From: Parcubacteria group bacterium Gr01-1014_8
GTDB taxonomy: Bacteria > Patescibacteriota > Minisyncoccia > Phycocordibacterales > UBA2100
Direction of reading: 5' to 3'
NCBI GenBank assembly: GCA_007376385.1
Contig: VMGC01000001.1
Span: forward strand, 256,001 to 320,000
Length of the DNA: 64,000 nucleotides
Shown here: piece after piece, positions 1-64,000 of the stretch
Layout of the letters: the number at the start of each line of letters is the position of its first letter
How positions within the stretch are numbered: the stretch's first letter is position 1
Made by a program: the position numbers and the translations under genes
The notes under the pieces: model-generated
Database searches by the model: none
Told to the model about the DNA's origin: nothing
Seen by the model: only the letters and a program-made list of their open reading frames with translations

Positions 1-2
1 AT

Positions 3-194
3 ACGGAAGACGACTGGGGAAGACTCCTTATGTCGGGGTTTGTACATCCTCGGGTTATGCAAAAAGACGGCTCGAACGTGATTATCACAAACGGACCTGA
101 CGTTTTGTCCTATGCGTGGGACAGTGTTGCGATGAAATTAGTGAATCCTCAAAGGATTGGAGAAGTACCGACAGGATGTCCTGCGCGTGAATAA
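3..194 (+). CDS. 3' end of an upstream gene (partial, start outside window); hypothetical protein
   Basis: Reading frame open from position 3 to TAA at 192-194 (…VIITNGPDVLSYAWDSVAMKLVNPQRIGEVPTGCPARE*); no recognisable family. Confidence 0.3.
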   Translation, partial: TEDDWGRLLMSGFVHPRVMQKDGSNVIITNGPDVLSYAWDSVAMKLVNPQRIGEVPTGCPARE

Positions 195-279
195 TAGATC
201 AGTTAGGTATCCTCCTCACGAGACGGTAATCAGTGTCCCTTTTCTGCCCAATACTTCGCTGATATAGTGTGCCTTCTTT

Positions 280-1173
280 ATGGTTAAAAAGATTGGCACA
301 TTTCGTGTTAAATCCGGCCTCGCGCAGATGCTAAAGGGCGGCGTCATTATGGATGTCGTGAATGCCGAACAGGCGAGAATCTCGGAAAAAGCAGGGGCGG
401 TTGCGGTGATGGCACTGGAGCGTGTTCCTGCGGACATTCGTGCCACAGGCGGCGTCGCGCGTATGTCGGACCCACGAATGATAAAAGAGATCCAAAAAGC
501 TGTGACAATCCCTGTGATGGCAAAATGCCGCATTGGGCACTTTGTTGAAGCGCAGATACTTGAGGCACTCGACGTCGACTACGTCGATGAAAGCGAAGTC
601 CTAACCCCCGCAGATGAACAATTTCATATTGATAAAACAAAATTCACAGCGCCATTCGTGTGTGGTGCGAAAGACTTGGGCCAGGCATTGCGGAGGATCT
701 CGGAGGGCGCGGCGATGATACGGACGAAGGGAGAAGCGGGGAGCGGAAATATCGTGGAAGCGGTGCGTCACATTCGTACTGTTCGGTCAGAGATCGACGA
801 AATTCAGAAACTTCACAAGAGCGGCAACACGAAAAAACTACGAGAGAAGGCGGCAGAATATCGAGTCGCATACGATCTTGTTGTACAAACGGCGAAACTT
901 GGACGATTACCTGTCGTGAATTTTGCTGCGGGCGGTATTGCGACACCTGCGGATGCAGCGCTTTGCATGCAGCTGGGCGTTGACGGCGTATTTGTCGGCT
1001 CAGGTATTTTCAAAAGTGCAGAGCCGAAAAAGCGTGCAAAAGCTATCGTGGATGCGGTCGCACATTTTAGAGATGCAAAAAAGATCGCGCAGGTAAGCGA
1101 AAATATGGGCGATGCAATGAAAGGACAGGAATTGTCGAAACTAGAAACTCGATACTCCCATAGGGGAATCTAG
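280..1173 (+). CDS. pdxS: Pyridoxal 5'-phosphate synthase lyase subunit PdxS
   Basis: 297 aa; [36 protein letters not shown] and [14 protein letters not shown] motifs typical of PdxS/SNZ family. Confidence 0.95.
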
Positions 1174-1174
1174 C

Positions 1175-1765
1175 ATGTTGCGAGTTGGTATCTTAGCATT
1201 TCATGGCGATGTCAGCGAGCACCTCCGTGCCTCAAAAGGGGCTGCTGAAAAGCTGAAACGAAAGATTATAGTATCTGAAGTGCGGACGAGATCAGATTTG
1301 AATGGATTGGATGCTCTTATTATCCCAGGAGGTGAAAGTACGACGCTTCAAAAACTCTGTGAGCGAGAAGGAATGTTTCCTGCGATGAAAAAAATCAAGA
1401 ATATATTTGGCACGTGCGCAGGTGCCATACTGCTCGCCAAAAAAGTAAGGAATAAAGCCACAAATCAGCGGACAATCGAATTGATGAATATTGAGGTCGA
1501 ACGAAATGCATACGGACGTCAGAACGAGTCATTCGAAAAAGAAATAGGAACGACGCTCGGAAAAATGGTCGCAACATTCATCCGCGCTCCGCACATTAAC
1601 AATGTAGGAAAAGGTGTCACTGTGCTTGCCAAAGATGGTGGCGAGATTCTTGCTTGCGAACAAAGGGTGGGCGACAAATACTACCTTGCGCTCTCATTTC
1701 ATCCCGAACTCACGACGACGAAATTCCACGAGTATTTTTTGAATCAAGTCGCAAGTGCGAGATAA
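1175..1765 (+). CDS. pdxT: Pyridoxal 5'-phosphate synthase glutaminase subunit PdxT
   Basis: 196 aa; class I glutamine amidotransferase, GILAFHGDV…IIPGGESTT…FGTCAG…FHPE; starts 1 nt after pdxS stop. Confidence 0.9.
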   Translation: MLRVGILAFHGDVSEHLRASKGAAEKLKRKIIVSEVRTRSDLNGLDALIIPGGESTTLQKLCEREGMFPAMKKIKNIFGTCAGAILLAKKVRNKATNQRTIELMNIEVERNAYGRQNESFEKEIGTTLGKMVATFIRAPHINNVGKGVTVLAKDGGEILACEQRVGDKYYLALSFHPELTTTKFHEYFLNQVASAR

Positions 1766-1774
1766 AATGAGTAC

Positions 1775-2362
1775 ATGGACTGGAATACATTCCTTATCGT
1801 TGTAGGAGTCAGTGTCTTCGCGGTGTATCCCGGCTTTGAATTTTTCCAGTATCTTGCGATCCGCAGAGGCCAAATACCGCGGCGAGGTGAGGTGGAGTGG
1901 AAGGGAAGATCATTCTTTCACTGGGATCGATACAAAACACTTTTGTTTGGCGACTTACTATTTGCCTCTCTCTTTAACGGATTTGCCATCTGCCTGTTTT
2001 CTTTGGAACGAAATCATCTCGGCACACTCTATTTTGTGGCAGCAGCTCTGATCGCGCTCGTCATCACGGGAGCATGGTTCGCGCAGGCCAAACGGCGTTT
2101 TGAAACCGGTGACATGCGAACTCTGCGATGGGACTGGGCATTTACAGCTTCCAACGGCCGTCCTCCGATCAGCGGTTTGTACCACCTCGTCTATTTTGCC
2201 TTTGAAGCGTTTCTTGTCTCCTTCACCCTGCTAATGTTGATTTCAGTACCTATCGAACGCTTCATACTGCTCGGCCTCATATGTTCTTCTGCAGGGTATA
2301 TCGCAACGCTTCTGTATGATATGTACGATATCGGCATGTTTCTCGGTCCCCGCACAGGCTGA
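1775..2362 (+). CDS. Hypothetical integral membrane protein
   Basis: 195 aa with several hydrophobic helices (LIVVGVSVFAVYPGF, LIALVITGAWF, LVSFTLLMLISVPI); no recognisable family. Confidence 0.5.
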   Translation: MDWNTFLIVVGVSVFAVYPGFEFFQYLAIRRGQIPRRGEVEWKGRSFFHWDRYKTLLFGDLLFASLFNGFAICLFSLERNHLGTLYFVAAALIALVITGAWFAQAKRRFETGDMRTLRWDWAFTASNGRPPISGLYHLVYFAFEAFLVSFTLLMLISVPIERFILLGLICSSAGYIATLLYDMYDIGMFLGPRTG

Positions 2363-2364
2363 AC

Positions 2365-5082
2365 TCAAAAGAGTAGGTTGTAGAAGAATGAACCAAGCTT
2401 TTTGAAGAAACCAAACACCTTTGATCCGAGCCCGGATGTTTCGACATTCCCTGCTGCTGCAACTTGAGCAGTATTGGATGGTGGAGGAAGAACGGCAAGG
2501 GGCGGGGGAACGGGCAACGTACTCGTTGCCATCTTTTGTTTCGGAGCATCCTTTTTGATTGTCGCTTTTTCGACGGTCGCTTTCTTTTCTACAACTGGTG
2601 GCATCAGTATGATCTCGGGTATTGCTTGCGGTGAGCTTGTCGAAACCGTTGATGTCGAAATGCCAAGCACGAGGGGCGTAGTCGATGCTTGCGAGTTCGT
2701 TGGGGGTGTTGAAGTTGCCGCAGACGTTGTAGAAGTCGTGGTTTGTCCTCCGCTTGCTTGAGTTGAACCCGAACCCGAAAGGGCTGAACTGGTACTTGGT
2801 TTTGTGAAATCCTGCAAGACGGAATCCCACGTTCTTCCAAGTGCCGCGGGAATCGCATACTCGGTGCTCCAGAGGCGTTGGTGAGGATCTGTGCTCATTG
2901 TTTCCAATCCTCCGTCAGTCTGTTGAAGAGACGCGAGATAATCCTCTGGCGTTTTTCCGTTGATAGTCCACGACGACATTGAGTCTCCCAATGCCGCAAT
3001 TGCTTGCAACGCCCAGCTTGTTGACTGGCCATTTTCAAACCCGCCACTTGTCTGTTGTTTTGAGTGCAGATACGTCCGTGCTCTTTCAAGGGCCTGAGCC
3101 ACGCCATCCAACGACGATACTTGTACGAGAGCCTGCATTGCTGCAGCGGTGAGGTCCACGCTTCCTTCCCACGAACCATCTGCGCGCTGCTTTGAAAGTA
3201 CGAATGCTGTCGTTTGCTGTATCGTTGCATCTCCTGCGCCGTACCCTGCACTTCGGAGGGGGAAGAGCGCGAAGATGTCATCGTTCACGAGAGAGATGTC
3301 ACCGAACTGTGTTCCGTCAAAGTATGTAAGAATTTTCTGAATGTAGTCAATCGACGCGCCTCTGTATGGGTTTACACCAAGTGCCATGAGCGCCATTGCG
3401 CGACGTTCATAATCGGTGACACTCGAGAGCCCTGTGGAATTAGTGCCCAGATATTGTCTTAAGATGTCTTTTGCGTTTTGCGAGGCGTTTCCCGCCATAA
3501 ATGCGATTGCTGCCCAATCAGAGAGGATGCTTGTCGAAAAAGATCCGCCTTCATTCTGCACCGCGACGAGAAATGCGAGCGCGCTTCCAACATTCACCTC
3601 CGCAGATGTTGGTGTGCCGGGGCCGCCTCCGCCAGGGGACTCGTCTGTCGAACCACCTCCGCTACTCGGCGGCGCGGCTGCTTCCGTAACAGCGAGCGCA
3701 GTGCTGGGGAAATAAAAATCTTCTTGTATTCCAACTGCGTAATTTCCGGCTATGCTCAGCGAGAACGTGGCTTGCCCGGATGCGTTCACCGACGACGTTG
3801 CTATCTCAAGCGGCGTGAATGGGTCATCGGGATTCGTTTCTGTAATACCTATCGTGTAGCTTTCTTCTACGGGCGCATATGAATTGCTCAAAGGGACGTA
3901 TCGCTCTGCAGTTGCAGTGAATGATTCATTGACCGCGACTTCATTGTCGCTGAGCGAGACACGGCGCGGATAGCCGAAGAAAAAGAAAACTTGTTCGCCG
4001 CCCGAAAGCGTGTACGAATCTGCTCCGACGCCGGGCGTGGAGCCGTTCACTGCATACTGCCAGTTGTCGCAAGCCTCTGCGGCAAGTGTGATGCAGCGAA
4101 TATAAAAGGAACCGTATGAATCGAAGTATTGAAGGTCCGAGATCGAGAATTTTTCGGACGCCTGGTCCGCATTCCAAAGCGCCGTGAGGGCGCTTGATCC
4201 CGAAACATCGTGGCTTGTGCCGAGCGTTGTTTGGATCGTGGTCGTGCCGGGCGCTATCGTCGTCACGCCTTGGTACGCGAGGTCATCGCCGTTTCTGATG
4301 CGCACGATCACCTCGCTCTCGGCAAGTTCGCGTACAACAAGTGGCGTTGTGGATGCATAGAAGTCTTCCGCAAGCCCGATGTTGTAGGTGTCGGCACTAT
4401 CCAGTTTGATGCTCGCGATGCCACTCTCATCGCTCGTTGCCGTTTTCACAACAGTGGGATTCCATGGCTCAGCACTGTTCGGAAGTGTTGCGCCGACAGT
4501 GGAGCCGGAAAGAGGATGCCAAGAGCCGTCGGTGTAATCATATTCTTCGACAGATACATGAACGGGAATCGTTGGAACGGTTTCTTCCGGCGCGACGGAA
4601 AATCTGCGCGGCGTACCGAAGTATAGGAATACGGTATCACCGTCCTGCAATAGGTAGTCGTCGGTACCGACTTGTGGATACGTGTCGTTCACAACGTACT
4701 GCCAGTTATGGCACTGCGGCTCTGCGGACACCGCAGGAGCCGTGATGCAATTAATGAGGAACGAGTCGAAGGAACTGAAATATGCGATGTCTGAGATAGC
4801 GAACTCATTCTCGGCGGCATCTGTAGCAACGAGAGCTGAAAGCAAACTTCGGGCCGGAGCAGAAACTGCGTCTCCTGATGTTGAAGAGATTGTTGTCGTT
4901 GCGTCAGAAAGGGGAAACGATGCCTCGCCAGTCCACACAATAGTGGTGCCATGACGGATCGTAATGGTTGCTTTTCCTGTTTCTGGTTCGGCCAGCGCTT
5001 CTTGTGCAATGCCGAATCCCATAGGAGAAAGGAGAGAAACCGTCACGAACCCTGCAATTATTTTTCGAATCATGAAAATCAT
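2365..5082 (-). CDS. Large secreted cell-surface protein with two DUF4430 beta-domains plus a prenyltransferase/squalene-cyclase-like alpha/alpha toroid domain (transcobalamin-like architecture), S/T/P-rich C-terminal linker and C-terminal hydrophobic tail
   Basis: ORF 2365..5184, start trimmed to the Met before a signal peptide (MIFMIRKIIAGFVTVSLLSPMGFGIAQEALA). Two DUF4430-like repeats (…CHNWQYVVNDTYPQVGTDDYLLQDGDTVFLYFG… and …CDNWQYAVNGSTPGVGADSYTLSGGEQVFFFFG…). Alpha/alpha-toroid repeats (GGSFSTS…DWAAIAFMAG…ADGSWEGSVDLTAAAMQAL…SGGFENGQSTSWALQAIAALG). C-terminus STTSAATSTPPTNSQASTTP…PVPPPLAVLPPP then hydrophobic tail. Confidence 0.7.
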   Translation of the reverse strand: MIFMIRKIIAGFVTVSLLSPMGFGIAQEALAEPETGKATITIRHGTTIVWTGEASFPLSDATTTISSTSGDAVSAPARSLLSALVATDAAENEFAISDIAYFSSFDSFLINCITAPAVSAEPQCHNWQYVVNDTYPQVGTDDYLLQDGDTVFLYFGTPRRFSVAPEETVPTIPVHVSVEEYDYTDGSWHPLSGSTVGATLPNSAEPWNPTVVKTATSDESGIASIKLDSADTYNIGLAEDFYASTTPLVVRELAESEVIVRIRNGDDLAYQGVTTIAPGTTTIQTTLGTSHDVSGSSALTALWNADQASEKFSISDLQYFDSYGSFYIRCITLAAEACDNWQYAVNGSTPGVGADSYTLSGGEQVFFFFGYPRRVSLSDNEVAVNESFTATAERYVPLSNSYAPVEESYTIGITETNPDDPFTPLEIATSSVNASGQATFSLSIAGNYAVGIQEDFYFPSTALAVTEAAAPPSSGGGSTDESPGGGGPGTPTSAEVNVGSALAFLVAVQNEGGSFSTSILSDWAAIAFMAGNASQNAKDILRQYLGTNSTGLSSVTDYERRAMALMALGVNPYRGASIDYIQKILTYFDGTQFGDISLVNDDIFALFPLRSAGYGAGDATIQQTTAFVLSKQRADGSWEGSVDLTAAAMQALVQVSSLDGVAQALERARTYLHSKQQTSGGFENGQSTSWALQAIAALGDSMSSWTINGKTPEDYLASLQQTDGGLETMSTDPHQRLWSTEYAIPAALGRTWDSVLQDFTKPSTSSALSGSGSTQASGGQTTTSTTSAATSTPPTNSQASTTPLVLGISTSTVSTSSPQAIPEIILMPPVVEKKATVEKATIKKDAPKQKMATSTLPVPPPLAVLPPPSNTAQVAAAGNVETSGLGSKVFGFFKKLGSFFYNLLF

Positions 5083-5098
5083 GTAATCTAGTAAATTA

Positions 5099-5644
5099 TT
5101 AATACCCCTTCTTGTATCTCCACTCGATTGAATCTCCCGAAGAAACTTTCGCCGTCGACGCCCCTGTATTTGCAGTTTTTCCATTTACGTAAAGAATCCA
5201 GTAATACCCGTTGTCGCTCCGTAGTCCGTTAATTTCTTCTACCATCACGCCGAGACCGGGGAACTCTTTCGTCTTGAATTCGAAATGTGACTTTTTCGCA
5301 AATTCTTCCATTGCTGCGAGCACTGTTCCTGATTCTTTTGCAGCGAATGTGTAGGACGTTTGGTCGTGTTGCGGGTCGGCAACAGTCGTTGCGGTCTCGA
5401 TTTTTTCAGGAGTTGAAGTAGGACGTACCTTGCTCGAACTCGTTTCGGCCATATCAACCTCGTAGGTCGAAATAGTCGTGGTTGCTGGATTGGGGATGTT
5501 TCTGGTGTCCGAGGTCGAACCTAGAGCATTGGAGTCCGATTTCGGGGAATAAATCGTATACGTCGTTGAGCCTGCGCCAAACGCAGTAAGAACCGTCACG
5601 ATCATCGCTACGAGTATTCCGGCGCTTAGATACATTTTTTTCAT
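5099..5644 (-). CDS. Small secreted DUF4430-domain protein
   Basis: Start set at MKKMYLSAGILVAMIVTVLTAFG (signal/anchor). C-terminal domain …FEFKTKEFPGLGVMVEEINGLRSDNGYYWILYVNGKTANTGASTAKVSSGDSIEWRYKKGY matches the DUF4430 / transcobalamin beta-domain pattern. Immediately upstream of the large DUF4430 surface protein on the same strand. Confidence 0.7.
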   Translation of the reverse strand: MKKMYLSAGILVAMIVTVLTAFGAGSTTYTIYSPKSDSNALGSTSDTRNIPNPATTTISTYEVDMAETSSSKVRPTSTPEKIETATTVADPQHDQTSYTFAAKESGTVLAAMEEFAKKSHFEFKTKEFPGLGVMVEEINGLRSDNGYYWILYVNGKTANTGASTAKVSSGDSIEWRYKKGY

Positions 5645-5668
5645 ATAAAAAAATCCGCGCCGAGCGGA
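5645..5668 (-). terminator. Candidate rho-independent terminator (GC stem tccgc/gcgga, 5-nt loop, followed on the minus strand by a 7-8 U tract)
   Basis: Plus strand aaaaaaa-tccgc-gccga-gcgga; the stem is short, so this is weak to moderate. Confidence 0.35.
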
Positions 5669-6105
5669 GAAGGTGAGTAACATTGGTGTATGCACCAACT
5701 TCCTGCTCGGGATATGAGCGTGTCCGCAAACCTCATTCCCGCTGCGCTGCACTCAATCGGGCTACAACTCGTGTCTCGGACTCAATGTGCCACCGGCACA
5801 CTTCGTCCTCCGACACTTCGTCTCGCCTCGATTGCGTGCCGCTCGCTTCAGGAAGCAGGTTTTCGGACCCACTCTTCAGTTGTTTGACGACCGGACTCGT
5901 TTCGCCAAACTGGCGAACATTACCGTTGCGGCACAGTGCGGGGATGTAACCCGACTTCCACAAACAACTGTAGAAAGGAGTGTACTCCAATGCGTGAACA
6001 GTGCAATGTGGATAAATCGCCCTGCAACGCACTTTGATTCTCGTCAATCAGGTTATTGATACAGCCATGAACGAGAGAGACCATTCATCGGCTAGGCTAT
6101 CGACT
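5669..6105. other. ~440-bp region with no convincing CDS between two minus-strand genes; candidate non-coding RNA locus of unknown class
   Basis: Only short Arg/Cys-rich ORFs on both strands. A terminator-like hairpin sits at its minus-strand 3' end. Region is GC-rich with many short complementary segments. Confidence 0.25.
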
Positions 6106-6348
6106 TTAACGATGCTGCTTATTATTTCTTTTGAAGTGCCATATACCGTATCCAACCATTGGGACGCTGCTGAGTATAAAAAACCAACCTCCGATGAAAC
6201 CTGCCAGTGAAGGTACGAAGTGCAACATGACAATGCCGGCGCCACAGAGGGCGGCTCCTGTGCGGACATATGCAAGAAGCGTGCGTTCATTTGCAAGGCG
6301 TGTCCGCTCCGTTGCCAGGTCATCGCGCACGGTATGCGTCTTCGTCAT
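6106..6348 (-). CDS. DUF202 (YidH-like) small membrane protein
   Basis: Start trimmed to MTKTHTV; RDDLATERTRLANERTLLAYVRTGAALCGAGIVM followed by a second TM helix, the signature of DUF202. Confidence 0.6.
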   Translation of the reverse strand: MTKTHTVRDDLATERTRLANERTLLAYVRTGAALCGAGIVMLHFVPSLAGFIGGWFFILSSVPMVGYGIWHFKRNNKQHR

Positions 6349-6379
6349 GAACGCATGATGCCTCACATCGTGTCTTCTT

Positions 6380-7210
6380 TCAACGTGACTTGTGCACCAG
6401 AGCATTCAGACGTGCCTGGGCGTCGGTTATCTTCCGAAAAGCATCATGGCTTTCGTGGTGGGAGTGGGTTTGCCAGATAGGTATCAACTCATTTAGTGTG
6501 GCAAGCATACCGGCAAGTTCAGCTTTACTTTCTTCGTGTTCAAGCCAGGAGATATCCGCATCGTTCATGATGTTCAACATACGGTTTATACGCGCAGTTG
6601 TGCGCTGGACGGCATCGAGAAGGAGTACTTCTCTGCCAGGGTCGATAACATACAGATCACTTATGACGTCGTAGAAATTCGGTATTTCTTTGAGAAGGCT
6701 TGAGATCTGTTGGTACGCGATGGTGAGCCTTTCCCACTCAGCGTCCGTGAGCGCATTGTTGTTCTCAACAAGTTGAATGACGTGATCAAAATCCTTGCGT
6801 GCAACATAAAAATCTTCTCGAATACTCCGGAACGTTAGTTCAAATGATAGCTGATGGACTTCTTTTATTGACTTGTCTTGCCGGTAAGATACGAGTTTTG
6901 CGATGAAGAGAGCGAAAAGAAACAGCTCAGTGACGCTTTGCAGAGCAGCAAAAAATCGTGAATATCCTAGAGGGACGATATCGCCGTACCCCGTGTTTGT
7001 TGCTGTTATGACACTGTAGTAAAGGCTATTGAGCATCCGGCCGAGGAAGGGAAGTTCACTTAGCCCGCTCGGTCCATTTCCTGGTACGTAACTCAAGGCG
7101 ATGTAGATAGCAGCATATATAAGTACGCTTGAGACCCAGAACAGGAAAATCACACTGTACGACAACTCGTTCACTCTATCGATGAATGTCAGTCTGTTTT
7201 TTGTTTCCAT
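6380..7210 (-). CDS. Potassium channel protein (two-TM pore domain plus cytoplasmic domain)
   Basis: K+ selectivity filter TNTGYGDIVP between two TM helices; 276 aa. Confidence 0.8.
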   Translation of the reverse strand: METKNRLTFIDRVNELSYSVIFLFWVSSVLIYAAIYIALSYVPGNGPSGLSELPFLGRMLNSLYYSVITATNTGYGDIVPLGYSRFFAALQSVTELFLFALFIAKLVSYRQDKSIKEVHQLSFELTFRSIREDFYVARKDFDHVIQLVENNNALTDAEWERLTIAYQQISSLLKEIPNFYDVISDLYVIDPGREVLLLDAVQRTTARINRMLNIMNDADISWLEHEESKAELAGMLATLNELIPIWQTHSHHESHDAFRKITDAQARLNALVHKSR

Positions 7211-7240
7211 ACCGCTGGGCTATCGGGGGGCATTAAAGCA

Positions 7241-8563
7241 CTAAAATGTAGCATTTTCTAGAAATTCTATTCGTTCTTTCATTGTTGGATGAGTGCCGAA
7301 CCACCACTGTAAGAATCTTGGCGGGTCGGGATCAACAAAACTTTGGTACGTCATTTTCCTGAATGATGTGATAGCGGGCTTAGTCGCATGCGTTAATTCG
7401 AAACCGAACACATCTGCTTTATGCTCGATGTCGCGGCTGATAGCGGAATCGATAGGGGCAGCAAGCAGCGACATGGTCGAGAGAATAACGCCAAGGAACG
7501 GGTAGAGCACGATGTCGTTGACACGCGTGGAGCCAATGCGTTTACCCCATTTTTTCAGCACGTACCAAAGAATGAGTGCGAGGAGTCCTAACGATATGAA
7601 TGTCTCGATAGCATACTGCACGATACCTCTCCACATGTCGTGTTTTACATAGTGGCCAAGTTCATGTCCAAGGATTGCCAGGATTTCGTCGTCTGTGTAA
7701 TACGTGAGCAATGTGTCATCGAGTACGACGCGTTTCGTGCTCCACAATCCCGTCATGTATGCGTTGCTCTCGAGTGTGCGAGTACTTGCGTCCTCGACAA
7801 AGACGCGGTCGACAGATATTCCGGCAGAATCGGCGAGCGTAATTATCTTTTCCTTAAGAACGCTATCTTCAAGCGGGACATTTCTGCTGAAGAGCGGGTC
7901 TATCACGACGGGAGCGATGTACCCGGTGAAAATGCTAAACAAGGTTAGAAATGCCGCACCGAGTGCCCACCAGGCTCTTGGATATTTATCCATTATCCAG
8001 TAGAGAGGTATGAATGTCGCGATCGCGAATACGAATTCGAGAAAGAGGTTCAACACGAGATCCTCGACTGCGAGAAGGGGCGTTATGTTTGAAGTTCCTC
8101 GCAGAAGCTCAATGTAATAATCGGATACATACGTTGGGAGCGCGATGAACGTTGATAGCAGAACCATTCCTAATAGATAATAGGAACGTTGTGCATGCAC
8201 GTTTCTATAGAGGCGTTTAGCAAGATTCGCGAGTGCGCTGCTTACGCCCCCAAAAATGATCAACCACGCGATGAAAAACGAGAACAAGATACCGACGACA
8301 AGACTCACCTCATAGAATGCACTCTCGAATCGCGCGACTTTTGTCCACTCGCCGTTTTCAAGGTCAATAGATTCAACAGGAGGAAGTACGTTGTCTCGAA
8401 GGTCTTTTTCATGAGAGAGAAAGGCCTCCTTTAAGGGGCCAGTCGCAAAATAATGGTACGCAGCGAATGATGCCGACTCTACTATCGCGCTGATGACAAG
8501 AAGCAGCACTATTTTTTTAAGAATACTCATGAGAATAGCGGCTCCCTCTTTTTTGATATACAT
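7241..8563 (-). CDS. M48 family zinc metallopeptidase (Ste24/HtpX-like)
   Basis: HELGHYVKHD zinc-binding HExxH motif embedded in a multi-TM protein; 440 aa; an alternative start at MSILKK is possible. Confidence 0.85.
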   Translation of the reverse strand: MYIKKEGAAILMSILKKIVLLLVISAIVESASFAAYHYFATGPLKEAFLSHEKDLRDNVLPPVESIDLENGEWTKVARFESAFYEVSLVVGILFSFFIAWLIIFGGVSSALANLAKRLYRNVHAQRSYYLLGMVLLSTFIALPTYVSDYYIELLRGTSNITPLLAVEDLVLNLFLEFVFAIATFIPLYWIMDKYPRAWWALGAAFLTLFSIFTGYIAPVVIDPLFSRNVPLEDSVLKEKIITLADSAGISVDRVFVEDASTRTLESNAYMTGLWSTKRVVLDDTLLTYYTDDEILAILGHELGHYVKHDMWRGIVQYAIETFISLGLLALILWYVLKKWGKRIGSTRVNDIVLYPFLGVILSTMSLLAAPIDSAISRDIEHKADVFGFELTHATKPAITSFRKMTYQSFVDPDPPRFLQWWFGTHPTMKERIEFLENATF

Positions 8564-8571
8564 TCTAACCT

Positions 8572-9318
8572 ATGATAGGGCTCTTTGATTCCGGTTCGGG
8601 CGGGCTCACAGTACTGGATGCACTTCGAAAAAAGGCGCCGAATGCAGATATTGTGTATTTCGGCGACATCAAGAATGCGCCCTACGGGACGCGGTCCAAG
8701 GAAGAGCTTGCGTCGCTAACAACTGCGGGCATTCGGATGCTGCAGAATTTTGGCACAGACGAACTCATCAGTGCCTGCAACAGTGCTGCTCTTTCCGTAC
8801 TCTTGGGCGCGGCGGGGCACGCGCGCATAATAGATATGACGCGCCCGACAGCGCGAGCAATGAGACAATATGCGGGAAAACGCGTACTGCTTCTTGCGAC
8901 CCCGGCAACAATCATTTCTCGTCTGTACTCAGACGCTCTTGAGACAATAGTGCTTTTGGATCCGCTCCCCATCGCAGAGCTCGCTGCCGCTATCGAATTC
9001 GGCGCTTCGAGATCCACGATACGAGACATTGTGAGAAGTTCTTTTCGAGAACGGAAAGGGAGGCAGTACGACCTGGTTCTTCTCGGGTGCACGCACTATC
9101 CACTCGCGCGCGACATTATTGAGAGAGAAGCGGAGAAGATGTTTGGAAAGGTAGAATACATAGATCCAGCAGAAGCAGTTGCTGAGGAGGCTGCGCAACG
9201 ATTTCACACGGAAGGTCGTGGAAAACTTGCGTTCAAAATCTCAAAGGACTCTGATCATTTTAGGAAGCGTGTCGCCGAACTTTGGCCGGACGCCAAATAC
9301 ACTATTCAAATAACATGA
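8572..9318 (+). CDS. murI: Glutamate racemase
   Basis: MIGLFDSGSGGLTVLDALRKKAPNADIVYFGDIKNAPYGTRS… and LLGCTHYP motifs. Confidence 0.9.
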   Translation: MIGLFDSGSGGLTVLDALRKKAPNADIVYFGDIKNAPYGTRSKEELASLTTAGIRMLQNFGTDELISACNSAALSVLLGAAGHARIIDMTRPTARAMRQYAGKRVLLLATPATIISRLYSDALETIVLLDPLPIAELAAAIEFGASRSTIRDIVRSSFRERKGRQYDLVLLGCTHYPLARDIIEREAEKMFGKVEYIDPAEAVAEEAAQRFHTEGRGKLAFKISKDSDHFRKRVAELWPDAKYTIQIT

Positions 9319-9424
9319 TTGCCCTGTCGCAGCCAGGGTGCCCGTGATTTAATGTGAGTACTTATGATTCGGACCGTTTCTTTTCGAGCGGACATTTTGA
9401 TTTTTCGGGACGCCCTTCTCTCAT

Positions 9425-10780
9425 ATGAGTGAACTACGGCAAGGACCGCCAGGAGGGCCACCGGAGGGTCCTGATGAAATCAAGGATCCAAGAGGAATTA
9501 TTCGAATGTGTCTTGGAATACTTGAGCCACTACGGTCAAAGCTTGAACTTTCAGAAGTGGAAACGAAAGCACTTGAACTCTTTTCTGCGGTGCAAGGATT
9601 AGTGCTTGCTGAATTTCTTAGCTCAACGAGAAATCCTGCTCCGTATCGGGTTATATATGATCTCATAGCACGGAATGAAGAGGGGCTCTCATTGCCTGCA
9701 AGACAGGTTGCAAACCGAATAAAATCTGCTCTAGAGCGGTTTGAGGCGAGAATGAGTCAAGCTCCCGGAACACAGAAAGCAGAGGGTTCTCCATGGCAGC
9801 CCAGAATATTGAATGACGAAGACATTAGAGTTTTTAAGGGGGATGGACTGCAAGTCTGGCGATCACTACGAACGGCAATGAGCAAAAGTCAAAAGAGCCT
9901 CGCAGATATCTCGAAAGAAACGCGAATACCATTCCCAAAAATATATAAAGCGTTTACAAGCACTTCCTTTAGGGATCCCAAAACTGGAACTCCTTTAGAC
10001 CACCCCCTCAGCGTGGGCGAGCTAACACTTGTTGGTATGGTTTGCGGTGTTCCCATTCGAACAGATGCACTTCCACCTGTTCGGGAAAGAGTGCGACGGT
10101 TGCTTTTACCTGAGAGAGCAGAAATAACTCCTTACGAAGATATTGCAGACGTTCCTCTAAAAGAAATTCCTCCGGAAAGGCTAAGCGTTGTCTCATTAGC
10201 CCAAGTAAAAAGAGATCGAGAAGCAATCTCGCAATTCATGAGTGAGGTGACCAGACTGCGATCCGCAGTTAAAAATATTCAGAAAGGGTGGGAGAAAGAA
10301 GCGGGGAGCGAAGAACATATCAGAGACTTTTTATTCAATGTTGGATCACTGACTAAGAATATGCAGGGTTTAGCGCGAGGTCAACTCGACGGAAAAAATA
10401 TGCGAACACTGGTTGAACTATACATACAACACGTAGTATTTGCGGTCATGAATATCGTAGGTCTCTATCATGTGGAACTGCGTACAAAGCTTAACCCCAT
10501 CGCGCTACGACTTTCGAAGATAACGACACCTGCAATTATTCGTGCACTTCTCGGGTCGGATTCCGATAGATCATTGACACACGAAGACTTGATTAAGGTA
10601 TTGGGTCACGTCGTCGCGCTCATGAATGTCTTGGAGCGAGAGCTTACAGCAGCTCTCGCTAGCGGGATTAAAACTAATTACGGACATGTTCGAGTTGCAG
10701 CCAGGCACCTCGTTGAAATGACGCAGGCGCTTCGTAACATTTTGCCAGAGGGAGAAATTTCTCAGCAGAAAGGCGACTGA
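9425..10780 (+). CDS. Hypothetical soluble protein, 451 aa, no recognisable domain
   Basis: Long ORF with protein-like composition and no TM segments; located between murI and murD. Confidence 0.5.
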   Translation: MSELRQGPPGGPPEGPDEIKDPRGIIRMCLGILEPLRSKLELSEVETKALELFSAVQGLVLAEFLSSTRNPAPYRVIYDLIARNEEGLSLPARQVANRIKSALERFEARMSQAPGTQKAEGSPWQPRILNDEDIRVFKGDGLQVWRSLRTAMSKSQKSLADISKETRIPFPKIYKAFTSTSFRDPKTGTPLDHPLSVGELTLVGMVCGVPIRTDALPPVRERVRRLLLPERAEITPYEDIADVPLKEIPPERLSVVSLAQVKRDREAISQFMSEVTRLRSAVKNIQKGWEKEAGSEEHIRDFLFNVGSLTKNMQGLARGQLDGKNMRTLVELYIQHVVFAVMNIVGLYHVELRTKLNPIALRLSKITTPAIIRALLGSDSDRSLTHEDLIKVLGHVVALMNVLERELTAALASGIKTNYGHVRVAARHLVEMTQALRNILPEGEISQQKGD

Positions 10781-10791
10781 CACGCGCAAAT

Positions 10792-12138
10792 ATGACCAAC
10801 AAGTACCAGTCCTTTTTTGCTGGAAAACGCATAACCATGCTGGGTCTTGGTCTTTTGGGGCGCGGGGTGGGGGACGCTGAATTTATCACGCCTCTGTGCA
10901 AAGAATTGCTCATCACCGATCGAAAATCTGAAGACGAATTGCGAGGATCGGTGGCTCGTCTGAAAAAGCATCCGAATATAACTTTTAGATTGGGAGAGCA
11001 ACGAGAAGAAGATTTTACAAACTGCGACATGGTTATCAAAGCGGCTGGTGTACCACTGGACTCACCGTATATTGCAGCGGCAAAAAAAGCAGGTGTTCCA
11101 GTGTATATGTCGACTGCTCTCTTTGCGAAATTTGCGAAGGAAATGAGCGTTACCATTGTCGGCATCACCGGTACGCGGGGAAAATCTACGGTCGTGCATC
11201 TCATCTATCACGCGCTGCACGAGGCAGGGAAACGCGCTCATCTTGGCGGAAACATTCGAGGCGTGTCAACGCTCGCGCTGCTTCCGAAGATGCAAAAAGG
11301 CGATATAGCTATTCTTGAACTTGATTCGTGGCAGCTGCAGGGATTCGGTGACCTGCAGATAAGTCCTCATATTGCCGTGTTCACGAATTTGATGCCTGAT
11401 CATTTGAATTACTATCCGGACATGGAGACGTATTTCAATGATAAGGCGAATATTTTTAAATATCAGAAAAAAGGTGATGTCCTCATCGCCGGAGACCAGG
11501 TCGAACAAAAGATCTTGCGCGCTCAGCCGACAGTTGATCCTCTGTCGCCGTTGCTTTCCAAATCGATAAAGCTGAAAATTCTCGGAGAACACAACCGAGA
11601 AAATGCTGCACTCGCTGCAGCTGCGCTCGATACGCTTGGCCTCTCTGAAGAGGTCATTCATGAAAGTCTAGGATCTTTTCGGGGTATTGAAGGACGTCTG
11701 CAGTATCTGGGCGAAACACAGGGTGTAAAAATATACAATGACAACAATGCGACAACTCCCGAAGCGACAATTGCAGCCCTTCGTGCTCTGGGCGATGGGA
11801 AAAATATCGTGCTCATCATCGGGGGCGATGACAAAAACTTGGATATGTCCAAGCTTGTGGAAGAAATCCCGAAGTGGTGCAAGGGGGTGGTTATGTTCAA
11901 AGAGAGGGGGACCGATCGAATACGCGAACAGGTTCTTGCGATGAAGGGTCAAAAAATCGACGTCTACGAGGAAAAGGGATTGGAGGCTACGGTTAAGCGT
12001 GCTTTTTCAGTCGCGAAGGAGGGGGAGACTCTATTGTTCAGCCCCGCTTTTTCATCGTTCGGAAGATACTTCAAGAACGAGTTCGACAGGGGTGACCAGT
12101 TCGTTCAGTTGGTGGATGCACACGTGAAAGCCGGATAA
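10792..12138 (+). CDS. murD: UDP-N-acetylmuramoylalanine--D-glutamate ligase
   Basis: ITMLGLGLLGRG… N-terminal Rossmann domain, GITGTRGKSTV P-loop, Mur ligase middle and C-terminal domains; 448 aa. Confidence 0.9.
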   Translation: MTNKYQSFFAGKRITMLGLGLLGRGVGDAEFITPLCKELLITDRKSEDELRGSVARLKKHPNITFRLGEQREEDFTNCDMVIKAAGVPLDSPYIAAAKKAGVPVYMSTALFAKFAKEMSVTIVGITGTRGKSTVVHLIYHALHEAGKRAHLGGNIRGVSTLALLPKMQKGDIAILELDSWQLQGFGDLQISPHIAVFTNLMPDHLNYYPDMETYFNDKANIFKYQKKGDVLIAGDQVEQKILRAQPTVDPLSPLLSKSIKLKILGEHNRENAALAAAALDTLGLSEEVIHESLGSFRGIEGRLQYLGETQGVKIYNDNNATTPEATIAALRALGDGKNIVLIIGGDDKNLDMSKLVEEIPKWCKGVVMFKERGTDRIREQVLAMKGQKIDVYEEKGLEATVKRAFSVAKEGETLLFSPAFSSFGRYFKNEFDRGDQFVQLVDAHVKAG

Positions 12139-12142
12139 AGTG

Positions 12143-12409
12143 CTAACGTGGAGATGAAAGTCTGCTCATCAGGATGGTGATCCCTTTTTGCATGTTGTCT
12201 GAGGTTTTCGAATCATTCGTGAGATCTTGGATGGTATCAAAAAGTAGTTTATCGATGCCCTGACTATTGTCGAACAGATAGGAGGGAAATTCTTCGAACC
12301 GCTCGAAGTATTCGATGAAGATATTTTTACGCACTGCAGGATCTTCGCTTGTCGCGTCCATCTTCAATTTCTGGAAATTGAATTTATCGACTTTCTTTAT
12401 AACGTTCAT
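12143..12409 (-). CDS. Small hypothetical protein (possible third gene of the DUF47-PiT operon)
   Basis: ORF 12143..12571 overlaps the PiT C-terminus; trimmed to internal Met (MNVIKKVDKF…). Charged helical composition, no SD, no homology recognised. Confidence 0.3.
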   Translation of the reverse strand: MNVIKKVDKFNFQKLKMDATSEDPAVRKNIFIEYFERFEEFPSYLFDNSQGIDKLLFDTIQDLTNDSKTSDNMQKGITILMSRLSSPR

Positions 12410-12465
12410 AAGGTTGATTGTATCTTGTTTCAACCCATCAAGATAGAAGATATCGTTCCCCTTTC

Positions 12466-13458
12466 TTAAATGAATAGCGCGTTCGCAACGAGCGCTGCGA
12501 AAAAAGCGAGCACTCCACAGCAGGGGAATGTGAATAGCCATCCTTGTATGACATTTCCAAGGACTCCCCATTTGACGTCGTTCACACGGCGAGACGAACT
12601 AGCTCCCGCTATCGATGTGGTTATTGTATGGGTGGTACTAAGAGGTACGCCAAATATGGATGCACTGATGATCGTCGCGGATGCGGCGCCCGTCGCTGCA
12701 AATCCTTGCCACGGTTTGATAGTGACCATTTTTTTGCCGATTGTTGCGATTATGCGCCATCCGCCAAGCGATGTACCAAGTCCCATGGTAAGACCGCAAA
12801 GGATGATGACCCACCACGGAATATTAAAACCCTGGACACTGCCGCCGAGAACAAGAACGAGCGTGAAAATTCCCACAAATTTCTGTCCGTCGTTCATTCC
12901 GTGTGCAAATGCCATGGCACTTGCGGTACATACATGAGCAACATCGAAAAACCGTGCAGCTTTTGTGGGGGAAGCATTCCCTGCAAACATAATGATGAGT
13001 CTGCCGATGATGAATGAAATTCCAAATCCAGCTATGACTGATAACAGCATCCCAATCAATATTTTCTCCCATCCACTCCAGAGAAGAGCATTAAAGCCGT
13101 TTCCCGCGACAGCTGCCCCCGCAAGTCCTGCTATGAGGGCATGCGATTTGCTTATTGGTAGTCCTTTGTAAGCGGCAAATCCGCCCCACAAAATTATGCT
13201 CACCATAGCCGCGGCTATCGCAGGAACGGTAACTGATTCCGTTGTGACGATGCCTTTGCCTATCGTTGCGGCTACCGCAGTCCCCGAGAGCGCGCCGGCA
13301 ATATTCAAAAACACTGCCATAGGCACTGCAAAATGGAGAGGAAGTGTTCCTGTCGAGACGACGGTGGCAATTGCGTTTGGTGCATCGGTCCAGCCGTTGA
13401 TGAACTCTGCGGAAAGGACCAAAGCAAGTGCAACAAACAACAGTATCAACTCCGTCAT
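12466..13458 (-). CDS. Inorganic phosphate transporter, PiT family
   Basis: Start trimmed to MTELILLFVALALV; GWTDAPNAIATVVSTG and GMNDGQKF motifs characteristic of PiT/PHO4; multi-TM. Confidence 0.85.
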   Translation of the reverse strand: MTELILLFVALALVLSAEFINGWTDAPNAIATVVSTGTLPLHFAVPMAVFLNIAGALSGTAVAATIGKGIVTTESVTVPAIAAAMVSIILWGGFAAYKGLPISKSHALIAGLAGAAVAGNGFNALLWSGWEKILIGMLLSVIAGFGISFIIGRLIIMFAGNASPTKAARFFDVAHVCTASAMAFAHGMNDGQKFVGIFTLVLVLGGSVQGFNIPWWVIILCGLTMGLGTSLGGWRIIATIGKKMVTIKPWQGFAATGAASATIISASIFGVPLSTTHTITTSIAGASSSRRVNDVKWGVLGNVIQGWLFTFPCCGVLAFFAALVANALFI

Positions 13459-14108
13459 GTTTCCTTTCGGGCCATAGACAGGACAAGCCGTCCGCAATGA
13501 TCCGCGCTATCCGTAATGCCCTCCAGCAGTCTGAAAAGCTTGTCCCACGCAGAGAACTCTATGGCGCTTTTGCCGGGGATATTAAATTCGGCAATAAGCG
13601 CGATTGCCGCGTTCTCTAATGTACGATCGGCTATACTCTCTGAATGTGCTAGTCGCTTGACGCATTCTTTTATGCGAGATTGGGATAATCTTTTTTCCGA
13701 AAGCATCTTGACGAGATCTCGCACGGCTGTCGTCATGGAAGCGATAATATCCAAAAATTCCAACGCCTGCGGTTTTAGCGGCGATAAGACTTTCCCATAC
13801 ATGTGTACATGCTTAGCAACGCGACGCATGCCATCGAGCATGTCGTCGAGTTCCGCTGCAAGATGAGTCACGTCGGATTTGTCGAATCGGAGAATGAATG
13901 AGTTGTCGAGGATCTCGTGTATTTGAGCCTCCGTTTCGTCACCAGTGTGTTCAAATTCTGTAATACGCTCAAGATCTGAACATTTCGTCTCACGCAAACG
14001 CTTAGCGGACAGAGCGGCTGCGTCGGAGAGCCTGAACAACATCTCAGCGAGGGGAGTGTTCTGTGATTTGCCAAACATTCGCTCGAGCGCGTTTGTAATG
14101 AGTGGCAT
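13455..14108 (-). CDS. DUF47 / PhoU-like phosphate transport regulator (Pit accessory protein)
   Basis: 217 aa helical protein (…FEHTGDETEAQIHEILDNSFILRFDKSDVTHLAAELDDMLD…); stop overlaps the PiT start in ATGA fashion, the usual DUF47-PiT pairing. Confidence 0.8.
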   Translation of the reverse strand: MPLITNALERMFGKSQNTPLAEMLFRLSDAAALSAKRLRETKCSDLERITEFEHTGDETEAQIHEILDNSFILRFDKSDVTHLAAELDDMLDGMRRVAKHVHMYGKVLSPLKPQALEFLDIIASMTTAVRDLVKMLSEKRLSQSRIKECVKRLAHSESIADRTLENAAIALIAEFNIPGKSAIEFSAWDKLFRLLEGITDSADHCGRLVLSMARKET

Positions 14109-14166
14109 AATCAGTTTTGTATCTCAATCGTACCACGTTGTCCTGTAAGGTCGTATACTGCGCTTC

Positions 14167-15465
14167 ATGACGACATCAAACAATATTTACATGGTGGGCA
14201 TGGGGGGAATCGGCATGTCAGCCCTTGCGCAACTGTTGGTCCACCAAGGCAAGAACGTAAGCGGGTCCGACAGGGAAGAGTCGCCAACGACCGCGATGCT
14301 GGGAGATAGAGGAATACAGGTTACGGTGGGCCACGACCAATGCAACATTCCTGCCGATACTGGACTTCTTATTTATAGCGACGCGGTGAATGCGGATAAC
14401 ACGGAGCGCGTGCGAGCGAGGGAGATGGGCATCAAGCAGATATCGTACTTTGAGATGTTGGGGAAAATCAGCGAGCCCGGGACAACCATTGCTGTTGCAG
14501 GAACTCACGGAAAAACAACGACTACCGGCATGCTTGCATCAATTCTTAGAGCGGCAGGCAAGGAGCCAACGGCTATAGTCGGCTCTATTGTCCGTGATTT
14601 TCCCGGCCGGACAGGGGGTTCGAATTTTCTTGCCGGACGGTCGGATCTCTATGTCATCGAAGCGTGCGAATACCGGGACCACCTTCTGGAACTGAAACCA
14701 GAAATACTCGTCATTACTAACATAGAGCTTGATCACACAGATTTCTTTCCATCGCTTTCCGCTATGCAAAATACATTTCACTCTGCAGTGGAACGTGTCC
14801 CAAAGCATGGAACAATCGTGACGGATCCCGAGAATTCGAATATTGCGCCGATACTTTCCCATATCAGCGCGCGAGTTGTCGATTACACGAAAAAGGCAGT
14901 CGGTGAATTGAAACTTATCGGTGAATTTAATCGTGAGAATGCGCGCGCCGCTCTTGCTGGTGCTCTTGCTGCCGAACCATCTCTTTCGCAAGAAGCTGCC
15001 ATACACACACTGTCTGAATTTAAAGGTTCCTGGCGCAGATTTGAATACAAAGGCGAGACACCGCATGGGGCGCTCGTCTACGATGATTATGCGCATCACC
15101 CGACGGCAGTCCGGAAGACCATTGAAGCAGCGCGTGAGAAATACCCTAACAAGCGGATCGTCGTTGCATTTCATCCGCATTTATATTCACGAACGAAATC
15201 GTTCCTTGCAGAGTTTGCTGATGCGCTTGCAACAGCCGACGATGCGATAATCGCTCCCATTTATGCGGCGCGTGAGGCGCATGATGGAAGCATTTCAAGC
15301 GATGTTCTTGCAGAGGAAATTCGAATGCGAAAAGGCAATGCACGAGCCCTGCAATCATTCGAGGCGATCCGACAGGCGCTTTCGCTTGAGCCGGGAAATA
15401 CGGTGATTATCACTATGGGTGCCGGAGATATTTATAAAGTTTCGGAACAAATTATTGTTCAATAA
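14167..15465 (+). CDS. murC: UDP-N-acetylmuramate--L-alanine ligase
   Basis: MVGMGGIGMSALAQLL… N-terminus, AVAGTHGKTTTTGMLASIL P-loop; 432 aa. Confidence 0.9.
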   Translation: MTTSNNIYMVGMGGIGMSALAQLLVHQGKNVSGSDREESPTTAMLGDRGIQVTVGHDQCNIPADTGLLIYSDAVNADNTERVRAREMGIKQISYFEMLGKISEPGTTIAVAGTHGKTTTTGMLASILRAAGKEPTAIVGSIVRDFPGRTGGSNFLAGRSDLYVIEACEYRDHLLELKPEILVITNIELDHTDFFPSLSAMQNTFHSAVERVPKHGTIVTDPENSNIAPILSHISARVVDYTKKAVGELKLIGEFNRENARAALAGALAAEPSLSQEAAIHTLSEFKGSWRRFEYKGETPHGALVYDDYAHHPTAVRKTIEAAREKYPNKRIVVAFHPHLYSRTKSFLAEFADALATADDAIIAPIYAAREAHDGSISSDVLAEEIRMRKGNARALQSFEAIRQALSLEPGNTVIITMGAGDIYKVSEQIIVQ

Positions 15466-15895
15466 GTTTTCCATATTTAATTTCGAGATCGTGGAGAGCA
15501 TCTTCAGCTGAAGTAATCTGATCCAGAAACCACGGTTCGTCCTTCCAGATTTGCCCGTCCATCCTTTTGTCGACCAAAAATCCTTTTAGTCCATCACGCC
15601 ACATCGTGAGCCGTTGTTTTGTTGTTCTGTATGCTGCTTCTCTAATGACGAGATGTTTTTTCGTTTGTCCTACAGCAGCTAAAAAGAGCGCGTATCCCCG
15701 AAGAATTTTCGCGCCCTGATTTAGAACTTGAGATTTCAATACTTGAGGGGGTGTTCTTTCCAAAGGGCCGCCCGCATTCTCAACCACCCATTCTGCTATC
15801 CTGTCCCAGTATTGAACGACCGTACGCACTCTTTCTTCAAAAGTTCCATTCGGCAAATCAAAATCTTTAAATGAACGCGACTCGGGACGGTTCAT
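15452..15895 (-). CDS. Hypothetical protein
   Basis: 147 aa ORF convergent with murC, no recognised domain. Confidence 0.4.
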   Translation of the reverse strand: MNRPESRSFKDFDLPNGTFEERVRTVVQYWDRIAEWVVENAGGPLERTPPQVLKSQVLNQGAKILRGYALFLAAVGQTKKHLVIREAAYRTTKQRLTMWRDGLKGFLVDKRMDGQIWKDEPWFLDQITSAEDALHDLEIKYGKLIEQ

Positions 15896-15956
15896 AGATA
15901 CATCTTACAGAACAGAACGATTTCCGCCACGATCTCATATATGTTACAAAGCTCGC

Positions 15957-16640
15957 ATGGGAAAACTCTCAATTGTCGCGACCTCTATTGGCAATCTCGA
16001 AGACATCACGCTCCGAGCTCTACGGATACTCAAGGAGTGTAACGTCATCTACTGCGAAGATACACGTGTTACATCAAAACTTCTCGCTCGGTATGAGATA
16101 CAGAAACCACTGTTCCGGCTTGATGTGGTTACCGAACGAGAAAAAACGCCGGAAGTTATCAATCGTTTGGAGAGGGGAGAAAAGGTAGTCTATGTCTCTG
16201 ATGCGGGAACGCCGGGCGGACTTTCTGACCCGGGCTCTTACCTTGTGGCTCACGTTCGAAAAGAACTGCCAGAGGTGAAGATCGAAGCAATTCCAGGCGC
16301 TTCACCCCTGACTGCTGCGATATCAATCGGAGGTGTTCTTATGAACGAATTCCTCTTTCGCGGATTTTTGCCGCACAAGAAAGGAAGACAGACTGCACTT
16401 AAAGAAATCGCTTCAAGCGAGAGACCCGTTGTTCTTTTTGAGTCTCCGCATCGTATCCTGAAATTGCTTGCTGAATTGGAGAAGTTGATCCCCGAAGCTC
16501 ATGTTGTCATCGCGAGGGAACTCACTAAAATTCACGAGGAAATTGTGACCGGAACGGCACGCGAAGTGGCAGCCTCACTGCAGGAGCGCGATGCCGTACG
16601 CGGCGAGTTTGTTGTTCTTGTAGAGCCTACTAGAGAGTAA
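15957..16640 (+). CDS. rsmI: 16S rRNA (cytidine1402-2'-O)-methyltransferase RsmI
   Basis: LSIVATSIGNLEDITLRALRILKECNVIYCEDTRVTSKLL, tetrapyrrole-methylase-fold signature of RsmI. Confidence 0.85.
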   Translation: MGKLSIVATSIGNLEDITLRALRILKECNVIYCEDTRVTSKLLARYEIQKPLFRLDVVTEREKTPEVINRLERGEKVVYVSDAGTPGGLSDPGSYLVAHVRKELPEVKIEAIPGASPLTAAISIGGVLMNEFLFRGFLPHKKGRQTALKEIASSERPVVLFESPHRILKLLAELEKLIPEAHVVIARELTKIHEEIVTGTAREVAASLQERDAVRGEFVVLVEPTRE

Positions 16641-16666
16641 CGCCAGGAGGCGATATACTACCGGAC

Positions 16667-16918
16667 ATGACACTAGATGCTCTCATAATGCTTCTTGGTA
16701 CATTCGTTGCGATCCTGCCTTTTTTGGGGTTTCCGAACAGTTGGGACACTATCATGTTGTTAGTTGCCGGTATTCTGCTTGTAGTTCTTGGTATCGTCGT
16801 GCGCAGAAGACTTGCTCGAAAGAATGGCGGCTCCCTAGCCGGGCAGGCCGGTCCGCATGCGCACGCCTCAGCAGAAAAATCATCTCTGGATCCTTCTCGG
16901 CATGAACCCATGCACTAA
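16667..16918 (+). CDS. Small membrane protein (2 TM), hypothetical
   Basis: 83 aa; MLLGTFVAILPFLGF and LLVAGILLVVLGIVV hydrophobic helices. Confidence 0.4.
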   Translation: MTLDALIMLLGTFVAILPFLGFPNSWDTIMLLVAGILLVVLGIVVRRRLARKNGGSLAGQAGPHAHASAEKSSLDPSRHEPMH

Positions 16919-17009
16919 ATTTTGGCATGGCTTTCGCCTTGCTTTCAGCGCGTGAGACAATGGCGTGTGACGCTTAGAATCGTACTACGTCTTCTACATA
17001 TCAATTCGC

Positions 17010-18314
17010 ATGGGAAATAATGCCAAAATTAGTGACCGGGCAGGCAGCCGTAGGCCAAAGCCCCGCCGATACGGGCTTATGCTCGCATGTGCGGCAGCTT
17101 TTCTTGCTGTTGGCCTGTATTTTAGCGGATGGAGTACCAGCATCGCCATAGCTCTATCGGGCGCATACGATACTCTGGTTCCACCGACGGTTTCATTCGA
17201 TAGAGCTGATCCGGATCCCGAAAGTGAGCCGCTTCTTCCCCCAAAACCTGTAGTCGAGCACGCTCCGACTCCTAAAGAAGTAAAGGCAGTGTACATGACA
17301 CAGTGCTACGGAGGCACGCCGTCGCTCCGCTCCGGCCTTATCAAGCTCGTTAATAACACCGAGCTGAATTCTATTGTTCTCGACCTCAAGGATTACAGCG
17401 GTACCGTATCGTTCCCATCGAAAGTTGCGCTAGAAGGAGGTGGTTGCACAATATCTGATTTTCGAGATTTAATTAAGCAAATGCACGACAACAACATTTA
17501 TGTCATCGGCAGGCTCACCGTATTCCAAGATCCCGTATATACAAAAGCACACCCTGAAGAAGCGGTACAAAGCGTTTCAAGGAACGGGCCATGGAAAGAT
17601 AGAAAAGGCCTCTCGTTCGTGGATGTCGGCTCTAGTGCATTTCACTCGTACATCATTGCACTTGCCCGCGAAGGGCATGACCTTGGCGTCGATGAGATAA
17701 ATTTTGATTACGTTCGATATCCATCGGACGGGGACATGAAGGATGCGGAGTATGCGCATTCAGAGGGGAGTCATCCGGAAATGCTCGAGAAATTCTTCAA
17801 GAAACTTAGCGAAGCAGTTCGTGCTGACCAGCCTGACCACATGCCGGTACTTTCCGCTGACCTTTTCGGGATGACGACGACCAATACGGATGATCTGAAT
17901 ATTGGGCAGGTCTTAGAACGTACTCTTCCGTATTTCGACTACATCGCGCCGATGGTGTATCCATCTCACTATCCAACGGGTTTTCATGGGTACAAGAATG
18001 TGAATGCGAACTCATATGGCATCGTACACTTTTCAATGAGCGAATCAGTGCGACGTACAGTCGCATCGACAACGCCAGTTGAAGCGCTTGCGTACGAACG
18101 TATGGGAACCTCGACACCTGCCGTCTATAAAAAACCAGTGTATGACAAGCAAAAAATGCGCCCTTGGCTCCAAGATTTTGACTACCCCGTTGCGTATACT
18201 CCAGCGATGGTGCAGGAACAGATAAAAGCGACCCACGATTCAGGACTCAACTCATGGATGTTCTGGGATCCTGCGAATAGATACGATAGCTTGCGCCAAG
18301 TGCTGTCGCAGTAG
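17010..18314 (+). CDS. Membrane-anchored putative glycoside hydrolase-like protein (DUF4015/GHL10-like TIM barrel)
   Basis: N-terminal TM (LMLACAAAFLAVGLYF) then GHDLGVDEINFDYVRYPSDGD motif reminiscent of the GHL10/DUF4015 family; 434 aa. Confidence 0.5.
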   Translation: MGNNAKISDRAGSRRPKPRRYGLMLACAAAFLAVGLYFSGWSTSIAIALSGAYDTLVPPTVSFDRADPDPESEPLLPPKPVVEHAPTPKEVKAVYMTQCYGGTPSLRSGLIKLVNNTELNSIVLDLKDYSGTVSFPSKVALEGGGCTISDFRDLIKQMHDNNIYVIGRLTVFQDPVYTKAHPEEAVQSVSRNGPWKDRKGLSFVDVGSSAFHSYIIALAREGHDLGVDEINFDYVRYPSDGDMKDAEYAHSEGSHPEMLEKFFKKLSEAVRADQPDHMPVLSADLFGMTTTNTDDLNIGQVLERTLPYFDYIAPMVYPSHYPTGFHGYKNVNANSYGIVHFSMSESVRRTVASTTPVEALAYERMGTSTPAVYKKPVYDKQKMRPWLQDFDYPVAYTPAMVQEQIKATHDSGLNSWMFWDPANRYDSLRQVLSQ

Positions 18315-18316
18315 GT

Positions 18317-19162
18317 ATGGGATTATTTGACTGGGCCAGAGGAAAATCCAACGAAAAATTGCGAGCGGGCCGGCGGGCTCGCGAGCAAATTATGTCTGCT
18401 GCACATGCAAAAGCGATTGCTGCAGCACAAAGCGAGACCATCCATGATGACTGGGCGTATATCGATTCTCCATTAGAGCTGCCTCCGGCACATATTGGGT
18501 CGTTCGATGAGACGTTCAAGAGAGTTCTTCCGGTAGAGACCTTGCCGCACGAGAGGAATTTGCGACGATATATCGAGCGCACATTTGAGCATAAGAAAGG
18601 CGGCGTTATAGGCATCGAATTTGGCGGCCCTGCGTCAAGGCTTTTTGCCGGCTTCACTCCCGGTTTTTTTAAAAAGTCGCTTGGCGTATCAATCAGGGAT
18701 TATAGAAAAGAAGAAGTGCGGCAATCTGACGCCAAACGGCACCATGCTGTCATAACTGGGAATATGTTGTGGGAAGAGACGGAAGAACGTGTGGACGAAT
18801 GGTTAGGGGGGGAAAAAGTGGATGTAGGATTTCAACGGCTTTTGGACGGGTTCGAGTTCATTCCTATAGAGCCGTATACGCTCGGTGCATGGATACAGCG
18901 GCGATACCGGCAGTTAAGCGACGTCGGCCTGCTCGTTCTGCAGGTTCCGCTTACTATGCAACCGTTCCTTAAGCCATGGTCCGAAGCAATACAAGCGAAG
19001 TGTGGTGATAGGATACAATTTCAATTCGTCGAAGGAACGAACGATCGATCAACGTTCGAAACAGGAGCGCTGCGAATTCAAAAAATGAAAGGAGCGCCCG
19101 AAGAATTGCCACCCTTAGATGCACGTACGATTCGAAATATAACTGAAATTTCTCGGAAATGA
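18317..19162 (+). CDS. Hypothetical protein (possible Rossmann/methyltransferase-like motif VIGIEFGGPAS)
   Basis: 281 aa ORF tightly packed between neighbours, no confident family. Confidence 0.5.
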   Translation: MGLFDWARGKSNEKLRAGRRAREQIMSAAHAKAIAAAQSETIHDDWAYIDSPLELPPAHIGSFDETFKRVLPVETLPHERNLRRYIERTFEHKKGGVIGIEFGGPASRLFAGFTPGFFKKSLGVSIRDYRKEEVRQSDAKRHHAVITGNMLWEETEERVDEWLGGEKVDVGFQRLLDGFEFIPIEPYTLGAWIQRRYRQLSDVGLLVLQVPLTMQPFLKPWSEAIQAKCGDRIQFQFVEGTNDRSTFETGALRIQKMKGAPEELPPLDARTIRNITEISRK

Positions 19163-19191
19163 GCAATGTGAAGCGGTGATATACTTCGGAG

Positions 19192-20820
19192 ATGCACGTC
19201 GATCAGAATAATCCGGACCGTCGTGTCACCTATTTTGCGTCCACCCATACGCGCGGCCAGCGCGAGCTTTTTGGCATTCGTGGGGAGGATCGAGGCAAGC
19301 ATATATACCTCATTGGAAAGACCGGTATGGGCAAGTCGACCCTGATGGAGAATATGGCAATTCAGGACATACAGAATGGCGAGGGCATCTGTTTTATCGA
19401 CCCGCACGGAGCAACAGCAGAAAAACTTCTCGACTTTGTACCCTACGAGCGCATCAAGGATGTCGTGTATTTTGCGCCATTTGATACCGATTACCCGTTC
19501 GGCTTTAACGTGATGGAGGACGTAGGGTATGACAAACGCCATCTTGTCGTTTCAGGACTCATCGGTGCGTTCAAGCGTATCTGGGTAGATATGTGGAGTG
19601 CTCGGATGGAATACATCCTCCAGAATACTCTCCTTGCACTTCTTGAATACCCCGACGCAACGCTCCTCGACGTGAATCGGATGCTCTCGAACAAAGAATT
19701 TCGGAAAGCGGTGATCGAGAAGATCTCGGACCCTATCGTCAAAACATTCTGGAAAGAAGAATTTGCGACCTACACCGACCGTTATACGCAAGAGGCGACG
19801 CCCGCGATACAAAACAAGGTCGGTCAATTCACTGCGAACCCGTTGGTGCGCAATATTGTGGGACAGCCAAAATCATCATTTGACCTGCGAAAGATGATGG
19901 ATGAGAAAAAGATATTCATTATCAACCTCTCGAAAGGAAGAATGGGCGAGTCGAACGCGTCGCTTCTGGGCAGCATGCTTACGGTAAAGATCTATCTCGC
20001 TGCCATGTCGCGCGCAGACGAACCCGCCTCGCGTCTCGCACAATTGCCGCGCGTCTATTTCTATGTTGATGAGTTCCAATCGATGATGAATGAGGCTTTT
20101 GCCGACATCCTTTCCGAGTCGCGAAAATATAAACTTGCGCTCACTCTCGCGAACCAATACATCGAACAGATGGAAGAAAATGTGCGTAACGCGGTTTTTG
20201 GCAACGTGGGAACGTTGATAGCGTTCCGTGTCGGCCCGTTTGACGCGGAAGTGTTAAAGACGATTTTCGAGCCGACATTCACGCCAGAGGATCTTGTGGG
20301 ATTAGGCGTTGGCCACATCTATTTGACGCTCATGATAGATGGAGTCGGTTCACAGCCTTTTTCTGCGGAGACGATACCTCCCATAGACTTGCCTTCTGTC
20401 TCGTATCGGCAAGATGTCGTGCATTATTCGCGGGCAACATACGGGCGTCCTCGGGCGGAAATGGAGACGCTTGTATTGAAGCGGCAGGAGGATTTTGCGC
20501 CGCTTTCCAAACAGGACAGGAAGAAGGCGCAAGCGGCAAAAAGGCCGGATGAGGCGGAGATGCCACATAGAGAGGAGGGTTCGAGTGCGGATCGCGCCGC
20601 CTTGCGTGCGGCATTAAGTGCGGCCAAGACAGAGGCGCCGAACATGAATGGCAAGACGCCAATTGAGATCCTTCGCGCACGCAAGGCGGCGAAGGAAGCG
20701 CGCTCATCGCACGGCGCTGATGCACAATCGCCTCCAAAGGCGGCGCAGCAGGAACAGCGAGAAGGAGAAATATCACCGGAAGTGCTGCAAAGGATCCTTC
20801 GCGGCAACGATCCAGTATGA
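19192..20820 (+). CDS. Soluble TraD/VirD4/HerA-like P-loop ATPase (type IV secretion DNA-binding-domain family)
   Basis: Walker A LIGKTGMGKST, FIDPHGA, Walker B VYFYVDEFQ, sensor TLANQ; no TM helices; Lys/Ala-rich disordered C-terminus; 542 aa. Confidence 0.75.
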   Translation: MHVDQNNPDRRVTYFASTHTRGQRELFGIRGEDRGKHIYLIGKTGMGKSTLMENMAIQDIQNGEGICFIDPHGATAEKLLDFVPYERIKDVVYFAPFDTDYPFGFNVMEDVGYDKRHLVVSGLIGAFKRIWVDMWSARMEYILQNTLLALLEYPDATLLDVNRMLSNKEFRKAVIEKISDPIVKTFWKEEFATYTDRYTQEATPAIQNKVGQFTANPLVRNIVGQPKSSFDLRKMMDEKKIFIINLSKGRMGESNASLLGSMLTVKIYLAAMSRADEPASRLAQLPRVYFYVDEFQSMMNEAFADILSESRKYKLALTLANQYIEQMEENVRNAVFGNVGTLIAFRVGPFDAEVLKTIFEPTFTPEDLVGLGVGHIYLTLMIDGVGSQPFSAETIPPIDLPSVSYRQDVVHYSRATYGRPRAEMETLVLKRQEDFAPLSKQDRKKAQAAKRPDEAEMPHREEGSSADRAALRAALSAAKTEAPNMNGKTPIEILRARKAAKEARSSHGADAQSPPKAAQQEQREGEISPEVLQRILRGNDPV

Positions 20821-21764
20821 TTCCGCAGAGAACTCTGTTGTTATCAATAGCAGCGTTGTTTGTTCCGGGTGCTGTGTCCGCGCAAGTCGTCATTACCGAA
20901 TTGATGTACGACCTTTCTGAGGGCTCTGATACAGGGCGCGAATGGATAGAAGTATGGAATAGCGGAACAGAGCCCATAGAGCTTACAAACTGGAAGTTGT
21001 TAGAAGCGAATACGAACCATGGCATAAACGCAGTAGGAACTGAAACGCTGGCCCCCGGCGAGTATGCAGTTATCGCTGACAATCCGGCAAAATTTAAAAA
21101 CGATTGGCCTTCTTTTTCGGGAATATTATTTGATTCTTCTTTTTCTCTGAATAATGCCGGTGAACAGTTGATTCTGCGTTGCTGTGGAAAAGAGCTAAGC
21201 GATAAGGATTCGGTGACGTATTCGAGCGAGTGGGGAGGTGCGGGAGACGGCGCGTCGCTCGCGAAAAGCGGTTCATCGTTCATTGCGGCGCAGCCTTCGC
21301 CGGGCTCGGGCTCAGTTGTTGCATTTGCTGTTCCTGAACCTGAATTGCGGTCAGAACCGCCACCTCAACAAAAAGCAGTACAGCAAGAAATTGCAAAGAA
21401 ATCGGAACCGGACAATAAAGAGAGTCCCGCACAAGATCCGAGCGCGGATGTTGCTTCGCAAGTTACAACAGCTCCATCTGTGCAAAAACAAGATGAGGCT
21501 CCAAAAAAGATAGCAAAGAAAACCACCCCTTCTGCTCAAAAAGACCCCGTGCAGAATTCTGAAGAGGAGGTCATTGTTGAGGCCACCGATACAAAGGGCG
21601 TAATAAGCGATAGCAATCAGGCCGCTGCGGTAGCGAGCACGGAAACGAATAACGTGATGTGGTGGGGAGGAGCAGTCACGCTTACAGCCCTCGGGGCAGG
21701 GGCAGTAGTCTTTCTACAGCGAAGCAGAAAAAAGGAATGGGATATTGTTGAGGAAAAAGAGTAG
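20817..21764 (+). CDS. Secreted lamin-tail-domain (LTD) protein with C-terminal transmembrane anchor
   Basis: Signal peptide MIPQRTLLLSIAALFVPGAVSA, LTD signature VVITELMYDLSEGSDTGREWIEVWNSGTEPIELTNWKL, long acidic/Pro-rich low-complexity region, C-terminal TM WWGGAVTLTALGAGAVVFL then RSRKKE; ATGA overlap with the upstream ATPase gene. Confidence 0.75.
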   Translation: MIPQRTLLLSIAALFVPGAVSAQVVITELMYDLSEGSDTGREWIEVWNSGTEPIELTNWKLLEANTNHGINAVGTETLAPGEYAVIADNPAKFKNDWPSFSGILFDSSFSLNNAGEQLILRCCGKELSDKDSVTYSSEWGGAGDGASLAKSGSSFIAAQPSPGSGSVVAFAVPEPELRSEPPPQQKAVQQEIAKKSEPDNKESPAQDPSADVASQVTTAPSVQKQDEAPKKIAKKTTPSAQKDPVQNSEEEVIVEATDTKGVISDSNQAAAVASTETNNVMWWGGAVTLTALGAGAVVFLQRSRKKEWDIVEEKE

Positions 21765-21908
21765 TGTATGCGAAACTCTTTTTTGGCGCAGGTGTTTTGC
21801 CGTCGCTATCTGGCACTGTTGTGCCAGCGCTCAGGCTCGTCCTCGTCAGGCCTGCGCAAACGGCAAAATACCTACGCCTTCGACGAGTTTTGCGGTGTGG
21901 TGTAAGGT

Positions 21909-22784
21909 ATGGAAATGCGAAATACAGAGAGGAAAACGATCCTCGTTACGGGAGGCGCGGGATTTGTCGGCTCGCATTTGTGCCGTAGGCTTGTGAGAGA
22001 TGGTCACAAAGTCATTTCGCTCGACAACTACTTCACTGGCTCGAAAGAAAATCATGTCGAGGGCGTTGAGTATCGAGAAGGACACACGAAGGATATCGAG
22101 GAGCACGTTACAGAAACACCCGACCTCATCTATCATCTCGGCGAATATTCCCGTGTTGAGATAAGTTTGAATGAGCCTGCGCTCGTGTGGGATCTGAACA
22201 AAGCCGGCACCTTCGGCGTTCTTGAGTTTTGGCGCAAGAAAGGCTGCAAGCTGGTGTATGCAGGCTCGTCGACGAAATTCGGCGACGGCGGGATGGGTCG
22301 CGACCAAAGTCCGTATGCATGGACGAAGGCGTCGAATACTGAACTTACAAGAAACTACGGTGCTTGGTACAAGCTGCCGTATGCCATCACATATTTCTAC
22401 AATGTGTATGGCCCCGGAGAGAGGGCGGGGGCGTATGGAACTCTTATCGAGATATTCAGACAAAAATTCTTGAAGAAAGAACCATTGACCGTGGTTGCAC
22501 CGGGAACGCAAAAAAGGAACTTCACGTATATCGACGATATTATCGAGGGATTAGTCCTGGTCGGCGAAAAAGGAGAAGGAGATGATTTTGGGCTTGGCGA
22601 TGTGCGGGAATATTCGGTGCTTGAGATCGCAAAGATGTTCGGCGGCCCTGTCGAAATGCTCCCGACCAGGGCCGGGAATCGCATGAGCTCTTCTGTTGAT
22701 ACGTCAAAAGCATCAGCCATCGGATGGAGCGTCAAGCACAGCGTCGAGGACTACATCAAGAACATTATCTCTGCGGGAACATGA
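21909..22784 (+). CDS. UDP-glucuronate decarboxylase-like NAD-dependent epimerase/dehydratase (UXS family)
   Basis: KTILVTGGAGFVGSHLCRRLVRDGHKVISLDNYFTGSKENH; catalytic YxxxK in an SDR extended fold. Confidence 0.8.
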   Translation: MEMRNTERKTILVTGGAGFVGSHLCRRLVRDGHKVISLDNYFTGSKENHVEGVEYREGHTKDIEEHVTETPDLIYHLGEYSRVEISLNEPALVWDLNKAGTFGVLEFWRKKGCKLVYAGSSTKFGDGGMGRDQSPYAWTKASNTELTRNYGAWYKLPYAITYFYNVYGPGERAGAYGTLIEIFRQKFLKKEPLTVVAPGTQKRNFTYIDDIIEGLVLVGEKGEGDDFGLGDVREYSVLEIAKMFGGPVEMLPTRAGNRMSSSVDTSKASAIGWSVKHSVEDYIKNIISAGT

Positions 22785-22825
22785 ACCCCGTGAGATAAAC
22801 TATTTGACCGTGAAGAAACGCTGAT

Positions 22826-24094
22826 ATGGAGAAAGAAAATGAAGCTCATTCCTCTGAATCGAAGGGTATATCTCATGGGGTGAAGCGCGTTTTAATTTTC
22901 TCCCTAGGATATTTTCCGAATGCCGTCGGGGGCGCAGAAGTCGCTATCAAAGAGATAACGCAGCGCATTCCAGATATCGAGTTCCACATGGTGACGAATC
23001 GCTACGATTCGACACTGCCGAAGGTAGAGAAAATCGGCAGCATACTCGTACACCGCATCGGCATCAGTTCGAAGAGGCCTTCGATAGCTGATCTGCGCCG
23101 GTGGCCGCTGCACCTCAACAAATTTTTGTATCAATTTCTTGCAGCGTGGAAAGCGATCAAGCTCCATCGAACATATAAGTACGATGCACTGTGGGCGATG
23201 ATGGCGCATTCATGCGGCGTGCCAGCCGCGATATTCAAAATGAGGAATATGGATGTGCCCTACGTGCTAACGCTCCAAGAAGGTGATCCGCCTGCCTATA
23301 TTGAGAGAAAGATGTGGCTTCTGTGGCCCTTCTTCAAACGAGCGTTTACCTCGGCCGATATCGTTCAGGCGATCTCGACGTTTCTTGGAAAATGGGCGAC
23401 GCACCGCGGCTTCAAAGGACCCTTGGAAATAATTCCAAATGCAGTTGATATTCAGCATTTTTCCGAAGAACCGCCGCTGTATTTGGTGAATGAAATAAAA
23501 GATGGACTCAGTAAGAGAATGGGGGACGTATTTGTGATAACAACGTCGCGTTTGGTACATAAGAATGCCGTGGACGATGTCATTCGAGCGCTTCCGAAAC
23601 TCCAAGAGAATGTGAAGTTCATTATTCTCGGCGTCGGACCGGACGAAGCTAAACTAAAAAAACTGGCGAAAGATCTGAATGTCGCGAAGCGGGTTCAATT
23701 TGTGGGGCAAGTGAGCCATGCCGATTTGCCTAAATATTTGAAGGCGTGCGATATTTTTATCCGTCCGTCGCGCTCTGAAGGCATGGGCAACTCCTTTGTT
23801 GAAGCGATGGCGGTGGGGCTACCGGTCGTCGCAACACAAGAAGGCGGCATTGCCGATTTTCTATTCGACGAGCGTAGGGATCCCGATAAGCCAGTGACGG
23901 GGTGGGCAGTGGACAAGGATTCGCCGGAACAAATAGTGCTTACGATAAAGGAGATCATCTCGCGGCCGGAAAAAGTGCGCGCGGTAGTCGCGACGGCGCG
24001 GGAGACGGTGAAAGAGAAGTATGATTGGGATATTATCGCGGGCGATATGTGGGAGAAAGTGTTTGCGAGATTGTTTGAAGTTCGCTCGAAATGA
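22826..24094 (+). CDS. Glycosyltransferase family 4 (GT-B, group 1)
   Basis: C-terminal RPSRSEGMGNSFVEAMAVGLPVVATQEGGIADF GT4 motif. Confidence 0.8.
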   Translation: MEKENEAHSSESKGISHGVKRVLIFSLGYFPNAVGGAEVAIKEITQRIPDIEFHMVTNRYDSTLPKVEKIGSILVHRIGISSKRPSIADLRRWPLHLNKFLYQFLAAWKAIKLHRTYKYDALWAMMAHSCGVPAAIFKMRNMDVPYVLTLQEGDPPAYIERKMWLLWPFFKRAFTSADIVQAISTFLGKWATHRGFKGPLEIIPNAVDIQHFSEEPPLYLVNEIKDGLSKRMGDVFVITTSRLVHKNAVDDVIRALPKLQENVKFIILGVGPDEAKLKKLAKDLNVAKRVQFVGQVSHADLPKYLKACDIFIRPSRSEGMGNSFVEAMAVGLPVVATQEGGIADFLFDERRDPDKPVTGWAVDKDSPEQIVLTIKEIISRPEKVRAVVATARETVKEKYDWDIIAGDMWEKVFARLFEVRSK

Positions 24095-24130
24095 AGAGAG
24101 CCGCACTGCTGCAGCTCCCTTCTCCTGTGG

Positions 24131-24301
24131 TTACCTAAGCCACAGGAGGATTAGAAGAATCGAGAGCGCCGTCATTCCCTGCACGGTCATCAAGTACGTA
24201 AGTGCGACAATTGCCCAGAGGCGAGCCTGGTGTAGCCCGAACCGGGCAAAGAACTTCGCTATAACGTACCAGATGCATACCTTGAGAACAATTCTGCCCA
24301 T
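24131..24301 (-). CDS. Small hydrophobic protein (56 aa, 2 TM), hypothetical
   Basis: Met at MGRIVLKVCIWYVIAKFF… preceded on the minus strand by a strong SD AGAGGAGGAG; lies in the gap between two plus-strand GT4 genes. Confidence 0.4.
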   Translation of the reverse strand: MGRIVLKVCIWYVIAKFFARFGLHQARLWAIVALTYLMTVQGMTALSILLILLWLR

Positions 24302-24363
24302 GGTCTCCTCCTCTACCCGCGAGGAATATAGCGCCATTTATAGCAGTGCGCTAGAGTATTCAA

Positions 24364-25503
24364 ATGCGCATTCTTATCGCGACAGGAATTTTTGAACCTG
24401 AAGCGGGCGGGCCAGCGACATACACGCCCAAAATAGCGGCAAAACTGGTCCAAGCGGGCAATGAAGTTACAGTTATTACTTATTCTGATAAGAAAAAACA
24501 CGATCTTGACTCAAGATATCCCTTTCGGTTGATACGAGTCGTTCGAGGAAAATACAAGCTCGCGAATTATTATTCTTTCTTTCGAGCAGTCTCGCCGGAA
24601 TTGGTTGGAGTAGATGTCACGTATAGCCTGGATTGGATAGCTGCGGGCCTCCCTCTCACTCTTGCAGCGATGATAAAGAATATCCCTGTCGTCATCCGCG
24701 TGGGCGGGGATTACATTTGGGAAAAATATCTGCAGTCCGGCGGGTCTCCGATGCCTCTTGCCGAGTTCAATGAACGCGGCCTGTATAAACATCAAAGAAT
24801 ACTTTTTTGGATAATTATCGTCGTATTGAGGCGCGCGTTCGTCGTGTTCAACAGCGATGCGGAGCGGGATATGTACCGCCGCTTGTATGGTCTACGAGAG
24901 GAGAGGACCGGCGTCATACACAATCCTATGCCGGAGAAGGGTTGGCTAGGAGTTGTGCGTGAGAAACCGAACAATGAACTGGTGTTTGCGGGGCGATTCA
25001 TAGCGATGAAAAACATCACGTCGCTCCTTGCGGCATATGCGACGGCGCGCACTCCATTTCGTCTTGTGCTGATGGGAGAAGGTCCGGAAGAACAGAGGAT
25101 ACGAGGGGCTATCAAAGCGCTAAAGCTCGAAGAAAAGGTATCTATATATCCGCCCATGAGGCAGCAAGAACTTTTTGAAAGGATAAAGAATTCTCGTGCG
25201 CTTGTGTTGCCGAGCTGGACTGATATTGCCCCGAACCAAGTCAGTGAAGCCATCGCGCTCGGCATTCCGATCCTTGTTACCAAAGAGAATTTTCTCGTCT
25301 TTAGAGACCAATTGCCAGACATGCTCGACCCGGCATCCGTCGAAGACATCCGCCAAAAACTGGAAATGCTTGCTGACGAGATGAGGTACCAGAGTTTTGC
25401 CGAGAAGTGCCGTCGCATTGAATTTAAGAATAGTTGGGACGATGTCGTTACGAAGCATCTTGGTGTTTTTGGGCACGTACTTTCGAAGGGCACGCGTCAT
25501 TGA
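24364..25503 (+). CDS. Glycosyltransferase family 4
   Basis: MRILIATGIFEPEAGGPATY N-terminus and GT-B C-terminal domain. Confidence 0.8.
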   Translation: MRILIATGIFEPEAGGPATYTPKIAAKLVQAGNEVTVITYSDKKKHDLDSRYPFRLIRVVRGKYKLANYYSFFRAVSPELVGVDVTYSLDWIAAGLPLTLAAMIKNIPVVIRVGGDYIWEKYLQSGGSPMPLAEFNERGLYKHQRILFWIIIVVLRRAFVVFNSDAERDMYRRLYGLREERTGVIHNPMPEKGWLGVVREKPNNELVFAGRFIAMKNITSLLAAYATARTPFRLVLMGEGPEEQRIRGAIKALKLEEKVSIYPPMRQQELFERIKNSRALVLPSWTDIAPNQVSEAIALGIPILVTKENFLVFRDQLPDMLDPASVEDIRQKLEMLADEMRYQSFAEKCRRIEFKNSWDDVVTKHLGVFGHVLSKGTRH

Positions 25504-25542
25504 AAAACGGCTCAAAAACACGTAGAGTGAGCCAAACGCACT

Positions 25543-27513
25543 ATGCGCATCTTAAGTATTTCCAGTGATTGGAACGTCTTTAGTGAAGACAGTGCCGTCG
25601 CGAGACGCCAGCGTCTGCAGGCTTCAACCGTAGAGCGGTTCGATGTGTTCATGCCGCATGGGCCCGACGAGACCATTCATATCGCAGGAAACGGGACCAT
25701 GCGCGGGTTTGGTCCCGGCAAATTGCGAGGCATGTTTCGCATGTTATGGTCCGCATTCAGGATGCAAAGACCGGATATCGTTTCTTCACAAGACCCATTC
25801 TTTCTAGGACTTCTTGCCTGGAAGATCGCAAAAGTGCGGGGAGCAAAACTGCATATACAGATACACACCGATCTTTTTGACCCGCATTTTGCAGCGCATT
25901 CTTTCACCAATCGAATTCGATTGCTGCTCGCGCGTTTCGTTCTCTCGCAAGCAGATTGCGTTCGCGTCGTGTCGGAGCGCATTAAGCGCTCATTGGATAA
26001 ATTGCATCTTCGTGTCCCGGTTTCTGTTCTTCCGGTTTTTATTGATGCGGAGGTCATTGACGCGGCGCAACCTTTGCAGAAACGCAGCGTATATCCCGAT
26101 TTCGAGAAAATAATTCTAGTCGTCAGCAGACTCGAGCCGGAAAAGAATGTTACTGCCGCCCTTCGCGCTCTGCCGGACATATTGAAAGCGCAGCCGGGCA
26201 CCGGGCTCGTCATCGTCGGCGATGGCTCTTTGCGCGAGCAGCTCGAACGTCTTGCGAAAGAGCTCGGCATTGAGAAACGCGTTGCTTTTGCAGGCTCTAC
26301 AAAGCCATATCCATACTACAAAGCTTCAGATCTATTACTTTCGACCTCTGATTACGAAGGATATGGGATGGTGGTGGTAGAAGCGCTCTATGCAGGATGT
26401 CCTGTCATCTCGTTCGATACTGGCGTCGCTCGCGAAGCAGGTGCCATAATCGTGACTCCAGAGGTTCTTGCGAGCACTGCGGCTGCCACGTTATCAGAAG
26501 GCCGCCGTGGGAAACTCGCTTTTACTTTGCCGAGCGAACAGGAATATCGTGACCTATGGCACTCACAGATCGCGCTTACGCTGGCACTGAAGAGTTCTGC
26601 CTCCGCGCCAAAAGCGGCATCGAGAAAGGCGTTGAAAATAGGTTTTATCGGGCAAGGCTTCATCGGCAAGAATTACGCGGATGACCTCGAGCGACGCGGT
26701 ATCTCGGTCACACGGTATGCTCTCGAAGAACCGTATCGGCAAAATAAAGACAAGATAAAAGATCGCAACATCGTTTTCATTGCCGTTCCAACACCGACCA
26801 CACCGAAAGGGTTCGACTATTCGATTGTGCGAGAGGCTGTCGGTCTTGTCGGGAAGGGAAGTGTTGCCGTCATCAAATCCACGCTTGCCCCGGGCACGAC
26901 AGAAAAGATACAGAAAGAATTCCCGGGCGTCATCGTGATGCACTCTCCCGAATTTCTGCGGGAAGCAACGGCGGCGTTTGATGCTGCGAGACCGGATAGG
27001 AATGTCATCGGGCTTGCCATCGATTCGCCCGAGAACAGAGAGCGTGCAAAGGACGTTCTTTCCATTCTGCCGTCTGCTCCGTTCGAGCTCATTTCAACGT
27101 CGAGAGAAGCGGAACTTATTAAGTACGCGGGGAATGCGTGGCTGTATATGAAAGTCGTATACGCGAATATGCTGTACGACCTTTCAGAGCGTTTGCATAT
27201 CAATTATCAAAGCGTGCGAGAGGGTCTTGCCGCGGACCCGCGCGTTGGAAGGTCGCACCTAGATCCGATCCACGCCAGCGGGCATCCTGGAGCTAATCCG
27301 GGTCGTGGGGCGGGAGGTCACTGTTTCATCAAAGATTTTGCCGCACTTCGCATGGAGTATGAGCAAGCTTTGCCGGATGATACTGCCGGAATCGCAGCCT
27401 TCCGTAAACTCGAGGAGAAAAATGTGCAGCTGCTTCTTGAGAGCGACAAAGACCTCGAACTCCTGCGCGGTGTATACGGAGATGAACTAGAGAATTTCCG
27501 AAGGAAGAAATAA
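25543..27513 (+). CDS. Fusion protein: N-terminal GT4 glycosyltransferase plus C-terminal NDP-sugar dehydrogenase (UDP-glucose/GDP-mannose dehydrogenase family)-like domain
   Basis: Residues ~1-340 are GT4-like (EGYGMVVVEALYAGCPVISF). From KIGFIGQGFIGKNYA the C-terminal part is UDPGDH-like: IVFIAVPTPT, VIKSTLAPGTT, MHSPEFLREATAAFD. Confidence 0.7.
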   Translation: MRILSISSDWNVFSEDSAVARRQRLQASTVERFDVFMPHGPDETIHIAGNGTMRGFGPGKLRGMFRMLWSAFRMQRPDIVSSQDPFFLGLLAWKIAKVRGAKLHIQIHTDLFDPHFAAHSFTNRIRLLLARFVLSQADCVRVVSERIKRSLDKLHLRVPVSVLPVFIDAEVIDAAQPLQKRSVYPDFEKIILVVSRLEPEKNVTAALRALPDILKAQPGTGLVIVGDGSLREQLERLAKELGIEKRVAFAGSTKPYPYYKASDLLLSTSDYEGYGMVVVEALYAGCPVISFDTGVAREAGAIIVTPEVLASTAAATLSEGRRGKLAFTLPSEQEYRDLWHSQIALTLALKSSASAPKAASRKALKIGFIGQGFIGKNYADDLERRGISVTRYALEEPYRQNKDKIKDRNIVFIAVPTPTTPKGFDYSIVREAVGLVGKGSVAVIKSTLAPGTTEKIQKEFPGVIVMHSPEFLREATAAFDAARPDRNVIGLAIDSPENRERAKDVLSILPSAPFELISTSREAELIKYAGNAWLYMKVVYANMLYDLSERLHINYQSVREGLAADPRVGRSHLDPIHASGHPGANPGRGAGGHCFIKDFAALRMEYEQALPDDTAGIAAFRKLEEKNVQLLLESDKDLELLRGVYGDELENFRRKK

Positions 27514-27517
27514 GTAC

Positions 27518-28669
27518 TTGCCCCGTGAGATAACTCACTCAGCGATGAATTCTAAATCTAGTATGAGTCATGATACGTCGAATGAGGAGGGAATGCGGAC
27601 CGGACTATCTCATGGGGTAAACCTACTCGTATGCGCGCAGACGGTAGATATTAAAGATCCGTTCAATGGCTTTTTTGTCGAATGGCTCCGAGAAATGTCG
27701 AGTCATTTTTCCAGCGTCCACGTCATCAGCCTCTCTGCCGGCGAATATTATCTTCCTTCAAATGTCCGAGTTCTCTCTCTTGGAAAGGAATCGGTGAGAG
27801 GTCCGCGCTTTGTCGTACGGTTCCGCTACATCTGGCTCTTACTTCAATACAGCTGGTCTCTGCGCCGTGAATACGATTCAGTGTTCGTGCATCAAAGTCA
27901 GGAGTTTATATTAAGCGCAGGATTTCTGTGGGCGCTTCTTCGAAAGCCTGTGTACCTGTGGCGCAATCACTATGCAGGAAATATCCTCACCGATATCGCC
28001 GCATACTTTTCGCGAAAGGTTTTCTATACCTCACATTTTTCCTATACCGCAAAATACAAGCATTCGGTTGCCATGCCTGTCGGTGTCGATGTTGAACAAT
28101 TCGCCCCAGGAGGGGATGTTGAGCGTAGAGCGCGTTCTATTCTTTTCCTTGGTCGCATCACACCTTCCAAGCGTCCGCATATGTTGCTTGAAGCGTTGTC
28201 GATAGTGCAGAAAAAGTCGATTTCTTTCAAAGCATCTCTCTACGGCTCATACCTTCCTTCCGATAGTACATATCGCGAGGAGCTTATTCAGAAAGTGAAT
28301 ACATCTGCTTTGAAAGACAGTGTCACATTTCATGAGGGGATACCGCACAAAGATGTGCCGCGTGTTTTCAATCAGTTCGAGCTGTACGTGAATCTTGCGC
28401 AAAGCGGGATGCTCGATAAGACGATATTTGAAGCCGCGGCATGCGGCGCGGTTCCGTTAACTGCGAGCAAGGACTATGCAGACATGGCAGGGGAACAATT
28501 TCTTTTTGAGAATGCAGAGGACCTCGCGAAGAAACTTGAACAATTCTTGGGAATGCCAGAAAACAAAAAAGACGAACTTCGTTCGCGCATTCGCGCTCTT
28601 GTCGTGCAAAAACACTCGCTCAAAGAATTGGGTCGTCTGCTCTCTGTTCAGATGGTTGCGTTGAATTGA
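27518..28669 (+). CDS. Glycosyltransferase family 4
   Basis: GT-B group 1 architecture; EAAACGAVPLTASKDYADMAG C-terminal motif. Confidence 0.75.
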   Translation: MPREITHSAMNSKSSMSHDTSNEEGMRTGLSHGVNLLVCAQTVDIKDPFNGFFVEWLREMSSHFSSVHVISLSAGEYYLPSNVRVLSLGKESVRGPRFVVRFRYIWLLLQYSWSLRREYDSVFVHQSQEFILSAGFLWALLRKPVYLWRNHYAGNILTDIAAYFSRKVFYTSHFSYTAKYKHSVAMPVGVDVEQFAPGGDVERRARSILFLGRITPSKRPHMLLEALSIVQKKSISFKASLYGSYLPSDSTYREELIQKVNTSALKDSVTFHEGIPHKDVPRVFNQFELYVNLAQSGMLDKTIFEAAACGAVPLTASKDYADMAGEQFLFENAEDLAKKLEQFLGMPENKKDELRSRIRALVVQKHSLKELGRLLSVQMVALN

Positions 28670-28803
28670 TTTTAGGCAGCTATTTGCCTACACTGACGAA
28701 GCATGTCATCTCTAGCGGAAAGAAACATAGTCGTAACCCCGATACCACAGCGCTTTGCGCTGGCTACGGGGCAGGCCGGCTCATTTCACGCCGTACTTTA
28801 AAT

Positions 28804-29793
28804 ATGTTGGACAAAAAAACTATCGTCGTAACTGGAGGTTTAGGGCATATTGGCTCGCGCCTTATCCGTTCGTTCGGCTCCACTGTGAATGAGATACGGA
28901 TAGTTGATAACCTCGCAACACAGCGATACCCCTCACTCTTTGATTTGCCCGAAACACCGCGAGTCCGATTTTATGAGGAGGATATTCTGACGGCGAATCT
29001 CGGAGAGATTTTCAAAGGTGCTGATGTAGTGGTGCATCTCGCGGCGATTACGAATGCTGAAGCGACTGTCGGGAAAGAGGAAGAAACAGAGGCGGTGAAT
29101 TTTGAAGGCTTGAAACGCGTTGCTGACGCGTGCGAAAAGACAGGAGCCAAGCTCATTTTTCCCTCGACGACCAGTGTGTACGGCAGTCAGGAAGCAGTTG
29201 TCGACGAGACGTGCGCAGACCTTCAGCCTCAAAGCCCATATGCTGTCTCAAAATTGAAGGCAGAGGAATACCTGACGGGGAAGCGCGGAACGGGCTTAAA
29301 GTTCGTCACTCTCCGACTCGGTACAATATTCGGCTGGTCAGTGGGAATTCGTTTTCATACGGCAGTCAATAAATTTATCTGGCAGGCGGTGAACGGGAAG
29401 GAGATAACGGTCTGGAAGACAGCGTGGGAACAGAAGCGCCCATATCTCGATCTTGGTGACTGTGTCCGCGTATTTAATCATGTCATCGAGAGTGACCGAG
29501 CGTCGAGCGAGGAAATACTGAGCGCAGCAGCGCGAACGTACGATTTGTTCGACGGAGAGATATACAATGTCGTCACGAAGAATTTTACCGTGCGCGACGT
29601 TGTCGAAGGCATTCAGAAATTTGTTCCCTCGCTTCGCGTCAAATACGTTGATTCAAAGATAATGAACCAGCTGTCTTATGATGTAGTCGCCGACAAAATT
29701 GCAAGCAAAGGGTTTGTGCCAAAAGGAGACCTTAGTGTTGCGATAGGAGAGACAATCGATAAATTAAAAACGATTGTACGCACTTCAAATTAA
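28804..29793 (+). CDS. NAD-dependent nucleotide-sugar epimerase/dehydratase
   Basis: Start trimmed to MLDKKTIVVTGGLGHIGSRLI; extended SDR, YAVSKLKAE catalytic motif. Confidence 0.8.
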   Translation: MLDKKTIVVTGGLGHIGSRLIRSFGSTVNEIRIVDNLATQRYPSLFDLPETPRVRFYEEDILTANLGEIFKGADVVVHLAAITNAEATVGKEEETEAVNFEGLKRVADACEKTGAKLIFPSTTSVYGSQEAVVDETCADLQPQSPYAVSKLKAEEYLTGKRGTGLKFVTLRLGTIFGWSVGIRFHTAVNKFIWQAVNGKEITVWKTAWEQKRPYLDLGDCVRVFNHVIESDRASSEEILSAAARTYDLFDGEIYNVVTKNFTVRDVVEGIQKFVPSLRVKYVDSKIMNQLSYDVVADKIASKGFVPKGDLSVAIGETIDKLKTIVRTSN

Positions 29794-29796
29794 CGT

Positions 29797-30972
29797 ATGC
29801 GAATACCTCTCAAACCAGTCATCGATTTTGGGAGAATGCCAATCGCAAATGCTTTTCTTGCCCCTGGACAATTCGAGGGTGAATATTTTTTCGATATGGT
29901 GGTCGGGTACGATGCCGAAACCGATGCCATCGGATTAGTGAACACCGTTCCGCCGGAGAAAATGTTCCACGAGAACTACGCGTTCTTTTCATCCACTTCA
30001 AAAGGAATGCAAAAGCATTTTTGCGAGACTGCGGAAAAACTGAAACCTCTTGCCGGGAGCGGAATTGTGGTTGAGATGGGGAGTAACGATGGCATCATGT
30101 TGGATGCATGGAAAGATCTAGGCGTGCGGGCGATAGGGGTCGAGCCTTCTAAGAATGTTGCCGCGGCGGCGCGAGCGCGCGGCCACAAGGTCATAACAGA
30201 GTTCATGAGCGAAAAGGTGGCAGACGAAATACTTTCGAGTGGAGAAGTGTCGTTCGTGTTTGGCGCGAATGTCTCGTGCCATATCGAGGATATAGAAACG
30301 TATTTCAAAAGCATTGCGAAGCTCATAGGAAAAAAGGGCGTGTTCGTTTTTGAAGACCCGTATTTTCTCGATATCGTCGAAAAGACATCCTACGACCAAG
30401 TCTACGATGAGCACGTTTGGTATTTCACGATCTCGTTCATCAACAAAATGTTTGCACCTCTTGGATATCATGTTTTTGACTGCGAGCATGTTCTTGTGCA
30501 TGGGGGAGAGTTGCGCATGTATGTGGGGCACAAAGACACACATACCGTGAAGTCAGTCGTTGAGGAATGGCAGAAGAAAGAAACCGACCTCCCTCAAAAA
30601 CTTGAACTCCTAAAGGCGAATATTCTTCTATCGAAGAGTCGTATGCGGGAGCTCCTCGTTGGTCTCAAGAAAGACGGGAAGAGAATGTGCGGGTTTGGCG
30701 CATCCTCAAAAGGAGTCATCGTATGTAATTTTTGCGAGATAGGTCCTGATTTAATTCCTTTCATCACGGATAACACGCCCGCAAAGCAGGGAAAATACTA
30801 CCCAGGGGTTCATATACCGGTTCGTCCGCAGGAAGAATTCAAAGATGTTGATGTTGCGGTGCTTTTTGCGTGGAACCATCTTGTCGAGATAGAAAAACTG
30901 CCTCTTATTCAGGAATTTCGTAAGGCAGGAGGGAAATTGGTCACGCACGTACCTGAGCCACATCTTTTCTAG
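29797..30972 (+). CDS. NDP-hexose C-methyltransferase (TylCIII/NovU-like, C-methyltransferase C-terminal domain family)
   Basis: VIDFGRMPIANAFL N-terminal motif, SAM-binding GIVVEMGSNDG, C-terminal domain typical of deoxysugar C3-methyltransferases; 391 aa. Confidence 0.75.
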   Translation: MRIPLKPVIDFGRMPIANAFLAPGQFEGEYFFDMVVGYDAETDAIGLVNTVPPEKMFHENYAFFSSTSKGMQKHFCETAEKLKPLAGSGIVVEMGSNDGIMLDAWKDLGVRAIGVEPSKNVAAAARARGHKVITEFMSEKVADEILSSGEVSFVFGANVSCHIEDIETYFKSIAKLIGKKGVFVFEDPYFLDIVEKTSYDQVYDEHVWYFTISFINKMFAPLGYHVFDCEHVLVHGGELRMYVGHKDTHTVKSVVEEWQKKETDLPQKLELLKANILLSKSRMRELLVGLKKDGKRMCGFGASSKGVIVCNFCEIGPDLIPFITDNTPAKQGKYYPGVHIPVRPQEEFKDVDVAVLFAWNHLVEIEKLPLIQEFRKAGGKLVTHVPEPHLF

Positions 30973-30992
30973 AGGTACGCTATCATGGCTCT

Positions 30993-31721
30993 ATGACGAA
31001 GATTCTGGTTACGGGTGGTTCCGGTCTGCTCGGCGGACATATTCTCGCCCTCGAGTCTTCGCTCATTTCGCCATCTCATTCGGAGATGGATATCACTGAT
31101 AAGGCGAGCGTCGAAATGGCTTTTGATAAATATCAGCCTGATACAGTGCTTCATCTTGCCGCCGCGACGAAGCCCCCAGAACATGAGAAAACACCCGCGA
31201 TCGGTATTGAGAACAACATCATAGGGACAGCGAATGTCGCGCTCGCGGCACTGAAAAGAAACGTCCGAATGGTCTACACCTCAACCGACTACTTATATAG
31301 CGGGAAAGGACCGCATACAGAGAACGAGCCTATGCTCCCGCCGTATAAATTTGCGTGGTCAAAGCTTGGAGGAGAATCTTGTGTTGCGCTTTTGCCAAAC
31401 AGTTTGATCCTTCGTCTGTCGTTCGGTCCTAGGCCTTTTCCATGGGAGAAAGTGTACAAAGACCAATTGAATTCGAAATTGTATGTGGATGAGATAGCGC
31501 CGCTCGTGCTTGCTCTAGCTCAAGGCAGTGAAGTGGGTATTATGAACGTCGGCGGTCCCCGAAATACGCTCGAGGAATATGCGCGGCGTACCAAGCCCAA
31601 TATCGAAACGATTGAAAAGCCTGAATGGGTGCCAGCGGATACGAGCCTCGATATTTCACGTATGTGCGATGTTCTCGGCATTACAGATGCGCACACGCTT
31701 TTGAAACATTACATACTATGA
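30993..31721 (+). CDS. dTDP-4-dehydrorhamnose reductase-like (RmlD family)
   Basis: MTKILVTGGSGLLGGHI…; short SDR of RmlD type, 242 aa. Confidence 0.7.
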   Translation: MTKILVTGGSGLLGGHILALESSLISPSHSEMDITDKASVEMAFDKYQPDTVLHLAAATKPPEHEKTPAIGIENNIIGTANVALAALKRNVRMVYTSTDYLYSGKGPHTENEPMLPPYKFAWSKLGGESCVALLPNSLILRLSFGPRPFPWEKVYKDQLNSKLYVDEIAPLVLALAQGSEVGIMNVGGPRNTLEEYARRTKPNIETIEKPEWVPADTSLDISRMCDVLGITDAHTLLKHYIL

Positions 31722-32164
31722 TAGATGGCGTACACATAAAAAATATAGTTCGGCACAACGACGAGCGCGGCTATTTTGCGGAGCTGATGAAAAAAGGGGA
31801 GCCGGGTTACCACGAGATAGCGCAGACAAGTTACGCTCTGACACTGCCAGGAGTTATCAAAGCATTCCACTTTCATGATTACTCTGAAACGTGGGTCGTT
31901 GTTCGAGGGAGCGCGCAAATTGTTATGTACGATGGAAGGGAAAACTCCAAGACTAAGGGAGAGACACAGGTCATCGAAGCGGGGGAAGAAAACCCTATCG
32001 TGCTTTCCATTCCTCCTCGAGTTGCACACGGATACCGCGTGAGGGGAGATGAACCCGTTGGGATGCTCTATCATGCGGGGGAGGCGTATGATGCGGGGCG
32101 GAAGGACCAGATAGGCACTATTCCGTTTAACTCGCCGGATATTAATTTCGATTGGAATTCATAA
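31718..32164 (+). CDS. dTDP-4-dehydrorhamnose 3,5-epimerase-like cupin (RmlC family)
   Basis: Start trimmed to MIDGVHIKNIVRHNDERGYFAEL (ATGA overlap with upstream gene); conserved …FHFHD…VVVRGSAQIVMYDGRE… jelly-roll motifs. Confidence 0.75.
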   Translation: MIDGVHIKNIVRHNDERGYFAELMKKGEPGYHEIAQTSYALTLPGVIKAFHFHDYSETWVVVRGSAQIVMYDGRENSKTKGETQVIEAGEENPIVLSIPPRVAHGYRVRGDEPVGMLYHAGEAYDAGRKDQIGTIPFNSPDINFDWNS

Positions 32165-32168
32165 TATG

Positions 32169-32310
32169 CCCCGTAACGAAATGTGCCTTAGGCTTGGGCA
32201 ACGTATGAAAGCAAATCACCAAAAAGAACAAATCAACAAAGTCGGACTTTACCCGACCACGCCGCGGCAGCCGACAGGCGTCTGCCGCAAAGGCACATTT
32301 ACTAACGGGG
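32169..32310. repeat. Imperfect 21-nt inverted repeat (ccccgtaacgaaatgtgcctt … aaggcacatttactaacgggg) spanning the whole rmlC-fdtA intergenic region, with a nested GC-rich hairpin (gcggcag…ctgccgc); right arm ends 2 nt before the fdtA-like start codon
   Basis: Read directly from the sequence; 17/21 arm complementarity. Confidence 0.6.
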
Positions 32311-32311
32311 T

Positions 32312-32743
32312 ATGACAATTGAACTTCGAGTTAAAAATTCTGGTTTGGTGCCGCGCACTTATAAAGAAGAGGGGGAGAGAGGCTCTCTGTTCGCGGCAGA
32401 AGACCCGCATATTCCTTTTTCCATTCGCAGGATGTATGTCATCAGCGGCGTCGATAAAGGTGTGACGCGGGGCGACCATGCACATAAAAAAACGGATCAA
32501 GTGATGTTCGTCGTGCAAGGTGAACTCACGTTGCATTTAGATGATGGGGAGACGAAGCAATCCATCAGGCTTACGAGTCGGGATGAAGGCATCCGGCTTG
32601 CGCCAATGCTCTGGCACTATATGAGCGACTTTACGCCGGATTGTATGGCGCTTGTCGCCGCGAGTTTGCCGTACAATGAATCGGATTACATTCGCGATTA
32701 CGAGGAATTCAAAAAATATGCCCGCACACTAAATTTGCGCTAA
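32312..32743 (+). CDS. dTDP-4-keto-6-deoxyhexose 3,4-ketoisomerase (FdtA/QdtA/WxcM-like cupin)
   Basis: 143 aa; RMYVISGVDKGVTRGDHAHKKTDQVMFVVQGELTLHLDDG pattern of the FdtA family. Confidence 0.8.
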   Translation: MTIELRVKNSGLVPRTYKEEGERGSLFAAEDPHIPFSIRRMYVISGVDKGVTRGDHAHKKTDQVMFVVQGELTLHLDDGETKQSIRLTSRDEGIRLAPMLWHYMSDFTPDCMALVAASLPYNESDYIRDYEEFKKYARTLNLR

Positions 32744-32749
32744 GATTTT

Positions 32750-33016
32750 ATGCACTACGTTTACACTCTCCTCAGTACGAAAGATAAGAATCTTTATGTT
32801 GGGTGTACGAATAATCTTCGACGAAGACTTGCCGAACATGATGAAGGCGAATCCTTTGCTACTGCACCGCGCAGACCATTTAAGCTCGCGTATTATGAAG
32901 CTTACGTCGCTGAAGATGATGCATTGAGGCGAGAGAAAATGCTTAAGCTGCGCGGTCAAGCACGAAAACATCTTATGACTCGTTTAGTCGCAAGTCTTCG
33001 CCAAGCGCAGAATTAG
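32750..33016 (+). CDS. GIY-YIG domain protein (small stand-alone nuclease-like, UPF0213 type)
   Basis: MHYVYTLLSTKDKNLYVGCTNNLRRRLAEHDEG… GIY…YVG…R…EH motifs; 88 aa. Confidence 0.7.
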   Translation: MHYVYTLLSTKDKNLYVGCTNNLRRRLAEHDEGESFATAPRRPFKLAYYEAYVAEDDALRREKMLKLRGQARKHLMTRLVASLRQAQN

Positions 33017-33025
33017 TGTGCGGGT

Positions 33026-34126
33026 ATGTCCATTCCATTTAACGACCTTTCCCGCGCGGCACTTGAATCCGCTGAAGATTTGAAGGCAATAGTTGAGCGC
33101 GTGATTCTTTCGGGGCGATATGTGCTCGATAGTGAAGTGGCGGCGTTCGAAAAAGCTTTTGCATCATTCGTCGGTGTTCCGTATGCGGTTGGCGTAAATT
33201 CCGGAACAGACGCGATTTTTTTGGGGCTGCGCGCGCTCGATATAAAAAGCGGGGATGAAGTTGTGACGGTCGCAAACACGGCGACTGCGACGATAGCAGC
33301 GATACGCATGACCGGTGCAACGCCCGTGTTCACTGACATTGATACGAGCTATACCATGGATCCGAATGATCTGGAGAGACGTATCACGCCAAAGACAAAA
33401 GCCATTCTTCCCGTGCATTTATACGGATTTCCTGCGGACATGCATCGCATATCGAGTATCGCAAAAAAGCGTGGACTTCCTATTCTTGAAGATGCTGCGC
33501 AGGCGCACGGCGCAACTATAGGAGAGAGAACGGTGGGACGGTGGGGGGATATAGCGGCGTATAGTTTTTATCCGACGAAGAATCTCGGCGCACTTGGCGA
33601 TGCCGGTGCTATTGCCACGAATAACGAACATCTTGCAGAGCGTATGCGACGCCTGCGCGCGTACGGCGAGAAGGCACGCTATGAATCAGTTGAAGAGGGG
33701 GTGAACAGCCGCCTTGATGAGCTGCAAGCTGCCATTCTCACGTACTCGTTATCCCGTCTTCCAGTGCGCAATGCACGCCGGCGTCAGATAGCCGAGCAGT
33801 ATCTTATGTCAATCGATAATCCGGCCGTGACGCTTCCAAAACAAACCGAGGGGGAGAGGAAGGGCGTGTGGCACCTATTCGTTGTTGAAGTTGATTACCG
33901 GGAACATTTCATCGAACACATGACACAGGAGAAAATAGGGACGGCCATCCACTATCCGATGCCTGCTTATCGGCAGAAAGCATATTCGTTTCTCAACGTG
34001 AACCCAGCAGACTATCCGGTCACGGAGCGTACTGCTCCGCGCATTGTTTCTATTCCGCTGTTTCCCGAGTTGAAGGACGAAGAGGTTGACGCGATCATTG
34101 CTGCGGTGAATTCGTACGTTCGTTAG
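33026..34126 (+). CDS. DegT/DnrJ/EryC1/StrS family PLP-dependent sugar aminotransferase (FdtB-like)
   Basis: 366 aa; AVGVNSGTDAIFLGLRAL, SFYPTKNLGALGDAG with the PLP Lys present. Confidence 0.85.
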   Translation: MSIPFNDLSRAALESAEDLKAIVERVILSGRYVLDSEVAAFEKAFASFVGVPYAVGVNSGTDAIFLGLRALDIKSGDEVVTVANTATATIAAIRMTGATPVFTDIDTSYTMDPNDLERRITPKTKAILPVHLYGFPADMHRISSIAKKRGLPILEDAAQAHGATIGERTVGRWGDIAAYSFYPTKNLGALGDAGAIATNNEHLAERMRRLRAYGEKARYESVEEGVNSRLDELQAAILTYSLSRLPVRNARRRQIAEQYLMSIDNPAVTLPKQTEGERKGVWHLFVVEVDYREHFIEHMTQEKIGTAIHYPMPAYRQKAYSFLNVNPADYPVTERTAPRIVSIPLFPELKDEEVDAIIAAVNSYVR

Positions 34127-35091
34127 GAACCTCTGTAGAACTCGATGGTCTTTTTCAATCCTTCAGCAAAGGATGTGCGCGGCTTCCAGCCGAGCTGTTT
34201 TTTTGCCTTCGACGAATCGAGGGAGTAACGAACATCGTGTCCGGGTCTGTCAGTTACGTACGTTATCATACGCGAGGCTTTATGAAGCGCGCGAAGCAGT
34301 ATTGTAGTGAGTTTTATATTGGAAAGCTCTGTTGTTCCTCCGAGATTGTATATTTCTCCACTTTTGCCTTTGTGGAACGCGCTATTGATTCCCTCGACAT
34401 TATCTTCGACGTATATCCAATTGCGGATGTTTCTTCCGTTTCCGTAGAGCGGCACCTTTTTATTCGCTAACAGATGAGTGATAAAGAGCGGAATTATCTT
34501 TTCCTCATACTGAAAAGGCCCATAATTGTTCGAAGAGCGCGTGATAACAGTGTCAAGACCAAATGTTTTGTTGTACGCGCGCACGAGCATTTCCGCGCTC
34601 GCCTTTGATGCACTGTACGGACTATTCGGGAACAATCCGTCGTCCTCTTTCGATGAGCGGGCGTGTGGGGCGAGCGAGCCGTATACTTCATCAGTCGAAA
34701 TGTGATGAAAGCGCTTCAGTTGGTATTTTTTCGCCAGTATAAGCAGGTTGTGCGTGCCGATGACATTTGTTTCTATAAAAATGTCGGGGTTCGAAATGCT
34801 GACATCGACGTGGCTCTCGGCCGCAAAGTGAATGATGTGCGTTGGTCTGTATTTCTTGAAAATTCTTTCCATTGTTTTAAGGTCGCGGATGTCAGCTTTT
34901 TCGAACGTGTAATTCGATTCTGATTCGACCTGCACATTCTTAATTCTGCCGGCGTAGGTTAGGGCGTCGACATTGATGAAAAAATACTTCGGGTACTTTC
35001 GCACAGCCCAATTGAGATAATTACTGCCGATGAATCCCGCGCCACCGGTGACAAGAATGCGTTTTGCGAATTTATTTCTTGTGGCGGTCAT
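34123..35091 (-). CDS. rmlB: dTDP-glucose 4,6-dehydratase
   Basis: ILVTGGAGFIGSNYLNWAV…, YSASKASAE catalytic motif; 322 aa. Confidence 0.9.
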   Translation of the reverse strand: MTATRNKFAKRILVTGGAGFIGSNYLNWAVRKYPKYFFINVDALTYAGRIKNVQVESESNYTFEKADIRDLKTMERIFKKYRPTHIIHFAAESHVDVSISNPDIFIETNVIGTHNLLILAKKYQLKRFHHISTDEVYGSLAPHARSSKEDDGLFPNSPYSASKASAEMLVRAYNKTFGLDTVITRSSNNYGPFQYEEKIIPLFITHLLANKKVPLYGNGRNIRNWIYVEDNVEGINSAFHKGKSGEIYNLGGTTELSNIKLTTILLRALHKASRMITYVTDRPGHDVRYSLDSSKAKKQLGWKPRTSFAEGLKKTIEFYRGS

Positions 35092-35839
35092 GTTTCTTTT
35101 TTATGTGATGGGATACGTCTATGAGACTATCTATCGTGCCGATGTCGCTCCACTTCTTTTTTAGGTGTGTAGCTCGCAACTTGCCTTCCTTGATGTATTT
35201 GTTGTTGACGTATGTTATTTCGTATTCACCACGTGCAGACGGTTTTTGGTCCCTCATCTTTTCAAAGACCGTGTTGTCGTATAGGTAGATGCCCGCGACA
35301 GCGAGATCACTCTTTGGTTTTTTCGGCTTTTCTTCGATGCTAAGCACTTCGCCTTCCTTTCCCAAAGTCGCGATGCCAAATCGATGAGGGTCTGGGACTT
35401 TCTTCAAGAAAACCATTGCTCCTTCTGTGAAGTCTCGGATATGCGCGCTAAGGTCGTCTTCAAAATAATTGTCGCCGAGGAAAAGAATGCATGGCTCATC
35501 GCCGACGTAGTCGCGCGCAATATACAGTCCTTGAGCGATTCCTCCTGGTTCGTTTTGGATACCGTAGGCAATTTGTATCTGCGATTCGTCCGTATTACGT
35601 GGCTTCCAATGCTGACCACTGCCAAGCGTGCGGACGAAACTGTCGATATGGTCTGGCGAAGTAACGACCATGATGCGACTGATACCTGCTTCAACCAATT
35701 TTTCTATGGCGTGGTATATGACCGGCTTATCGTACAGGGGGAGGAGATGCTTGTTAGTCGCAAGGGTGAGGGGGCGGAGTCTTGTACCTGAGCCGCCGGC
35801 GAGGATAATAGCCTTCCGTATCTTCATAAGTTTTGCCAT
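35072..35839 (-). CDS. rmlA: Glucose-1-phosphate thymidylyltransferase
   Basis: AIILAGGSGTRLRPLTLATNKHLLPLYDKPVIYHAIEKLVEAGI; overlaps rmlB start by 20 nt. Confidence 0.9.
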   Translation of the reverse strand: MAKLMKIRKAIILAGGSGTRLRPLTLATNKHLLPLYDKPVIYHAIEKLVEAGISRIMVVTSPDHIDSFVRTLGSGQHWKPRNTDESQIQIAYGIQNEPGGIAQGLYIARDYVGDEPCILFLGDNYFEDDLSAHIRDFTEGAMVFLKKVPDPHRFGIATLGKEGEVLSIEEKPKKPKSDLAVAGIYLYDNTVFEKMRDQKPSARGEYEITYVNNKYIKEGKLRATHLKKKWSDIGTIDSLIDVSHHIKKKHDRHKK

Positions 35840-35879
35840 TCTTGCATAAATGTCGTGTAATGTAAAAGGAGGCTCGCTA

Positions 35880-35982
35880 GGGGCGAAACAGCGTTCTTCC
35901 GGGTACGTAATTTTTCTGCTGAAAAATTACTCGGGCTTCACGCCGTCGCGTTGCAGAGCCCCTACAGAACGCTGTTTCGCCC
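35880..35982. promoter_or_regulatory. Long structured element in the rmlA/methyltransferase divergent intergenic region: 17-bp perfect inverted repeat (gggcgaaacagcgttct … agaacgctgtttcgccc) enclosing a 10-bp A/T-rich hairpin (gtaatttttc tgct gaaaaattac)
   Basis: Read directly from the sequence; lies 40 nt upstream of the rmlA start (minus strand) and ~90 nt upstream of the methyltransferase start. Confidence 0.55.
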
Positions 35983-36068
35983 TACGCTCGCAGGGGTGGA
36001 GGAGGAGATTTTTTTGTGTGCGACGCGTTGAATGTTCCAACCATCGTATCCCTGTTATACTCGCAACG

Positions 36069-36620
36069 ATGAAATACACGGAGCCCGACATCGATACGGC
36101 GTACCATACGAGTACCATCGGGAAATCGCTCTACGACCAAGTTCTTCTGCATAAACCGAAGAAAATCGTGGAAATAGGCACCCTCCACGGATACACGACT
36201 GCCATTATGGCGATGGCGCTCGATGAGTTAGGCGGGGGGCATATCAATGCATACGATTTATTTGAGGAGTATCCGTACAAGCACCCGACGTATGATGGCA
36301 CGATGGCAAATATCGGGAAGTACGGACTCTCAAAATACGTCACTCTCGCAAAAAAGGGTCTCGACGAATGGCTTGCTGCGCCCGAAGATTTTGATCTCAT
36401 GTATGTAGACGTATCAAATACGGGCGACACGATTGATGCGGTATATGCTGGTGTGAAAGATAAAATTGAAAAAGGTGCCGTTGTGCTTTTTGAGGGCGGT
36501 TCGAATGACCGGGATAAAGTTGAGTGGATATCAAAGTACAATAAGAGGCCCATCGGAGATGCAAAGGCGCCATTCAAAGTTATTGATGAGAATTTTCCTT
36601 CGCTTTCGATGCTAGGATAA
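36069..36620 (+). CDS. Class I SAM-dependent methyltransferase (O-methyltransferase family 3-like)
   Basis: ORF 35850..36620 trimmed to MKYTEPDIDTAY…; KIVEIGTLHGYTTAIMAMAL SAM motif, DLMYVD motif. Confidence 0.6.
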   Translation: MKYTEPDIDTAYHTSTIGKSLYDQVLLHKPKKIVEIGTLHGYTTAIMAMALDELGGGHINAYDLFEEYPYKHPTYDGTMANIGKYGLSKYVTLAKKGLDEWLAAPEDFDLMYVDVSNTGDTIDAVYAGVKDKIEKGAVVLFEGGSNDRDKVEWISKYNKRPIGDAKAPFKVIDENFPSLSMLG

Positions 36621-36626
36621 AACGGT

Positions 36627-37454
36627 ATGACAAAACGGCTTGCGGTAGTTGCTGGCGGATGGCATTTCCCCTTAGGTTTTTATGAAGCGATGTCTCGTCA
36701 GCAAATACCTGAAGGCTGGGAAGTTGAGTTTTTTTGCGTCTCTCATCGCGACCCGAAGCATTCTAAAGAGGAGAAAGAAGAAATCCTAGCAAACCTCGGT
36801 TGGAGTCATCGCGAAGCACTCGACCGGGTTCTCTACAAGGATTTTGCAACTATCGAATCAATGAGCGCGCTTGGGTGGAAGTACAAGGAATATCCGAACA
36901 CGATAGGCGATTGGGGCATGTCGAATCAATGGCTCGGGGAACATGATTACAAAGGGTACGAAATGTTTCTTTTTACGCACGACGATAATTTGATACTTAC
37001 CGATAAAATGCTCGTGGAAGTTTTGCAGGATACAAAAGACTGGCTCGTACTCTCGAACTCAACAGGCAATTCTCAGCGTCGTTTGCGGCAATGGCTAAGG
37101 CTACCGAAGAAATTGCATTTGCGCGGGTCATTCGAATTCTTCAGACACGAGATGCTCGATAAGATGGGAGGGAAATTTGACCTTTCGGAAACGACGCTTA
37201 CGCGCGAGGGTACGGTAGATACGCCGGGAAAATTCACGGCTCTTTCTGATTGGGGAACTACTGTTTTTCCGCTCGAGAAACTTATTGCACGAGAAAATCT
37301 TCAATCACGAATTCATTTTCTTTCGCAGTATTATCGAATGAGTAAATACTGTCTTGAAGGCGAGCGCGGGTTCATTCACAGCACTCACTTCTCAAATACC
37401 GCAGAAGAGGAGAAGGGGCTTAGAAGCATCGCAGCAGGACAAAAAGCCGCATGA
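36627..37454 (+). CDS. Hypothetical protein (275 aa) within the glycan locus
   Basis: No recognisable family; possible DxD-like HDDN. Confidence 0.5.
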   Translation: MTKRLAVVAGGWHFPLGFYEAMSRQQIPEGWEVEFFCVSHRDPKHSKEEKEEILANLGWSHREALDRVLYKDFATIESMSALGWKYKEYPNTIGDWGMSNQWLGEHDYKGYEMFLFTHDDNLILTDKMLVEVLQDTKDWLVLSNSTGNSQRRLRQWLRLPKKLHLRGSFEFFRHEMLDKMGGKFDLSETTLTREGTVDTPGKFTALSDWGTTVFPLEKLIARENLQSRIHFLSQYYRMSKYCLEGERGFIHSTHFSNTAEEEKGLRSIAAGQKAA

Positions 37455-38581
37455 ACATTGTATACATCACAAGTGCGCGTATACCGTCAGAACGGGCCTA
37501 TGGCTATGCCATCACCAAACTCTGCGAAGAGTGGGGGAAGGCGGGGCATGATGTGAGGTTGATATTGCCGGAGAGGGAACATGGTCTGCAAGATGACCTG
37601 TTCGAATACTACAAACTCGAGAGGACATTCACCATAGAAAAGATTTCGGCAAGTGACTGGATTGGAAAAAGTCTGTCGACATCGCGCGTTCACTTTGCCC
37701 TCGATCTTCTTGCGTTCGTGATCTCGTTGCGAACAGTACGATTTGATGCGGACACAGCCATCTACACCCGTGAATATCTGCTTGCGCTCACACTTCCGGC
37801 ACGGAATCTTTTTTTGGAAGTGCACACGGTACACAGCAAAGGTTTTTTGTTTCGCCGTGCATTAGGACGGGTGCGCGGGATCGTTGCGATAAGTGAGGGC
37901 GTGAAAAAGGAACTGGTCGCTCTTGGTGTCGCAGAAGAAAAAATTAAGGTTGCTCATGACGGGGTCGATCTGGATCCATTTGCACAGGCTCCGGCGGACA
38001 GAAGCGTCTGGAGGCAGTTTGGTGTCGAGCCGTCACAAAATGTTGTGTTATACGCCGGTCATTTTTACGAGTGGAAAGGAGCCGATACCTTGGCGGTCGC
38101 TGGAAAAATGCTCCCATCTGATGTGCACACGGTCCTAGTAGGAGGTGTAGATAACGAGCTGCGCGACTTTAGAGAGAAATATGCCGCTTCAAATGTGCAC
38201 ATCGCGCCGCATCGATCACGCGCAACGATACCTGTCTTACTGAAAAGCGCGGATGTGCTCGTTCTTCCGAACAGCGCAAAGGCGGAAATCTCGCGCTCAC
38301 ACGCCTCGCCGCTGAAGCTGTTCGAATACATGGCCGCGGGCGTCGCAATTGTTGCGTCCGATGTGCCTAGTCTGCGTGAAGTACTTTCTGAGGATACAGC
38401 TTTTTTCTTTAAGGCCGATGACTCGAATAGTCTCGCGGAGGTTATCGGCCGCGTGCTCAAATTGCCGGACGACGCACATTCCAGAGCTGAACAGGCAAAG
38501 AAAAAGGCGGACACATACACATGGCGTGGTCGCGCTGCCGACATCGCACAATTTCTCGACAGACTGGGGAGCAAGGGATAG
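37451..38581 (+). CDS. Glycosyltransferase family 4
   Basis: MNIVYITSARIPSERAYGYAI… N-terminus, ASPLKLFEYMAAGVAIVASDVPSLREV C-terminal GT4 motif. Confidence 0.8.
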   Translation: MNIVYITSARIPSERAYGYAITKLCEEWGKAGHDVRLILPEREHGLQDDLFEYYKLERTFTIEKISASDWIGKSLSTSRVHFALDLLAFVISLRTVRFDADTAIYTREYLLALTLPARNLFLEVHTVHSKGFLFRRALGRVRGIVAISEGVKKELVALGVAEEKIKVAHDGVDLDPFAQAPADRSVWRQFGVEPSQNVVLYAGHFYEWKGADTLAVAGKMLPSDVHTVLVGGVDNELRDFREKYAASNVHIAPHRSRATIPVLLKSADVLVLPNSAKAEISRSHASPLKLFEYMAAGVAIVASDVPSLREVLSEDTAFFFKADDSNSLAEVIGRVLKLPDDAHSRAEQAKKKADTYTWRGRAADIAQFLDRLGSKG

Positions 38582-38591
38582 CATAGACTTT

Positions 38592-40403
38592 ATGCGGTTT
38601 TTTAGGCGCCTCGGGAATATGTTCCGCCTGCTTCGGCGGGCATATGGTGCATATTCGACGCAAATAGCGGCGCTTGCTGCCCTGGGCTTTTTGGGCGGAT
38701 TGCTTGAAGGCATCGGCATCAATGCGGTTGTCCCGCTTCTGACATTCATTTTTACGGAGTCCGCGCAGGCGTTTGACCCGATCTCGAATATTCTGCGGTC
38801 AGTGTTCACATTCATCGGCATTGATTTCGCCCCCAAATATTTGCTCGCGTTCATCGTGATCATGTTCCTTGCGCGCGCTGCGGTGATGTACGCGCTCTCG
38901 TATATTCAGACGGTCATATCATTCAACTATGAGCGAGATACGCGAGTACGCGTGTTCGAAACCCTCCTGCGTTCTTCGTGGTCGCATCATCTGGCAAGGA
39001 AATTCGGACATCTGGAGACTATCATCATGATAGACGCTCCGGCGAGCACGAATCTTCTCCGCAAGTTGAGCAATCTCATCACGCTCGCGACGGGGCTCAT
39101 AATGTATCTCATTGTGGCGTTCAATATTTCTCCTGCCGTTACATTTCTGACGTTCGCCGTCGGTGTATGCGGGCTCCTTTTCTTCAGATACTTTTTGACG
39201 ATGATTCACGCGAGAAGTTCGGAGCGTGTCGCGCTCAACAAAGAAGTCGCCCACTACATGGGGGAATACGCGGCGGGCGCGAAGGCGATAAAGGCATCCG
39301 GCACTGAGGAGGTTGTCGCGGAAAGCGGTGTGGATCTTTTTTCCCGTTTAAGGAATATTTCTGTAAGCATATCCCTTGTACAGCAGGTAGCCGTACTCAT
39401 TATTCCGCCGGCCGGGATTCTATATATCGCGCTCATATTCGGTGTTGCGTACCGTACTGATTTCATCCAGCTTGCCGCGCTTCCCGCTATTATTTACCTC
39501 ATTTACCGCATCTCGCTGTACGCTCAGCAAGGGCAGGACCACCTGCAGGGTATTCAGGAACTCGTCCCTCATTTGCAGAGCGTGCTCGCGTTCGAGGAGA
39601 AATCGCGACAGAAAGAAGAGCACATCGGCGGAGATAAATTATTCGCCTTCCACAAGGAACTTCGATTTGACGATGTTCATTTTTCCTACGACGACGGTCG
39701 CGAAGCGCTAAAAGGCGTGTCATTTACTGTTAAGGGGCGCTCAACGGTTGGTATTGTCGGTCCTTCCGGTGCAGGGAAGACGACATCGGTCGATTTGATG
39801 CTGAGGCTCTTGGAGCCGACGAACGGGGCGATCACACTCGATGGTGTAAATGTGCGCGATATTTCACTGCAATCATGGCGCGCAAAAACGGGGTATGTAC
39901 CACAAGAACCGTTCCTGTTGCACGATACGATACGGAACAACGTTCTTTTTCAATTTAAAGGAAACGGAGGACAAGACGCGCTTTCCGATGCAGATGTGTG
40001 GCACTTTCTCAAGATGGCGGATGCGGAAGATTTTGTTCGCGCGATGCCGGAGGGGCTCGATTCAATGGTCGGGGACAGAGGCGTAACACTTTCAGCAGGG
40101 CAGAGACAAAGGCTCGTCATTGCGCGTGAGCTTGCTCGAAAGCCGGAACTCCTCATTCTCGACGAGGCGACGAGCGCGCTCGATAGTGAATCAGAGGCGC
40201 GTTTGCAGAAGGTCATCCAGAAACTCAAGGGTTCGGTTACTATCGTCATTATTGCCCATCGTCTCTCGACTATCTTGGAGTCGGATAAGCTTGTTGTTCT
40301 AAAAGAAGGCACGGTAGCTGAGCCAATAGCCAGCCCTGAAGCGATGCTTCGTACCGCCGGCTCGTATTTAAGCCACATTTTCTCGCTGAATAAATCACTA
40401 TGA
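38592..40403 (+). CDS. ABC transporter, fused permease/ATP-binding protein (MsbA/PglK-like exporter, likely glycolipid or lipid-linked glycan flippase)
   Basis: Start trimmed to MRFFRRLGNMF… (just after the upstream GT4 stop); 6 TM region then GPSGAGKTT Walker A, LSAGQRQRLVIAREL signature, ILDEATSALD Walker B. Confidence 0.85.
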   Translation: MRFFRRLGNMFRLLRRAYGAYSTQIAALAALGFLGGLLEGIGINAVVPLLTFIFTESAQAFDPISNILRSVFTFIGIDFAPKYLLAFIVIMFLARAAVMYALSYIQTVISFNYERDTRVRVFETLLRSSWSHHLARKFGHLETIIMIDAPASTNLLRKLSNLITLATGLIMYLIVAFNISPAVTFLTFAVGVCGLLFFRYFLTMIHARSSERVALNKEVAHYMGEYAAGAKAIKASGTEEVVAESGVDLFSRLRNISVSISLVQQVAVLIIPPAGILYIALIFGVAYRTDFIQLAALPAIIYLIYRISLYAQQGQDHLQGIQELVPHLQSVLAFEEKSRQKEEHIGGDKLFAFHKELRFDDVHFSYDDGREALKGVSFTVKGRSTVGIVGPSGAGKTTSVDLMLRLLEPTNGAITLDGVNVRDISLQSWRAKTGYVPQEPFLLHDTIRNNVLFQFKGNGGQDALSDADVWHFLKMADAEDFVRAMPEGLDSMVGDRGVTLSAGQRQRLVIARELARKPELLILDEATSALDSESEARLQKVIQKLKGSVTIVIIAHRLSTILESDKLVVLKEGTVAEPIASPEAMLRTAGSYLSHIFSLNKSL

Positions 40404-41128
40404 AAAAGAGGATAGCTATCATTCAGGCGAGAATGAATTCCTCTAGAATGCCCGGGAAAATTCTGAAGGAGATCTCGGGAAAACCGGCGCTGTGGCATCT
40501 CATAGAGAATATCCGACCCTCGAAACAGCTCACCGATATTATCGTCGCGACCACAATGAATACGGCGGATGACGTGATAGCCGATTTTACGAAGGAGAAT
40601 GCTGTCACCTGTTTCCGCGGAAGCGAGGAAAACGTACTAGAGCGATTTTATGAGGCAGCGAAGTCTATCGGTGTCAAGGATTCTGACATCATCGTACGAA
40701 TTACCGCCGATGATATATTCATGGATCCGTATATCATTGATGCGCTCGTCACTTTTTTTGATTCCACGTATCCATACTATAGATTGGTGTCCAATAGCTT
40801 CAAGCCGGGTTTTCCGTATGGTCTTTATTTCGAGCTATTTGATTTCGCTTCTCTGAAAGATGCTTATCGTAATGCGACCACGGAATCCCAAAAAGAGCAT
40901 GTGACGCCGTACATCCGCGAACACGAGGAAACATTTCCTGCTATAGCAATCGAATCAAAAGGAGTCGATCTTTCGGATGTGTATCTTTCGATTGATACAG
41001 TGGAGGACCTCGAGCGAAATCGCCGCATCATCGAGCGGTTGGAGTCGCAGAATAAAAAACATCCGTATCTCTTTACAGATGTAGTCACCGCATATAAGGA
41101 TTTAAAATTGAGCAGGGCATCTGTATGA
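40400..41128 (+). CDS. Acylneuraminate (CMP-nonulosonate) cytidylyltransferase family protein (SpsF/NeuA/LegF-like)
   Basis: IAIIQARMNSSRMPGKILKEISGKPALWHLIENI N-terminal cytidylyltransferase motif; 242 aa. Confidence 0.8.
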   Translation: MKKRIAIIQARMNSSRMPGKILKEISGKPALWHLIENIRPSKQLTDIIVATTMNTADDVIADFTKENAVTCFRGSEENVLERFYEAAKSIGVKDSDIIVRITADDIFMDPYIIDALVTFFDSTYPYYRLVSNSFKPGFPYGLYFELFDFASLKDAYRNATTESQKEHVTPYIREHEETFPAIAIESKGVDLSDVYLSIDTVEDLERNRRIIERLESQNKKHPYLFTDVVTAYKDLKLSRASV

Positions 41129-42183
41129 GCCCCATTAAAAATAACTCGCCCAAGCCCTCCGGGCGCGCTAGCGCGGGCGCTATTTCTAACGGGGCGAGAA
41201 TTGGCGTTGTGGGAAACGGTTCGATGGGGAGGCGGAGAATAAAACATTCTCAGATGTATGGATATACAGACATCACGGGTTGGGATATTAGGTCGGACAG
41301 GCGAAAGGAGGTCGAATCAAAGTTCGGAATACAAACGGTGAAGAGTCAGAAGGATTTTGAGAACTCAAAGTTCGATGCGCTATTCATTTGTGTGCCTCCG
41401 GCCGAACACTATTACTACATGAAGCTTGCGGTGAAGAACGGTTGGAATTTTATGGTGGAGAATCCAGTGTGGCATAAGGTGAAGGGACTCGATGTGCTTC
41501 AAAGGGAAGTGAAGAAGAAAAAACTGGTGGCGAACGTCAGTTGCAACGTCAGGTTCCTGAAAGCGACGCAGAGGATAAAGCAGCTTGTTCGAGATGATGT
41601 CATTGGACCGATATTGTCGGGCGTAGCCGAAGTCGGCGAATATTTGCCTGATTGGCATCCGTACGAACCGTATACCGATTACTATCCGTCCAAAAAAGAA
41701 ATGGGCGGCGGTATCGACGCGATGTGTGATCTCGACTGGCTTGTCGATATTTTCGGCGATATCCGCAGGATGAACTGTGTGTATTCGAAAAAGTCGAGCC
41801 TAAAAATCAATACCTATGACATCATTGATTTCATTCTAGAGTTCAAGTTAGGACCGCAGATAGTTCTGCATACCGACATGCTTCAATCGCCGTACGGCAG
41901 AGCGGTGAAGCTCATAAGTGAGCGCGGTGTTATCGTGTGGGAATACAAAGAACAGATAGTAAAATATTATGATCGTCGAACCAAGAAGTGGACAAAGTTC
42001 GACGAATCGGGTTCGAGAGTTAATTTCGACAATAACATCACGACGACATGGGCTGAGCAGATGTATATGGACGATTCATTTCACTTCTTCAAGTGTCTGA
42101 AAGGCGAGGCGAAGCCGCTTAACACTATAGAAAGCAATTCGAAACTTCTGAAACAGCTTCTCAAAGCCATCGACTACGCCTGA
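41125..42183 (+). CDS. Gfo/Idh/MocA-like NAD(P)-dependent oxidoreductase (PtmF-like)
   Basis: N-terminal Rossmann ARIGVVGNGSMGRRRIKH and Gfo/Idh/MocA-like layout; 352 aa. Confidence 0.55.
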   Translation: MSPIKNNSPKPSGRASAGAISNGARIGVVGNGSMGRRRIKHSQMYGYTDITGWDIRSDRRKEVESKFGIQTVKSQKDFENSKFDALFICVPPAEHYYYMKLAVKNGWNFMVENPVWHKVKGLDVLQREVKKKKLVANVSCNVRFLKATQRIKQLVRDDVIGPILSGVAEVGEYLPDWHPYEPYTDYYPSKKEMGGGIDAMCDLDWLVDIFGDIRRMNCVYSKKSSLKINTYDIIDFILEFKLGPQIVLHTDMLQSPYGRAVKLISERGVIVWEYKEQIVKYYDRRTKKWTKFDESGSRVNFDNNITTTWAEQMYMDDSFHFFKCLKGEAKPLNTIESNSKLLKQLLKAIDYA

Positions 42184-42184
42184 T

Positions 42185-43606
42185 ATGAGGATACTTGTCG
42201 TATATCCGAGGGCAGTGCCGGAGATAGAGATATTTTTTAATGACCTCAAACAAGCGGGGCACGAAATCGTCTATTGGGTCGGGGAACATAGCGGAGAGAA
42301 GAACACCCCTAAAGGCGCGATATTTCACGATCACTATGATGCGTGGGACGGCAAATCGGCTGAAGTATTCAAGAACGTCACATTCCCGCCCGCTTCTTCA
42401 GAGTTGGTAGAAAGATTGTACCGTACAGAGTCAGTTGTGCTTTCTATGATGGATAAGCATTACGATTCGGCGCCCGTGAATGAGCGAAAGCATATCTATT
42501 ATTCGATGTTGTCCTACTGGTCGGGAGTGTTGGATATGCTCAAGCCCGATGCGGTCGTCTTCGCTATAGTTCCTCACACGGTATACAACTACATTCTTTA
42601 TGAGCTCGCGCGTCTGCGCGGCCTTTTTACGCCGTGCTTTGAAGATACGTATGTTGCGTCACGCCTTTTATTTTATAAGAATTTCTGGGAAGGAAGTGAG
42701 GAACTACGTGATGCGCTCGGGCGTGCGTCCGATGCGAAGCTATCCGACTTGTCCGGAGATTTAGCGGCATATTTGAAACGATTTAAAGAGACCGAGGCAC
42801 AGCCGGCGTATATGGCCCAGCAAAAAAGACTGGGCGCGGGTTGGGGGCTCTTTCGCCACAGAGTCAGGATAGCGCGCGCTGGTCTGCTTTCCGGGAGGAC
42901 GTTCGTACTCGCGTGGAGATTTTTCAAGCGGTTGTTTGTCAGAAATCTTGCACACGAATATAGAGGAGTCGTGTCTGCGCCGGACATGTCACGGCCATAT
43001 GTATATTTTCCTCTCAATATGCAGCCCGAGCGCTCAACCTCGCCGCAGGGCGGTGTTTTTCAGGATCAGATCCTCGTTGCGGAAACAGTTGCCGCATCGT
43101 TGCCTGATGGCTGGATGCTTGTGATAAAAGAACATCCTTCGCAGTGGTGGTTGCGTGGGAAAACGCGTTACTCGAGCGCACGCTACCGCGGCTATTATCA
43201 GCGTCTTGCGCGTATACCGAACACGGTTCTCGTAGATACATTCACCAACACGTTCGAGTTGACGCGCGGTGCGCGGGCTGTCGCCGTCGTAACCGGAACT
43301 CCGGGGTGGGAAGCGATTCTGCGCAGTATTCCCGTGATCGTGTTCGGATACCCGTGGTATCGGGATTGCCCCGGAACTCTGCGAGTAGAAAATGTGGATG
43401 AGTGCAGGGTAGCGCTTGCGAGAATCGAGTCCGGGGGTCTAAAGCTGACTACTGACGGCGTGATTGCTTTTTTGAAAGCGCTTGACGCTGTGTCAGTACG
43501 TGCTTTTATTCACGATCTGATCGGGCAGACCGAACATATGAGTGAAGCGGAATCCTTTCGAAATATTGCTCTGAAGCTGAACACAGAACTCCGCGCGAAT
43601 ACATAA
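42185..43606 (+). CDS. Capsule_synth (KpsS/LpsZ)-like GT-B protein with HP motif; putative CMP-ulosonic-acid glycosyltransferase; paralog of 57971..59467
   Basis: VIKEHPSQWW … VAVVTGTPGWEAILRSIPVIVFGYPWY; collinear similarity to the ORF at 57971 (VKEHPGMTPY … VTVISGTPGWEAALLKKPVITFGHVFY). Confidence 0.55.
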   Translation: MRILVVYPRAVPEIEIFFNDLKQAGHEIVYWVGEHSGEKNTPKGAIFHDHYDAWDGKSAEVFKNVTFPPASSELVERLYRTESVVLSMMDKHYDSAPVNERKHIYYSMLSYWSGVLDMLKPDAVVFAIVPHTVYNYILYELARLRGLFTPCFEDTYVASRLLFYKNFWEGSEELRDALGRASDAKLSDLSGDLAAYLKRFKETEAQPAYMAQQKRLGAGWGLFRHRVRIARAGLLSGRTFVLAWRFFKRLFVRNLAHEYRGVVSAPDMSRPYVYFPLNMQPERSTSPQGGVFQDQILVAETVAASLPDGWMLVIKEHPSQWWLRGKTRYSSARYRGYYQRLARIPNTVLVDTFTNTFELTRGARAVAVVTGTPGWEAILRSIPVIVFGYPWYRDCPGTLRVENVDECRVALARIESGGLKLTTDGVIAFLKALDAVSVRAFIHDLIGQTEHMSEAESFRNIALKLNTELRANT

Positions 43607-43608
43607 CT

Positions 43609-44589
43609 ATGCGGGCATCATCGAACAAACAATCAGCTGCGTTGGAAAAAGCAGCTCTTTCCAAAAAGAAGGCGAGACGATCGCCTGACAAGAAGGACAG
43701 GGAGATAGCGGAAGAAATTCTGCGAATTCACTCAAAACTCAAGAAGGTTTTTATGGCCGACGGCGAGTGGAAGTGGATCAATGAGAACAAAAAAAAGAAT
43801 TATATAAAAGCGTTGCGCGATAACAATCCGGATGCTCTCGCGGCGATACTCGCAAATCTTTTTCAGGAAGACGCTTCCTACGGATTTTACACATACGAGA
43901 CAGATTCATTACAGGCGGGTATACGTGCCGACCTTGCCGTATGGAACGAATTCGTGGAGCAGAATGACATATCCCCGCTCTCGATGCCTGATGTGGGGAA
44001 TCCGCACGGTATTGTGGTCGGGGGAGTGCTCGTTGCGCCTTTCCAGCCGCGCCATGATTATTGCGCTCAGAAGATACATTCTCTCGGTCCGAAAACCGTT
44101 CTCGAAATAGGAGGCGGATACGGCGGGCTGGCGCTTCAATTGTCACGACGTTCGAATGTTAAATATATAGACTGCGATTTGCCGGAAACTCTGTATGTCG
44201 CGTACTACTTTCTCAAAAAAGCGGGATTAAACGTGAAATGGGCCATAGATACATGGCCGGATGCCCCGATTGTTCTTGTTCCTGCGAATCGAAAGAAGTT
44301 AATTCAAAAGGCAGATCTGGTGTTTAACGGCCTTTCCTTTTCCGAGATGGGAAGAGAAACGGTCGACGGGTATTTCAAATTCATAAACAACGTATGGAAG
44401 CCCCGATATATTTTTCATCAGAACAGCAACATCCTTCTTTTTCCCAATTCACCGCGGCATATCGAAGTTCTCGCGAGGGATTTTCCCATAGGTAAAATCT
44501 ATCGCGAGATCTATCGTGCAATTTCTCCATGGCAGGGAGGCAGTGGCAGGTATCGTGAGTATCTCTACGAGAGGAATCTCGAACGTTGA
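43609..44589 (+). CDS. Putative SAM-dependent methyltransferase
   Basis: VLEIGGGYGGLALQL glycine-rich motif I; 326 aa. Confidence 0.45.
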   Translation: MRASSNKQSAALEKAALSKKKARRSPDKKDREIAEEILRIHSKLKKVFMADGEWKWINENKKKNYIKALRDNNPDALAAILANLFQEDASYGFYTYETDSLQAGIRADLAVWNEFVEQNDISPLSMPDVGNPHGIVVGGVLVAPFQPRHDYCAQKIHSLGPKTVLEIGGGYGGLALQLSRRSNVKYIDCDLPETLYVAYYFLKKAGLNVKWAIDTWPDAPIVLVPANRKKLIQKADLVFNGLSFSEMGRETVDGYFKFINNVWKPRYIFHQNSNILLFPNSPRHIEVLARDFPIGKIYREIYRAISPWQGGSGRYREYLYERNLER

Positions 44590-44616
44590 TTTTTTTATTG
44601 ACGACGTAGAGCGAGA

Positions 44617-44644
44617 GAAGTGAATGTGTACTCACATTCACTTC
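44617..44644 (+). repeat. Perfect 12-bp palindromic hairpin (gaagtgaatgtg tact cacattcacttc)
   Basis: Read directly; 28 nt downstream of the upstream stop codon, no U-tract. Confidence 0.5.
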
Positions 44645-44722
44645 CGGGCCGAGGAGTCAAAATAGGTTCAATACCGCACGGCTTGCCGCGCGTCAGAACG
44701 AGCGAAGCGAGTTCCAAAAATA

Positions 44723-44757
44723 CCTCGGGGCTTTGCCCCGAGGAACCTTTATTTTCC
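44723..44757 (+). terminator. Rho-independent terminator (9-bp GC stem cctcggggc/gccccgagg, loop ttt, then U-rich aacctttattttcc)
   Basis: Read directly from the sequence. Confidence 0.5.
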
Positions 44758-44822
44758 GACGCAAACATATTTGCATTTGAGAGAGAGAGGGGGGAGTGGT
44801 GTGCCACTCGAAATGTCCTGCA

Positions 44823-44851
44823 TTGACTGGTGAGCTTTTTTAATGTAAAAA
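44823..44851 (+). promoter_or_regulatory. Candidate sigma70-like promoter TTGACT-N17-TAAAAA placing the transcription start at or near the ATG of the downstream SDR gene (possible leaderless mRNA)
   Basis: Hexamers read directly; -10 ends 7 nt before the ATG at 44859. Confidence 0.3.
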
Positions 44852-44858
44852 ATGACAA

Positions 44859-45632
44859 ATGTATCGTAAGAATTCGTATGCACTTACAGAGAGCGTAGCG
44901 TTCATTACAGGTGCTCTCGGCCAGATCGGACGGGAGATAGTCATGCGATTCTTGGAAGACGGCGCGTTTGTCTATATCGCCGACAAAGGGAAAAAGATCA
45001 GTGACGATCTCGCAAAAAAACTGAAGCGCGCGAAATTTGATAACTACCGGTACGTCACGATTGACGTGACGAGCGAGGAGTCGATACGAGCCGTGTATAG
45101 GAAACTGACGCGTCCCGTTGATGTACTTGTCAATTGTGCCGGCATTGGCGTATATACGTCGTTTGAGTCGCGAACTTCCGACGAACTCGATACCGTGTAC
45201 GCGGTAAACCTTAAGGGCACTATCCTGTGCTCCAAGATATTTTCAGCAGGCATGATGAAGAGGAAAGGGGGTCGGATCATCAATATCGGTTCTATATACG
45301 GGATTACAACGCCGGATTTTTCAATGTACGGCGATTCCGGTAGGAATTCTTCTGAGATCTACGGCGCGACGAAAGCCGGCATTATCCAGACGACGAAATA
45401 TCTTGCGGCATACCTTGCGCCGCACAATATTCTGGTGAACTGCGTAAGTCCAGGCGGCGTCTTTAATCGCCAGAAATCCTTTTTCGTCAGACGATATAAA
45501 AAGAGGACGCCGCTTCAGCGAATGGCGGCGCCAGACGATCTTACGGGTGTTATCGCGTTTCTCGCTTCGGATGAGGCGGCGTATATCACGGGACAGAATA
45601 TCGCGGTCGACGGAGGCTTTACGATATGGTGA
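44859..45632 (+). CDS. Short-chain dehydrogenase/reductase (SDR), PtmA-like
   Basis: ITGALGQIGREIV Rossmann motif, YGATKAGIIQ catalytic YxxxK; 257 aa. Confidence 0.85.
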   Translation: MYRKNSYALTESVAFITGALGQIGREIVMRFLEDGAFVYIADKGKKISDDLAKKLKRAKFDNYRYVTIDVTSEESIRAVYRKLTRPVDVLVNCAGIGVYTSFESRTSDELDTVYAVNLKGTILCSKIFSAGMMKRKGGRIINIGSIYGITTPDFSMYGDSGRNSSEIYGATKAGIIQTTKYLAAYLAPHNILVNCVSPGGVFNRQKSFFVRRYKKRTPLQRMAAPDDLTGVIAFLASDEAAYITGQNIAVDGGFTIW

Positions 45633-48028
45633 AGAAAGCCCGTAAAAAAGTATATGTGCTTGGAGCGGGAATGAGCGGGCTTGCGACCGCACTTCGGCTT
45701 GCAGAGCTCGGCGTCGATACAACCCTCGTTGAAAAAGAAAAGAAGGTCGGCGGACTCGCGGGAAGTTTCAAATGGCGCGATTTCAAGAATCTTGATTACG
45801 GACCGCATATCTACCACACACCCGACAAGAAACTGGAAGAGATATGGAAGAAGGAGTACGGCGATCTGTTCCATCAAAATGAGTTCTGGGGAAAGAACGT
45901 TAAAGGTGAGAAGTTCGACCGGTATTTTGACTACCCACTGTCATTCGAATCACTAAAAAAATTTCCTTCTGACGTGAGAAAAAAGATCATGCATGAACTG
46001 TCTCATCTCGACGAGACAAAGCTCGCAAAGGCGAAAAGTTATGCCGATTACGTACGGGAACTCGTCGGTCCCACGCTGATGGAGTATTTTTTTATCCGTT
46101 ACCCTCAAAAATTATGGGGGGTTTCCATAGATAAGATGACGGCAAACTGGGCCCCCAAGCGTGTTACATTCAGGACGAAAGACGAACATTTTCATGCAGG
46201 TCAATGGAGCGCGGTCGGGAAATACGGGTCAGGCAGGATACTGGAGAGAATGGCCGATAGATTCAAAAAAAAAGGTGGCACACTTATGCTCGGGAGTCCC
46301 GTCATGGCGATCGAGCACTCAAACGGCATCATCAAGAACATCGTACTTGACGAAAAGAAAATCAGACTTTCGTCCGACGATGCGGTTGTTTCGACGATAC
46401 CGATACCTGTCATGGCCGAGTATCTTGGCGTTAGAAATACCTTGAAATATCGTGGAGCGAAAATTGTATTTGTCGCGCTCAACAAGGAAGAGGCAATCCC
46501 CGACAAGTTCAATTTTCTTTACTACGATGCACCGGAAATAATTTTTCATCGGGTGAGTGAGCAGAAGAAATTCTGCGCGCTTGGGTTTCCAAAGAACAAA
46601 ACTGTGCTTTCGTGTGAGATCGCATACACAAAAGGGGACACGCTGGATACAACCGACGAGAAAGAGATACTGGATCGAGCTGTGAGCAGTCTCATACGTG
46701 TCGGGCTCGCCAAAAAAAATGAGGTTGAGGATGCGATGATGGTCTCCCTTCCGTACGTGTACCCTCTCTTGGTTCGCGGAAGCGAACACGAACTCGTTGA
46801 TGTGCGCGGACGTCTCGGCGCATTCAAGCAGCTCTATTGCATCGGCACCGGGGGCGATTTCCGGTACGATGACCTGCAGATACTCAATTTACGAGGGTTT
46901 GATCTCGCTGAGCGGCTTGCGTCACCTGAACTGGACGAAGATGCGGGAGAAGCTGTCAAAAAAGATTTTACGACCGGCTTTAACAACACGTTCGCGCTCG
47001 GCCGCCATACAGTTTCTGAATCCGCGCCCGCGTTCATCATTGCCGAGATCGGGCTCAACCATAACGGGAGCATGAAGCTCGCTATGGAGCTTATCGATAG
47101 GGCGGTTGAGTGCGGTTGTTCGGCCGTGAAGTTTCAGACGTACAGCGCGGGGAACAGAGTGTCGAAGGAAGTGAAGGGCAATCGATACGCCGAGAAGCTT
47201 GTAGATATGGAAGAAACAACATTCGATATGCTCAAGCGTCTGGAATTCACTACGAAAGATCACGTGCGCCTGTTTGCGTACGCCAAGCAAAAAGGAATCG
47301 AGATCTTTTCAACACCGTTCGACTTTGAAAGCGTCGATCTTCTGGAATCCCTCGGGTGCGACTTCTATAAGATTTCGTCGATGGATCTTGTGAATCTGCC
47401 GTTGATACAAAAAGTCGCAAGGACAGGGAAGCCGATGATCGTTTCGACGGGAATGTCAACGCTCGGTCAGGTCGAGGATGCCGTCAATACCATCCGGGAA
47501 ACCGGCAATAAAAATCTTGTCCTCCTGCACTGCGTCTCAATGTATCCCGCGGCGGCACAGGACGTAAACATGGCAGTTATGGGAACTCTACGGCGGGCAT
47601 TCGGAACGCCAGTCGGTTTTTCCGATCACACTATCGGTCTTTCGGCCGCGACTGTTGCGCTCGCACTCGGCGCACGTGTCATCGAACGGCACTTTACTCT
47701 CGATAGATTTATGGAGGGGCCCGATCACATTCTGTCGTCTGACCCGGATGAAATGAGAGAGCTTGTGCGTCTCAGTCATCTTATTCCCGTCATCATGGGA
47801 AAGCCAGAGAAAGTAATTCTTCCGAGCGAAACGGAAACCGTCAATAGGTTCAAGAAATGTCTGTACGCACGGAAAGACATACGTCGGGGCCAGAAAATAA
47901 CAATGGATGCGCTTGCCATAAAGGGTCCGGGAGGAGGGATATTGCCGAAATATGCCAACGTTATTGTCGGGAGGACGGCTCGAAACAGTATCAAGAGGGA
48001 TCACCCCATCCAGTGGGGCGATGTATGA
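45626..48028 (+). CDS. Fusion protein: N-terminal FAD-dependent UDP-galactopyranose-mutase-like flavoenzyme plus C-terminal NeuB-type nonulosonic acid (sialic/legionaminic/pseudaminic) synthase with SAF domain
   Basis: N-terminus KVYVLGAGMSGLATALRLAELGVDTTLVEKEKKVGGLAGSF…YGPHIYHT (UGM-like dinucleotide fold). From ~residue 450 FIIAEIGLNHNGSMKLAMELIDRAVECGCSAVKFQTY…, KISSMDLVNLPLIQ…, C-terminal SAF-like domain; 800 aa in one frame. Confidence 0.75.
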   Translation: MVKKARKKVYVLGAGMSGLATALRLAELGVDTTLVEKEKKVGGLAGSFKWRDFKNLDYGPHIYHTPDKKLEEIWKKEYGDLFHQNEFWGKNVKGEKFDRYFDYPLSFESLKKFPSDVRKKIMHELSHLDETKLAKAKSYADYVRELVGPTLMEYFFIRYPQKLWGVSIDKMTANWAPKRVTFRTKDEHFHAGQWSAVGKYGSGRILERMADRFKKKGGTLMLGSPVMAIEHSNGIIKNIVLDEKKIRLSSDDAVVSTIPIPVMAEYLGVRNTLKYRGAKIVFVALNKEEAIPDKFNFLYYDAPEIIFHRVSEQKKFCALGFPKNKTVLSCEIAYTKGDTLDTTDEKEILDRAVSSLIRVGLAKKNEVEDAMMVSLPYVYPLLVRGSEHELVDVRGRLGAFKQLYCIGTGGDFRYDDLQILNLRGFDLAERLASPELDEDAGEAVKKDFTTGFNNTFALGRHTVSESAPAFIIAEIGLNHNGSMKLAMELIDRAVECGCSAVKFQTYSAGNRVSKEVKGNRYAEKLVDMEETTFDMLKRLEFTTKDHVRLFAYAKQKGIEIFSTPFDFESVDLLESLGCDFYKISSMDLVNLPLIQKVARTGKPMIVSTGMSTLGQVEDAVNTIRETGNKNLVLLHCVSMYPAAAQDVNMAVMGTLRRAFGTPVGFSDHTIGLSAATVALALGARVIERHFTLDRFMEGPDHILSSDPDEMRELVRLSHLIPVIMGKPEKVILPSETETVNRFKKCLYARKDIRRGQKITMDALAIKGPGGGILPKYANVIVGRTARNSIKRDHPIQWGDV

Positions 48029-49065
48029 AGAGTCCCGTCATAGAGAATATTTTACGAAAGATACGCGCCGGTTCCAAACGCCGCGCGACAGGCTTTGTCA
48101 TCGGAAACACCTCCGGAGTTTTCAAACAAGGCCGATTGTATCCGATTCCTATCCGGGAGACGGGTACACTCATTTACGGCGGTGTGATCGTTCGTGATGT
48201 CGCTACCGCCGGAGCTGTCGCGCGCATGATAGACGGCAAGACGGACTACGTATTTGTTGATGCGGAAAAGAAGATCGAGACAATGTATCATGGTAAAAAC
48301 GATGTCGGCAACATCGAGCGGATGGTTCGCGGCGTCATATTGAAATCGAAGATAATTACCTACAAAGGCAACGACCTGACAAAAGACGCAATCGACTTTC
48401 TTCTCGGTCAGCTTATCGTTGATATTGGCGGAACGACTGTCGCCGTGATCGGATGCGGGAATCTCGGTGCAAAAATAGCGCTTAAATTGGTGGAGCGAGG
48501 AGCTCATGTCCGTGCGTACCGGAGGGACAAAGGGAAGCTGCGGAAAATTGTGACGGGTCTCAATCAGATAAAATCAGAACACACGCTTTCGTCCATCTGG
48601 GCGGCGCGGAGTATAGCGGATGCGTGTAAAGGTGCGAGCGCAGTTATCGCAACAGCAGACAGCCAGGGCATTATCAAACACGATCATTTGAAATTCATGA
48701 ATATCGCCCGCCCGCCCATCCTGATCGATGCGGGAAAAGGCTGTTTTTCGGATGATGTAGTGAGAAGTGATGCATACGCCATATACCGTGCCGATGTGTC
48801 CATCGCGCAAAAGCATATTTTTTCGGCGCTTCTTGAGACGAAATTACACTATGGGCGATCGATAGGACGGCGCGTGCTCGAGGATGGCAATGTGGGCCTC
48901 GTGTCGCTCGGGCTCCTTGGAAAAAAAGGGGAGGTCATCGTGGATGATATTGATTCCCCGCGGCGCATTATCGGTGTCGCTGACGGGAGGGGCAAGTTGA
49001 TGAAGAATGTCGGGAGTCAGAAGAAAGTTGTTGAGAAAATACGGCGCATGTTTAATGCATCATAA
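48025..49065 (+). CDS. NAD(P)-binding Rossmann-fold protein of uncertain function (shikimate/saccharopine-dehydrogenase-like fold)
   Basis: Start trimmed to MKSPVIENIL (ATGA overlap with upstream stop); VAVIGCGNLGAKIALKLVERGAHV dinucleotide motif. Confidence 0.45.
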   Translation: MKSPVIENILRKIRAGSKRRATGFVIGNTSGVFKQGRLYPIPIRETGTLIYGGVIVRDVATAGAVARMIDGKTDYVFVDAEKKIETMYHGKNDVGNIERMVRGVILKSKIITYKGNDLTKDAIDFLLGQLIVDIGGTTVAVIGCGNLGAKIALKLVERGAHVRAYRRDKGKLRKIVTGLNQIKSEHTLSSIWAARSIADACKGASAVIATADSQGIIKHDHLKFMNIARPPILIDAGKGCFSDDVVRSDAYAIYRADVSIAQKHIFSALLETKLHYGRSIGRRVLEDGNVGLVSLGLLGKKGEVIVDDIDSPRRIIGVADGRGKLMKNVGSQKKVVEKIRRMFNAS

Positions 49066-49070
49066 TTTCT

Positions 49071-49835
49071 ATGTCTCGGCACCCTCGCGTTATCGCAATC
49101 ATTCAGGCACGCATGTCCTCAACACGCATGCCGGGCAAAGTGCTGCTTGACCTTTTACCCGGCGTATCAGTCGTGGAATACATGCTTCGGCGTGTTTCAG
49201 CAAGTACAGAAGTCGATACGAGCATTGTTGCGACCACTGATAATCCAAGGGATGCCGTGCTGGTCGAGAACATGAAGGCGATAGGGCAGTCTTTCTTTGT
49301 AGGCAGTGAAGGGGATGTGCTAGACCGATACTACAATGCAGCAAAAAAATACGGAGCCAAGGCAGGAGACATGATAGTGCGCTTAACCTCTGATTGTCCA
49401 GTCATCGATCCCAAAGAAATCGATGCGACGGTCAGATTTTATCGTCAACATGATTTTGACTACGCCTCAAACAATCTTGAGCCATACTCATTCCCTGACG
49501 GCATGGATACTGAAGTATTTTCTTTCGAGGCCCTGGAAAAGGCGTGGAACGATGCGACCAGTCAGTCGCATCGCGAGCACGTCACTTTTTATTTCTGGAA
49601 AAATCCGCAGATCTTCAAGATAGGACAGTATGTGAATCCCAAACGAAATCAGGACGAGTATCGGCTTACACTCGATTACCCATCTGACTACGTGTTACTG
49701 AAAAAAGTTGCGGAATATTTCTCGCCGCGCATGGATTACTCCATGCAGGAAATCATTGATTTTCTGGATTCTCATCTTGACGTGAAGGCTCTGAATGCGG
49801 ATGTTGCGCGCAATGTGCACTTCAAGACGGCATGA
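49071..49835 (+). CDS. Acylneuraminate (CMP-nonulosonate) cytidylyltransferase family protein, second copy
   Basis: VIAIIQARMSSTRMPGKVLLDL… N-terminal motif; paralog of 40400..41128. Confidence 0.8.
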   Translation: MSRHPRVIAIIQARMSSTRMPGKVLLDLLPGVSVVEYMLRRVSASTEVDTSIVATTDNPRDAVLVENMKAIGQSFFVGSEGDVLDRYYNAAKKYGAKAGDMIVRLTSDCPVIDPKEIDATVRFYRQHDFDYASNNLEPYSFPDGMDTEVFSFEALEKAWNDATSQSHREHVTFYFWKNPQIFKIGQYVNPKRNQDEYRLTLDYPSDYVLLKKVAEYFSPRMDYSMQEIIDFLDSHLDVKALNADVARNVHFKTA

Positions 49836-49874
49836 CGCGACGAACAAGAAAGTTGGTGATATGCTCGGATAATT

Positions 49875-51221
49875 ATGACGATGAAAAAGACTCCGGCTGA
49901 CAGATTGCAGGGGAAGGGGCAGAAGCTCTGGAAGAAGGCCAAGACGCTCATACCTGGCGGGAACCAACTTCTTTCCAAGCGGGCGGAGATGTTTCTGCCG
50001 GATAACTGGCCCGCGTACTATTCGAAAGCGAGCGGTCCGTACGTTTGGGATCTCGATGGCCGCCGGTACATGGATGTCGGCAGTATGGCCGTCGGTAGCT
50101 GCCTTCTCGGCTATGCTGACAAAGATGTGAATAAGGCAGTGAAAGAAGCAGTTGATCGCGGTTCGATGTCCACTCTGAACGCACCCGAAGAAGTTGAGCT
50201 GGCGGAACTGCTCTGCAAGATCCATCCGTGGGCGGACATGGTGCGCTACGCGAGAGGGGGAGGCGAGAGCATGGCAATAGCTGAGCGTATCGCGCGCGCT
50301 TACACAGGACGCGACATTATTCTGTTCTGCGGATATCACGGCTGGTCGGACTGGTATCTGGCCGCGAATCTCTCATCGGATAAGGCGCTCGACGGGCACT
50401 TATTGCCGGGACTCGAGCCACGCGGCGTTCCGCGGGGGCTTGCGGGCACAATAGTACCGTTCCACTATAACAACATTGATGAGCTCGAAGCTCTTGCAAA
50501 GAAATACGGAAAGAAAGTAGCCGCAATCGTTATGGAGCCCGTGCGCAGCGAACCGCCGGAAAATAATTTTCTAAAGAAAGTGCGAAGGATGGCCGACAGG
50601 CTCGGTGCCGTTCTTGTATTCGACGAGATATCCATCGGGTGGAAACTGACATACGGAGGGGCGCATCTCCTGTATGGAGTCAACCCCGACATTGCGGTAT
50701 TCAGCAAGGCGATGAGTAATGGTTTTCCTATGGCGGCAGTGATTGGCCGAAGGGAAGTGATGCAGGCGGCGCAAAGCTCGTTCATCTCAAGTACCTATTG
50801 GACCGACAGAACAGGCCCAAGTGCGGCGCTCGCGACGCTGAAGAAAATGAAACGAGTAAATGTCACACAGCATATCAGCCGCATAGCGCGTATCACGCGT
50901 GCCGGGTGGGTGCGCCTGGCAAAGAAGCACGGACTTTCTATCGCCATCGGGTGGTCCCTGCCGTACAGTTCGTTCACGTTTACTGACCAGAAAGATACTC
51001 TTGCCCTCAAGACGCTTTTTAATCAGGAGATGCTGCGGCGTGGTTTTCTCGCTACAACGGCGTTCACTCCGTCAGCGACACATACACCGCAACACATTCG
51101 GCAGTATCTAAAAGCGGTGGACGAAGTTTTCGGCATACTTGCGGACGCGCTCAAAAAGGGGGACGTGAAGAAGCGTCTCCAAGGCCCTCCGGTCCATTCG
51201 CATTTTCAGCGTCTGAACTGA
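49875..51221 (+). CDS. Class III aminotransferase (glutamate-1-semialdehyde 2,1-aminomutase-like)
   Basis: 448 aa; LIPGGNQLLSKR…GPYVWDLDGRRYMD…VFDEISIGW…; PLP fold type I class III. Confidence 0.75.
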   Translation: MTMKKTPADRLQGKGQKLWKKAKTLIPGGNQLLSKRAEMFLPDNWPAYYSKASGPYVWDLDGRRYMDVGSMAVGSCLLGYADKDVNKAVKEAVDRGSMSTLNAPEEVELAELLCKIHPWADMVRYARGGGESMAIAERIARAYTGRDIILFCGYHGWSDWYLAANLSSDKALDGHLLPGLEPRGVPRGLAGTIVPFHYNNIDELEALAKKYGKKVAAIVMEPVRSEPPENNFLKKVRRMADRLGAVLVFDEISIGWKLTYGGAHLLYGVNPDIAVFSKAMSNGFPMAAVIGRREVMQAAQSSFISSTYWTDRTGPSAALATLKKMKRVNVTQHISRIARITRAGWVRLAKKHGLSIAIGWSLPYSSFTFTDQKDTLALKTLFNQEMLRRGFLATTAFTPSATHTPQHIRQYLKAVDEVFGILADALKKGDVKKRLQGPPVHSHFQRLN

Positions 51222-51303
51222 TAGCGTGCGTTGTTTTTTCGGTGTCGACTCCCAACTTGTTTTCGTTGACCCGCCGGCGAAGAGGCGTTACAGTGGGGCG
51301 CTC

Positions 51304-52287
51304 ATGTCTGCAAGCTATCTCCGCGGCAAGACAATTCTCATAACTGGCGGGACCGGTACGTTCGGGCGTGCAATGGTACAGCACCTGCTTGCGATGCCCA
51401 AGGTAAAGCGTGTCATTGTGTTCAGCCGGGACGAGTATAAGCAGAGTGTCATGGAGAGTGAATTTCATGACCCTCGTCTCCATTTTTTTATAGGTGATGT
51501 ACGCGACCGTAACCGGCTCGAGCGTGCGTTTAATCATGTAGATGTTGTTATACATGCGGCCGCTCTCAAACAGGTTCCTGCTCTCGAATACAATCCATCG
51601 GAGGCGATTGAGACCAATATAATCGGGACTCGCAATGTGATAGATGCCGCGCATGAGCGTAACGTAGAGCGAGTTTTGATCATTTCGTCTGACAAAGCGG
51701 TCCAGCCGATAAACCTCTACGGCGCCACAAAATTGTGCGCCGAACGTCTGGCGGTTGCCGCAAATTCCTATCGCGGGAAGCATGGCAAGACGCGCATCAG
51801 TGTTGTTCGATACGGCAATGTTATCGGAAGCCGCGGTTCTCTGGTTGAGATCATCGGAAAGCAGCGTCAAAGCGGTACATTGATGCTGACCGACGAGGGG
51901 ATGACTCGTTTCTGGCTGCATATCGATGAGATCATGAAGCTCGTAACGAACATTATCGGTTTGATGCAGGGTGGCGAGATATTCATTCCAAAGATGTCCA
52001 GTCTTCGTATAGAAGATGTCATGCGTGAGCTTGCACCTGAGTGCATCATAAAGATAGTCGGTATGCGGCCCGGTGAAAAAATGCATGAGACGTTGATGAC
52101 GGAGCATGAGGCGCCACGCGCGAAAGATCTCGGCAATATGTATGTCATTGTGCCGGAATTCCACCCGTGGACCGCAAAAAAAATGTATGCAAACAAAAAG
52201 TCGTTTCCAAAAGATCTGGTATATGTCAGCAATCATCCGAAATATCTTCTTTCACGTTCCCACGTAAAGAAAGTGCTAAAGGTATGA
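51304..52287 (+). CDS. UDP-N-acetylglucosamine 4,6-dehydratase (PseB/CapD/FlaA1-like)
   Basis: Start trimmed to MSASYLRGKTILITGGTGTFGRAMV; YGATKLCAERL catalytic motif. Confidence 0.8.
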   Translation: MSASYLRGKTILITGGTGTFGRAMVQHLLAMPKVKRVIVFSRDEYKQSVMESEFHDPRLHFFIGDVRDRNRLERAFNHVDVVIHAAALKQVPALEYNPSEAIETNIIGTRNVIDAAHERNVERVLIISSDKAVQPINLYGATKLCAERLAVAANSYRGKHGKTRISVVRYGNVIGSRGSLVEIIGKQRQSGTLMLTDEGMTRFWLHIDEIMKLVTNIIGLMQGGEIFIPKMSSLRIEDVMRELAPECIIKIVGMRPGEKMHETLMTEHEAPRAKDLGNMYVIVPEFHPWTAKKMYANKKSFPKDLVYVSNHPKYLLSRSHVKKVLKV

Positions 52288-53423
52288 AATTGCCGTACTC
52301 GCGGCAAACAATCGGCGAGGATGATATCCGTGAGGTCATACGGACGCTAAAATCTCCTTTTATCACACAGGGGCCAAAGATAGCGGAATTCGAGAAGGCA
52401 TTAGCGCGTTTTTGTCGTGCAAAGTATGCTGTTGTTTTTTCGAGCGGTACTGCAGCGCTTCATAGTGCGTACGCGGCGGCCGGTATTGGGGAAGGAGACG
52501 AGGTTATCATGCCGGCGCTTACCTTTGCCGCGACGGCAAATGCCGCGCTGTATCTCGGAGCCACGCCTGTGTTCGTAGATATTGATAAGTCCACGGCGAA
52601 TATGGATATGCGGGATGCTAAAAAAAAGATAACAAAGCACACGAAAGCTATCGTACCCGTCGATTACGCGGGGCTGCCAGCCGACCTTACAGTATGTCGC
52701 GCGCTTGCAAAAAAGCATAAACTCATTCTTATTGAGGACGGAGCACAGAGCCTCGGAGCCATATACAAAGGGAAGCCGGTTGGCACACAGGCTGACATGA
52801 CCATGTTCAGTTTCCATCCCGTGAAGACCATCACGACGGGAGAAGGTGGCGCTGTCGTAACGAACAGCAAAAAATTCTACGATTACTTGTTAATGTATCG
52901 CACGCACGGCATGACGAAGGATCCTAGGAAGTTAACAGATACAACGAAGGCCGCATGGCATCAAGAAATGCACATGCTCGGGAATAATTATCGGATGACC
53001 GATATTCAGGCGGCACTCGGAGTGAGTCAGATGAAAAAAATACGAACATTTCTTGCGAAACGACATGCGGCCGCCCGCCGGTACTTTTCTCTGCTTAAAC
53101 ATATTGAGGGACTCACGCTGCCTCCGCGCTCTTCGCTCGCGTCGTCCGCATGGCACCTTTTTGTGGTGCGCGTCGATAAAACTGTGCGTGACATGGTATT
53201 CGAAACACTTCGGGCAAAGGGGATAGGTGTACAGGTCCACTACCTGCCCGTCTATACGCATCCGTATTACAAGTCTCTGGGATATCGTGGAACGCAATGC
53301 CCGACGACGGAAGAATTCTCAGCTTCGGCGCTGTCTATTCCGCTTTTTCCGAATATTACATATCGTGAGCAGTCATATGTCGCGACTGAACTCGAGAAGG
53401 CGCTCAGGAAAGCTCGGTTTTAA
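52284..53423 (+). CDS. DegT-family aminotransferase, PseC-like (UDP-4-amino-4,6-dideoxy-N-acetyl-sugar transaminase)
   Basis: Start trimmed to MKLPYSRQTIGEDDI (ATGA overlap with PseB-like stop); FSFHPVKTITTGEGG with the PLP Lys. Confidence 0.85.
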   Translation: MKLPYSRQTIGEDDIREVIRTLKSPFITQGPKIAEFEKALARFCRAKYAVVFSSGTAALHSAYAAAGIGEGDEVIMPALTFAATANAALYLGATPVFVDIDKSTANMDMRDAKKKITKHTKAIVPVDYAGLPADLTVCRALAKKHKLILIEDGAQSLGAIYKGKPVGTQADMTMFSFHPVKTITTGEGGAVVTNSKKFYDYLLMYRTHGMTKDPRKLTDTTKAAWHQEMHMLGNNYRMTDIQAALGVSQMKKIRTFLAKRHAAARRYFSLLKHIEGLTLPPRSSLASSAWHLFVVRVDKTVRDMVFETLRAKGIGVQVHYLPVYTHPYYKSLGYRGTQCPTTEEFSASALSIPLFPNITYREQSYVATELEKALRKARF

Positions 53424-53479
53424 TTACTCATGGGAGCGGGCTATAGTGGGGTGATAATGTGTGGAAGGGACACAATCGT

Positions 53480-54391
53480 ATGACTAAATCACGCCTCGTT
53501 CTCGGCACGACGCAGCTTGGCATGCGTTACGGCTTAAACAACAGCATAGGTCAGCCGTCGAAGGAGCAGGCCTTCGAAATACTCGATGCCGCTCTGGAGG
53601 GAGGTATCGACACGTTTGATATTGCCTATGCATACGGCACTGCCGAAGATGTTATGGGGGAATGGATCGAGAGCAGGAATGTGAGGGATCGTATTTTCGT
53701 CATCTCAAAAATGAAGCCGCATGTTTTGAATGATTATCCCGACGGTACAAAGGCGGTAGACATTGTCCTTGCGGAGATTGAAAAGTCTCTTAAGCGGTTG
53801 CGGCTCAAAAAACTTGACGGATATCTTCTGCACACCCCGTCGTATGTGTATCTTGCGCACGTCATTGCGGGTCTGCATAAAGCGAAGGAGCAGGGACTCG
53901 TCGGCAATATCGGCGTATCCGTCTACGACGAACACGAGGCCCTGCAGGGCGCAGAACTCGCGCTCGACTATATCCAGATTCCGTCTAACGTGCTCGATCA
54001 GCGCATGGAAAAGACAGTTTTTTGGGAACTCGTGCGGAAAAATAATGTGACGGTATTCGCGCGTAGCCCGTTTCTTCAGGGACTTCTATTGATGGAACCC
54101 GAACACATACCGCCGCACCTTGCATATGCCCGTCCGCATGTCGAAAAACTCCGTAGCATTGCGGGAGAGAATAACCTTTCGCCGGCTCAAGCAGCGTTGT
54201 TGTTCTCGTATATTCGGTCGAAAGCCAAGCACATAGTCTTTGGTGCTGAGAGTGTCACACAGCTTGCGGAAAATATCGCGACGACGAAACACGCCAAGGA
54301 GAGCGCATGGATGGAAGAAATTGACAAAAGTTTCAGCAACATCGAACGTGCGGTAGTGAACCCGAGTCTATGGAGCACCATCAGACAATAG
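53480..54391 (+). CDS. Aldo/keto reductase family oxidoreductase
   Basis: MTKSRLVLGTTQLGMRYG…FDIAYAYG AKR N-terminal pattern; alternative start 53459. Confidence 0.75.
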   Translation: MTKSRLVLGTTQLGMRYGLNNSIGQPSKEQAFEILDAALEGGIDTFDIAYAYGTAEDVMGEWIESRNVRDRIFVISKMKPHVLNDYPDGTKAVDIVLAEIEKSLKRLRLKKLDGYLLHTPSYVYLAHVIAGLHKAKEQGLVGNIGVSVYDEHEALQGAELALDYIQIPSNVLDQRMEKTVFWELVRKNNVTVFARSPFLQGLLLMEPEHIPPHLAYARPHVEKLRSIAGENNLSPAQAALLFSYIRSKAKHIVFGAESVTQLAENIATTKHAKESAWMEEIDKSFSNIERAVVNPSLWSTIRQ

Positions 54392-54396
54392 GTGAG

Positions 54397-54849
54397 ATGC
54401 GATATCGGCGTGCCACAATGGGCGATAGCGCACAGCTTTTCATATGGCGCAACGACCCTGTAACCCGGGAAAATTCGCGGAACGGGAAGCTGCTCGAATT
54501 TACAGAACATACTCAATGGCTGGAAACGGCATTGCAGAATTCGGATCGTCAGATATACATCGCGGAATTTGAAAACGAGCAGATTGGTGTTGTTCGCACT
54601 GATCGGATTGGCGACGTATTGGAACTATCGTGGACAGTAGTACCCGAGTGTCGCGGAAAGGGGTTGGGAAAAAAGATGGTCGTCGGCTTCGTGATGGAAG
54701 TTCTCGGCAGTCCGTCGAAATTACGTGCCTCAATACGCAAAGGAAACATCGCGTCGGAGAAAATTGCGCTAGCGCTCGGCCTGCGCTCTGTTCGGGAAGA
54801 ATCTGGCGCTGATGGACCGCCGATGGTCGTCTGGGAGACCCGAATATGA
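54397..54849 (+). CDS. GNAT N-acetyltransferase, PseH-like
   Basis: …AQLFIWRNDPVTR…GKGLGKKMV; start ambiguous (54370 or 54397). Confidence 0.6.
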   Translation: MRYRRATMGDSAQLFIWRNDPVTRENSRNGKLLEFTEHTQWLETALQNSDRQIYIAEFENEQIGVVRTDRIGDVLELSWTVVPECRGKGLGKKMVVGFVMEVLGSPSKLRASIRKGNIASEKIALALGLRSVREESGADGPPMVVWETRI

Positions 54850-55565
54850 TCGTGAGTGTTTACACCGCAATTTCTTCTTGGAATTCAGGTAGAATCATGT
54901 GGCCGAAGATGGTACAAATGACCAATCTGTCAGTAGGGTATATGCTAAAAAAGACTCTTCGTTCGTCGTTTCCATCGATCTACCATGCGCTTTGGCGTAT
55001 CAAAGAATTTATGAGGACAGGTCATTTCACTAAGCGATGGGAGCACTACTATGAAGCAAATACAGGAAAAAGTCCGTGGATCACGGATGCGATACCTGAA
55101 CTCTCGAACATACAGTTGCCGGCTCATGTTGATACCATTCTCGACGTTGGTTGTGCATCGGGCCGTAGCTTCATACCGTTTGACCGGAAGCTTAAGTTGT
55201 GGGGCATCGATATCGTTCCGTATGGGCGCATAAAATGGGTTCGGCCATTCTCAAACCTGACCTATGAGCAGATTACTGTCGAAAAATTAACCGAGAGGTT
55301 TGAGCGCGAGGAAATCGATCTCTCGCATACATTTGTCTTTGAATGCGGAACTCTGATGTACATTGGGGCGGACTATCAGAACCGCTTCTTTAATGCCTGC
55401 CAGAAGCGGGGCTGCCGAAATTTCATGTTTCTTGATTATCCGCCAGGTACGGTAGGGTATGAGGATGAACATCTGAAGATATCGGAGGATCTTTTCAAAA
55501 AATCCGATAGTTCGATGAATGAAAAGTTGAAAGTCTACACCCTGATGGAATCTTCTCGCGACTGA
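54846..55565 (+). CDS. Putative class I SAM-dependent methyltransferase
   Basis: ILDVGCASGRSF motif I; 239 aa; ATGA overlap with the upstream gene. Confidence 0.5.
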   Translation: MIVSVYTAISSWNSGRIMWPKMVQMTNLSVGYMLKKTLRSSFPSIYHALWRIKEFMRTGHFTKRWEHYYEANTGKSPWITDAIPELSNIQLPAHVDTILDVGCASGRSFIPFDRKLKLWGIDIVPYGRIKWVRPFSNLTYEQITVEKLTERFEREEIDLSHTFVFECGTLMYIGADYQNRFFNACQKRGCRNFMFLDYPPGTVGYEDEHLKISEDLFKKSDSSMNEKLKVYTLMESSRD

Positions 55566-55591
55566 AAGGAAGCCGTGATAGCATCGCCATA

Positions 55592-56641
55592 ATGTTCAAA
55601 ATAGGGCAAAGGGACATAGGCAGGGGAGCGCCGGTGTTTATTGTTGCGGAAGTGTCGGGCAATCATAATGGCGACATCAAGCGTGCACTCGATATCATCG
55701 ACGCGGCGGCAGATGCGGGCGCAGACGCCGTGAAGCTGCAGACATACACGCCGGATACGATGACCATCGACTCCGACCTCCCGTATTTCAAGGTTCATTC
55801 GAAGAACAGCAAATGGGACGGGAAGACGCTTTACGAACTGTATGCATGGGCGCAAACGCCGTGGGAATGGCATGAGAAACTTTTTGCACGCGCAAAAAGA
55901 CGAGGACTCATATGCTTTTCAACGCCTTTCGATGAAACGGCTGTCGATTTTCTGGAAAAACTTAGCCAGCCCGTCTACAAAGTCGCTTCGTTCGAAGTGG
56001 TTGATATTCCTCTTCTCGAGCGGATCGGAAAGACCAAGAAGCCTGTCATCATGTCACGAGGCATGGCCACAACTTCTGAACTTTCTCTTGCATTGAAAAC
56101 ATTAAAAAAAGCGGGTGCTCCAAGCGTTGCAGTGCTCCAATGTGTGAGTGAATATCCCGCCAAGCCAGAAGACATGCATCTTTCGAATATTCCGGATATC
56201 GAAAAAAGATTTAAAGTAGTCGCTGGCCTTTCCGACCACACCCTTTCCAATGATACCGTTGTCGCGGCCGTTGCTCTCGGTGCATGCATTATCGAGAAGC
56301 ATCTTACTCTGCGGCGTGCCGATGGGGGACCTGACGCATCATTCTCTCTTGAGCCGCACGAATTCAAAGAACTCGTTGCCTCTGTGCGCGAAGTTGAGCG
56401 GGCAATAGGAAAGCCATCCTTCGAGCGCTCAAAAGGAGAGGTTGCGAATCTTGCGTTCCGCCGCTCGTTGTTTGCTGTTAAAGATATCGCGAAAGGAGAA
56501 CGATTCACCAGTCAAAATGTCCGCTCTATTCGGCCGGGGCATGGTCTTGCGCCGAAAGAGCTAACGCGCGTTCTCAAAAAGCGAGCTGCAAAAAACATCA
56601 AACGTGGAGAACCCTTGTCACTTCGGCTCTTGAGATATTGA
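55592..56641 (+). CDS. Pseudaminic/N-acetylneuraminic acid synthase family (PseI/NeuB-like) with SAF domain
   Basis: VFIVAEVSGNHNGDIKRALDIIDAAADAGADAVKLQTY…; 349 aa. Confidence 0.85.
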   Translation: MFKIGQRDIGRGAPVFIVAEVSGNHNGDIKRALDIIDAAADAGADAVKLQTYTPDTMTIDSDLPYFKVHSKNSKWDGKTLYELYAWAQTPWEWHEKLFARAKRRGLICFSTPFDETAVDFLEKLSQPVYKVASFEVVDIPLLERIGKTKKPVIMSRGMATTSELSLALKTLKKAGAPSVAVLQCVSEYPAKPEDMHLSNIPDIEKRFKVVAGLSDHTLSNDTVVAAVALGACIIEKHLTLRRADGGPDASFSLEPHEFKELVASVREVERAIGKPSFERSKGEVANLAFRRSLFAVKDIAKGERFTSQNVRSIRPGHGLAPKELTRVLKKRAAKNIKRGEPLSLRLLRY

Positions 56642-57963
56642 GACAACAGCATATGAGTCTTGATAATGTATCAATGCGTCTCCGCTCTCCCGAGGAAATC
56701 GAGGCGTTAGAAACCAACATTCTCACCTATGAGAACCCAGATGCGGATCCGAAATCGAAACGTGTTCTAGTGTCAGCGGATAACCCCGGGGCGTTCAATG
56801 CGATGCAACATATTGTTCGCGCGCTTATGCACGATTCTCGTTGCAGTGGGGTAGTTGCTCTTATGTCCGGCAAAGCAATGGAGAACTTCGACAAAGAATG
56901 TCCGGGATTTACTCATGTGCGCGATGAAGAAACGAGACCCGATGGTTCAAAGCGACTGAAGGGCATCTTTGAAGAGTTAGGCGATCTTTCAGAAAAACAC
57001 CCATTCGATGTGGCGCTTGTGTCCATTTCTGCGAAAGACGGTCCAGAAACATCGCTGCTCTTCGCAGGCAAAGGAGTGTTCGGTAAAAAGGGTTTTCTTG
57101 GGTTCGGAAGAATGAAAACGTATATGTACGTTGATGCGTGGGGAGGTCCAGGAGGCGCATTCAAACTACCGACCGATCAAATGGAAAAGATGGATGGTAT
57201 CTTTTGTAACGATAATCTCGCAAAGGGCATTATCCATCGTGCATATCCTAACTTTCCAGAGCAACGTATACAGGCACTCGGTTCCCCTGTTGCAGAGCAT
57301 ATCGACCCCTCTCGTGTGAAAGAGAATCGGGAAAAGGCTCGACAAGAGCTTAAGATATCGAGCGACAGTTTTGTCGTATTTTATATTGGTGATCGAGCGC
57401 GCGACTATGAAGGCCACTCGATATATAACCCTAATTCGAACATCGAGACATTTGAAAAAACGACTGATGTCCTGAAAACATGGGCGCAGAAGGAGAAGAA
57501 CCGCAATCGGAAAATTGCCTTCATTACGCGGCCGCACCCTCGCGATGAAGAAAAGGCTCGTTTCGAGAGAGTGGTGAGAGCCACCGCGAATGATATGCCT
57601 CCAAATATTCAGATTGTGTTTGCAACCGATACTGACGGAGAGCGCGATCGTCGCTTGTTTGGGCTTTGTGCAGATGCAGCAAATGTGGTGGCTGGTATTA
57701 TTCCCACAGATGTGCAGATGGCGCCTTTGAGAGGCAGTAACGGCATATACCTCGCCTTTCCAGAGCGGGGGCTGGGGAAAGACATTCAGTTGCAGATTTG
57801 GGGGCCGCTTGTAGGTTCTGTGGAAACGGAGAGGATAAAAATTGTATCCTCGGCAGGTGGGCTGGAGCGTGCTTTCGACGCATTTCTACAGGAGACTTCA
57901 TATGGATCCTCGGCATCGTCGGCAGGGGCAACGGCAGGAATAGTTGAAACAATACTTCGGTAA
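56638..57963 (+). CDS. Hypothetical protein (441 aa), possibly GT-B-like; contains an RPHPRD motif
   Basis: No confident family; positioned between PseI-like and the HP-motif transferase paralog. Confidence 0.45.
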   Translation: MRQQHMSLDNVSMRLRSPEEIEALETNILTYENPDADPKSKRVLVSADNPGAFNAMQHIVRALMHDSRCSGVVALMSGKAMENFDKECPGFTHVRDEETRPDGSKRLKGIFEELGDLSEKHPFDVALVSISAKDGPETSLLFAGKGVFGKKGFLGFGRMKTYMYVDAWGGPGGAFKLPTDQMEKMDGIFCNDNLAKGIIHRAYPNFPEQRIQALGSPVAEHIDPSRVKENREKARQELKISSDSFVVFYIGDRARDYEGHSIYNPNSNIETFEKTTDVLKTWAQKEKNRNRKIAFITRPHPRDEEKARFERVVRATANDMPPNIQIVFATDTDGERDRRLFGLCADAANVVAGIIPTDVQMAPLRGSNGIYLAFPERGLGKDIQLQIWGPLVGSVETERIKIVSSAGGLERAFDAFLQETSYGSSASSAGATAGIVETILR

Positions 57964-57970
57964 TGTTTGT

Positions 57971-59467
57971 ATGAAAGGCCTATTTATATTGCAGCGACGA
58001 TTTGCGTACATCGGCCATGAGATGGCGAAATTCCTTAAAGCGGACGGTGTTGCCGATGAATTTTGCGGGTACGTGCAAGTACGCGACGGCTATAGATTTC
58101 TGAAGGGCCAGAGCGATATCCGTTATACCGGATTAATTCTTGATGAGGACATACAGAAACAGTACAGAGATGAAAAACTTGATATCGCATATCTTGCGAA
58201 ACTTGAAGAAGAGTACGGCACGCTTTGGAAATATATCAATGTGGATCGCGTCATCAGTCACGGACAACTTGTGCGTGAGTACCCTTTTGACCGCTCGCCA
58301 TATACGCACGAAGAAATGCTCCGCATGGTGCAAGTGTATGCAAAGAACATCGAAGCGTTTCTTGATAGAGAGAAGCCGGATTTTGTCTTTGGCTACATAT
58401 TCGGCAGTCTCGGCATGCTTCTTCTCCATGACATGGCACAGAAACGCGGTATTCCAATTCTTACGACAATAGTTCCCTCGACGCGCGATCTTGTCTCGGT
58501 AACCGGTTCGTACGAGCGTATCACCGGAGTCGAAGAAAGGTTCCGCGACAATCTAAAGAAACCGTTAGAGCAGATAGAATCATACAGCGAAGCGCGGGAT
58601 TTTCTTGAAGAATTCCGCAGAAAACCCTTTGTCTATACGAAAGTCGTTGTTTCTCGGGTGAAGGGAGGACGCTTTGCGCAATTCTCGTTCTTAAGACCTC
58701 GGCAGGTGTTGTGGACTCTGTACTTCAATTTTTTCCACATTTTTATCGAATGGATGCGCGATAGCGAACGCCGCACAGACTACTCGACTGTGAACCCGTT
58801 TTTTCATGTGTATGACCATGTAAAGAGAAAATTACGCAACCTCGTCGGACTCAATGATCTCTATGATGTATTCGATACGTCGAAGTCGTACGCGTTTTTT
58901 CCCTTACAGTACGAGCCTGAAACGACGCTGCTTCTCCTCGCTCCGAACGAGACAGATCAAGTGCAGACGATTACTCGCACCGCCTGTTCGCTTCCTGCAG
59001 GCATGCTTCTGTATGTGAAAGAGCACCCTGGCATGACCCCGTACCGTCCGCGCGCGTTCTATCGCAGACTAAAAAAAATACCGAACGTCCGTCTCATGAA
59101 TCCCGCGCTTTCGAGTTTCGAGATCATCAAACACTGCAGATTGGTGACTGTTATCAGCGGTACGCCGGGCTGGGAGGCCGCCCTTCTCAAAAAACCAGTC
59201 ATCACGTTCGGCCACGTTTTTTACAATGCCTTGTCATTCATTGGAAAATACCGTGTGCCTGAAGAATTGCCGGAACTTGTCCGGAAGCAACTTAGCGTGC
59301 AAACAGATGATAAGGAATTGCTTGCATTCCTTGCTGCTCTTTTTGCGGATTGTGCGTCGCTTGACTTGATGTATTTGTGGGAGATAGAAGAAAACGAAGA
59401 AAAGCGCCGCGTAGGTTTCAAGAAGTTTGCGGATGTGCTCGCTGCGAAGATACGTTTGATAGAATGA
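57971..59467 (+). CDS. Capsule_synth (KpsS/LpsZ)-like GT-B protein with HP motif; putative CMP-ulosonic-acid glycosyltransferase; paralog of 42185..43606
   Basis: ORF track begins at a TTG (57944) overlapping the upstream gene; trimmed to ATG 57971. YVKEHPGMTPY … VTVISGTPGWEAALLKKPVITFGHVFY. Confidence 0.55.
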   Translation: MKGLFILQRRFAYIGHEMAKFLKADGVADEFCGYVQVRDGYRFLKGQSDIRYTGLILDEDIQKQYRDEKLDIAYLAKLEEEYGTLWKYINVDRVISHGQLVREYPFDRSPYTHEEMLRMVQVYAKNIEAFLDREKPDFVFGYIFGSLGMLLLHDMAQKRGIPILTTIVPSTRDLVSVTGSYERITGVEERFRDNLKKPLEQIESYSEARDFLEEFRRKPFVYTKVVVSRVKGGRFAQFSFLRPRQVLWTLYFNFFHIFIEWMRDSERRTDYSTVNPFFHVYDHVKRKLRNLVGLNDLYDVFDTSKSYAFFPLQYEPETTLLLLAPNETDQVQTITRTACSLPAGMLLYVKEHPGMTPYRPRAFYRRLKKIPNVRLMNPALSSFEIIKHCRLVTVISGTPGWEAALLKKPVITFGHVFYNALSFIGKYRVPEELPELVRKQLSVQTDDKELLAFLAALFADCASLDLMYLWEIEENEEKRRVGFKKFADVLAAKIRLIE

Positions 59468-59471
59468 CCGT

Positions 59472-60464
59472 ATGAAGATTTTGATTACAGGAGGAGCCGG
59501 CTTTATCGGGTATCATCTGGCGAAAAGACTTTCATCAGAGGGACACAATATAACGATTGCGGACAATTTCTTCCGCGGAAAGCGGGATGCTGAACTGGGG
59601 GCGCTATTAAAAAATCCGAACGTTCATCTCGTAGAGGCTGATCTATCGCAAAAAGACGCATGGAACGCCCTTGGGAAGGGATACGATCAGGTGTACCATC
59701 TCGTCGGTATCAACGGCACAAACCTGTTCTATGAAATTCCTCATGAAGTACTCCGTATTGGTGTTGCAAGTACGATGCATGCACTGGACTGGTTTCGGGG
59801 AGTGAACGGCGTGCCGGATGCAAAAATCCTATATACCTCAAGCAATGAGGCGTATGCGTCCGCACTTGAGGCGTATGGCTCGCTTCCGCTTCCCACACCG
59901 GAGAATGTGCCGCTTGTTATCGCGGACACGTACAACCCACGTTGGTCGTATGGAGGACAGAAGCTGATAGGGGAGCTGTTCTTTATTCATTACGCCAAGG
60001 CATATAACTTCCGGATGGTGATAGTGCGGCCGCACAATTTTTACGGACCTCGGTCAGGTTATGGACATGTTATTCCGGGGACGTTGGAAAAGATCAGAGT
60101 GAAGACGGATCCATTCCCGCTTCCCGGCGCAGACGAGACGCGTTCTTTTTGTTACATCGACGATGCGGTGGAAGCGATGCAGGTAGTTATGGGATCGCGC
60201 GCGACGGATGGAGGAACATACCACATCGGCAATCCGAACGAATTAAGCATGGAAGCGCTGGTTCAGGAAATATTCAATATTGCAAAGTGGCACCCGAAGA
60301 CACTTGAGAAAAAATTGTCTCCTGCGGGGAGCGTGAAGCGACGGCTCCCTGATGTGTCAAAGTTAAAGCGCGATACCGGTTGGGAGGCGAAAACTACTCT
60401 TGAGGAAGGTCTTAGGAAGACTGTGGAATGGTACCTTCTGAATCCGAAAGGAGATTCTCGCTAG
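59472..60464 (+). CDS. NAD-dependent nucleotide-sugar epimerase/dehydratase
   Basis: MKILITGGAGFIGYHLAKRL…, YGGQKLIGE catalytic YxxxK. Confidence 0.8.
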   Translation: MKILITGGAGFIGYHLAKRLSSEGHNITIADNFFRGKRDAELGALLKNPNVHLVEADLSQKDAWNALGKGYDQVYHLVGINGTNLFYEIPHEVLRIGVASTMHALDWFRGVNGVPDAKILYTSSNEAYASALEAYGSLPLPTPENVPLVIADTYNPRWSYGGQKLIGELFFIHYAKAYNFRMVIVRPHNFYGPRSGYGHVIPGTLEKIRVKTDPFPLPGADETRSFCYIDDAVEAMQVVMGSRATDGGTYHIGNPNELSMEALVQEIFNIAKWHPKTLEKKLSPAGSVKRRLPDVSKLKRDTGWEAKTTLEEGLRKTVEWYLLNPKGDSR

Positions 60465-61744
60465 AGATACGCATCAAAAAAAGATGCAAAGACCTTGATA
60501 ACATGGACTACGTGCGCTTTTGTTAATGCGGGGTGACAGCCGATGAAAACGCTCTGGTCCCGAATTGTGCGGGCGACGGGCAGTTCTCCCACTATACGCT
60601 GCGGTTCGTCTCGGAATGCCGGCTGGTCGGGGAGACATCCGCCAAAAAAAGGCCTTGTTTCTATACCCTTTGATTCGAGGCATTGGACGAATTCAAGACG
60701 AGAGAACGGGGCAGTTTTTTTTACTACGAACGGATACCCGTAATAGCTGTGGAATGCTCCCTTCGCTACTTTTGGGAGCTCGAGAAATTGTTCATATTTC
60801 TGGAATTTGTTGTTGTAGATCTGTATTGTTGCTATACGTTTTGCGTTCAACGCATCAAGTTTTTTTATTTGTTCGATACCGAGGGAAGCGGCTATGTCGG
60901 TCATACGGACGTTGTAGCCGATACGGGTGAAGATATAGCGCGCGTCAAATCCTGAAAGGACCTTGTCTTTATACGTGAACCGATTCGCATTCGCGATACT
61001 AGGAGGGAGTCTGCCAAATTCACGCAGCGATTGCAGCAGGTCGCGCATGGATTCATCGTTGGTAAATATCATGCCGCCTTCGCCTGTGGTTATGTTATGC
61101 GCCACAAAAAAACTGAGTGTCGCGATATCACCGAACGAGCCGACTTTTTTTCCGCCGATAGCCGCGCCATGCGCCTCGCAGCAATCTTCAAGGACGAGCA
61201 GGTCGTGTTTCTTTGCGATGCTCATGATGGCACCCATGTCCGCGGGATTACCGAAGGTATGCACCGGCATGATGACGCGCGTCTTCGGCGAGATCGCCTT
61301 TTCGACCCCTTTCGGGTCGATGTTCCACGAGGTCGGATCGATATCGACATAGACGGGGATGAGTCCGACTTGGATGATGGGGGAAGCGACAGTGGCGAAT
61401 GTCGTCGCAGGAAGAATGACCTCAGAACCCTTGGGGACAATTCCCGATGCGACAAGCGCCGAGAGAGCGAGCAGGTTAGCTGAAGAACCGGAATTTACGG
61501 CAACAGCGTACTTCACGCCAACATATTTCGCGCATGCATCCTCGAATTGCCTGACTTTTGGGCCCTGTGAGATCCTGAGGTCAATGAGCGACTGAAGCGC
61601 ATTTGTTATCTCCTTATGGTCAAAAACGGGCCAGCTGATGGTGACAATGCCGGGGGCGGGAACATTGTCATGCTTTTTCTCCTGCATGATCGTTTTAACC
61701 AGCGCGTTCAGTTTTGTGCGGGAGTTATTTTTTGTCTTTTTCAT
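60461..61744 (-). CDS. RfbH/DdhC-ColD-like PLP/PMP-dependent NDP-4-keto-6-deoxyhexose 3-dehydratase-like enzyme (DegT superfamily, His in place of the PLP lysine, no Fe-S cysteine motif)
   Basis: Collinear with Salmonella RfbH (NSGSSANLLALSAL; IPVYVDIDPTSWNID; VLEDCCEAHG; GSFGDIATLSFFVAHNITTGEGG; IGYNVRMTDIAAS; RIVGELPVARTIRDQSVFIGCHPALT). The position of the Schiff-base Lys reads AHN (His) as in E1/ColD. Region after REFGR lacks the E1 cysteine cluster. 427 aa. Confidence 0.7.
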   Translation of the reverse strand: MKKTKNNSRTKLNALVKTIMQEKKHDNVPAPGIVTISWPVFDHKEITNALQSLIDLRISQGPKVRQFEDACAKYVGVKYAVAVNSGSSANLLALSALVASGIVPKGSEVILPATTFATVASPIIQVGLIPVYVDIDPTSWNIDPKGVEKAISPKTRVIMPVHTFGNPADMGAIMSIAKKHDLLVLEDCCEAHGAAIGGKKVGSFGDIATLSFFVAHNITTGEGGMIFTNDESMRDLLQSLREFGRLPPSIANANRFTYKDKVLSGFDARYIFTRIGYNVRMTDIAASLGIEQIKKLDALNAKRIATIQIYNNKFQKYEQFLELPKVAKGAFHSYYGYPFVVKKTAPFSRLEFVQCLESKGIETRPFFGGCLPDQPAFRDEPQRIVGELPVARTIRDQSVFIGCHPALTKAHVVHVIKVFASFFDAYL

Positions 61745-62663
61745 TGTGCGTAAGAAAGTGAGTAATCGTCTTTTCCAGGCCGTCTTTCAGCGATGTGCGC
61801 GGCTTCCATGATAGAAACTTATTTGCTTTGGCAGTCGAGAGTCTGAATGGGGAAACCTCAATGCGTGCCGGGCGGGTGTCGGCATGCGAGGATACTATCG
61901 TAATTGTTTTTCCCAGTCGATGTTCCAATAGATTTTTTACGGTCTGGGCTATCTGTTTGAGAGCAATGGATCGGCCGCCTATGTTATATACCGCGTTCTG
62001 AACCTTTTGCGGTGCCCTCATGGCACAGAGGAATGCATCGGCAACATCTTCAACGTAAATGAAATTCTTTCGTATGGTGAGCGCGCCGACTGTAATTGTA
62101 TCGCTGGATATCATTTTTTGAATGACATCTGAAATGAACATCGAACGTGGCTGACCCGGCCCATAGACGCTGTCGAGTCGAAGAATAATGTACGGAATAT
62201 CGTACAGGCGTTGATAGGTTTCAAGCAGTGTCTCGCACATAATCTTTGCCGCTGTATAGGGTTCTATAGGGACAGGCCGTTTCTTTTCTGTGACTGTTCC
62301 GCTGTATGTTCCGTAGAGTCGATCTGTAGATGCAAAGATAATAAGCGGCTTCATTTCTTTTTTGCGGAATGTCTCAAGCACGTTCATCAGTATCGAGGTG
62401 TTGTGTTCTATTCTCTGTCGGGGTGCTTCCAAAGAAGCATTGATATCGATACTGCCGGCCAGATGGATGAACACATCGCAATTCTCTATCGCTTTCTCGA
62501 CCGATGCAGCATCGAGCAGGTTCGTCCGTATGTTTTTTACAGAAGGGATGGTCGCAGTCTCGTGTAAGAGCGCGGTGACGTTGAGTCCTTCGGCAGAGAG
62601 CTTTCTGCACACGTGAGAGCCGATAAAGCCGGCGGCGCCTGATACGACAACGTGAGTACTCAT
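61725..62663 (-). CDS. NAD-dependent nucleotide-sugar epimerase/dehydratase
   Basis: MSTHVVVSGAAGFIGSHVCRKL…; YTAAKIMCE catalytic motif. Confidence 0.8.
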   Translation of the reverse strand: MSTHVVVSGAAGFIGSHVCRKLSAEGLNVTALLHETATIPSVKNIRTNLLDAASVEKAIENCDVFIHLAGSIDINASLEAPRQRIEHNTSILMNVLETFRKKEMKPLIIFASTDRLYGTYSGTVTEKKRPVPIEPYTAAKIMCETLLETYQRLYDIPYIILRLDSVYGPGQPRSMFISDVIQKMISSDTITVGALTIRKNFIYVEDVADAFLCAMRAPQKVQNAVYNIGGRSIALKQIAQTVKNLLEHRLGKTITIVSSHADTRPARIEVSPFRLSTAKANKFLSWKPRTSLKDGLEKTITHFLTHNEKDKK

Positions 62664-63778
62664 ATTTCCGCTGCCGTCTGCAGTATTTTTCGTAATCTTA
62701 CCGCGAGGGTGCGATGGTCAAATTCAGATATTCGCTTGGCCGCGGCATGACTAAGTGTTTCGCGCATGTTCGGTGATTCTACGAGTTTTTCTATCGCTTT
62801 AGCAAGCGACACGGCGTCGTTGTCTTTGAACGTAAGAGTCGCCTCGCCTGCGAGCCATTCGAGTCCTCCTCCTTCGGGGACGACGACGGGACGGTGCACG
62901 GCAAGTGCTTCAAGGAGGAGTACCGATGAAAGTTCTTTGTGGAAGCGCGGATAGATGAATATGTCGCAATTGGCGAGTGTTGCATGCATTTCATGTTTTG
63001 ACACCCACCCTGGAAAATGAACAGTGTTCCCGATGCCGCGCGCCCTCGCTTGTTCTTGAAGTGCTTCACGTTCTGGGCCGTCGCCACTTAAGGTAACCGC
63101 TATCATTTCACGCTGCTGCTTCGGAAGAAGCGCAAGCGCATCTACGAGAAGGTTGAATCCCTTATCTTGGATCATGCGTCCCGATGCGAAGATACGCACG
63201 ACATTATCCTTTTTTTCGTGCGGCAATTTCTGCAATAGAGTGTTGTCGACAAAATCAGGCATCACGGAATGGTTCGACGAGGGGATGCGGATGCCGAATG
63301 CGCGGTAGCGTGCGGCGAGTTGTGGAGTGGTAAAGATAAAGTGGTCTATATGAGGTGCGAGGAACTTGTTTAAAAATCGTTCTATGTATTGACGTATGCG
63401 TGCGCGGAATGTGCTTGCGTTCCATGCGAGAGATTCGCGATTGTAAAATGCGACGACCGGCTTGCCGCCGAGTATGCGGTAGAGTGCGCCTCCGTAGGCA
63501 AATTGTCCTTCAATATGAAATACGTCCGTACTCTGCTGATGTTTACGGAGGATTTGAAGTATCTTCCAATGGATCTTGTGAAGCGTTTTTGGGGAAGAGA
63601 TGGATTCCTCGATGACTGTGTATGGCAGGTTCTCCAGTTTATTTAGCTCCGAAAAGACCGTAACTACTTGTACGTCCTCGCCAAGAGCTTGCATATCGCG
63701 GACTTTTAGGTCGAGGTCCGGTACAGAGCCGCCCGCGGATTCAAGATTGATTTTTGATGTAACGAACGTGACGCGCAT
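62660..63778 (-). CDS. Glycosyltransferase family 4
   Basis: GT-B group 1; …PRFHKELSSVLLLEALAVHRPVVVPEGGGLEWLAG…. Confidence 0.75.
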   Translation of the reverse strand: MRVTFVTSKINLESAGGSVPDLDLKVRDMQALGEDVQVVTVFSELNKLENLPYTVIEESISSPKTLHKIHWKILQILRKHQQSTDVFHIEGQFAYGGALYRILGGKPVVAFYNRESLAWNASTFRARIRQYIERFLNKFLAPHIDHFIFTTPQLAARYRAFGIRIPSSNHSVMPDFVDNTLLQKLPHEKKDNVVRIFASGRMIQDKGFNLLVDALALLPKQQREMIAVTLSGDGPEREALQEQARARGIGNTVHFPGWVSKHEMHATLANCDIFIYPRFHKELSSVLLLEALAVHRPVVVPEGGGLEWLAGEATLTFKDNDAVSLAKAIEKLVESPNMRETLSHAAAKRISEFDHRTLAVRLRKILQTAAEI

Positions 63779-63789
63779 ATCGATAGCGT

Positions 63790-63975
63790 CTATCCGCGTT
63801 TCGTAAATCGTTTAGCAATGAGTGCCGGGTTCAAAACATATTTGAGGAGCGAATGACGCAGCTCTCTCAGCGCATGCCAACCGGAAATATGAGGGTCAGG
63901 CCAGTTTGAGTACCACTCTGGCATAAGAGGATATTTTTCTTCGAGCGCACGATGCTGATCATTCGATACATACAT
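63790..63975 (-). CDS. Short ORF at the window edge, hypothetical (may be the 3' part of a longer gene starting beyond 64000)
   Basis: 61 aa ORF; no homology recognised. Confidence 0.2.
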   Translation of the reverse strand: MYVSNDQHRALEEKYPLMPEWYSNWPDPHISGWHALRELRHSLLKYVLNPALIAKRFTKRG

Positions 63976-64000
63976 AGCTTTTAAAAGAAGGGGTTTTACA

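What the first reader, a model, noticed from the sequence alone, without database searches (positions are those of the whole stretch)
42185..43606. Two paralogous HP-motif Capsule_synth-like proteins: predicted CMP-nonulosonate glycosyltransferases
The ORFs at 42185..43606 and 57971..59467 share a collinear C-terminal core (EHP… / S/TGTPGWEA… / P-V-I-x-FG). Each sits inside one of the two NulO modules, next to synthase and cytidylyltransferase genes. The HP motif is the hallmark shared by CMP-ulosonic-acid-dependent GT-B transferases (sialyltransferases GT52/GT80, Kdo transferases of the KpsC/KpsS/WbbB type). The simplest reading is one dedicated transferase per nonulosonic acid. These would be divergent, uncharacterised members of that superfamily.
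Basis: partly seen in the sequence, partly recalled or inferred. Interest (0 to 1): 0.6.

Follow-up and report, generated by a model that had tools for sequence, protein, structure and literature searches.

The report
Paired nonulosonic-acid transferase candidates in CPR
Two related genes in a sugar-synthesis locus of an ultra-small "candidate phyla radiation" bacterium most likely encode the enzymes that attach sialic-acid-like sugars to a surface glycan. They are a new variant of a known enzyme class: a glutamate replaces the usual catalytic aspartate, and one of the two is almost always paired with an ABC exporter.

Summary

The window comes from Parcubacteria bacterium Gr01-1014_8. Both families are large, unnamed, and every taxonomically labelled hit seen is a metagenome-assembled genome, mostly labelled Patescibacteria.

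The (K/R)xHP CMP motif is invariant. The defining QxxxD nucleophile motif is not: an invariant Glu (E282, E317) sits at the Asp position. ORF1 also keeps the KpsC-type general-base motif (FEDTY against LEDGF). ORF2 does not.

Related loci carry a nonulosonic-acid synthase or cytidylyltransferase within 10 kb in 43/49 (ORF1 family) and 30/40 (ORF2 family) loci of at least 15 kb. An MsbA/PglK-like ABC exporter lies directly upstream of ORF1 homologs in 55/80 loci.

The best reading is cytoplasmic CMP-nonulosonate glycosyltransferases, probably retaining. "One transferase per sugar" is not supported: paralog and synthase counts do not track each other. In relatives, ORF1 usually precedes a PseB/PseC-led pathway. 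ORF2 more often adjoins the FAD-NeuB module. No activity was tested.

The parts
42185..43606 (+). ORF1, 473 aa: Capsule_synth-like GT-B protein, predicted CMP-nonulosonate glycosyltransferase (ORF1 family)
42638..42652 (+). ORF1 F152-E153-D154-T-Y: candidate general-base motif, E153 equivalent to Glu66 of E. coli KpsC-N
   Evidence: MAFFT places cFEDTyV..R of the ORF1 family on rLEDGFvRS / fEEGYLRP of KpsC-N, KpsC-C and KpsS. Position 153 is Glu or Asp in 37/41 sequences. The role of Glu66 is taken from PMC10148158.
43016..43030 (+). ORF1 N-M-Q280-P281-E282: loop at the position of the QxxxD nucleophile motif. E282 is invariant and sits where the Asp nucleophile lies.
   Evidence: Q280, P281 and E282 are invariant in A1. 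MAFFT with KpsC-N, KpsC-C and KpsS aligns E282 with the Asp of QxxxD. Spacing to the His of HP is 35 residues, against 34 in KpsC (and own count). E is kept in all 147 representatives.
43127..43138 (+). ORF1 K315-E-H317-P318: (K/R)xHP CMP-binding motif
   Evidence: Invariant in A1. The profile alignment puts yvKEHP on YVKVHP of KpsC 6mgb. The motif's role is taken from PMC12887879.
43295..43315 (+). ORF1 G-T-P-G-W-E376-A: nucleotide-binding loop, equivalent to S-Q-Y-G-F-E-A of KpsC
   Evidence: G374 and E376 are invariant. Aligned to the KpsC GFEA motif.
57971..59467 (+). ORF2, 498 aa: full-length paralog of ORF1 (ORF2 family), predicted CMP-nonulosonate glycosyltransferase
58907..58921 (+). 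ORF2 Q-Y-E315-P316-E317: loop at the QxxxD position. E317 is invariant and sits at the nucleophile position.
   Evidence: HMM alignment puts 'ffpLhyEPE' on 'VVPGQVESD' of T. dismutans KpsC-C 6mgd. MAFFT agrees. E315, P316 and E317 are invariant.
59018..59029 (+). ORF2 K350-E-H352-P353: (K/R)xHP motif
   Evidence: K350, H352 and P353 are invariant. Aligned with KVHP of KpsC.
59159..59179 (+). ORF2 G-T-P-G-W-E402-A nucleotide-binding loop
   Evidence: E402 is invariant; G400 and W401 are at least 90% conserved. Aligned with GFEA of KpsC.
38592..40403 (+). ABC exporter (fused TMD-NBD, HepA/MsbA/PglK-like): conserved partner of the ORF1 family. The start is revised from the mechanical TTG 38349.
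   Evidence: Pfam ABC_membrane plus ABC_tran. NCBIfam HepA 300 bits, MsbA 259, PglK 208, all below cut-off. Directly upstream of ORF1 homologs (<150 nt) in 55/80 loci, and upstream on the same strand in 68/80. Start.
40400..41128 (+). Cytidylyltransferase 1 (CTP_transf_3), presumed CMP-nonulosonate synthetase
   Evidence: Pfam PF02348 117.8 bits.
41125..42183 (+). GFO/IDH/MocA oxidoreductase directly upstream of ORF1
   Evidence: Pfam. Recurrent in related cassettes.
43609..44589 (+). NanM-like putative sugar O-methyltransferase directly downstream of ORF1
   Evidence: NCBIfam TIGR04371 75 bits, cut-off 44.
45626..48028 (+). FAD oxidoreductase fused to a NeuB-type nonulosonate synthase (module 1 synthase)
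   Evidence: Pfam NeuB 301 bits plus Amino_oxidase/GLF. NCBIfam NeuB_NnaB 375 bits against PseI 303.
49071..49835 (+). Cytidylyltransferase 2 (CTP_transf_3)
   Evidence: Pfam PF02348 97.3 bits.
51226..53423 (+). PseB-like 4,6-dehydratase and PseC-like aminotransferase (start of module 2)
   Evidence: NCBIfam PseB 395.9 bits (cut-off 407.75) and PseC 459 bits (cut-off 423.5).
55592..56641 (+). PseI-type pseudaminic acid synthase (module 2 synthase)
   Evidence: NCBIfam PseI 475 bits, cut-off 340.

Best explanation
ORF1 and ORF2 are soluble or peripheral cytoplasmic GT-B glycosyltransferases. They take a CMP-activated nonulosonic acid made by the surrounding genes and transfer it to a growing, probably lipid-linked, surface glycan.

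Shown here:
- They are full-length paralogs.
- They belong to the Capsule_synth / KpsC-WbbB superfamily by sequence profile and by predicted fold.
- The cytosine/phosphate-binding (K/R)xHP motif and the ribose-binding Glu of GxGWE are invariant.
- An invariant Glu occupies the position of the Asp nucleophile of the retaining Kdo transferases.
- Both families sit in nonulosonate-synthesis loci in labelled MAGs, most of them labelled Patescibacteria.

Inferred:
- The donor is a CMP-nonulosonate, a Pse-type and/or a Neu/Leg-type sugar. Which protein uses which sugar is not resolved.
- Catalysis is retaining double displacement. Glu282/Glu317 would attack C2 while His317/His352 assists CMP departure, giving a glycosyl-enzyme adduct. 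A general base (Glu153 in ORF1; unknown in ORF2, possibly Tyr181-Glu182) would then activate the acceptor hydroxyl.
- A basic, aromatic-rich helical insert between the two Rossmann domains docks the enzyme on the membrane.
- The ORF1 product is handed to the adjacent MsbA/PglK-like ABC exporter for flipping.
For: Paralogy.

Family:
- Pfam Capsule_synth above cut-off.
- Profile against PDB: KpsC at E 1.5e-8 and 2.4e-10, WbbB at 0.015 and 0.07.
- The NCBIfam BFO_1060 model is named after the Tannerella forsythia homolog of the genetically proven Pse/Leg transferases (PMC5420450). It is hit by 38/40 ORF2-family and 14/41 ORF1-family members.

Motifs:
- KEHP, QPE/EPE and GxGWE are conserved, with E282, E317, H317, H352, E376 and E402 invariant.
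- Glu aligns with the QxxxD Asp of KpsC-N, KpsC-C and KpsS by HMM and by MAFFT.
- FEDTY of ORF1 aligns with LEDGF, which holds the KpsC general base.
- The roles of these motifs come from PMC10148158 and PMC12887879.

Context:
- Two NeuB synthases and two cytidylyltransferases lie in one operon-like string with 4-nt overlaps.
- In loci of at least 15 kb, a NeuB or CMP-transferase gene lies within 10 kb in 43/49 (ORF1 family) and 30/40 (ORF2 family). Any nonulosonate-pathway gene is present in 48/49 and 39/40.
- The ABC exporter is adjacent in 55/80 loci.
- No other protein in the locus carries a CMP-sugar transferase signature by Pfam, apart from the unresolved 441-aa RPHP-motif ORF at 56638..57963.

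Insert: net charge +10 (ORF1) and +7 (ORF2), and no transmembrane segment.
Against: - No biochemical data exist for any member. All are annotated 'hypothetical'.
- The similarity to characterised enzymes is confined to about 80-120 C-terminal residues at 13-17% structural identity.
- Foldseek against the PDB ranks UDP-GlcNAc 2-epimerases and NeuC first and does not list KpsC or WbbB in the top 50. However, its TM-scores are only 0.21-0.30.
- The QxxxD motif that defines the retaining Kdo transferases is not met: Glu replaces Asp, and the Gln is not conserved. The retaining mechanism is therefore an extrapolation.
- I could not superpose coordinates to confirm that E282/E317 reach the anomeric carbon.
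- ORF2 lacks the KpsC-type base.
- The window lacks a recognisable PseG or NeuC/LegG hydrolase. One GT-B-type function is therefore unaccounted for and could in principle be carried out by these proteins.
- About a quarter of ORF2-family loci of at least 15 kb show no NeuB or CMP-transferase within 10 kb.
- In a longer subgroup of the superfamily, the His of HP is Asn or Ala.
Confidence: 0.68

Rival explanations
1. The two proteins, with the ABC exporter, form a KpsS/KpsC-like system. They would not cap a glycan with a single residue. Instead they would build a short nonulosonic-acid oligomer or linker on a lipid acceptor, with one paralog initiating and the other, or tandem copies, extending with alternate linkages. 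That linker would prime or mark a polymer for ABC-transporter export, as poly-Kdo does for group 2 capsules.
For: - The closest characterised relatives are KpsC and KpsS.
- The ABC exporter lies directly upstream of ORF1 homologs in 55/80 loci.
- The divergent arrangement 'ORF2(-) ABC(+) ORF1(+)' recurs in 13/80 and 9/40 loci.
- Ten of 80 loci carry tandem full-length ORF1-type duplicates, reminiscent of the two GT107 modules of KpsC.
- Paralog number does not follow synthase number.
- The basic aromatic interdomain insert is compatible with a lipid acceptor.
Against: - The exporter is an MsbA/PglK/HepA-type half transporter, not a KpsMT/ABC-2 type.
- ORF2 homologs also occur beside Wzx-type flippases without an ABC gene. 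This fits an ordinary repeat-unit transferase better.
- Most ORF1 loci have no ORF2 within 10 kb.
- No lipid or polymer data exist.
Confidence: 0.15
2. ORF1 and ORF2 are not transferases. They are the missing GT-B-fold nucleotide-sugar hydrolases (functional analogues of PseG or of the hydrolysing 2-epimerase NeuC/LegG), one for each nonulosonate pathway.
For: - No Pfam PseG (Glyco_tran_28_C) or Epimerase_2 protein is found in the window, nor in several minimal cassettes of relatives.
- The number of paralogs equals the number of modules in this window.
- There are weak NCBIfam wecB hits in 11/40 ORF2-family members, and PseG in 1/40.
Against: - The invariant (K/R)xHP motif is a cytidine-specific signature (PMC12887879).
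- Pfam finds Capsule_synth but no Epimerase_2 or Glyco_tran_28 at E <= 1.
- Profile E-values to KpsC are 1e-8 to 1e-10, against 0.022 for an epimerase.
- No ORF1-family member hits wecB or PseG.
- Canonical NeuC-like genes (E down to 1e-61) coexist with ORF1 or ORF2 homologs in 20/80 and 17/80 loci.
- Under this reading the loci would make CMP-sugars but encode no CMP-sugar transferase.
- The tight coupling to the exporter suits an assembly enzyme.
Confidence: 0.08
3. They transfer something other than a nine-carbon nonulosonate. Candidates are Kdo or another ulosonic acid from a CMP donor, or a polyol phosphate as TagB/TagF-type enzymes do.
For: - The characterised structural relatives are Kdo transferases.
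- Both cytidylyltransferases score best, though below cut-off, against KdsB models.
- The T. forsythia enzymes were described as carrying a TagB-superfamily domain (PMC5420450).
Against: - The locus encodes NeuB-family synthases (PseI 475 bits, NeuB 375 bits) and no KdsA.
- There is no Pfam Glyphos_transf hit at E <= 1.
- TagF-like hits rank far below KpsC and WbbB.
- From general knowledge, CPR bacteria lack LPS.
Confidence: 0.05

Closest known systems
KpsC (CAZy GT107), retaining beta-Kdo transferase modules of group 2 capsule linker synthesis (PDB 6MGB, 6MGC, 6MGD, 8FUW)
   Same: - Shared (K/R)xHP motif, GxE nucleotide loop and a carboxylate at the nucleophile position, with the same spacing to His (35 against 34).
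- ORF1 also shares the (L/F)-E-D-x-(F/Y) general-base motif.
- Both are genetically tied to an ABC exporter and to a CMP-ulosonate synthetase.
   Different: - The nucleophile residue is Glu, not Asp, and the carboxylate-binding Gln of QxxxD is not conserved.
- The N-terminal domain has no detectable sequence similarity apart from the base motif.
- Single-module proteins of 473-498 aa with a basic helical insert.
- The neighbouring synthases are NeuB/PseI-type (nine-carbon sugars), not KdsA.
- The exporter is MsbA/PglK-like, not KpsMT.
- The host is a monoderm-like CPR bacterium.
WbbB N-terminal module (GT99), retaining beta-Kdo O-antigen chain terminator (PDB 5FA0, 8CSB)
   Same: - Weak profile hit (E 0.015 and 0.07).
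- It works in an ABC-transporter-dependent pathway where a single ulosonic acid caps the glycan. This is a plausible analogue for the ORF1 plus ABC pairing.
   Different: The same motif differences as for KpsC. Sequence similarity is marginal. WbbB is a multidomain polymerase-terminator, whereas these are stand-alone proteins.
KpsS1 of Acinetobacter baumannii (GT118), retaining Pse5Ac7Ac pseudaminyltransferase (Walklett et al. 2024, as cited in PMC12887879)
   Same: - The only biochemically characterised nonulosonate transferase of the Capsule_synth/KpsS-like lineage.
- Encoded next to a Pse pathway.
- This is the functional precedent for the proposal made here.
- Its proposed base is a 'YE' motif, and ORF2 has Y181-E182 in the N-domain.
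   Different: - I could not obtain its sequence or the paper, so the relationship is untested.
- E. coli KpsS, its 30%-identical relative, has QVYND and KHHP, that is, an Asp nucleophile.
- E. coli KpsS matches the CPR profiles only over the C-terminal region: about 40 residues for the ORF1 profile and about 90 for the ORF2 profile, the latter including the HP motif.
Tannerella forsythia Tanf_01245 / TFUB4_00887 (NCBIfam NF046086, BFO_1060 family), Pse- and Leg-derivative transferases of the S-layer O-glycan
   Same: - Genetically proven nonulosonate transferases with an HP motif and a conserved C-terminal half (PMC5420450).
- 38/40 ORF2-family and 14/41 ORF1-family members hit the model over its positions about 202-289.
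- They are paralogous enzymes that discriminate Pse from Leg donors.
   Different: - Scores are far below the family cut-off (27 bits against 200), so these are not members.
- The T. forsythia enzymes work with a Wzx-type pathway in a diderm.
- Their N-terminal halves are unrelated as far as tested.
KrkA N-terminal module (GT140), retaining Kdo transferase of the E. coli K13 capsule (PDB 9YFX)
   Different: There is no sequence similarity. KrkA keeps QTLND (Asp nucleophile) and lacks the K/R of the HP motif.

Membership tests
Pfam PF05159 Capsule_synth superfamily | Score above the curated gathering threshold of the Pfam model | tested here: met
   ORF1 34.5 bits and ORF2 31.2 bits against cut-off 20. 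Only profile positions 141/169-267 of 310 are matched. Nearly all homologs carry a precomputed PF05159 hit.
Retaining ulosonic-acid GT-B transferases (GT99 / GT107 / GT140 type) | [quoted passage not shown] | tested here: met
   K315-E-H317-P318 and K350-E-H352-P353 are invariant in 41 and 40 sequences. They align with KVHP/KPHP/KHHP of KpsC and KpsS.
Retaining ulosonic-acid GT-B transferases (GT99 / GT107 / GT140 type) | QxxxD motif: absolutely conserved Asp nucleophile and carboxylate-binding Gln | tested here: not met
   At the aligned position both families have x-x-(Q/E)-P-E. Glu282/Glu317 are invariant in place of Asp. The -4 residue is N/H/S/G/Q, not a conserved Gln. A carboxylate is kept, but the motif as defined is not.
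Retaining ulosonic-acid GT-B transferases (GT99 / GT107 type) | General-base Glu in the N-terminal domain (KpsC-N Glu66 in the L-E-D-G-F motif) | tested here: inconclusive
   The ORF1 family has F-(E/D)-(D/E)-T-W at the aligned position, acidic in 37/41. The ORF2 family has non-acidic residues there. No coordinates were available to check the geometry.
Retaining ulosonic-acid GT-B transferases (GT99 / GT107 / GT140 type) | Modified GT-B fold closest to WbbB and KpsC | tested here: met
   [not shown]
Retaining ulosonic-acid GT-B transferases | Retention of anomeric configuration through a covalent glycosyl-enzyme adduct | not testable with these tools
   This requires an enzyme assay, intact-protein mass spectrometry and NMR.
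GT118 (KpsS1-type pseudaminyltransferases) | Sequence membership in the KpsS1 clade and use of CMP-Pse5Ac7Ac | not tested
   No KpsS1 sequence or structure was reachable. The paper is not held and no PDB chain was found. E. coli KpsS, its relative, matches the CPR profiles only over the C-terminal region (about 40 residues for the ORF1 profile, about 90 for the ORF2 profile).
NCBIfam NF046086 BFO_1060 family glycosyltransferase (T. forsythia Pse/Leg transferases) | Score above the curated cut-off (200 bits) | tested here: not met
   ORF2 scores 27.3 bits and ORF1 has no hit. 38/40 and 14/41 family members give sub-threshold hits, best E 3.3e-10 and 3.1e-7. This is distant similarity over the C-terminal core only.
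Sialyltransferases GT38 / GT52 / GT80 | Detectable sequence or profile similarity beyond the HP motif | tested here: not met
   [not shown]
CDP-glycerol glycerophosphotransferase (TagB/TagF, Pfam Glyphos_transf) | Pfam PF04464 hit or closest structural neighbour | tested here: not met
   [not shown]
UDP-GlcNAc 2-epimerase / NeuC / LegG (Pfam Epimerase_2) and PseG | Profile hit to Epimerase_2, wecB or PseG models | tested here: not met
   No Pfam hit. wecB gives only E >= 2e-4 in 11/40 ORF2-family members, and PseG hits 1/40. There are none in the ORF1 family. Genuine NeuC-like genes coexist in 20/80 and 17/80 related loci.

The most novel reading that the evidence does not exclude
Many CPR/Patescibacteria may carry a conserved cassette: a nonulosonate pathway, a Glu-nucleophile KpsC-like transferase (often two paralogs or tandem copies), and an MsbA/PglK-like ABC exporter. 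On this reading the cassette would be a previously unrecognised, lineage-wide surface-glycoconjugate system. A lipid-anchored nonulosonic-acid oligomer or cap would play the role that the poly-Kdo linker plays in Gram-negative group 2 capsules. The transferases would found one or two new CAZy families that use glutamate instead of aspartate for double displacement.
Probability: 0.15. Interest if true: 0.75.

Novelty: new variant of a known kind. Interest (0 to 1): 0.52.

Why it matters
Few nonulosonic-acid transferases are known outside sialyltransferases and Maf proteins. Examples are KpsS1 (GT118) and the Tannerella enzymes.

These two families are large. The ORF1 profile alone finds 2,881 cluster representatives at E <= 1e-30 and 10,052 at E <= 1e-3. 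They are entirely unannotated, and every taxonomically labelled hit seen is a MAG, most labelled Patescibacteria, a group of ultra-small, mostly episymbiotic bacteria whose surface chemistry is almost unknown.

If the prediction holds, three things follow:
- Sialic-acid-like sugars are a common feature of CPR cell surfaces. This bears on attachment to hosts and on phage or immune recognition.
- The retaining double-displacement chemistry of Kdo transferases extends to a Glu nucleophile.
- A concrete enzyme set becomes available for chemoenzymatic synthesis of Pse/Leg glycosides.

I found no paper in the held library linking CPR bacteria with nonulosonic acids.

Tried and rejected
- NCBIfam on the two proteins gave only a weak BFO_1060 hit for ORF2 and nothing for ORF1.
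- Single-sequence PDB searches gave only KpsC.
- Foldseek against the PDB returned generic GT-B proteins and epimerases with TM <= 0.30. It did not discriminate families.
- The AlphaFold-database fold library was unavailable.
- The KpsS1/GT118 paper is not held, so GT118 membership and its nucleophile residue could not be checked.
- I tested whether the adjacent 441-aa ORF (56638..57963), which has an RPHP motif, is a third paralog. It has no Pfam, NCBIfam or PDB hit and only 8 relatives. hhalign against the ORF2 family gives probability 0.5%. Rejected as a demonstrable relative and left open.
- I looked for canonical PseG/NeuC among unassigned ORFs of five related cassettes. I found only GNAT, APH, GT2, formyltransferase, DUF218 and similar families.
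- I tested the 'one transferase per sugar' idea by counting NeuB genes and paralogs per full-flank locus. No 1:1 rule emerged.
- The listing of cluster members on ten members of the longer subgroup gave no useful taxonomy.
- Literature searches for nonulosonic, pseudaminic or sialic acids in Patescibacteria, CPR or Saccharibacteria found nothing relevant.
- E. coli NeuS and NeuE showed no significant similarity.
Full report
**1. What is at the coordinates**

The window encodes ORF1 at 42185..43606 (473 aa) and ORF2 at 57971..59467 (498 aa), both on the + strand.

- BLASTP aligns 126 C-terminal residues at 40% identity, E 1e-25.
- HMMs built from each family hit the other protein at E 1e-31 and 9e-35. 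They hit nothing else in the six-frame translation of the window.
- Profile-profile comparison shows homology over the whole length: 453 columns, probability 100%, E 1.4e-42.

**2. Source and distribution**

ORF1 and ORF2 are 100% identical to hypothetical proteins G01um10148_300 and _314 of 'Parcubacteria group bacterium Gr01-1014_8', on a contig of 407,897 bp.

- Every named homolog is a MAG. Labelled groups include Kaiserbacteria, Giovannonibacteria, Magasanikbacteria and Paceibacterota, and every one is annotated 'hypothetical'.
- A scan of one genome per GTDB species returned 97 relatives of ORF1. All 80 loci kept are MAGs. Most are labelled Patescibacteria, a few carry only 'bacterium', and three carry an 'uncultured Gammaproteobacteria' label that I did not check.
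- An exhaustive profile search of 1.84 billion cluster representatives found 10,052 proteins at E <= 1e-3, 7,438 at E <= 1e-10 and 2,881 at E <= 1e-30.

**3. Family assignment**

- Both proteins pass Pfam Capsule_synth, on the C-terminal part of the model only. No Glyphos_transf, Epimerase_2 or sialyltransferase family is reported at E <= 1.
- Family profiles against all PDB sequences find KpsC (GT107) at E 1.5e-8 for ORF1 and 2.4e-10 for ORF2, and WbbB (GT99) at 0.015 and 0.07.
- AlphaFold models are confident: pLDDT 91.6 and 89.7, pTM 0.88 and 0.87.
- Foldseek disagrees in ranking, placing UDP-GlcNAc 2-epimerases first. Its TM-scores are only 0.21-0.30, so I treat this as fold-level noise and record it as contrary evidence.
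- The NCBIfam model BFO_1060 is named after the Tannerella forsythia homolog of the genetically proven Pse- and Leg-derivative transferases (PMC5420450). It is hit below its cut-off by 38/40 ORF2-family and 14/41 ORF1-family members.

**4. Catalytic motifs**

The literature defines three elements for the retaining Kdo transferases (PMC10148158; PMC12887879):
- a (K/R)xHP motif that binds CMP;
- a QxxxD motif whose Asp forms the covalent adduct and whose Gln binds the sugar carboxylate;
- a Glu general base in the N-terminal domain.

I recovered E. coli KpsC and KpsS from a K1 strain and aligned them with both CPR families.

- KEHP is invariant and aligns with KVHP, KPHP and KHHP.
- At the QxxxD position the CPR proteins have N-M-Q-P-E (ORF1) and Q-Y-E-P-E (ORF2). 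The final Glu (E282, E317) is invariant. It aligns with the Asp in an HMM alignment to T. dismutans KpsC-C and in an independent MAFFT alignment.
- The spacing from this Glu to the His of HP is 35 residues, against 34 in KpsC.
- The Gln at -4 is not conserved.
- The Glu is kept in all 147 best superfamily representatives. The His of HP is replaced in about a quarter of a longer subgroup.
- In the N-domain, the ORF1 family has F-(E/D)-(D/E)-T-W, acidic in 37/41 sequences. It aligns without gaps to L-E-D-G-F, the KpsC base motif.
- The ORF2 family has no acidic residue there. Its base is unidentified. A Y181-E182 pair is a candidate only by analogy with the 'YE' base of KrkA and KpsS1.

I could not obtain model coordinates, so none of these placements is checked in three dimensions.

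**5. Genomic context in the window**

A glycan locus runs from about 20.8 kb to the end of the window.

| Coordinates | Product |
|---|---|
| 20817..21764 | Lamin-tail-domain protein |
| several genes, 22826..38581 | GT4 transferases, plus sugar-modifying enzymes |
| 38592..40403 | HepA/MsbA/PglK-like ABC exporter (revised start) |
| 40400..41128 | Cytidylyltransferase |
| 41125..42183 | GFO/IDH/MocA oxidoreductase |
| 42185..43606 | ORF1 |
| 43609..44589 | NanM-like O-methyltransferase |
| 44859..45632 | PtmA-like SDR |
| 45626..48028 | FAD-oxidoreductase::NeuB fusion |
| 47857..49065 | NAD-binding protein |
| 49071..49835 | Second cytidylyltransferase |
| 49875..51221 | Class-III aminotransferase |
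| 51226..53423 | PseB, PseC |
| 53459..54391 | Aldo-keto reductase |
| 54370..54849 | PseH-like GNAT |
| 54846..55565 | 239-aa methyltransferase-like ORF |
| 55592..56641 | PseI |
| 56638..57963 | 441-aa orphan |
| 57971..59467 | ORF2 |

Many junctions overlap by 4 nt, so the genes are probably co-transcribed. No Wzx, initiating phosphoglycosyl transferase, PseG or NeuC/LegG was recognised.

**6. Context in relatives**

I called ORFs in 80 ORF1-family loci (species-representative genomes) and 80 ORF2-family loci (metagenomes). I searched them with the window's proteins and with E. coli NeuA, NeuB and NeuC.

Loci of at least 15 kb:

| Feature within 10 kb | ORF1 family | ORF2 family |
|---|---|---|
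| NeuB or CMP-transferase gene | 43/49 | 30/40 |
| Any nonulosonate-pathway gene | 48/49 | 39/40 |

By my own rough estimate, not measured here, a random 21-kb stretch of a genome of about 1 Mb would hold a given one- or two-copy gene a few per cent of the time.

- The ABC exporter lies on the same strand upstream of ORF1 homologs in 68/80 loci, and within 150 nt in 55/80.
- The typical cassette is ABC-ORF1-PseB-PseC-(GFO)-aminotransferase-cytidylyltransferase-NeuB.
- ORF2 homologs occur divergently next to ABC-ORF1 in 13/80 and 9/40 loci.
- ORF2 homologs also occur next to FAD-NeuB/GFO/aminotransferase modules, or next to Wzx flippases (7/40).
- Ten loci carry tandem full-length ORF1-type duplicates.
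- Counts of NeuB genes and of paralogs per locus show no 1:1 relation.

**7. Interpretation**

The most economical reading is that both proteins are CMP-nonulosonate-dependent glycosyltransferases (confidence about 0.68).

- They carry the cytidine-specific motif.
- Their closest characterised relatives use CMP-ulosonic acids.
- Apart from the unresolved 441-aa ORF, they are the only proteins in the loci with that signature.
- The loci make CMP-nonulosonates.

The carboxylate kept at the nucleophile position suggests retaining double displacement with Glu instead of Asp. I give that step about 0.45, because it rests on alignment alone.

The basic, aromatic-rich interdomain inserts carry a net charge of +10 and +7 and contain no transmembrane segment. 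Together with the exporter linkage, this suggests a membrane-associated, lipid-linked acceptor. That is inference.

Which sugar each paralog transfers cannot be read from adjacency. In relatives, ORF1 usually precedes a PseB/PseC-led pathway, and ORF2 more often adjoins the FAD-NeuB module. That is the opposite of this window's layout.

**8. Rivals**

- **KpsS/KpsC-like primer or linker system coupled to the exporter (0.15).** This is compatible with the transferase assignment but differs in acceptor and product. It is the most novel reading that remains open.
- **Replacement of the missing PseG/LegG hydrolases (0.08).** This is suggested by the absence of those genes and by the epimerase-like fold hits. 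Three things weaken it: the HP motif, the lack of any Epimerase_2 or PseG profile hit in the ORF1 family, and the coexistence of genuine NeuC-like genes with ORF1 or ORF2 homologs in 20/80 and 17/80 loci.
- **Kdo or polyol-phosphate transfer (0.05).** This is unlikely given the NeuB-type synthases and the absence of KdsA or Glyphos_transf signals.

**9. Novelty and score**

The kind of enzyme is known: Capsule_synth-like GT-B transferases for ulosonic acids, including the Pse transferase KpsS1. New here are three things:
- a very large, unannotated pair of families;
- the invariant Asp-to-Glu change together with loss of the Gln of QxxxD;
- the conserved coupling of one paralog family to an MsbA/PglK-type exporter.

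I rate it a new variant of a known kind, interest about 0.5. Everything about activity, donor, acceptor and stereochemistry remains prediction.

Noticed in passing
window 45626..48028 (+): An 800-aa fusion of an FAD/NAD(P)-dependent oxidoreductase (Amino_oxidase/GLF-like, PRK07208-like) to a NeuB-type nonulosonate synthase with a SAF domain. The fusion query is also the best-scoring query for ORFs in 20/80 ORF1-family loci and in many ORF2-family loci, which suggests it is conserved among these relatives. I know of no described role for an FAD domain on a NeuB enzyme.
   Followed up: partly
window 56638..57963 (+): A 441-aa ORF directly upstream of ORF2 with no Pfam, NCBIfam or PDB hit and only 8 relatives among 5.8 billion proteins. 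It has an R-P-H-P-R motif and an invariant DGIFCND motif. hhalign against the ORF2 family is not significant (probability 0.5%), although the top alignment places RPHP on KEHP. It could be a PseG analogue or a third, very divergent HP-type GT-B protein.
   Followed up: partly
window 20800..63800; related loci L010, L025, L031, L032, L038, L040: No recognisable PseG or NeuC/LegG nucleotide-sugar hydrolase is found in the window, or in several minimal nonulosonate cassettes of relatives. NeuC-like genes are present in about a quarter of related loci. The enzyme that frees the hexose from its nucleotide in these pathways is unidentified. DUF218 proteins recur next to NeuB.
   Followed up: partly
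window 38349..40403 (+): The mechanically listed ABC-exporter ORF starts at TTG 38349 and overlaps the preceding GT4 gene by 233 nt. Relatives are 590-600 aa, and the NCBIfam alignment starts at residue 93. The real start is probably ATG 38592 (MRFFRRL...), 10 nt after the GT4 stop.
   Followed up: yes
window 20817..21764 (+); L003/L004 1..671: A lamin-tail-domain (LTD) protein sits at the head of the glycan locus here, and also upstream of the GT4 cluster in Giovannonibacteria loci. It might be a surface protein linked to the glycan (a substrate?). Untested.
   Followed up: no
window 25543..27513 (+): A 656-aa protein combines a GT4 glycosyltransferase with partial UDP-glucose/GDP-mannose dehydrogenase domains (part of the N-terminal domain and the central domain). 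This is an unusual fusion or a decayed dehydrogenase.
   Followed up: no
window 30993..31721 and 31625..32164 (+): An RmlD-like reductase appears as an N-terminal half (Pfam positions 2-149 of 287) followed by an overlapping ORF. This may be a frameshift or pseudogene, or a sequencing error.
   Followed up: no
window 54846..55565 (+): A 239-aa ORF with no Pfam hit carries a SAM-methyltransferase motif-I-like stretch (ILDVGCASGRSF). It is probably a divergent methyltransferase inside the Pse module.
   Followed up: no
window 19192..20820 (+): A TrwB/TraG-like type IV coupling ATPase is encoded immediately upstream of the glycan locus.
   Followed up: no
superfamily representatives P0249-P0395: In a longer subgroup (about 495-550 aa) related to ORF1, the His of the HP motif is Asn or Ala (KENP, KEAP, KENI) in about 25 of 147 representatives. 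The Glu of QPE stays invariant. These may be mechanistically different or non-catalytic members.
   Followed up: partly
L034, L039, L044, L047, L050, L052, L056, L077 (ABC-ORF1a-ORF1b): Ten of 80 related loci carry two full-length ORF1-type genes in tandem directly after the ABC exporter. This is reminiscent of the two GT107 modules fused in KpsC.
   Followed up: partly

What the first reader, a model, noticed from the sequence alone, without database searches (positions are those of the whole stretch)
45626..48028. Single 800-aa ORF fusing a UGM-like FAD enzyme to a NeuB-type nonulosonic acid synthase
The N-terminal ~450 residues carry a classic FAD dinucleotide motif (VLGAGMSGLATALRLAELG…VEKEKKVGGL) and the YGPHIYHT block. 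Both resemble UDP-galactopyranose mutase or related flavin sugar-modifying enzymes. The C-terminal ~350 residues are an unmistakable NeuB/PseI/LegI-type synthase (IIAEIGLNHNGS, TIM barrel plus SAF domain). A stand-alone PseI-like synthase exists 8 kb downstream, so this fusion is the second synthase. I do not know of a characterised example that couples a flavoenzyme to a nonulosonate synthase. It could channel a ring-contracted or oxidised hexosamine into the condensation with PEP, or modify the product.
Basis: partly seen in the sequence, partly recalled or inferred. Interest (0 to 1): 0.65.

Follow-up and report, generated by a model that had tools for sequence, protein, structure and literature searches.

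The report
Flavin sugar-mutase fused to nonulosonate synthase
A single 800-residue protein joins a UDP-galactopyranose-mutase-like flavoenzyme to a sialic-acid-type synthase; the fusion is real, is conserved from CPR bacteria to SAR11, always travels with an unknown NAD(P)-binding partner, and probably marks an undescribed route to a sialic-acid-like sugar.

Summary
Window 45626-48028 (+) is one 800-aa ORF with an N-terminal FAD domain and a C-terminal NeuB+SAF synthase. It is not an assembly artefact. More than 120 protein clusters (46-76% identity) and 69 of 69 intact close relatives in reference genomes carry both halves in one frame, joined by a linker of constant length. Hosts include CPR, Nitrospirota, Elusimicrobia, Omnitrophota, SAR11/SAR116/SAR86, two archaeal MAGs and cultured Arcobacter and Rheinheimera.

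The fusion is the core of a conserved cassette: SDR, fusion, a novel ~350-aa NAD(P)-binding protein (38 of 40 fully flanked loci; fused on in one protein) and a cytidylyltransferase. A NeuC/LegG-type gene is nearly always absent.

My best reading is inferred, not shown. The flavin domain removes the nucleotide from an NDP-(6-deoxy)hexose and hands the sugar to the NeuB domain, which makes a new CMP-activated ulosonic acid. No publication describing the fusion was found.

The parts
45626..48028 (+). Fusion gene, 800 aa: UGM-family flavoenzyme domain joined to a NeuB-family ulosonic acid synthase
45626..46930 (+). N-domain (aa 1-435): FAD-binding, UGM fold. Key residues are GxGxxG 13-18, GPH61xxH64, Y159, W164, R179, Y299, R309, E331, Y379, Y414 and D416.
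46931..47020 (+). Inter-domain linker (about aa 436-465), variable in sequence and nearly constant in length across the family
   Evidence: pLDDT below 50 for aa 437-450
47021..47857 (+). NeuB TIM-barrel domain (aa 466-744). E474, K502, Q504, K582, S585, S607, H635 and H668 correspond to the PEP and metal residues of NmNeuB.
47858..48025 (+). SAF (antifreeze-like) domain (aa 745-800), with invariant G767 where NmNeuB has Arg314
48025..49065 (+). Partner gene, 346 aa: an uncharacterised NAD(P)-binding protein (GxGNxG 143-148, R166-R167). Its start overlaps the fusion's stop codon (ATGA).
   Evidence: co-occurrence; fused to the C-terminus in P0143
49071..49835 (+). CTP_transf_3 cytidylyltransferase (KdsB/NeuA-like), the likely CMP-activating step
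   Evidence: found downstream in 29 of 61 loci by BLAST from the window gene
44859..45632 (+). PtmA/PRK09186-like short-chain dehydrogenase. Its stop overlaps the fusion's ATG by 7 nt.
   Evidence: the SDR cluster occurs in 40 loci, usually adjacent upstream
49875..51221 (+). Class-III (GSA-aminomutase-like) aminotransferase, a frequent accessory gene
   Evidence: the cluster occurs in 20 loci
38349..40403 (+). ABC transporter (transmembrane plus ATPase domains). In many other genomes it lies directly upstream of the fusion.
40400..44589 (+). Accessory genes between the transporter and the SDR: a second CTP_transf_3, a GFO/MocA oxidoreductase, a Capsule_synth (KpsC/S-like) putative ulosonic-acid transferase and a NanM-like sugar O-methyltransferase
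   Evidence: conserved in the closest CPR loci
34126..35839 (-). Glucose-1-phosphate nucleotidyltransferase and NDP-hexose 4,6-dehydratase, a candidate source of the NDP-6-deoxyhexose substrate

Best explanation
The gene encodes a bifunctional enzyme at the centre of an uncharacterised pathway to a CMP-activated 3-deoxy-2-ulosonic acid, a sialic-acid-like sugar for a surface glycan.

Step 1 (fold and residues shown, chemistry inferred). The N-domain is a UGM-family flavoenzyme. It binds a nucleotide-diphospho-sugar, most likely an NDP-6-deoxyhexose made by the nearby nucleotidyltransferase, 4,6-dehydratase and reductase genes. As in UGM, the reduced flavin N5 attacks the anomeric carbon and expels the nucleotide. 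This gives a covalent flavin-sugar adduct that ring-opens to an iminium.

Step 2 (inferred). Instead of, or in addition to, re-closing to a furanose and recapturing the nucleotide, the adduct is hydrolysed. The sugar is then released as a free, acyclic or readily opening aldose next to the fused NeuB domain. The flavin domain would thus do the job that NeuC, LegG or PseG do in the three known pathways.

Step 3 (domain and catalytic residues shown, substrate unknown). The NeuB domain condenses the aldose with phosphoenolpyruvate on its metal site to give a nine-carbon ulosonic acid. This would be a 9-deoxy sugar if the precursor is a 6-deoxyhexose.

Step 4 (inferred from gene order only). The NAD(P)-dependent partner and the SDR, together with aminotransferases in many genomes, tailor the product or its precursor. 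The CTP_transf_3 enzyme then makes the CMP-sugar, and a KpsC/S-like transferase uses it.
For: The fusion is real and ancient. More than 120 clusters share the architecture, as do 69 of 69 intact close relatives across more than 15 phyla, and the linker length is constant.

The published UGM active-site positions (PMC3322874) map onto invariant residues. This was checked against E. coli Glf by MAFFT. Both arginines essential for binding the beta-phosphate are kept (R179, R309), as are the His loop (H61, H64), Y159, W164, E331, Y379, Y414 and D416, and the eukaryote-type Tyr299.

The NeuB PEP and metal residues are invariant.

The closest stand-alone relatives sit in the order nucleotidyltransferase, dehydratase, reductase, UGM-like, glycosyltransferase, or between GT2 genes. 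The ancestral role is therefore an NDP-sugar mutase feeding a downstream consumer, and in the fusion clade that consumer is NeuB.

NDP-hexose-forming genes lie near the fusion in about half of the loci, mostly upstream: 16 of 40 and 19 of 40 (Arcobacter operon).

A NeuC/LegG-type Epimerase_2 gene lies within 8 kb in only 1 of 40 fully flanked loci and nowhere in the 64-kb window.

The cassette of fusion, partner and cytidylyltransferase recurs. One protein fuses all three modules, UGM-like, NeuB and partner.

FADH2-dependent UGM-family mutases that use nucleotides other than UDP and 6-deoxyhexoses are established (PMC12369002).
Against: No biochemical data exist. The substrate, the nucleotide and the product are all unknown.

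Hydrolytic release from a UGM-type flavin adduct has no characterised precedent that I know of.

One arginine conserved in all five characterised UGMs in the published table (Kp R343, Ec R340) is Thr or Asn here, so the flavin chemistry may differ.

The absence of NeuC/LegG is negative evidence limited to 8 kb either side, and PseG-type hydrolases were not searched for across the loci.

NDP-hexose genes are nearby in only about half of the loci.

The relative orientation of the two active sites could not be examined, because no full-length model was made and the tools give no coordinates.

The role of the partner, the most conserved neighbour, is not explained by this scheme beyond 'tailoring'.
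Confidence: 0.45

Rival explanations
1. The N-domain is an ordinary pyranose-to-furanose mutase. Its NDP-furanose product is used by a separate glycosyltransferase for another residue of the same glycan. The fusion to NeuB serves only co-expression or stoichiometry, with no substrate hand-over.
For: The full UGM-type nucleotide-sugar site is retained. Stand-alone relatives clearly feed glycosyltransferases. The loci are rich in glycosyltransferases.
Against: The fusion is maintained in 69 of 69 intact relatives across bacteria and archaea, with a linker of fixed length. Two metabolically unrelated enzymes would be expected to separate repeatedly. No glycosyltransferase is among the strictly conserved neighbours.
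Confidence: 0.17
2. The flavin domain acts after the synthase, on the ulosonic acid or its CMP-derivative. It might, for example, perform a ring contraction at the ketosidic carbon, with the carboxylate standing in for the second phosphate. This would make a furanosidic or otherwise rearranged ulosonic acid donor.
For: One UGM arginine is replaced, which could reflect a monophosphate-carboxylate ligand. The cytidylyltransferase is close by.
Against: Both arginines and the three tyrosines that bind the diphosphate in UGMs are invariant. Attack at a quaternary anomeric carbon has no precedent. The recurrent fusions link the flavin domain to the synthase and the partner, whereas the cytidylyltransferase is fused to a second NeuB-like domain instead.
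Confidence: 0.12
3. The N-domain is a redox flavoenzyme of the amine-oxidase, PPO or desaturase type. It would oxidise an amino or hydroxyl group of the precursor or the product.
For: The best Pfam E-value is for Amino_oxidase (1e-16). Foldseek interleaves PPOs with UGMs (TM 0.73-0.75 against 0.78). The always-present NAD(P) partner and the SDR suggest redox steps.
Confidence: 0.1
4. The flavin domain is catalytically silent. It serves as a nucleotide-sugar-sensing regulatory domain, or as an oligomerisation domain, for the synthase.
For: Loss of the universally conserved UGM arginine. Feedback control by nucleotide sugars is common in sialic acid pathways (general knowledge).
Against: Roughly 60 invariant positions in the N-domain, including the His loop above the flavin N5 and the whole FAD motif set, are more than a binding module would need.
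Confidence: 0.05

Closest known systems
UDP-galactopyranose mutase (Glf/UGM; E. coli, K. pneumoniae, D. radiodurans, A. fumigatus, T. cruzi)
   Different: Identity is only 17-19%, and it scores 60 bits on the Glf equivalog model against a cut-off of 304. The arginine conserved in all five characterised UGMs tabulated in PMC3322874 (Kp R343) is Thr. It is covalently fused to a synthase rather than feeding a galactofuranosyltransferase. Its substrate is unknown.
Pyranose/furanose mutases for other nucleotide sugars: CDP-6-deoxyhexose mutase HS41.17 of C. jejuni HS:41 (PMC12369002), dTDP-fucopyranose mutase Fcf2 and UDP-GalNAc mutase UNGM
   Same: They belong to the same FADH2-dependent family. 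The gene context is the same, following a nucleotidyltransferase, a 4,6-dehydratase and a reductase, as seen upstream of many fusion genes and of the closest stand-alone relative.
   Different: Those enzymes are stand-alone proteins of about 370-400 aa whose products go to glycosyltransferases. None is linked to a PEP-condensing enzyme.
Nonulosonic acid synthases NeuB, LegI and PseI (N. meningitidis NeuB structure 1XUZ)
   Same: The TIM barrel plus SAF domain is shared (E 1e-54 to NmNeuB). The metal histidines and the PEP-binding Lys and Ser residues are invariant.
   Different: It scores below both equivalog cut-offs (NeuB/LegI-type 375 against 399.65; PseI 303 against 340). The SAF-domain arginine that contacts the substrate's N-acetyl group is an invariant glycine. 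It carries a 465-residue N-terminal extension.
Nucleotide-releasing enzymes of the known pathways: hydrolysing 2-epimerases NeuC and LegG, and the UDP-sugar hydrolase PseG
   Same: The proposed functional position is the same: freeing the hexose from its nucleotide immediately before the synthase. The genes for NeuC/LegG-type enzymes are almost always missing near the fusion (1 of 40 loci).
   Different: The fold and the chemistry are entirely different (GT-B-type hydrolases and epimerases against a flavoenzyme). The equivalence is an inference, not a result.
Adapter-enzyme fusions in sialic acid pathways: Leptospira NeuB-phosphatase and mammalian GNE epimerase-kinase (PMC3438082)
   Same: A step that precedes or follows the synthase is fused into the same reading frame.
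   Different: The fused module there is a phosphatase or a kinase. A flavoenzyme fusion partner has not been described.

Membership tests
UDP-galactopyranose mutase family (Pfam GLF PF03275; UGM fold) | FAD-binding Rossmann motif (GxGxxG, acidic residue at the end of beta-2) and the C-terminal flavin motif | tested here: met
   G13-A-G15-x-x-G18, E36 and G42-G43 are invariant, and GTGGxFxYxD is present at 407-416
UDP-galactopyranose mutase family (Pfam GLF PF03275; UGM fold) | Three-domain UGM fold, closer to UGM than to other two-dinucleotide-binding-domain flavoproteins | tested here: met
UDP-galactopyranose mutase family (Pfam GLF PF03275; UGM fold) | Match to the family's sequence model | tested here: met
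   Pfam GLF scores 33.5 bits against a gathering score of 26.3. The PDB profile search puts UGMs on top, E 6e-22.
UDP-galactopyranose mutase family (Pfam GLF PF03275; UGM fold) | The two arginines essential for diphosphate binding and catalysis (Kp R174 and R280) | tested here: met
   R179 and R309 are invariant in 19 of 19 and 49 of 49 sequences
UDP-galactopyranose mutase family (Pfam GLF PF03275; UGM fold) | His loop over the flavin N5 (Kp H60/H63) and the Tyr/Trp set (Y155, W160, Y314, Y349, D351) | tested here: met
   H61, H64, Y159, W164, Y379, Y414 and D416 are all invariant
UDP-galactopyranose mutase family (Pfam GLF PF03275; UGM fold) | The third arginine, conserved in all five characterised UGMs tabulated in PMC3322874 (Kp R343, Ec R340, Af R447) | tested here: not met
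   T408 (Thr in 17 of 19, Asn in 1, Gly in 1)
Glf orthologues (UDP-galactopyranose mutase proper, TIGR00031) | Score above the equivalog cut-off | tested here: not met
   60.1 bits against a cut-off of 303.75. The protein is therefore not filed as Glf.
UDP-galactopyranose mutase family (Pfam GLF PF03275; UGM fold) | Reduced-flavin-dependent pyranose/furanose interconversion of an NDP-sugar | not testable with these tools
   This needs an enzyme assay.
NeuB-family ulosonic acid synthases (PF03102 plus SAF) | NeuB TIM barrel followed by a SAF domain | tested here: met
   NeuB E 8e-90 at 489-727 and SAF E 8e-9 at 745-800. NmNeuB matches at E 1e-54.
NeuB-family ulosonic acid synthases (PF03102 plus SAF) | Metal-binding histidines (Nm H215, H236) and PEP-binding residues (E25, K53, K129, S132, S154) | tested here: met
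   H635 is His in 40 of 49 and Gln in 9 of 49; Gln also occurs in the window's true PseI. H668, E474, K502, K582, S585 and S607 are invariant.
N-acetylneuraminate/legionaminate synthase (TIGR03569) or pseudaminate synthase (TIGR03586) | Score above the equivalog cut-off, i.e. assignable substrate specificity | tested here: not met
   375.2 against 399.65, and 302.8 against 340.25
N-acetylneuraminate/legionaminate synthase (TIGR03569) or pseudaminate synthase (TIGR03586) | SAF-domain arginine reaching the sugar's acetamido group (Nm R314) | tested here: not met
   G767 is invariant in 49 of 49, whereas the window's PseI keeps Arg

The most novel reading that the evidence does not exclude
This would be a fourth, flavin-dependent entry into nonulosonic acid biosynthesis. 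A UGM-type covalent flavin-sugar iminium is used not to contract the ring but to strip the nucleotide from an NDP-6-deoxyhexose. It then presents the acyclic sugar directly to a fused NeuB domain. Together with a structurally novel NAD(P)-dependent partner, this yields a previously unrecognised class of 9-deoxy ulosonic acids. The pathway would be widespread in SAR11, SAR86, SAR116, CPR bacteria, Nitrospirota and some archaea.
Probability: 0.25. Interest if true: 0.85.

Novelty: new variant of a known kind. Interest (0 to 1): 0.68.

Why it matters
Nonulosonic acids (sialic, legionaminic and pseudaminic acids) decorate flagella, pili, S-layers and capsules. All three characterised pathways free the hexose from its nucleotide with a NeuC/LegG-type or PseG-type enzyme.

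This locus shows a widely distributed module built differently, and none of its members has been studied. It occurs in 213 relatives among species-representative genomes, including the most abundant marine bacteria and many CPR lineages.

If the flavin domain really supplies the synthase, that would be a new use of UGM-type covalent flavin catalysis and probably a new family of surface sugars. This bears on phage and host recognition in SAR11 and in episymbiotic CPR bacteria.

The question can be tested directly, because cultured carriers exist (Arcobacter iocasae KX21116 and Rheinheimera sp. YQF-1). It also corrects automatic annotations, which currently name these proteins either 'N-acetylneuraminate synthase' or 'FAD-dependent oxidoreductase'.

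Tried and rejected
1. Frameshift or assembly artefact: rejected.

4. Eight literature searches found no description of the fusion. One apparent hit (PMC12102941) was irrelevant, and one query was badly chosen and wasted.

5. A GDP-heptose origin, which would give a 10-carbon product, was considered because GHMP kinase and nucleotidyltransferase genes sit beside the fusion in some loci. These occur in only 7 of 40 and 5 of 40 fully flanked loci, so this was not adopted as the general case.

6. Apparently unfused close relatives proved to be contig-end fragments or disrupted genes (P0125, L043, L046, L073, L076, L077).

7. A look-up of the gammaproteobacterial homolog P0104 found no contig on record.
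Full report
OBSERVATION

Window 45626-48028 (+) is a single ATG-initiated ORF of 800 codons. Pfam places NAD_binding_8, Amino_oxidase and GLF matches in residues 11-356. It places NeuB at 489-727 (E 8e-90) and SAF at 745-800. NCBIfam gives 375 bits on the NeuB/NnaB equivalog (cut-off 399.65) and 303 bits on PseI (cut-off 340). For the N-half it gives 175 bits on the uncharacterised PRK07208 model, but only 60 bits on the Glf equivalog (cut-off 304) and 24 bits on protoporphyrinogen oxidase (cut-off 98). Window 55592-56641 is a bona fide PseI at 475 bits.

IS THE FUSION REAL?

Yes. The identical protein is on a 408-kb contig of 'Parcubacteria group bacterium Gr01-1014_8'. The 120 best-scoring clusters are almost all 780-841 aa, 46-76% identical, and carry both domain sets. 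They come from CPR lineages, Anaerolineales, Elusimicrobia, Gammaproteobacteria, Thermodesulfobacteriota and Omnitrophota.

In an alignment of 49 of them, the inter-domain linker varies in sequence but hardly in length.

A scan of one genome per species with N-domain motifs found 213 relatives. Of the 79 loci retrieved, all 69 intact close relatives (33% identity or more) have the NeuB part in the same ORF. The exceptions are contig-end fragments, two disrupted genes, and distant stand-alone homologs at 25-27% identity.

Hosts include Nitrospiraceae, Terriglobia, Planctomycetes, Zetaproteobacteria, SAR11 (including a complete Pelagibacterales chromosome), SAR116, SAR86, a Prochlorococcus single-cell genome, and Nitrososphaerales and Methanosarcinales MAGs. 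Cultured carriers are Arcobacter iocasae KX21116 and Rheinheimera sp. YQF-1.

WHAT THE N-DOMAIN IS

A profile of 19 N-domains searched against all PDB sequences lists only UDP-galactopyranose mutases at the top. These are T. cruzi (E 6e-22, aligned over residues 6-416), K. pneumoniae (5e-20) and A. fumigatus (1e-18). Protoporphyrinogen oxidase appears only at 3e-8, and amine oxidases match nothing beyond the dinucleotide motif.

I mapped the published table of UGM active-site residues (PMC3322874) onto the family in two ways: by hand from the HMMER alignment, and independently by adding E. coli Glf to the alignment with MAFFT. The two mappings agree.

- Ec H56 and H59 correspond to H61 and H64.
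- Y151 corresponds to Y159, and W156 to W164.
- R170 corresponds to R179, and R278 to R309.
- E298 corresponds to E331, and Y311 to Y379.
- Y346 corresponds to Y414, and D348 to D416.

All of these are invariant in the fusion family. The two arginines are the ones whose alanine mutants are inactive in K. pneumoniae UGM and which hold the beta-phosphate.

As in eukaryotic UGMs, the tyrosine that contacts the alpha-phosphate comes from the Kp N270 position (Y299) rather than from Y185 (F189 here).

One residue conserved in all five characterised UGMs in the published table (Kp R343) is Thr in this family.

The domain therefore belongs to the UGM family and keeps a nucleotide-diphospho-sugar site. 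It is not a Glf orthologue.

WHAT THE C-DOMAIN IS

It is a NeuB-family synthase, E 1e-54 to N. meningitidis NeuB. The equivalents of E25, K53, Q55, K129, S132, S154 and H236 are invariant. The H215 equivalent is His in 40 of 49 sequences and Gln in 9 of 49, and Gln is also found in the window's true PseI.

The SAF-domain arginine (Nm R314) is kept in the window's PseI but is an invariant glycine in the fusion family. Together with the sub-threshold equivalog scores, this argues for a sugar substrate different from those of NeuB, LegI and PseI.

CONTEXT

The fusion is the core of a conserved cassette. In the window, the PtmA-like SDR (44859-45632) overlaps the fusion's start by 7 nt. The fusion's stop overlaps the start of a 346-aa NAD(P)-binding protein (48025-49065) as ATGA. 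A CTP_transf_3 cytidylyltransferase follows at 49071, and a class-III aminotransferase at 49875.

Three unrelated metagenomic contigs show the order ABC transporter, fusion, partner, cytidylyltransferase.

Unsupervised clustering of all neighbouring ORFs in the 79 genome loci gave these results:

- The partner family is in 61 loci, always on the same strand, with a median gap of -4 nt.
- The SDR is in 40 loci, mostly adjacent upstream.
- An epimerase/dehydratase family is in 40 loci.
- The ABC transporter is in 32 loci.
- DegT aminotransferases are in 28 loci.
- Sugar-1-phosphate nucleotidyltransferases are in 23 loci.
- Cytidylyltransferases are in 22 loci, plus a further set fused to a degenerate NeuB-like domain.
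- Class-III aminotransferases are in 20 loci.

Of the 40 loci with 8 kb or more on both sides, 38 contain the partner.

One protein of 1141 aa (P0143) fuses UGM-like, NeuB and partner in that order (E 9e-19 to the window's partner).

WHERE THE DOMAIN CAME FROM

An exhaustive profile search of 1.8 billion representatives found 1191 proteins at E 1e-30 or better. Above about 300 bits almost all are fusions of about 800 aa. Below that lies a large family of stand-alone proteins of 420-480 aa, and a few of these are fused to GtrA.

Two of the closest stand-alone members lie in polysaccharide loci. One sits between GT2 glycosyltransferases. The other, in the complete genome CP015106.1, follows the order nucleotidyltransferase, 4,6-dehydratase, reductase, UGM-like, GT2, GT1. 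That is the layout of known NDP-6-deoxyhexose pyranose/furanose mutase pathways, for which FADH2-dependent CDP-sugar mutases are established (PMC12369002).

Around the fusion, a nucleotidyltransferase occurs within 8 kb in 16 of 40 loci and a 4,6-dehydratase-like gene in 19 of 40, mostly upstream. In the cultured Arcobacter the operon reads RmlA-like, dehydratase, aminotransferase, SDR, fusion, partner, methyltransferase, cytidylyltransferase.

By contrast, a NeuC/LegG-type Epimerase_2 gene is within 8 kb in only 1 of 40 loci. It is absent from the whole window, where I also found no PseG model hit.

MECHANISM

Shown:
- a two-domain protein with an intact UGM-type NDP-sugar and FAD site and an intact NeuB PEP and metal site;
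- obligatory association with an NAD(P)-binding protein;
- frequent association with a cytidylyltransferase, an SDR, aminotransferases and NDP-hexose-forming enzymes;
- near-absence of the usual nucleotide-releasing enzyme.

Inferred: the flavin domain attacks C1 of an NDP-(6-deoxy)hexose and expels the nucleotide as UGM does. The sugar then passes, after hydrolysis of the flavin adduct or via a labile furanose form, to the NeuB domain for condensation with PEP. The product is tailored and CMP-activated.

I give the general scheme (N-domain acts on the NDP-sugar precursor of the NeuB reaction) about 0.45, and the specific nucleotide-stripping mechanism about 0.25. The rivals are an independent mutase, action on the ulosonic acid or CMP-sugar, a redox flavoenzyme, and a regulatory domain. 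They are listed with their evidence. None is excluded by computation alone.

NOVELTY

Both domains belong to well-known families, and the fused proteins are already in public databases under generic automatic names. I found no description of the architecture, the cassette or the partner in eight full-text searches. The nearest precedents are other 'adapter' fusions in sialic acid pathways (PMC3438082).

I therefore rate it a new variant of a known kind, with a real chance that it represents new pathway logic. It is of above-average interest because it is strictly conserved, very widespread (including SAR11 and CPR), and directly testable in cultured carriers.

Noticed in passing
window 51226-57963: The pseudaminic acid sub-cluster contains PseB-like, PseC-like, aldo/keto reductase, GNAT and a true PseI (55592-56641), but no recognisable PseG. 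Two ORFs without any Pfam or NCBIfam hit (54846-55565, 239 aa; 56638-57963, 441 aa) flank PseI and might fill that role. The PseI has Gln where NmNeuB has the metal ligand His215.
   Followed up: partly
L001 13472-15223, and about 13 other loci (e.g. L019, L028-L031, L036, L044, L048, L052, L069, L082): Directly after the partner gene, many genomes encode a protein of about 583 aa that fuses a degenerate NeuB-like domain to a CTP_transf_3 cytidylyltransferase. The first metal histidine is replaced, and EIG and NH become EIA and GH. It may be a substrate-binding module for the CMP-activating step.
   Followed up: partly
P0143 (1141 aa, metagenomic protein): This is a triple fusion, UGM-like then NeuB then NAD(P)-binding partner, in the same order as the separate genes elsewhere.
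   Followed up: yes
window 25543-27513: A 656-aa ORF combines a GT4 glycosyltransferase (Glyco_transf_4 plus Glycos_transf_1) with the N-terminal and central domains of a UDP-glucose/GDP-mannose dehydrogenase. This is either an unusual fusion or a merged gene pair.
   Followed up: no
window 47857-49065: The mechanical ORF for the partner is 402 aa and overlaps the last 172 nt of the fusion gene. Homologs of 340-365 aa and the ATGA overlap indicate that the real start is the ATG at 48025.
   Followed up: yes
L002 7644-10004: The ABC transporter directly upstream of the fusion carries an N-terminal HAD/PNK3P-like phosphatase domain. The same locus has a GHMP kinase and a NUDIX gene, suggesting a sugar-phosphate or heptose branch in some genomes.
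   Followed up: no
P0204 and P0263: Stand-alone PRK07208/UGM-like flavoproteins are fused at the C-terminus to a GtrA/DPMS transmembrane domain. This is another uncharacterised architecture of the same flavoenzyme family.
   Followed up: no
window 21900-63800: At least 42 kb of this CPR genome is one glycan-biosynthesis island. It holds two ulosonic acid synthases, three CTP_transf_3 genes, two KpsC/S-like (Capsule_synth) proteins, at least seven GT4 glycosyltransferases, a sugar C-methyltransferase and three DegT aminotransferases. That is a large investment if, as is typical of CPR bacteria, the genome is small (its size was not determined here; the contig is 408 kb).
   Followed up: partly
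window 30993-32164: An RmlD-like reductase appears split into two overlapping ORFs (30993-31721 matches only the N-terminal half of RmlD_sub_bind; 31625-32164 follows in another frame). This could be a frameshifted pseudogene or a sequencing error.
   Followed up: no
window 17010-21764: Just upstream of the glycan island lie a DUF4015 putative glycosyl hydrolase, a TrwB/TraG-like coupling ATPase (19192-20820) and a lamin-tail-domain protein (20817-21764).
   Followed up: no

What the first reader, a model, noticed from the sequence alone, without database searches (positions are those of the whole stretch)
60461..61744. RfbH/ColD-like enzyme with His replacing the PLP lysine: predicted sugar 3-dehydratase for a 3,6-dideoxyhexose
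The protein aligns collinearly with CDP-4-keto-6-deoxyglucose 3-dehydrase (E1/RfbH/DdhC). At the position where DegT aminotransferases carry the Schiff-base Lys, the sequence reads SFFVAHNITTGEGG. The two other DegT proteins in this window read SFHPVK and SFYPTK. E1 and ColD are the known cases where His replaces Lys and the enzyme dehydrates C3 instead of transaminating. Unlike E1, the Cys-rich [2Fe-2S] segment is absent, as in GDP-colitose ColD. Together with the adjacent epimerase and GT4 (same strand), this predicts a colitose/abequose-like 3,6-dideoxy sugar branch in addition to the other pathways.
Basis: partly seen in the sequence, partly recalled or inferred. Interest (0 to 1): 0.55.

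Follow-up and report, generated by a model that had tools for sequence, protein, structure and literature searches.

The report
Iron-sulfur-free sugar 3-dehydratase cassette
This gene from an uncultured Patescibacteria (CPR) bacterium very likely encodes a vitamin-B6-dependent enzyme that removes the 3-hydroxyl of a nucleotide-activated keto-sugar; it belongs to a large uncharacterised branch of that enzyme family that lacks the usual iron-sulfur cluster and sits in a conserved gene cassette unlike the known colitose or abequose pathways.

Summary
ORF 60461-61744 (-) is a 427-aa DegT-fold protein. Its His216 aligns with E1 His220, ColD His188 and the Schiff-base Lys of aminotransferases. Three of the four E1 [2Fe-2S] cysteines are missing. 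It is closest to E1 (fold TM 0.92) but falls below the RfbH equivalog cutoff. In a tree it lies in a third, Cys-free lineage of His-type dehydratases, nested in neither the E1 nor the ColD grouping. That lineage is common in Patescibacteria and also found in DPANN archaea, SAR11 and SAR86.

The context differs from both known pathways. Relatives recurrently carry a UXS-like SDR (window 59472-60464), a GalE-like SDR (61725-62663, fused to the enzyme in some relatives), a nucleotide-sugar-dehydrogenase-like gene (a fragment lies at the window edge, 63790-64000) and glycosyltransferases. GDP-mannose dehydratase is depleted, and no E3-like reductase was found.

Best reading: an Fe-S-independent, ColD-style NDP-4-keto-sugar 3-dehydratase. 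I rate it a new variant of a known kind, of moderate interest.

The parts
60461..61744 (-). T: His-type, DegT-fold, PMP-dependent NDP-4-keto-sugar 3-dehydratase candidate (427 aa). It is the last gene of the minus-strand unit.
   Evidence: Pfam PF01041 2e-105. Best PDB sequence match is E1 3bcx, 3e-83. AF2 model pLDDT 96.7. Foldseek: E1 TM 0.92/0.93, ColD 0.83. 100% identical to P0001 from Parcubacteria group bacterium Gr01-1014_8.
61073..61114 (-). Motif SFFVAHNITTGEGG (residues 211-224). His216 (61097-61099) occupies the Schiff-base Lys position.
   Evidence: Alignments. His is present in 163 of 164 clade members. No Lys within 15 residues either side.
60959..61027 (-). Loop, residues 240-262 (LREFGRLPPSIANANRFTYKDKV), which replaces E1's Cys-rich [2Fe-2S] loop. 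It contains no Cys.
   Evidence: 159 of 164 clade members have no Cys in this loop.
60635..60637 (-). Cys370 codon. This is a clade-specific replacement of an Asn that is nearly universal in other His-type dehydratases (GGCLPDQP against E1 AGNLTRQP).
   Evidence: Asn in E1-type 35/35 and ColD-like 31/34; Cys in 28 of 39 clade leaves, and in 83% of 164 clade sequences.
61725..62663 (-). Partner extended SDR (312 aa, motif STDRLYG, YxxxK present). Its stop overlaps the T start by 20 nt. Inferred to be the 4-ketoreductase (with or without epimerase activity) acting on T's product.
   Evidence: Pfam Epimerase 2e-49. Best PDB match 6zl6, which is UDP-GlcA 4-epimerase-like. 44% identical over its full length to the C-terminal domain of the T-SDR fusion P0026. 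Orthologue next to T in L002-L010, L026, L081 and L083.
62660..63778 (-). GT4 glycosyltransferase (372 aa). Its stop overlaps the partner SDR start by 4 nt.
   Evidence: Pfam Glycos_transf_1 and Glyco_transf_4. Orthologues at 33-45% identity flank T in L011-13, L017, L026 and L081-83.
63790..64000 (-). 3' end (69 codons plus stop) of a gene that runs off the window edge: a short UDP-glucose/GDP-mannose-dehydrogenase-like protein. It is the first visible gene of the T operon.
   Evidence: 54% identity over 67 aa, E = 5e-20, to the C-terminus (258-324 of 326) of L026 f42. L026 f42 matches Pfam UDPG_MGDP_dh central domain at 47.6 bits.
59472..60464 (+). SDR59k: a UXS-like extended SDR (330 aa), convergent with T with overlapping stop codons. 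Inferred to supply the NDP-4-keto sugar; the reaction type (decarboxylase or 4,6-dehydratase) is unresolved.
   Evidence: Orthologues at 33-72% identity lie within 5 kb of T relatives in 20 of 36 loci, against 4 of 43 controls, and in L002/3/6 and L081-83. PDB best match is human UXS1. It carries the UXS invariants Glu120 and Arg277. NCBIfam 4,6-dehydratase models nevertheless score higher than the UXS models.
57944..59467 (+). KpsS/KpsC-like 'Capsule_synth' protein (507 aa) directly upstream of SDR59k. It is a recurrent neighbour and its membership of the cassette is uncertain.
   Evidence: Pfam PF05159. Orthologues at 39-44% identity near T in L012, L013, L017, L026, L082 and L083.

Best explanation
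T is a PMP-dependent NDP-4-keto-sugar C-3 dehydratase from a third, iron-sulfur-free lineage of the His-type DegT enzymes. It has an E1-like scaffold and I infer ColD-like chemistry.

Proposed mechanism. PMP forms a Schiff base with the C4 keto group. His216 acts as acid/base and abstracts the C4' proton, and the 3-OH is expelled. There is no [2Fe-2S] cluster and no E3-type reductase. So the ene-amine adduct is most likely hydrolysed, as in ColD, to the 3-deoxy-4-keto sugar plus ammonia. PLP would then be returned to PMP by transamination from an amino acid, probably glutamate.

Place in the cassette. T works in a conserved set of genes: a short nucleotide-sugar-dehydrogenase-like gene (window edge), the UXS-like SDR 59472-60464 that makes the 4-keto sugar, T, the partner SDR 61725-62663 that reduces the 4-keto group (fused to T in some relatives), and the GT4 62660-63778 that transfers the product.

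My favoured route is Arn-like: uronic acid, then UDP-4-keto-pentose, then a 3-deoxy-4-keto-pentose, then a 3-deoxypentose.

Sub-probabilities: T is a 3-dehydratase, about 0.8. PMP recycling is ColD-type, about 0.55. The substrate comes from SDR59k, about 0.6. The product is a pentose, about 0.4, against about 0.35-0.4 for a 6-deoxyhexose.

Shown: fold, His substitution, loss of the Fe-S motif, clade placement, gene linkage and fusions. Inferred: all of the chemistry. The overall confidence given (0.55) is for the Fe-S-independent 3-dehydratase acting within this cassette, not for the pentose branch specifically.
For: - His216 sits at the catalytic position, and there is no nearby Lys.
- The PLP-binding Asp187 is invariant.
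- Fold: E1 TM 0.92/0.93 and E = 1e-46, against ColD and perosamine synthase at 0.80-0.84.
- The His-type supergroup has bootstrap 95-97. The query lies in an all-Cys-free clade of 39-40 leaves (bootstrap 47-62).
- The Fe-S ligands are absent across the clade. No Fer2/FNR-type reductase was found among the annotated window ORFs.
- Review PMC8987622: E1 and SpnQ need the cluster plus a reductase, whereas ColD, which lacks it, hydrolyses the intermediate and recycles PMP with glutamate.
- Fusions: T-SDR in P0026, P0042 and P0043; T-GT2 in P0121.
- Neighbourhood, clade (36 loci) against other His-type loci (43): SDR59k 20 v 4 (P = 1.5e-5), dehydrogenase 17 v 7 (P = 4e-3), GT2 15 v 0 (P = 1e-6), GMD 5 v 23 (P = 3e-4).
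- Tight co-directional operons: dehydrogenase, SDR59k, partner SDR, T in L009; short dehydrogenase, SDR59k, T in L014, L015 and L082.
- A short dehydrogenase fragment lies in the window's own operon.
- SDR59k's best solved homologue is UXS1. It carries the UXS-group invariants Glu120 and Arg277, where RmlB has Tyr and GMD has Leu at the Arg277 column.
Against: - Nothing here tests activity.
- SDR59k reaches no curated family cutoff. The NCBIfam 4,6-dehydratase models (LegB, RmlB) outscore the UXS and ArnA models. In the window's copy, UXS Ser119 is Asn.
- The dehydrogenase in the window and in most CPR relatives is a short form that lacks the C-terminal UDP-binding domain. It may not make a uronic acid.
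- Dehydrogenases could instead serve another sugar of the same glycan. AsnB-type amidotransferases are frequent neighbours.
- A subclade at 56-59% identity (L011-13) sits beside a true GMD. Another at 66-68% identity (L002-6) sits beside a GT11, the fucosyltransferase family. Both hint at GDP-6-deoxyhexose substrates.
- The window has RmlA/RmlB.
- The tree backbone is weakly supported. The loci are phylogenetically non-independent, so the Fisher P values are optimistic.
- Four conserved Cys (188, 189, 370, 403) leave open an alternative metal site.
Confidence: 0.55

Rival explanations
1. One reading: a classical 3,6-dideoxyhexose branch. T dehydrates an NDP-4-keto-6-deoxyhexose. Candidates are dTDP-4-keto-6-deoxyglucose from the window's RmlA/RmlB, a product of SDR59k acting as a 4,6-dehydratase, or GDP-4-keto-6-deoxymannose from a GMD elsewhere in the genome. 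The partner SDR then reduces or epimerises the product to a colitose-, abequose- or paratose-like sugar, which the GT4 transfers.
For: All characterised family members (E1, ColD, SpnQ) act on 6-deoxyhexoses. RmlB is above its cutoff, at 413 against 365 bits, at 34123-35091. NCBIfam 4,6-dehydratase models give the best HMM scores for SDR59k and its orthologues. Clade members L011-13 lie next to a true GMD (507 bits against a cutoff of 415), and L002-6 lie next to a GT11. The basal solved relative 9wvy is labelled a putative NDP-4-keto-6-deoxyglucose 3-dehydratase.
Against: GMD is depleted around clade members, at 5 of 36 against 23 of 43 for ColD-like relatives. There is no GMD or CDP-glucose pathway in the 64-kb window. 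The window's RmlA/RmlB lie 25 kb away and directly beside their own FdtA plus Lys-type DegT branch. This reading does not explain why a dehydrogenase-like gene is almost always directly upstream of SDR59k, or in the T operon. SDR59k has the UXS invariants Glu120 and Arg277, not the RmlB TDE motif.
Confidence: 0.35
2. T is functionally a Lys-independent 4-aminotransferase, like the side activity SpnQ shows without a reductase. With the dehydrogenase, the UXS/ArnA-like SDR and a GT2 it would form a true Arn-type pathway to a 4-amino-4-deoxy sugar.
For: SpnQ, a His-type enzyme, transaminates when PLP and glutamate are supplied and no reductase is present (PMC8987622). The module of dehydrogenase, ArnA-like SDR, DegT and ArnC-like GT2 mirrors Ugd/ArnA/ArnB/ArnC.
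Against: ColD and E1 do not transaminate under the same conditions. His is conserved in 163 of 164 clade members, and Lys-type DegT paralogues are available in the same window. An amino-sugar route needs no ketoreductase, yet an SDR is fused to or translationally coupled with T.
Confidence: 0.07
3. T still uses reductive, E1-like chemistry but with a different electron or hydride source. Either an alternative metal or Fe-S site is built from the clade-conserved Cys188, Cys189, Cys370 and Cys403, or the fused or adjacent SDR delivers hydride from NAD(P)H directly to the PMP-glucoseen intermediate.
For: The four Cys are conserved at 83-100%, and 116 of 164 clade sequences have C188, C370 and C403 together (C189 is present in all 164). 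Cys370 replaces a near-universal Asn specifically in this clade. The E1 ligand C193 equivalent is retained. T-SDR fusions exist.
Against: The C193 equivalent is also kept in cluster-free ColD-like proteins (33 of 34). Cys403 occurs sporadically in other groups. The spatial proximity of the four Cys could not be tested, because model coordinates are not exposed. There is no precedent for hydride reduction of this intermediate. L082 has T without the partner SDR.
Confidence: 0.08

Closest known systems
E1 / RfbH / DdhC / AscC (CDP-6-deoxy-L-threo-D-glycero-4-hexulose 3-dehydrase, Yersinia pseudotuberculosis; PDB 3bcx)
   Same: It is the best sequence and fold match (283 bits; TM 0.92/0.93; about 34% identity) and is collinear over residues 32-424. 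His is at the Lys position. The PLP-binding Asp and the C193-equivalent Cys are retained.
   Different: Three of the four [2Fe-2S] ligands (C251, C253, C261) are missing and the loop is shorter. The score is below the RfbH equivalog cutoff. No E3 reductase and no CDP-glucose genes were found nearby. Active-site-region differences are E190 for D194, H192 for Leu, F213 for Y217 and C370 for Asn.
ColD / WbdK (GDP-4-keto-6-deoxy-D-mannose 3-dehydratase; PDB 2gms)
   Same: It has His for Lys and no Fe-S cluster. Its hydrolytic, glutamate-recycled mechanism is therefore the only characterised one compatible with T's sequence.
   Different: It is more distant (194 bits, TM about 0.83). It has a different loop (RAHGWTR) and falls in a different tree grouping. 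ColD-like relatives are linked to GMD (23 of 43 loci), whereas T's clade is not (5 of 36). T has an N-terminal helical extension like E1's.
PDB 9wvy, 'putative NDP-4-keto-6-deoxyglucose-3-dehydratase' (no paper found in the held library)
   Same: It is His-type (FYAGHH) with a Cys-free FGR...RF loop. It groups with P0265 (bootstrap 100) at the base of T's clade.
   Different: The pairwise match is only 197 bits. Support for the common clade is weak (bootstrap 47). It is 399 aa and lacks Cys370 (it reads GAS). Its function is only putative.
SpnQ (TDP-4-keto-2,6-dideoxyglucose 3-dehydrase, spinosyn pathway)
   Same: It is a His-type 3-dehydratase that works without a dedicated E3 and can fall back on transamination.
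   Different: SpnQ retains the [2Fe-2S] motif and needs general ferredoxin or flavodoxin reductases. T has no such motif.
Arn pathway (Ugd, ArnA decarboxylase domain, ArnB, ArnC, ArnT) as a system-level analogue
   Same: The recurrent module around T's clade is a nucleotide-sugar dehydrogenase, a UXS/ArnA-like SDR, a DegT-fold enzyme and a polyprenyl-phosphate-type GT2, often with large polytopic membrane proteins.
   Different: The DegT enzyme is a His-type dehydratase, not the Lys-type transaminase ArnB. An extra SDR is present. In the window the transferase is a GT4 and the dehydrogenase is a short form. SDR59k has not been shown to be a decarboxylase.

Membership tests
His-type DegT NDP-4-keto-sugar 3-dehydratases (E1/ColD/SpnQ supergroup) | Fold-type I, DegT_DnrJ_EryC1 domain | tested here: met
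   PF01041 2e-105. AF2 pLDDT 96.7. Foldseek top hits are all DegT-fold.
His-type DegT NDP-4-keto-sugar 3-dehydratases (E1/ColD/SpnQ supergroup) | His in place of the Schiff-base Lys | tested here: met
   His216 aligns with E1 H220, ColD H188 and Per K186. No Lys within 15 residues either side.
His-type DegT NDP-4-keto-sugar 3-dehydratases (E1/ColD/SpnQ supergroup) | Phylogenetic placement with dehydratases rather than aminotransferases | tested here: met
   NJ tree with 100 bootstraps: the all-His clade has support 95-97 against Lys-type outgroups.
His-type DegT NDP-4-keto-sugar 3-dehydratases (E1/ColD/SpnQ supergroup) | C-3 deoxygenation activity on an NDP-4-keto sugar | not testable with these tools
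   Needs an enzyme assay.
E1 / RfbH (CDP-4-keto-6-deoxyglucose 3-dehydrase) | [2Fe-2S] binding motif, four Cys near PMP (C193, C251, C253, C261 in E1; numbering from my own knowledge plus the alignment) | tested here: not met
   Only the C193 equivalent is present. The loop has no Cys.
E1 / RfbH (CDP-4-keto-6-deoxyglucose 3-dehydrase) | Score above the curated equivalog cutoff (NF011936) | tested here: not met
   381.5 bits against a cutoff of 423.
E1 / RfbH (CDP-4-keto-6-deoxyglucose 3-dehydrase) | Partner E3 (ferredoxin/FNR-type reductase) and CDP-glucose genes (RfbF, RfbG) nearby | tested here: not met
   No such domains in the annotated window ORFs. The RmlA-like gene scores 41.9 against a cutoff of 300 for the cytidylyltransferase model. 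The rest of the genome is not available.
ColD (GDP-4-keto-6-deoxymannose 3-dehydratase) | Absence of an Fe-S cluster motif | tested here: met
ColD (GDP-4-keto-6-deoxymannose 3-dehydratase) | Membership of the ColD sequence clade (RAHGW.R loop, G-N motif) | tested here: not met
   The query has a different loop and a different NJ grouping. The Asn of the G-N motif is Cys370.
ColD (GDP-4-keto-6-deoxymannose 3-dehydratase) | GDP-mannose 4,6-dehydratase (GMD) and ColC context | tested here: not met
   There is no GMD in the window (tblastn). GMD is near 5 of 36 clade loci, against 23 of 43 ColD-like loci.
ColD (GDP-4-keto-6-deoxymannose 3-dehydratase) | Glutamate-dependent PMP regeneration with release of ammonia | not testable with these tools
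   This is inferred only from the lack of a cluster or reductase.
UXS group of UDP-glucuronate decarboxylases (for neighbour 59472-60464) | Signature residues Thr118, Ser119, Glu120, Tyr147, Lys151 and Arg277 (PMC3438964) | tested here: inconclusive
   The window protein has Ser, Asn, Glu, Tyr, Lys and Arg. Most orthologues have S(S/T)SE. RmlB has Tyr and GMD has Leu at the Arg277 column. GMD, however, shares the SSE motif.
UXS group of UDP-glucuronate decarboxylases (for neighbour 59472-60464) | Score above a curated family cutoff | tested here: not met
   NF008872 scores 77.9 against a cutoff of 294. The LegB and RmlB models score higher, and all are below cutoff.
Lys-type DegT sugar aminotransferases | Schiff-base Lys in the SF.P.K motif | tested here: not met
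   His216 is at that position. Both window paralogues have Lys there.

The most novel reading that the evidence does not exclude
The cassette is an Arn-like pathway in which a His-type dehydratase replaces the transaminase ArnB. A (short) nucleotide-sugar dehydrogenase makes a uronic acid. The UXS-like SDR decarboxylates it to a UDP-4-keto-pentose. T removes the 3-OH without any Fe-S cluster. The partner SDR then reduces C4, giving a nucleotide-activated 3-deoxypentose (or its 2-acetamido analogue). To my knowledge no such sugar has been described as a nucleotide-sugar product. It would then be displayed on the cell surface of Patescibacteria, DPANN archaea, SAR11 and SAR86 through GT4, GT2 or polyprenyl-phosphate steps.
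Probability: 0.35. Interest if true: 0.7.

Novelty: new variant of a known kind. Interest (0 to 1): 0.45.

Why it matters
Only two solutions to C-3 deoxygenation of nucleotide sugars are characterised. E1 and SpnQ use an Fe-S cluster plus a reductase. ColD uses a hydrolytic route with glutamate recycling and acts on a GDP-mannose-derived sugar. This gene represents a large, phylogenetically broad and uncharacterised third lineage, with hundreds of sequences in CPR bacteria, DPANN and other archaea, SAR11, SAR86, Nitrospira and Omnitrophota. It combines the E1 scaffold with loss of the cluster, a clade-specific active-site Asn-to-Cys change, and a conserved partner set unlike either known pathway. 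If the partner SDR59k is a decarboxylase, the product would be a new class of deoxysugar on the surfaces of ultra-small, host-dependent bacteria, whose envelope glycans are almost unknown. Even on the conservative reading, it corrects the database name ("glutamine--scyllo-inositol transaminase" or "DegT aminotransferase") and supplies a defined five-gene set for in vitro reconstitution.

Tried and rejected
1. A Lys shifted by a few residues. Rejected: there is no Lys within 15 residues either side of His216.
2. Placement among true aminotransferases. Rejected by the tree.
3. Membership of RfbH proper. Rejected: the score is below the equivalog cutoff and the Fe-S motif is absent.
4. Membership of the ColD clade. 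Rejected on loop, tree and context.
5. Recovering the contig beyond position 64000. The look-up of encoding contigs found no record for T, the SDR or the GT4. The source MAG was not among the 80 genome loci. Only the 69-aa edge fragment could be identified.
6. Primary E1 and SpnQ papers (PMC2782820, PMC2515278, PMC2515268). They are not held. The review PMC8987622 was used instead, and residue numbers for the E1 Cys ligands rest on my own knowledge plus the alignment.
7. A structure model of SDR59k from locus orthologues.
8. Resolving SDR59k by curated HMMs. This was inconclusive: all scores are below cutoff, and the dehydratase models outscore the UXS models, whereas PDB comparisons favour UXS1.
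9. Whether P0121's fused GT2 belongs to the neighbour GT2 family f4. It does not.
10. Distances between the four conserved Cys. Not possible: model coordinates are not exposed.
11. Literature search for a UDP-4-keto-pentose 3-dehydratase, a Cys-free E1-like enzyme, or entries 8VR2 and 9WVY. Nothing relevant was found in the held library.
12. Pseudoenzyme. Rejected as unlikely: 50-77% identity is maintained across many lineages, with an invariant His, Asp and GEGG motif.

Full report
**1. The observation**

The ORF lies at exactly 60461-61744 on the minus strand (427 aa, ATG start). It carries SFFVAHNITTGEGG at residues 211-224.

- Pfam DegT_DnrJ_EryC1 matches at 2e-105.
- HMMER against PDB sequences puts E1 (3bcx) first at 3e-83. 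His216 lies opposite E1 His220 and opposite Lys186 of perosamine synthase. E1's Cys-rich loop falls opposite a shorter, Cys-free stretch.
- A 164-sequence MAFFT alignment places His216 in the column of E1 H220, ColD H188, Per K186 and the Lys of both window paralogues.
- No Lys occurs within 15 residues either side of His216.

**2. Source and family size**

The protein is 100% identical to a protein of "Parcubacteria group bacterium Gr01-1014_8", a CPR/Patescibacteria MAG, on a contig of 407,897 bp. There it is named "glutamine--scyllo-inositol transaminase".

Homologues at 50-77% identity are numerous and mostly from Patescibacteria. Species-representative genomes extend the clade at 46% identity or more to Methanocellales, Pacearchaeota, Woesearchaeota, SAR86, SAR11, Omnitrophota, Planctomycetia, Nitrospira and Chloroflexi MAGs.

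An exhaustive search of 1.84 billion representatives found 6,628 proteins below 1e-30. Scores fall steeply from the query's own cluster (560 bits), to three clusters at about 50% identity (409-438 bits), to 335 bits or less for everything else.

**3. Placement within the family**

Of the 150 best representatives, 145 have His at the catalytic column. Their loops fall into four classes:

- E1-type CxC...C;
- a second CxCxxC...C type;
- ColD-type RAHGW.R without Cys;
- the query's REFGR...RF type without Cys.

In a bootstrapped NJ tree the His-type proteins form a clade with support 95-97 against the Lys-type outgroups. Within it the query lies in an all-Cys-free group of 39-40 leaves (support 47-62), nested in neither the E1 grouping nor the ColD grouping. 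The backbone of the tree is weak.

The recently deposited 9wvy ("putative NDP-4-keto-6-deoxyglucose-3-dehydratase") is His-type with a similar Cys-free loop. It joins the base of this group.

The AF2 model is very confident (pLDDT 96.7). Its best structural match is E1 (TM 0.92/0.93, E = 1e-46), ahead of perosamine synthase and ColD (TM 0.80-0.84).

The NCBIfam RfbH equivalog scores 381.5 bits, below its cutoff of 423.

Across 164 clade members:

- His is kept in 163, the PLP-binding Asp in 164, and the E1 C193 equivalent in 164.
- The other three cluster ligands are absent.
- The C193 equivalent is also kept in ColD-like proteins, so it is not diagnostic.
- Clade-specific residues are Glu190, His192, Phe213 and, most strikingly, Cys370. 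Nearly all other His-type dehydratases have Asn at position 370.

**4. Local anatomy**

On the minus strand, a partial ORF (63790-64000) ends 11 nt before the GT4 (62660-63778). The GT4 stop overlaps the SDR start by 4 nt (SDR 61725-62663). The SDR stop overlaps the T start by 20 nt. T's stop codon overlaps the stop of the convergent plus-strand SDR at 59472-60464, which I call SDR59k.

The edge fragment is 54% identical (E = 5e-20) to the C-terminus of a short UDP-glucose/GDP-mannose-dehydrogenase-like protein found in the closest relative's locus.

**5. Linkage evidence from relatives**

- *Fusions.* T is fused to an SDR in P0026, P0042 and P0043. That SDR domain is 44% identical over its full length to the window's partner SDR. 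In P0121, T is fused to a GT2 domain.
- *Nearest relatives (70-77% identity).* They repeat the set of partner SDR, T, GT4 and convergent SDR59k. In L082 and L083 a short dehydrogenase fused to a methyltransferase lies directly upstream of SDR59k.
- *Clearest operon.* L009 has a tight four-gene operon: dehydrogenase, SDR59k (71%), partner SDR (50%), T (62%).
- *Counts within 5 kb, clade loci against control loci.* The controls are mostly ColD-like.

| Neighbour | 36 clade loci | 43 control loci | Fisher P |
|---|---|---|---|
| SDR59k orthologue | 20 | 4 | 1.5e-5 |
| Nucleotide-sugar dehydrogenase | 17 | 7 | 4e-3 |
| Polyprenyl-phosphate-type GT2 | 15 | 0 | 1e-6 |
| GMD | 5 | 23 | 3e-4 |

. These loci are not phylogenetically independent, so the P values are optimistic.

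- *Control.* The GMD association of the ColD-like controls shows that the method recovers the known colitose context.
- *Wider flanks.* L002, L003 and L006 also carry a short dehydrogenase followed by SDR59k, 6-8 kb from T.
- *Exception.* One subclade (L011-13) instead has a true GMD plus a small unknown protein next to T.

**6. What the neighbours are**

- *SDR59k.* Its best solved homologue is human UXS1, both as a single sequence (101 bits) and as an orthologue profile (202 bits, against 134-161 for RmlB and about 135 for ArnA). It carries the residues that PMC3438964 calls invariant in the UXS group, Glu120 and Arg277. The window's RmlB has Tyr and a true GMD has Leu at the Arg277 column. 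Against this, it reaches no curated cutoff, the NCBIfam LegB and RmlB dehydratase models outscore the UXS and ArnA models, and the window's copy has Asn at Ser119. Its reaction type is therefore unresolved.
- *Partner SDR.* It resembles GalE and UDP-GlcA 4-epimerases (6zl6) and has an unusual STDRLYG motif.
- *Dehydrogenases.* Full-length forms pass the TIGR03026 cutoff. The short forms keep the Rossmann motif and the catalytic-Cys motif GG.C.PKD but lack the UDP-binding domain.

**7. The rest of the window**

Positions 21.9-64 kb form a glycan island. It holds:

- several GT4s and a sugar C-methyltransferase;
- an FdtA, Lys-type DegT, RmlB and RmlA-like branch;
- an ABC transporter and two CMP-sugar synthetases;
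- two NeuB-type synthases, one of them fused to a flavin-dependent oxidoreductase-like domain;
- a PseB, PseC, GNAT and PseI set.

No ferredoxin/FNR-type (E3-like) reductase, GMD or CDP-glucose pathway gene was found. PdxS and PdxT (PLP synthase) sit at 280-1765.

**8. Mechanism**

Review PMC8987622 states that E1 and SpnQ need the cluster plus a reductase to reduce the PMP-glucoseen intermediate. ColD, which lacks the cluster, hydrolyses the intermediate and regenerates PMP with glutamate.

T lacks the cluster ligands, and no reductase is in view. The ColD-type route is therefore the best-supported inference (about 0.55), with His216 as the acid/base.

The fused or coupled SDR is most simply the 4-ketoreductase for the labile product.

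The 4-keto substrate most likely comes from SDR59k (about 0.6). If SDR59k is a decarboxylase fed by the dehydrogenase, the product is a 3-deoxypentose made by an Arn-like route (about 0.4).

Minor rivals are a Lys-independent transaminase, and a reductive mechanism that uses the four conserved Cys or hydride from the SDR.

**9. Verdict**

Its specific sugar prediction is unproven and competes with a more novel alternative.

The gene is a new variant of a known kind: an Fe-S-free, E1-like 3-dehydratase lineage with its own conserved partner set. Interest is moderate (0.45). It would rise to about 0.7 if the 3-deoxypentose route were shown.

Noticed in passing
Proteins P0193, P0228, P0231, P0233, P0236, P0243, P0251 (representatives): Several RfbH-like proteins of about 750-830 aa carry an insertion of roughly 400 aa with intein-like ends (...HNC). 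It sits immediately after the GR(D/E/S)C that starts the Fe-S loop, so it splits the cluster-binding motif.
   Followed up: no
window 25543-27513 (+): A single 656-aa ORF combines a GT4 glycosyltransferase with a truncated UDP-glucose/GDP-mannose-dehydrogenase-like segment. That segment has a Rossmann motif and the catalytic-Cys motif GGHCFIKD but no UDP-binding domain. Stand-alone short homologues (families f14 and f42) sit next to SDR59k in many CPR loci.
   Followed up: partly
L082:5327-6946 and L083:11497-13083: The short dehydrogenase-like domain is fused to a SAM-dependent methyltransferase domain, directly upstream of the UXS-like SDR. Its function is unknown.
   Followed up: partly
window 45626-48028 (+): An 800-aa fusion of a flavin-dependent amine-oxidase / UDP-galactopyranose-mutase-like domain with a NeuB-type nonulosonic acid synthase (TIGR03569 375 bits, just below its cutoff of 400). 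It is a second NulO synthase besides PseI at 55592-56641.
   Followed up: no
window 51226-56641 (+): A near-complete pseudaminic acid set in a CPR genome: PseB-like (51226-52287), PseC (459 bits against a cutoff of 423), an aldo-keto reductase, a GNAT, and PseI (475 bits against a cutoff of 340). My greedy ORF map first picked a spurious antisense ORF (51151-52236, -) over PseB.
   Followed up: partly
window 29797-35839: A separate dTDP-sugar branch: a sugar C-methyltransferase (29797-30972), a truncated RmlD-like gene (30993-31721), an FdtA-type 3,4-ketoisomerase (32312-32743), a Lys-type DegT (33026-34126), RmlB (34123-35091, -) and a short 255-aa RmlA-like nucleotidyltransferase that is below its cutoff (35072-35839, -).
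   Followed up: partly
window 280-1765 (+): PdxS (SOR_SNZ, 352 bits) and PdxT (SNO), which together form PLP synthase, are encoded in the same window. This is relevant to cofactor supply for the three DegT enzymes in a reduced genome.
   Followed up: yes
L019, L020, L021, L022, L028, L032, L041, L069, L078 (family f8, next to T orthologues): The partner SDR of the marine and non-CPR subclade has SSVYVYSG in place of the T-x-x motif. In most members the YxxxK tyrosine is apparently replaced (for example LGATK), which is unusual for an extended SDR. This rests on one MAFFT alignment only.
   Followed up: no
L026:13414-14454 (-) and L003:933-1889: A 346-aa protein with a weak NUDIX domain hit (32.8 bits) lies between the short dehydrogenase and SDR59k in the closest relative's locus. 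NUDIX-fold enzymes include sugar 2,3-dehydratases and GDP-mannose hydrolases.
   Followed up: no
window 17010-21764 (+): Just upstream of the glycan island lie a DUF4015 putative glycosyl hydrolase, a TrwB/TraG-like type IV coupling-protein homologue (19192-20820) and a lamin-tail-domain protein.
   Followed up: no
window 56638-57963 (+): A 441-aa ORF between PseI and the KpsS/C-like gene has no Pfam or NCBIfam match.
   Followed up: no
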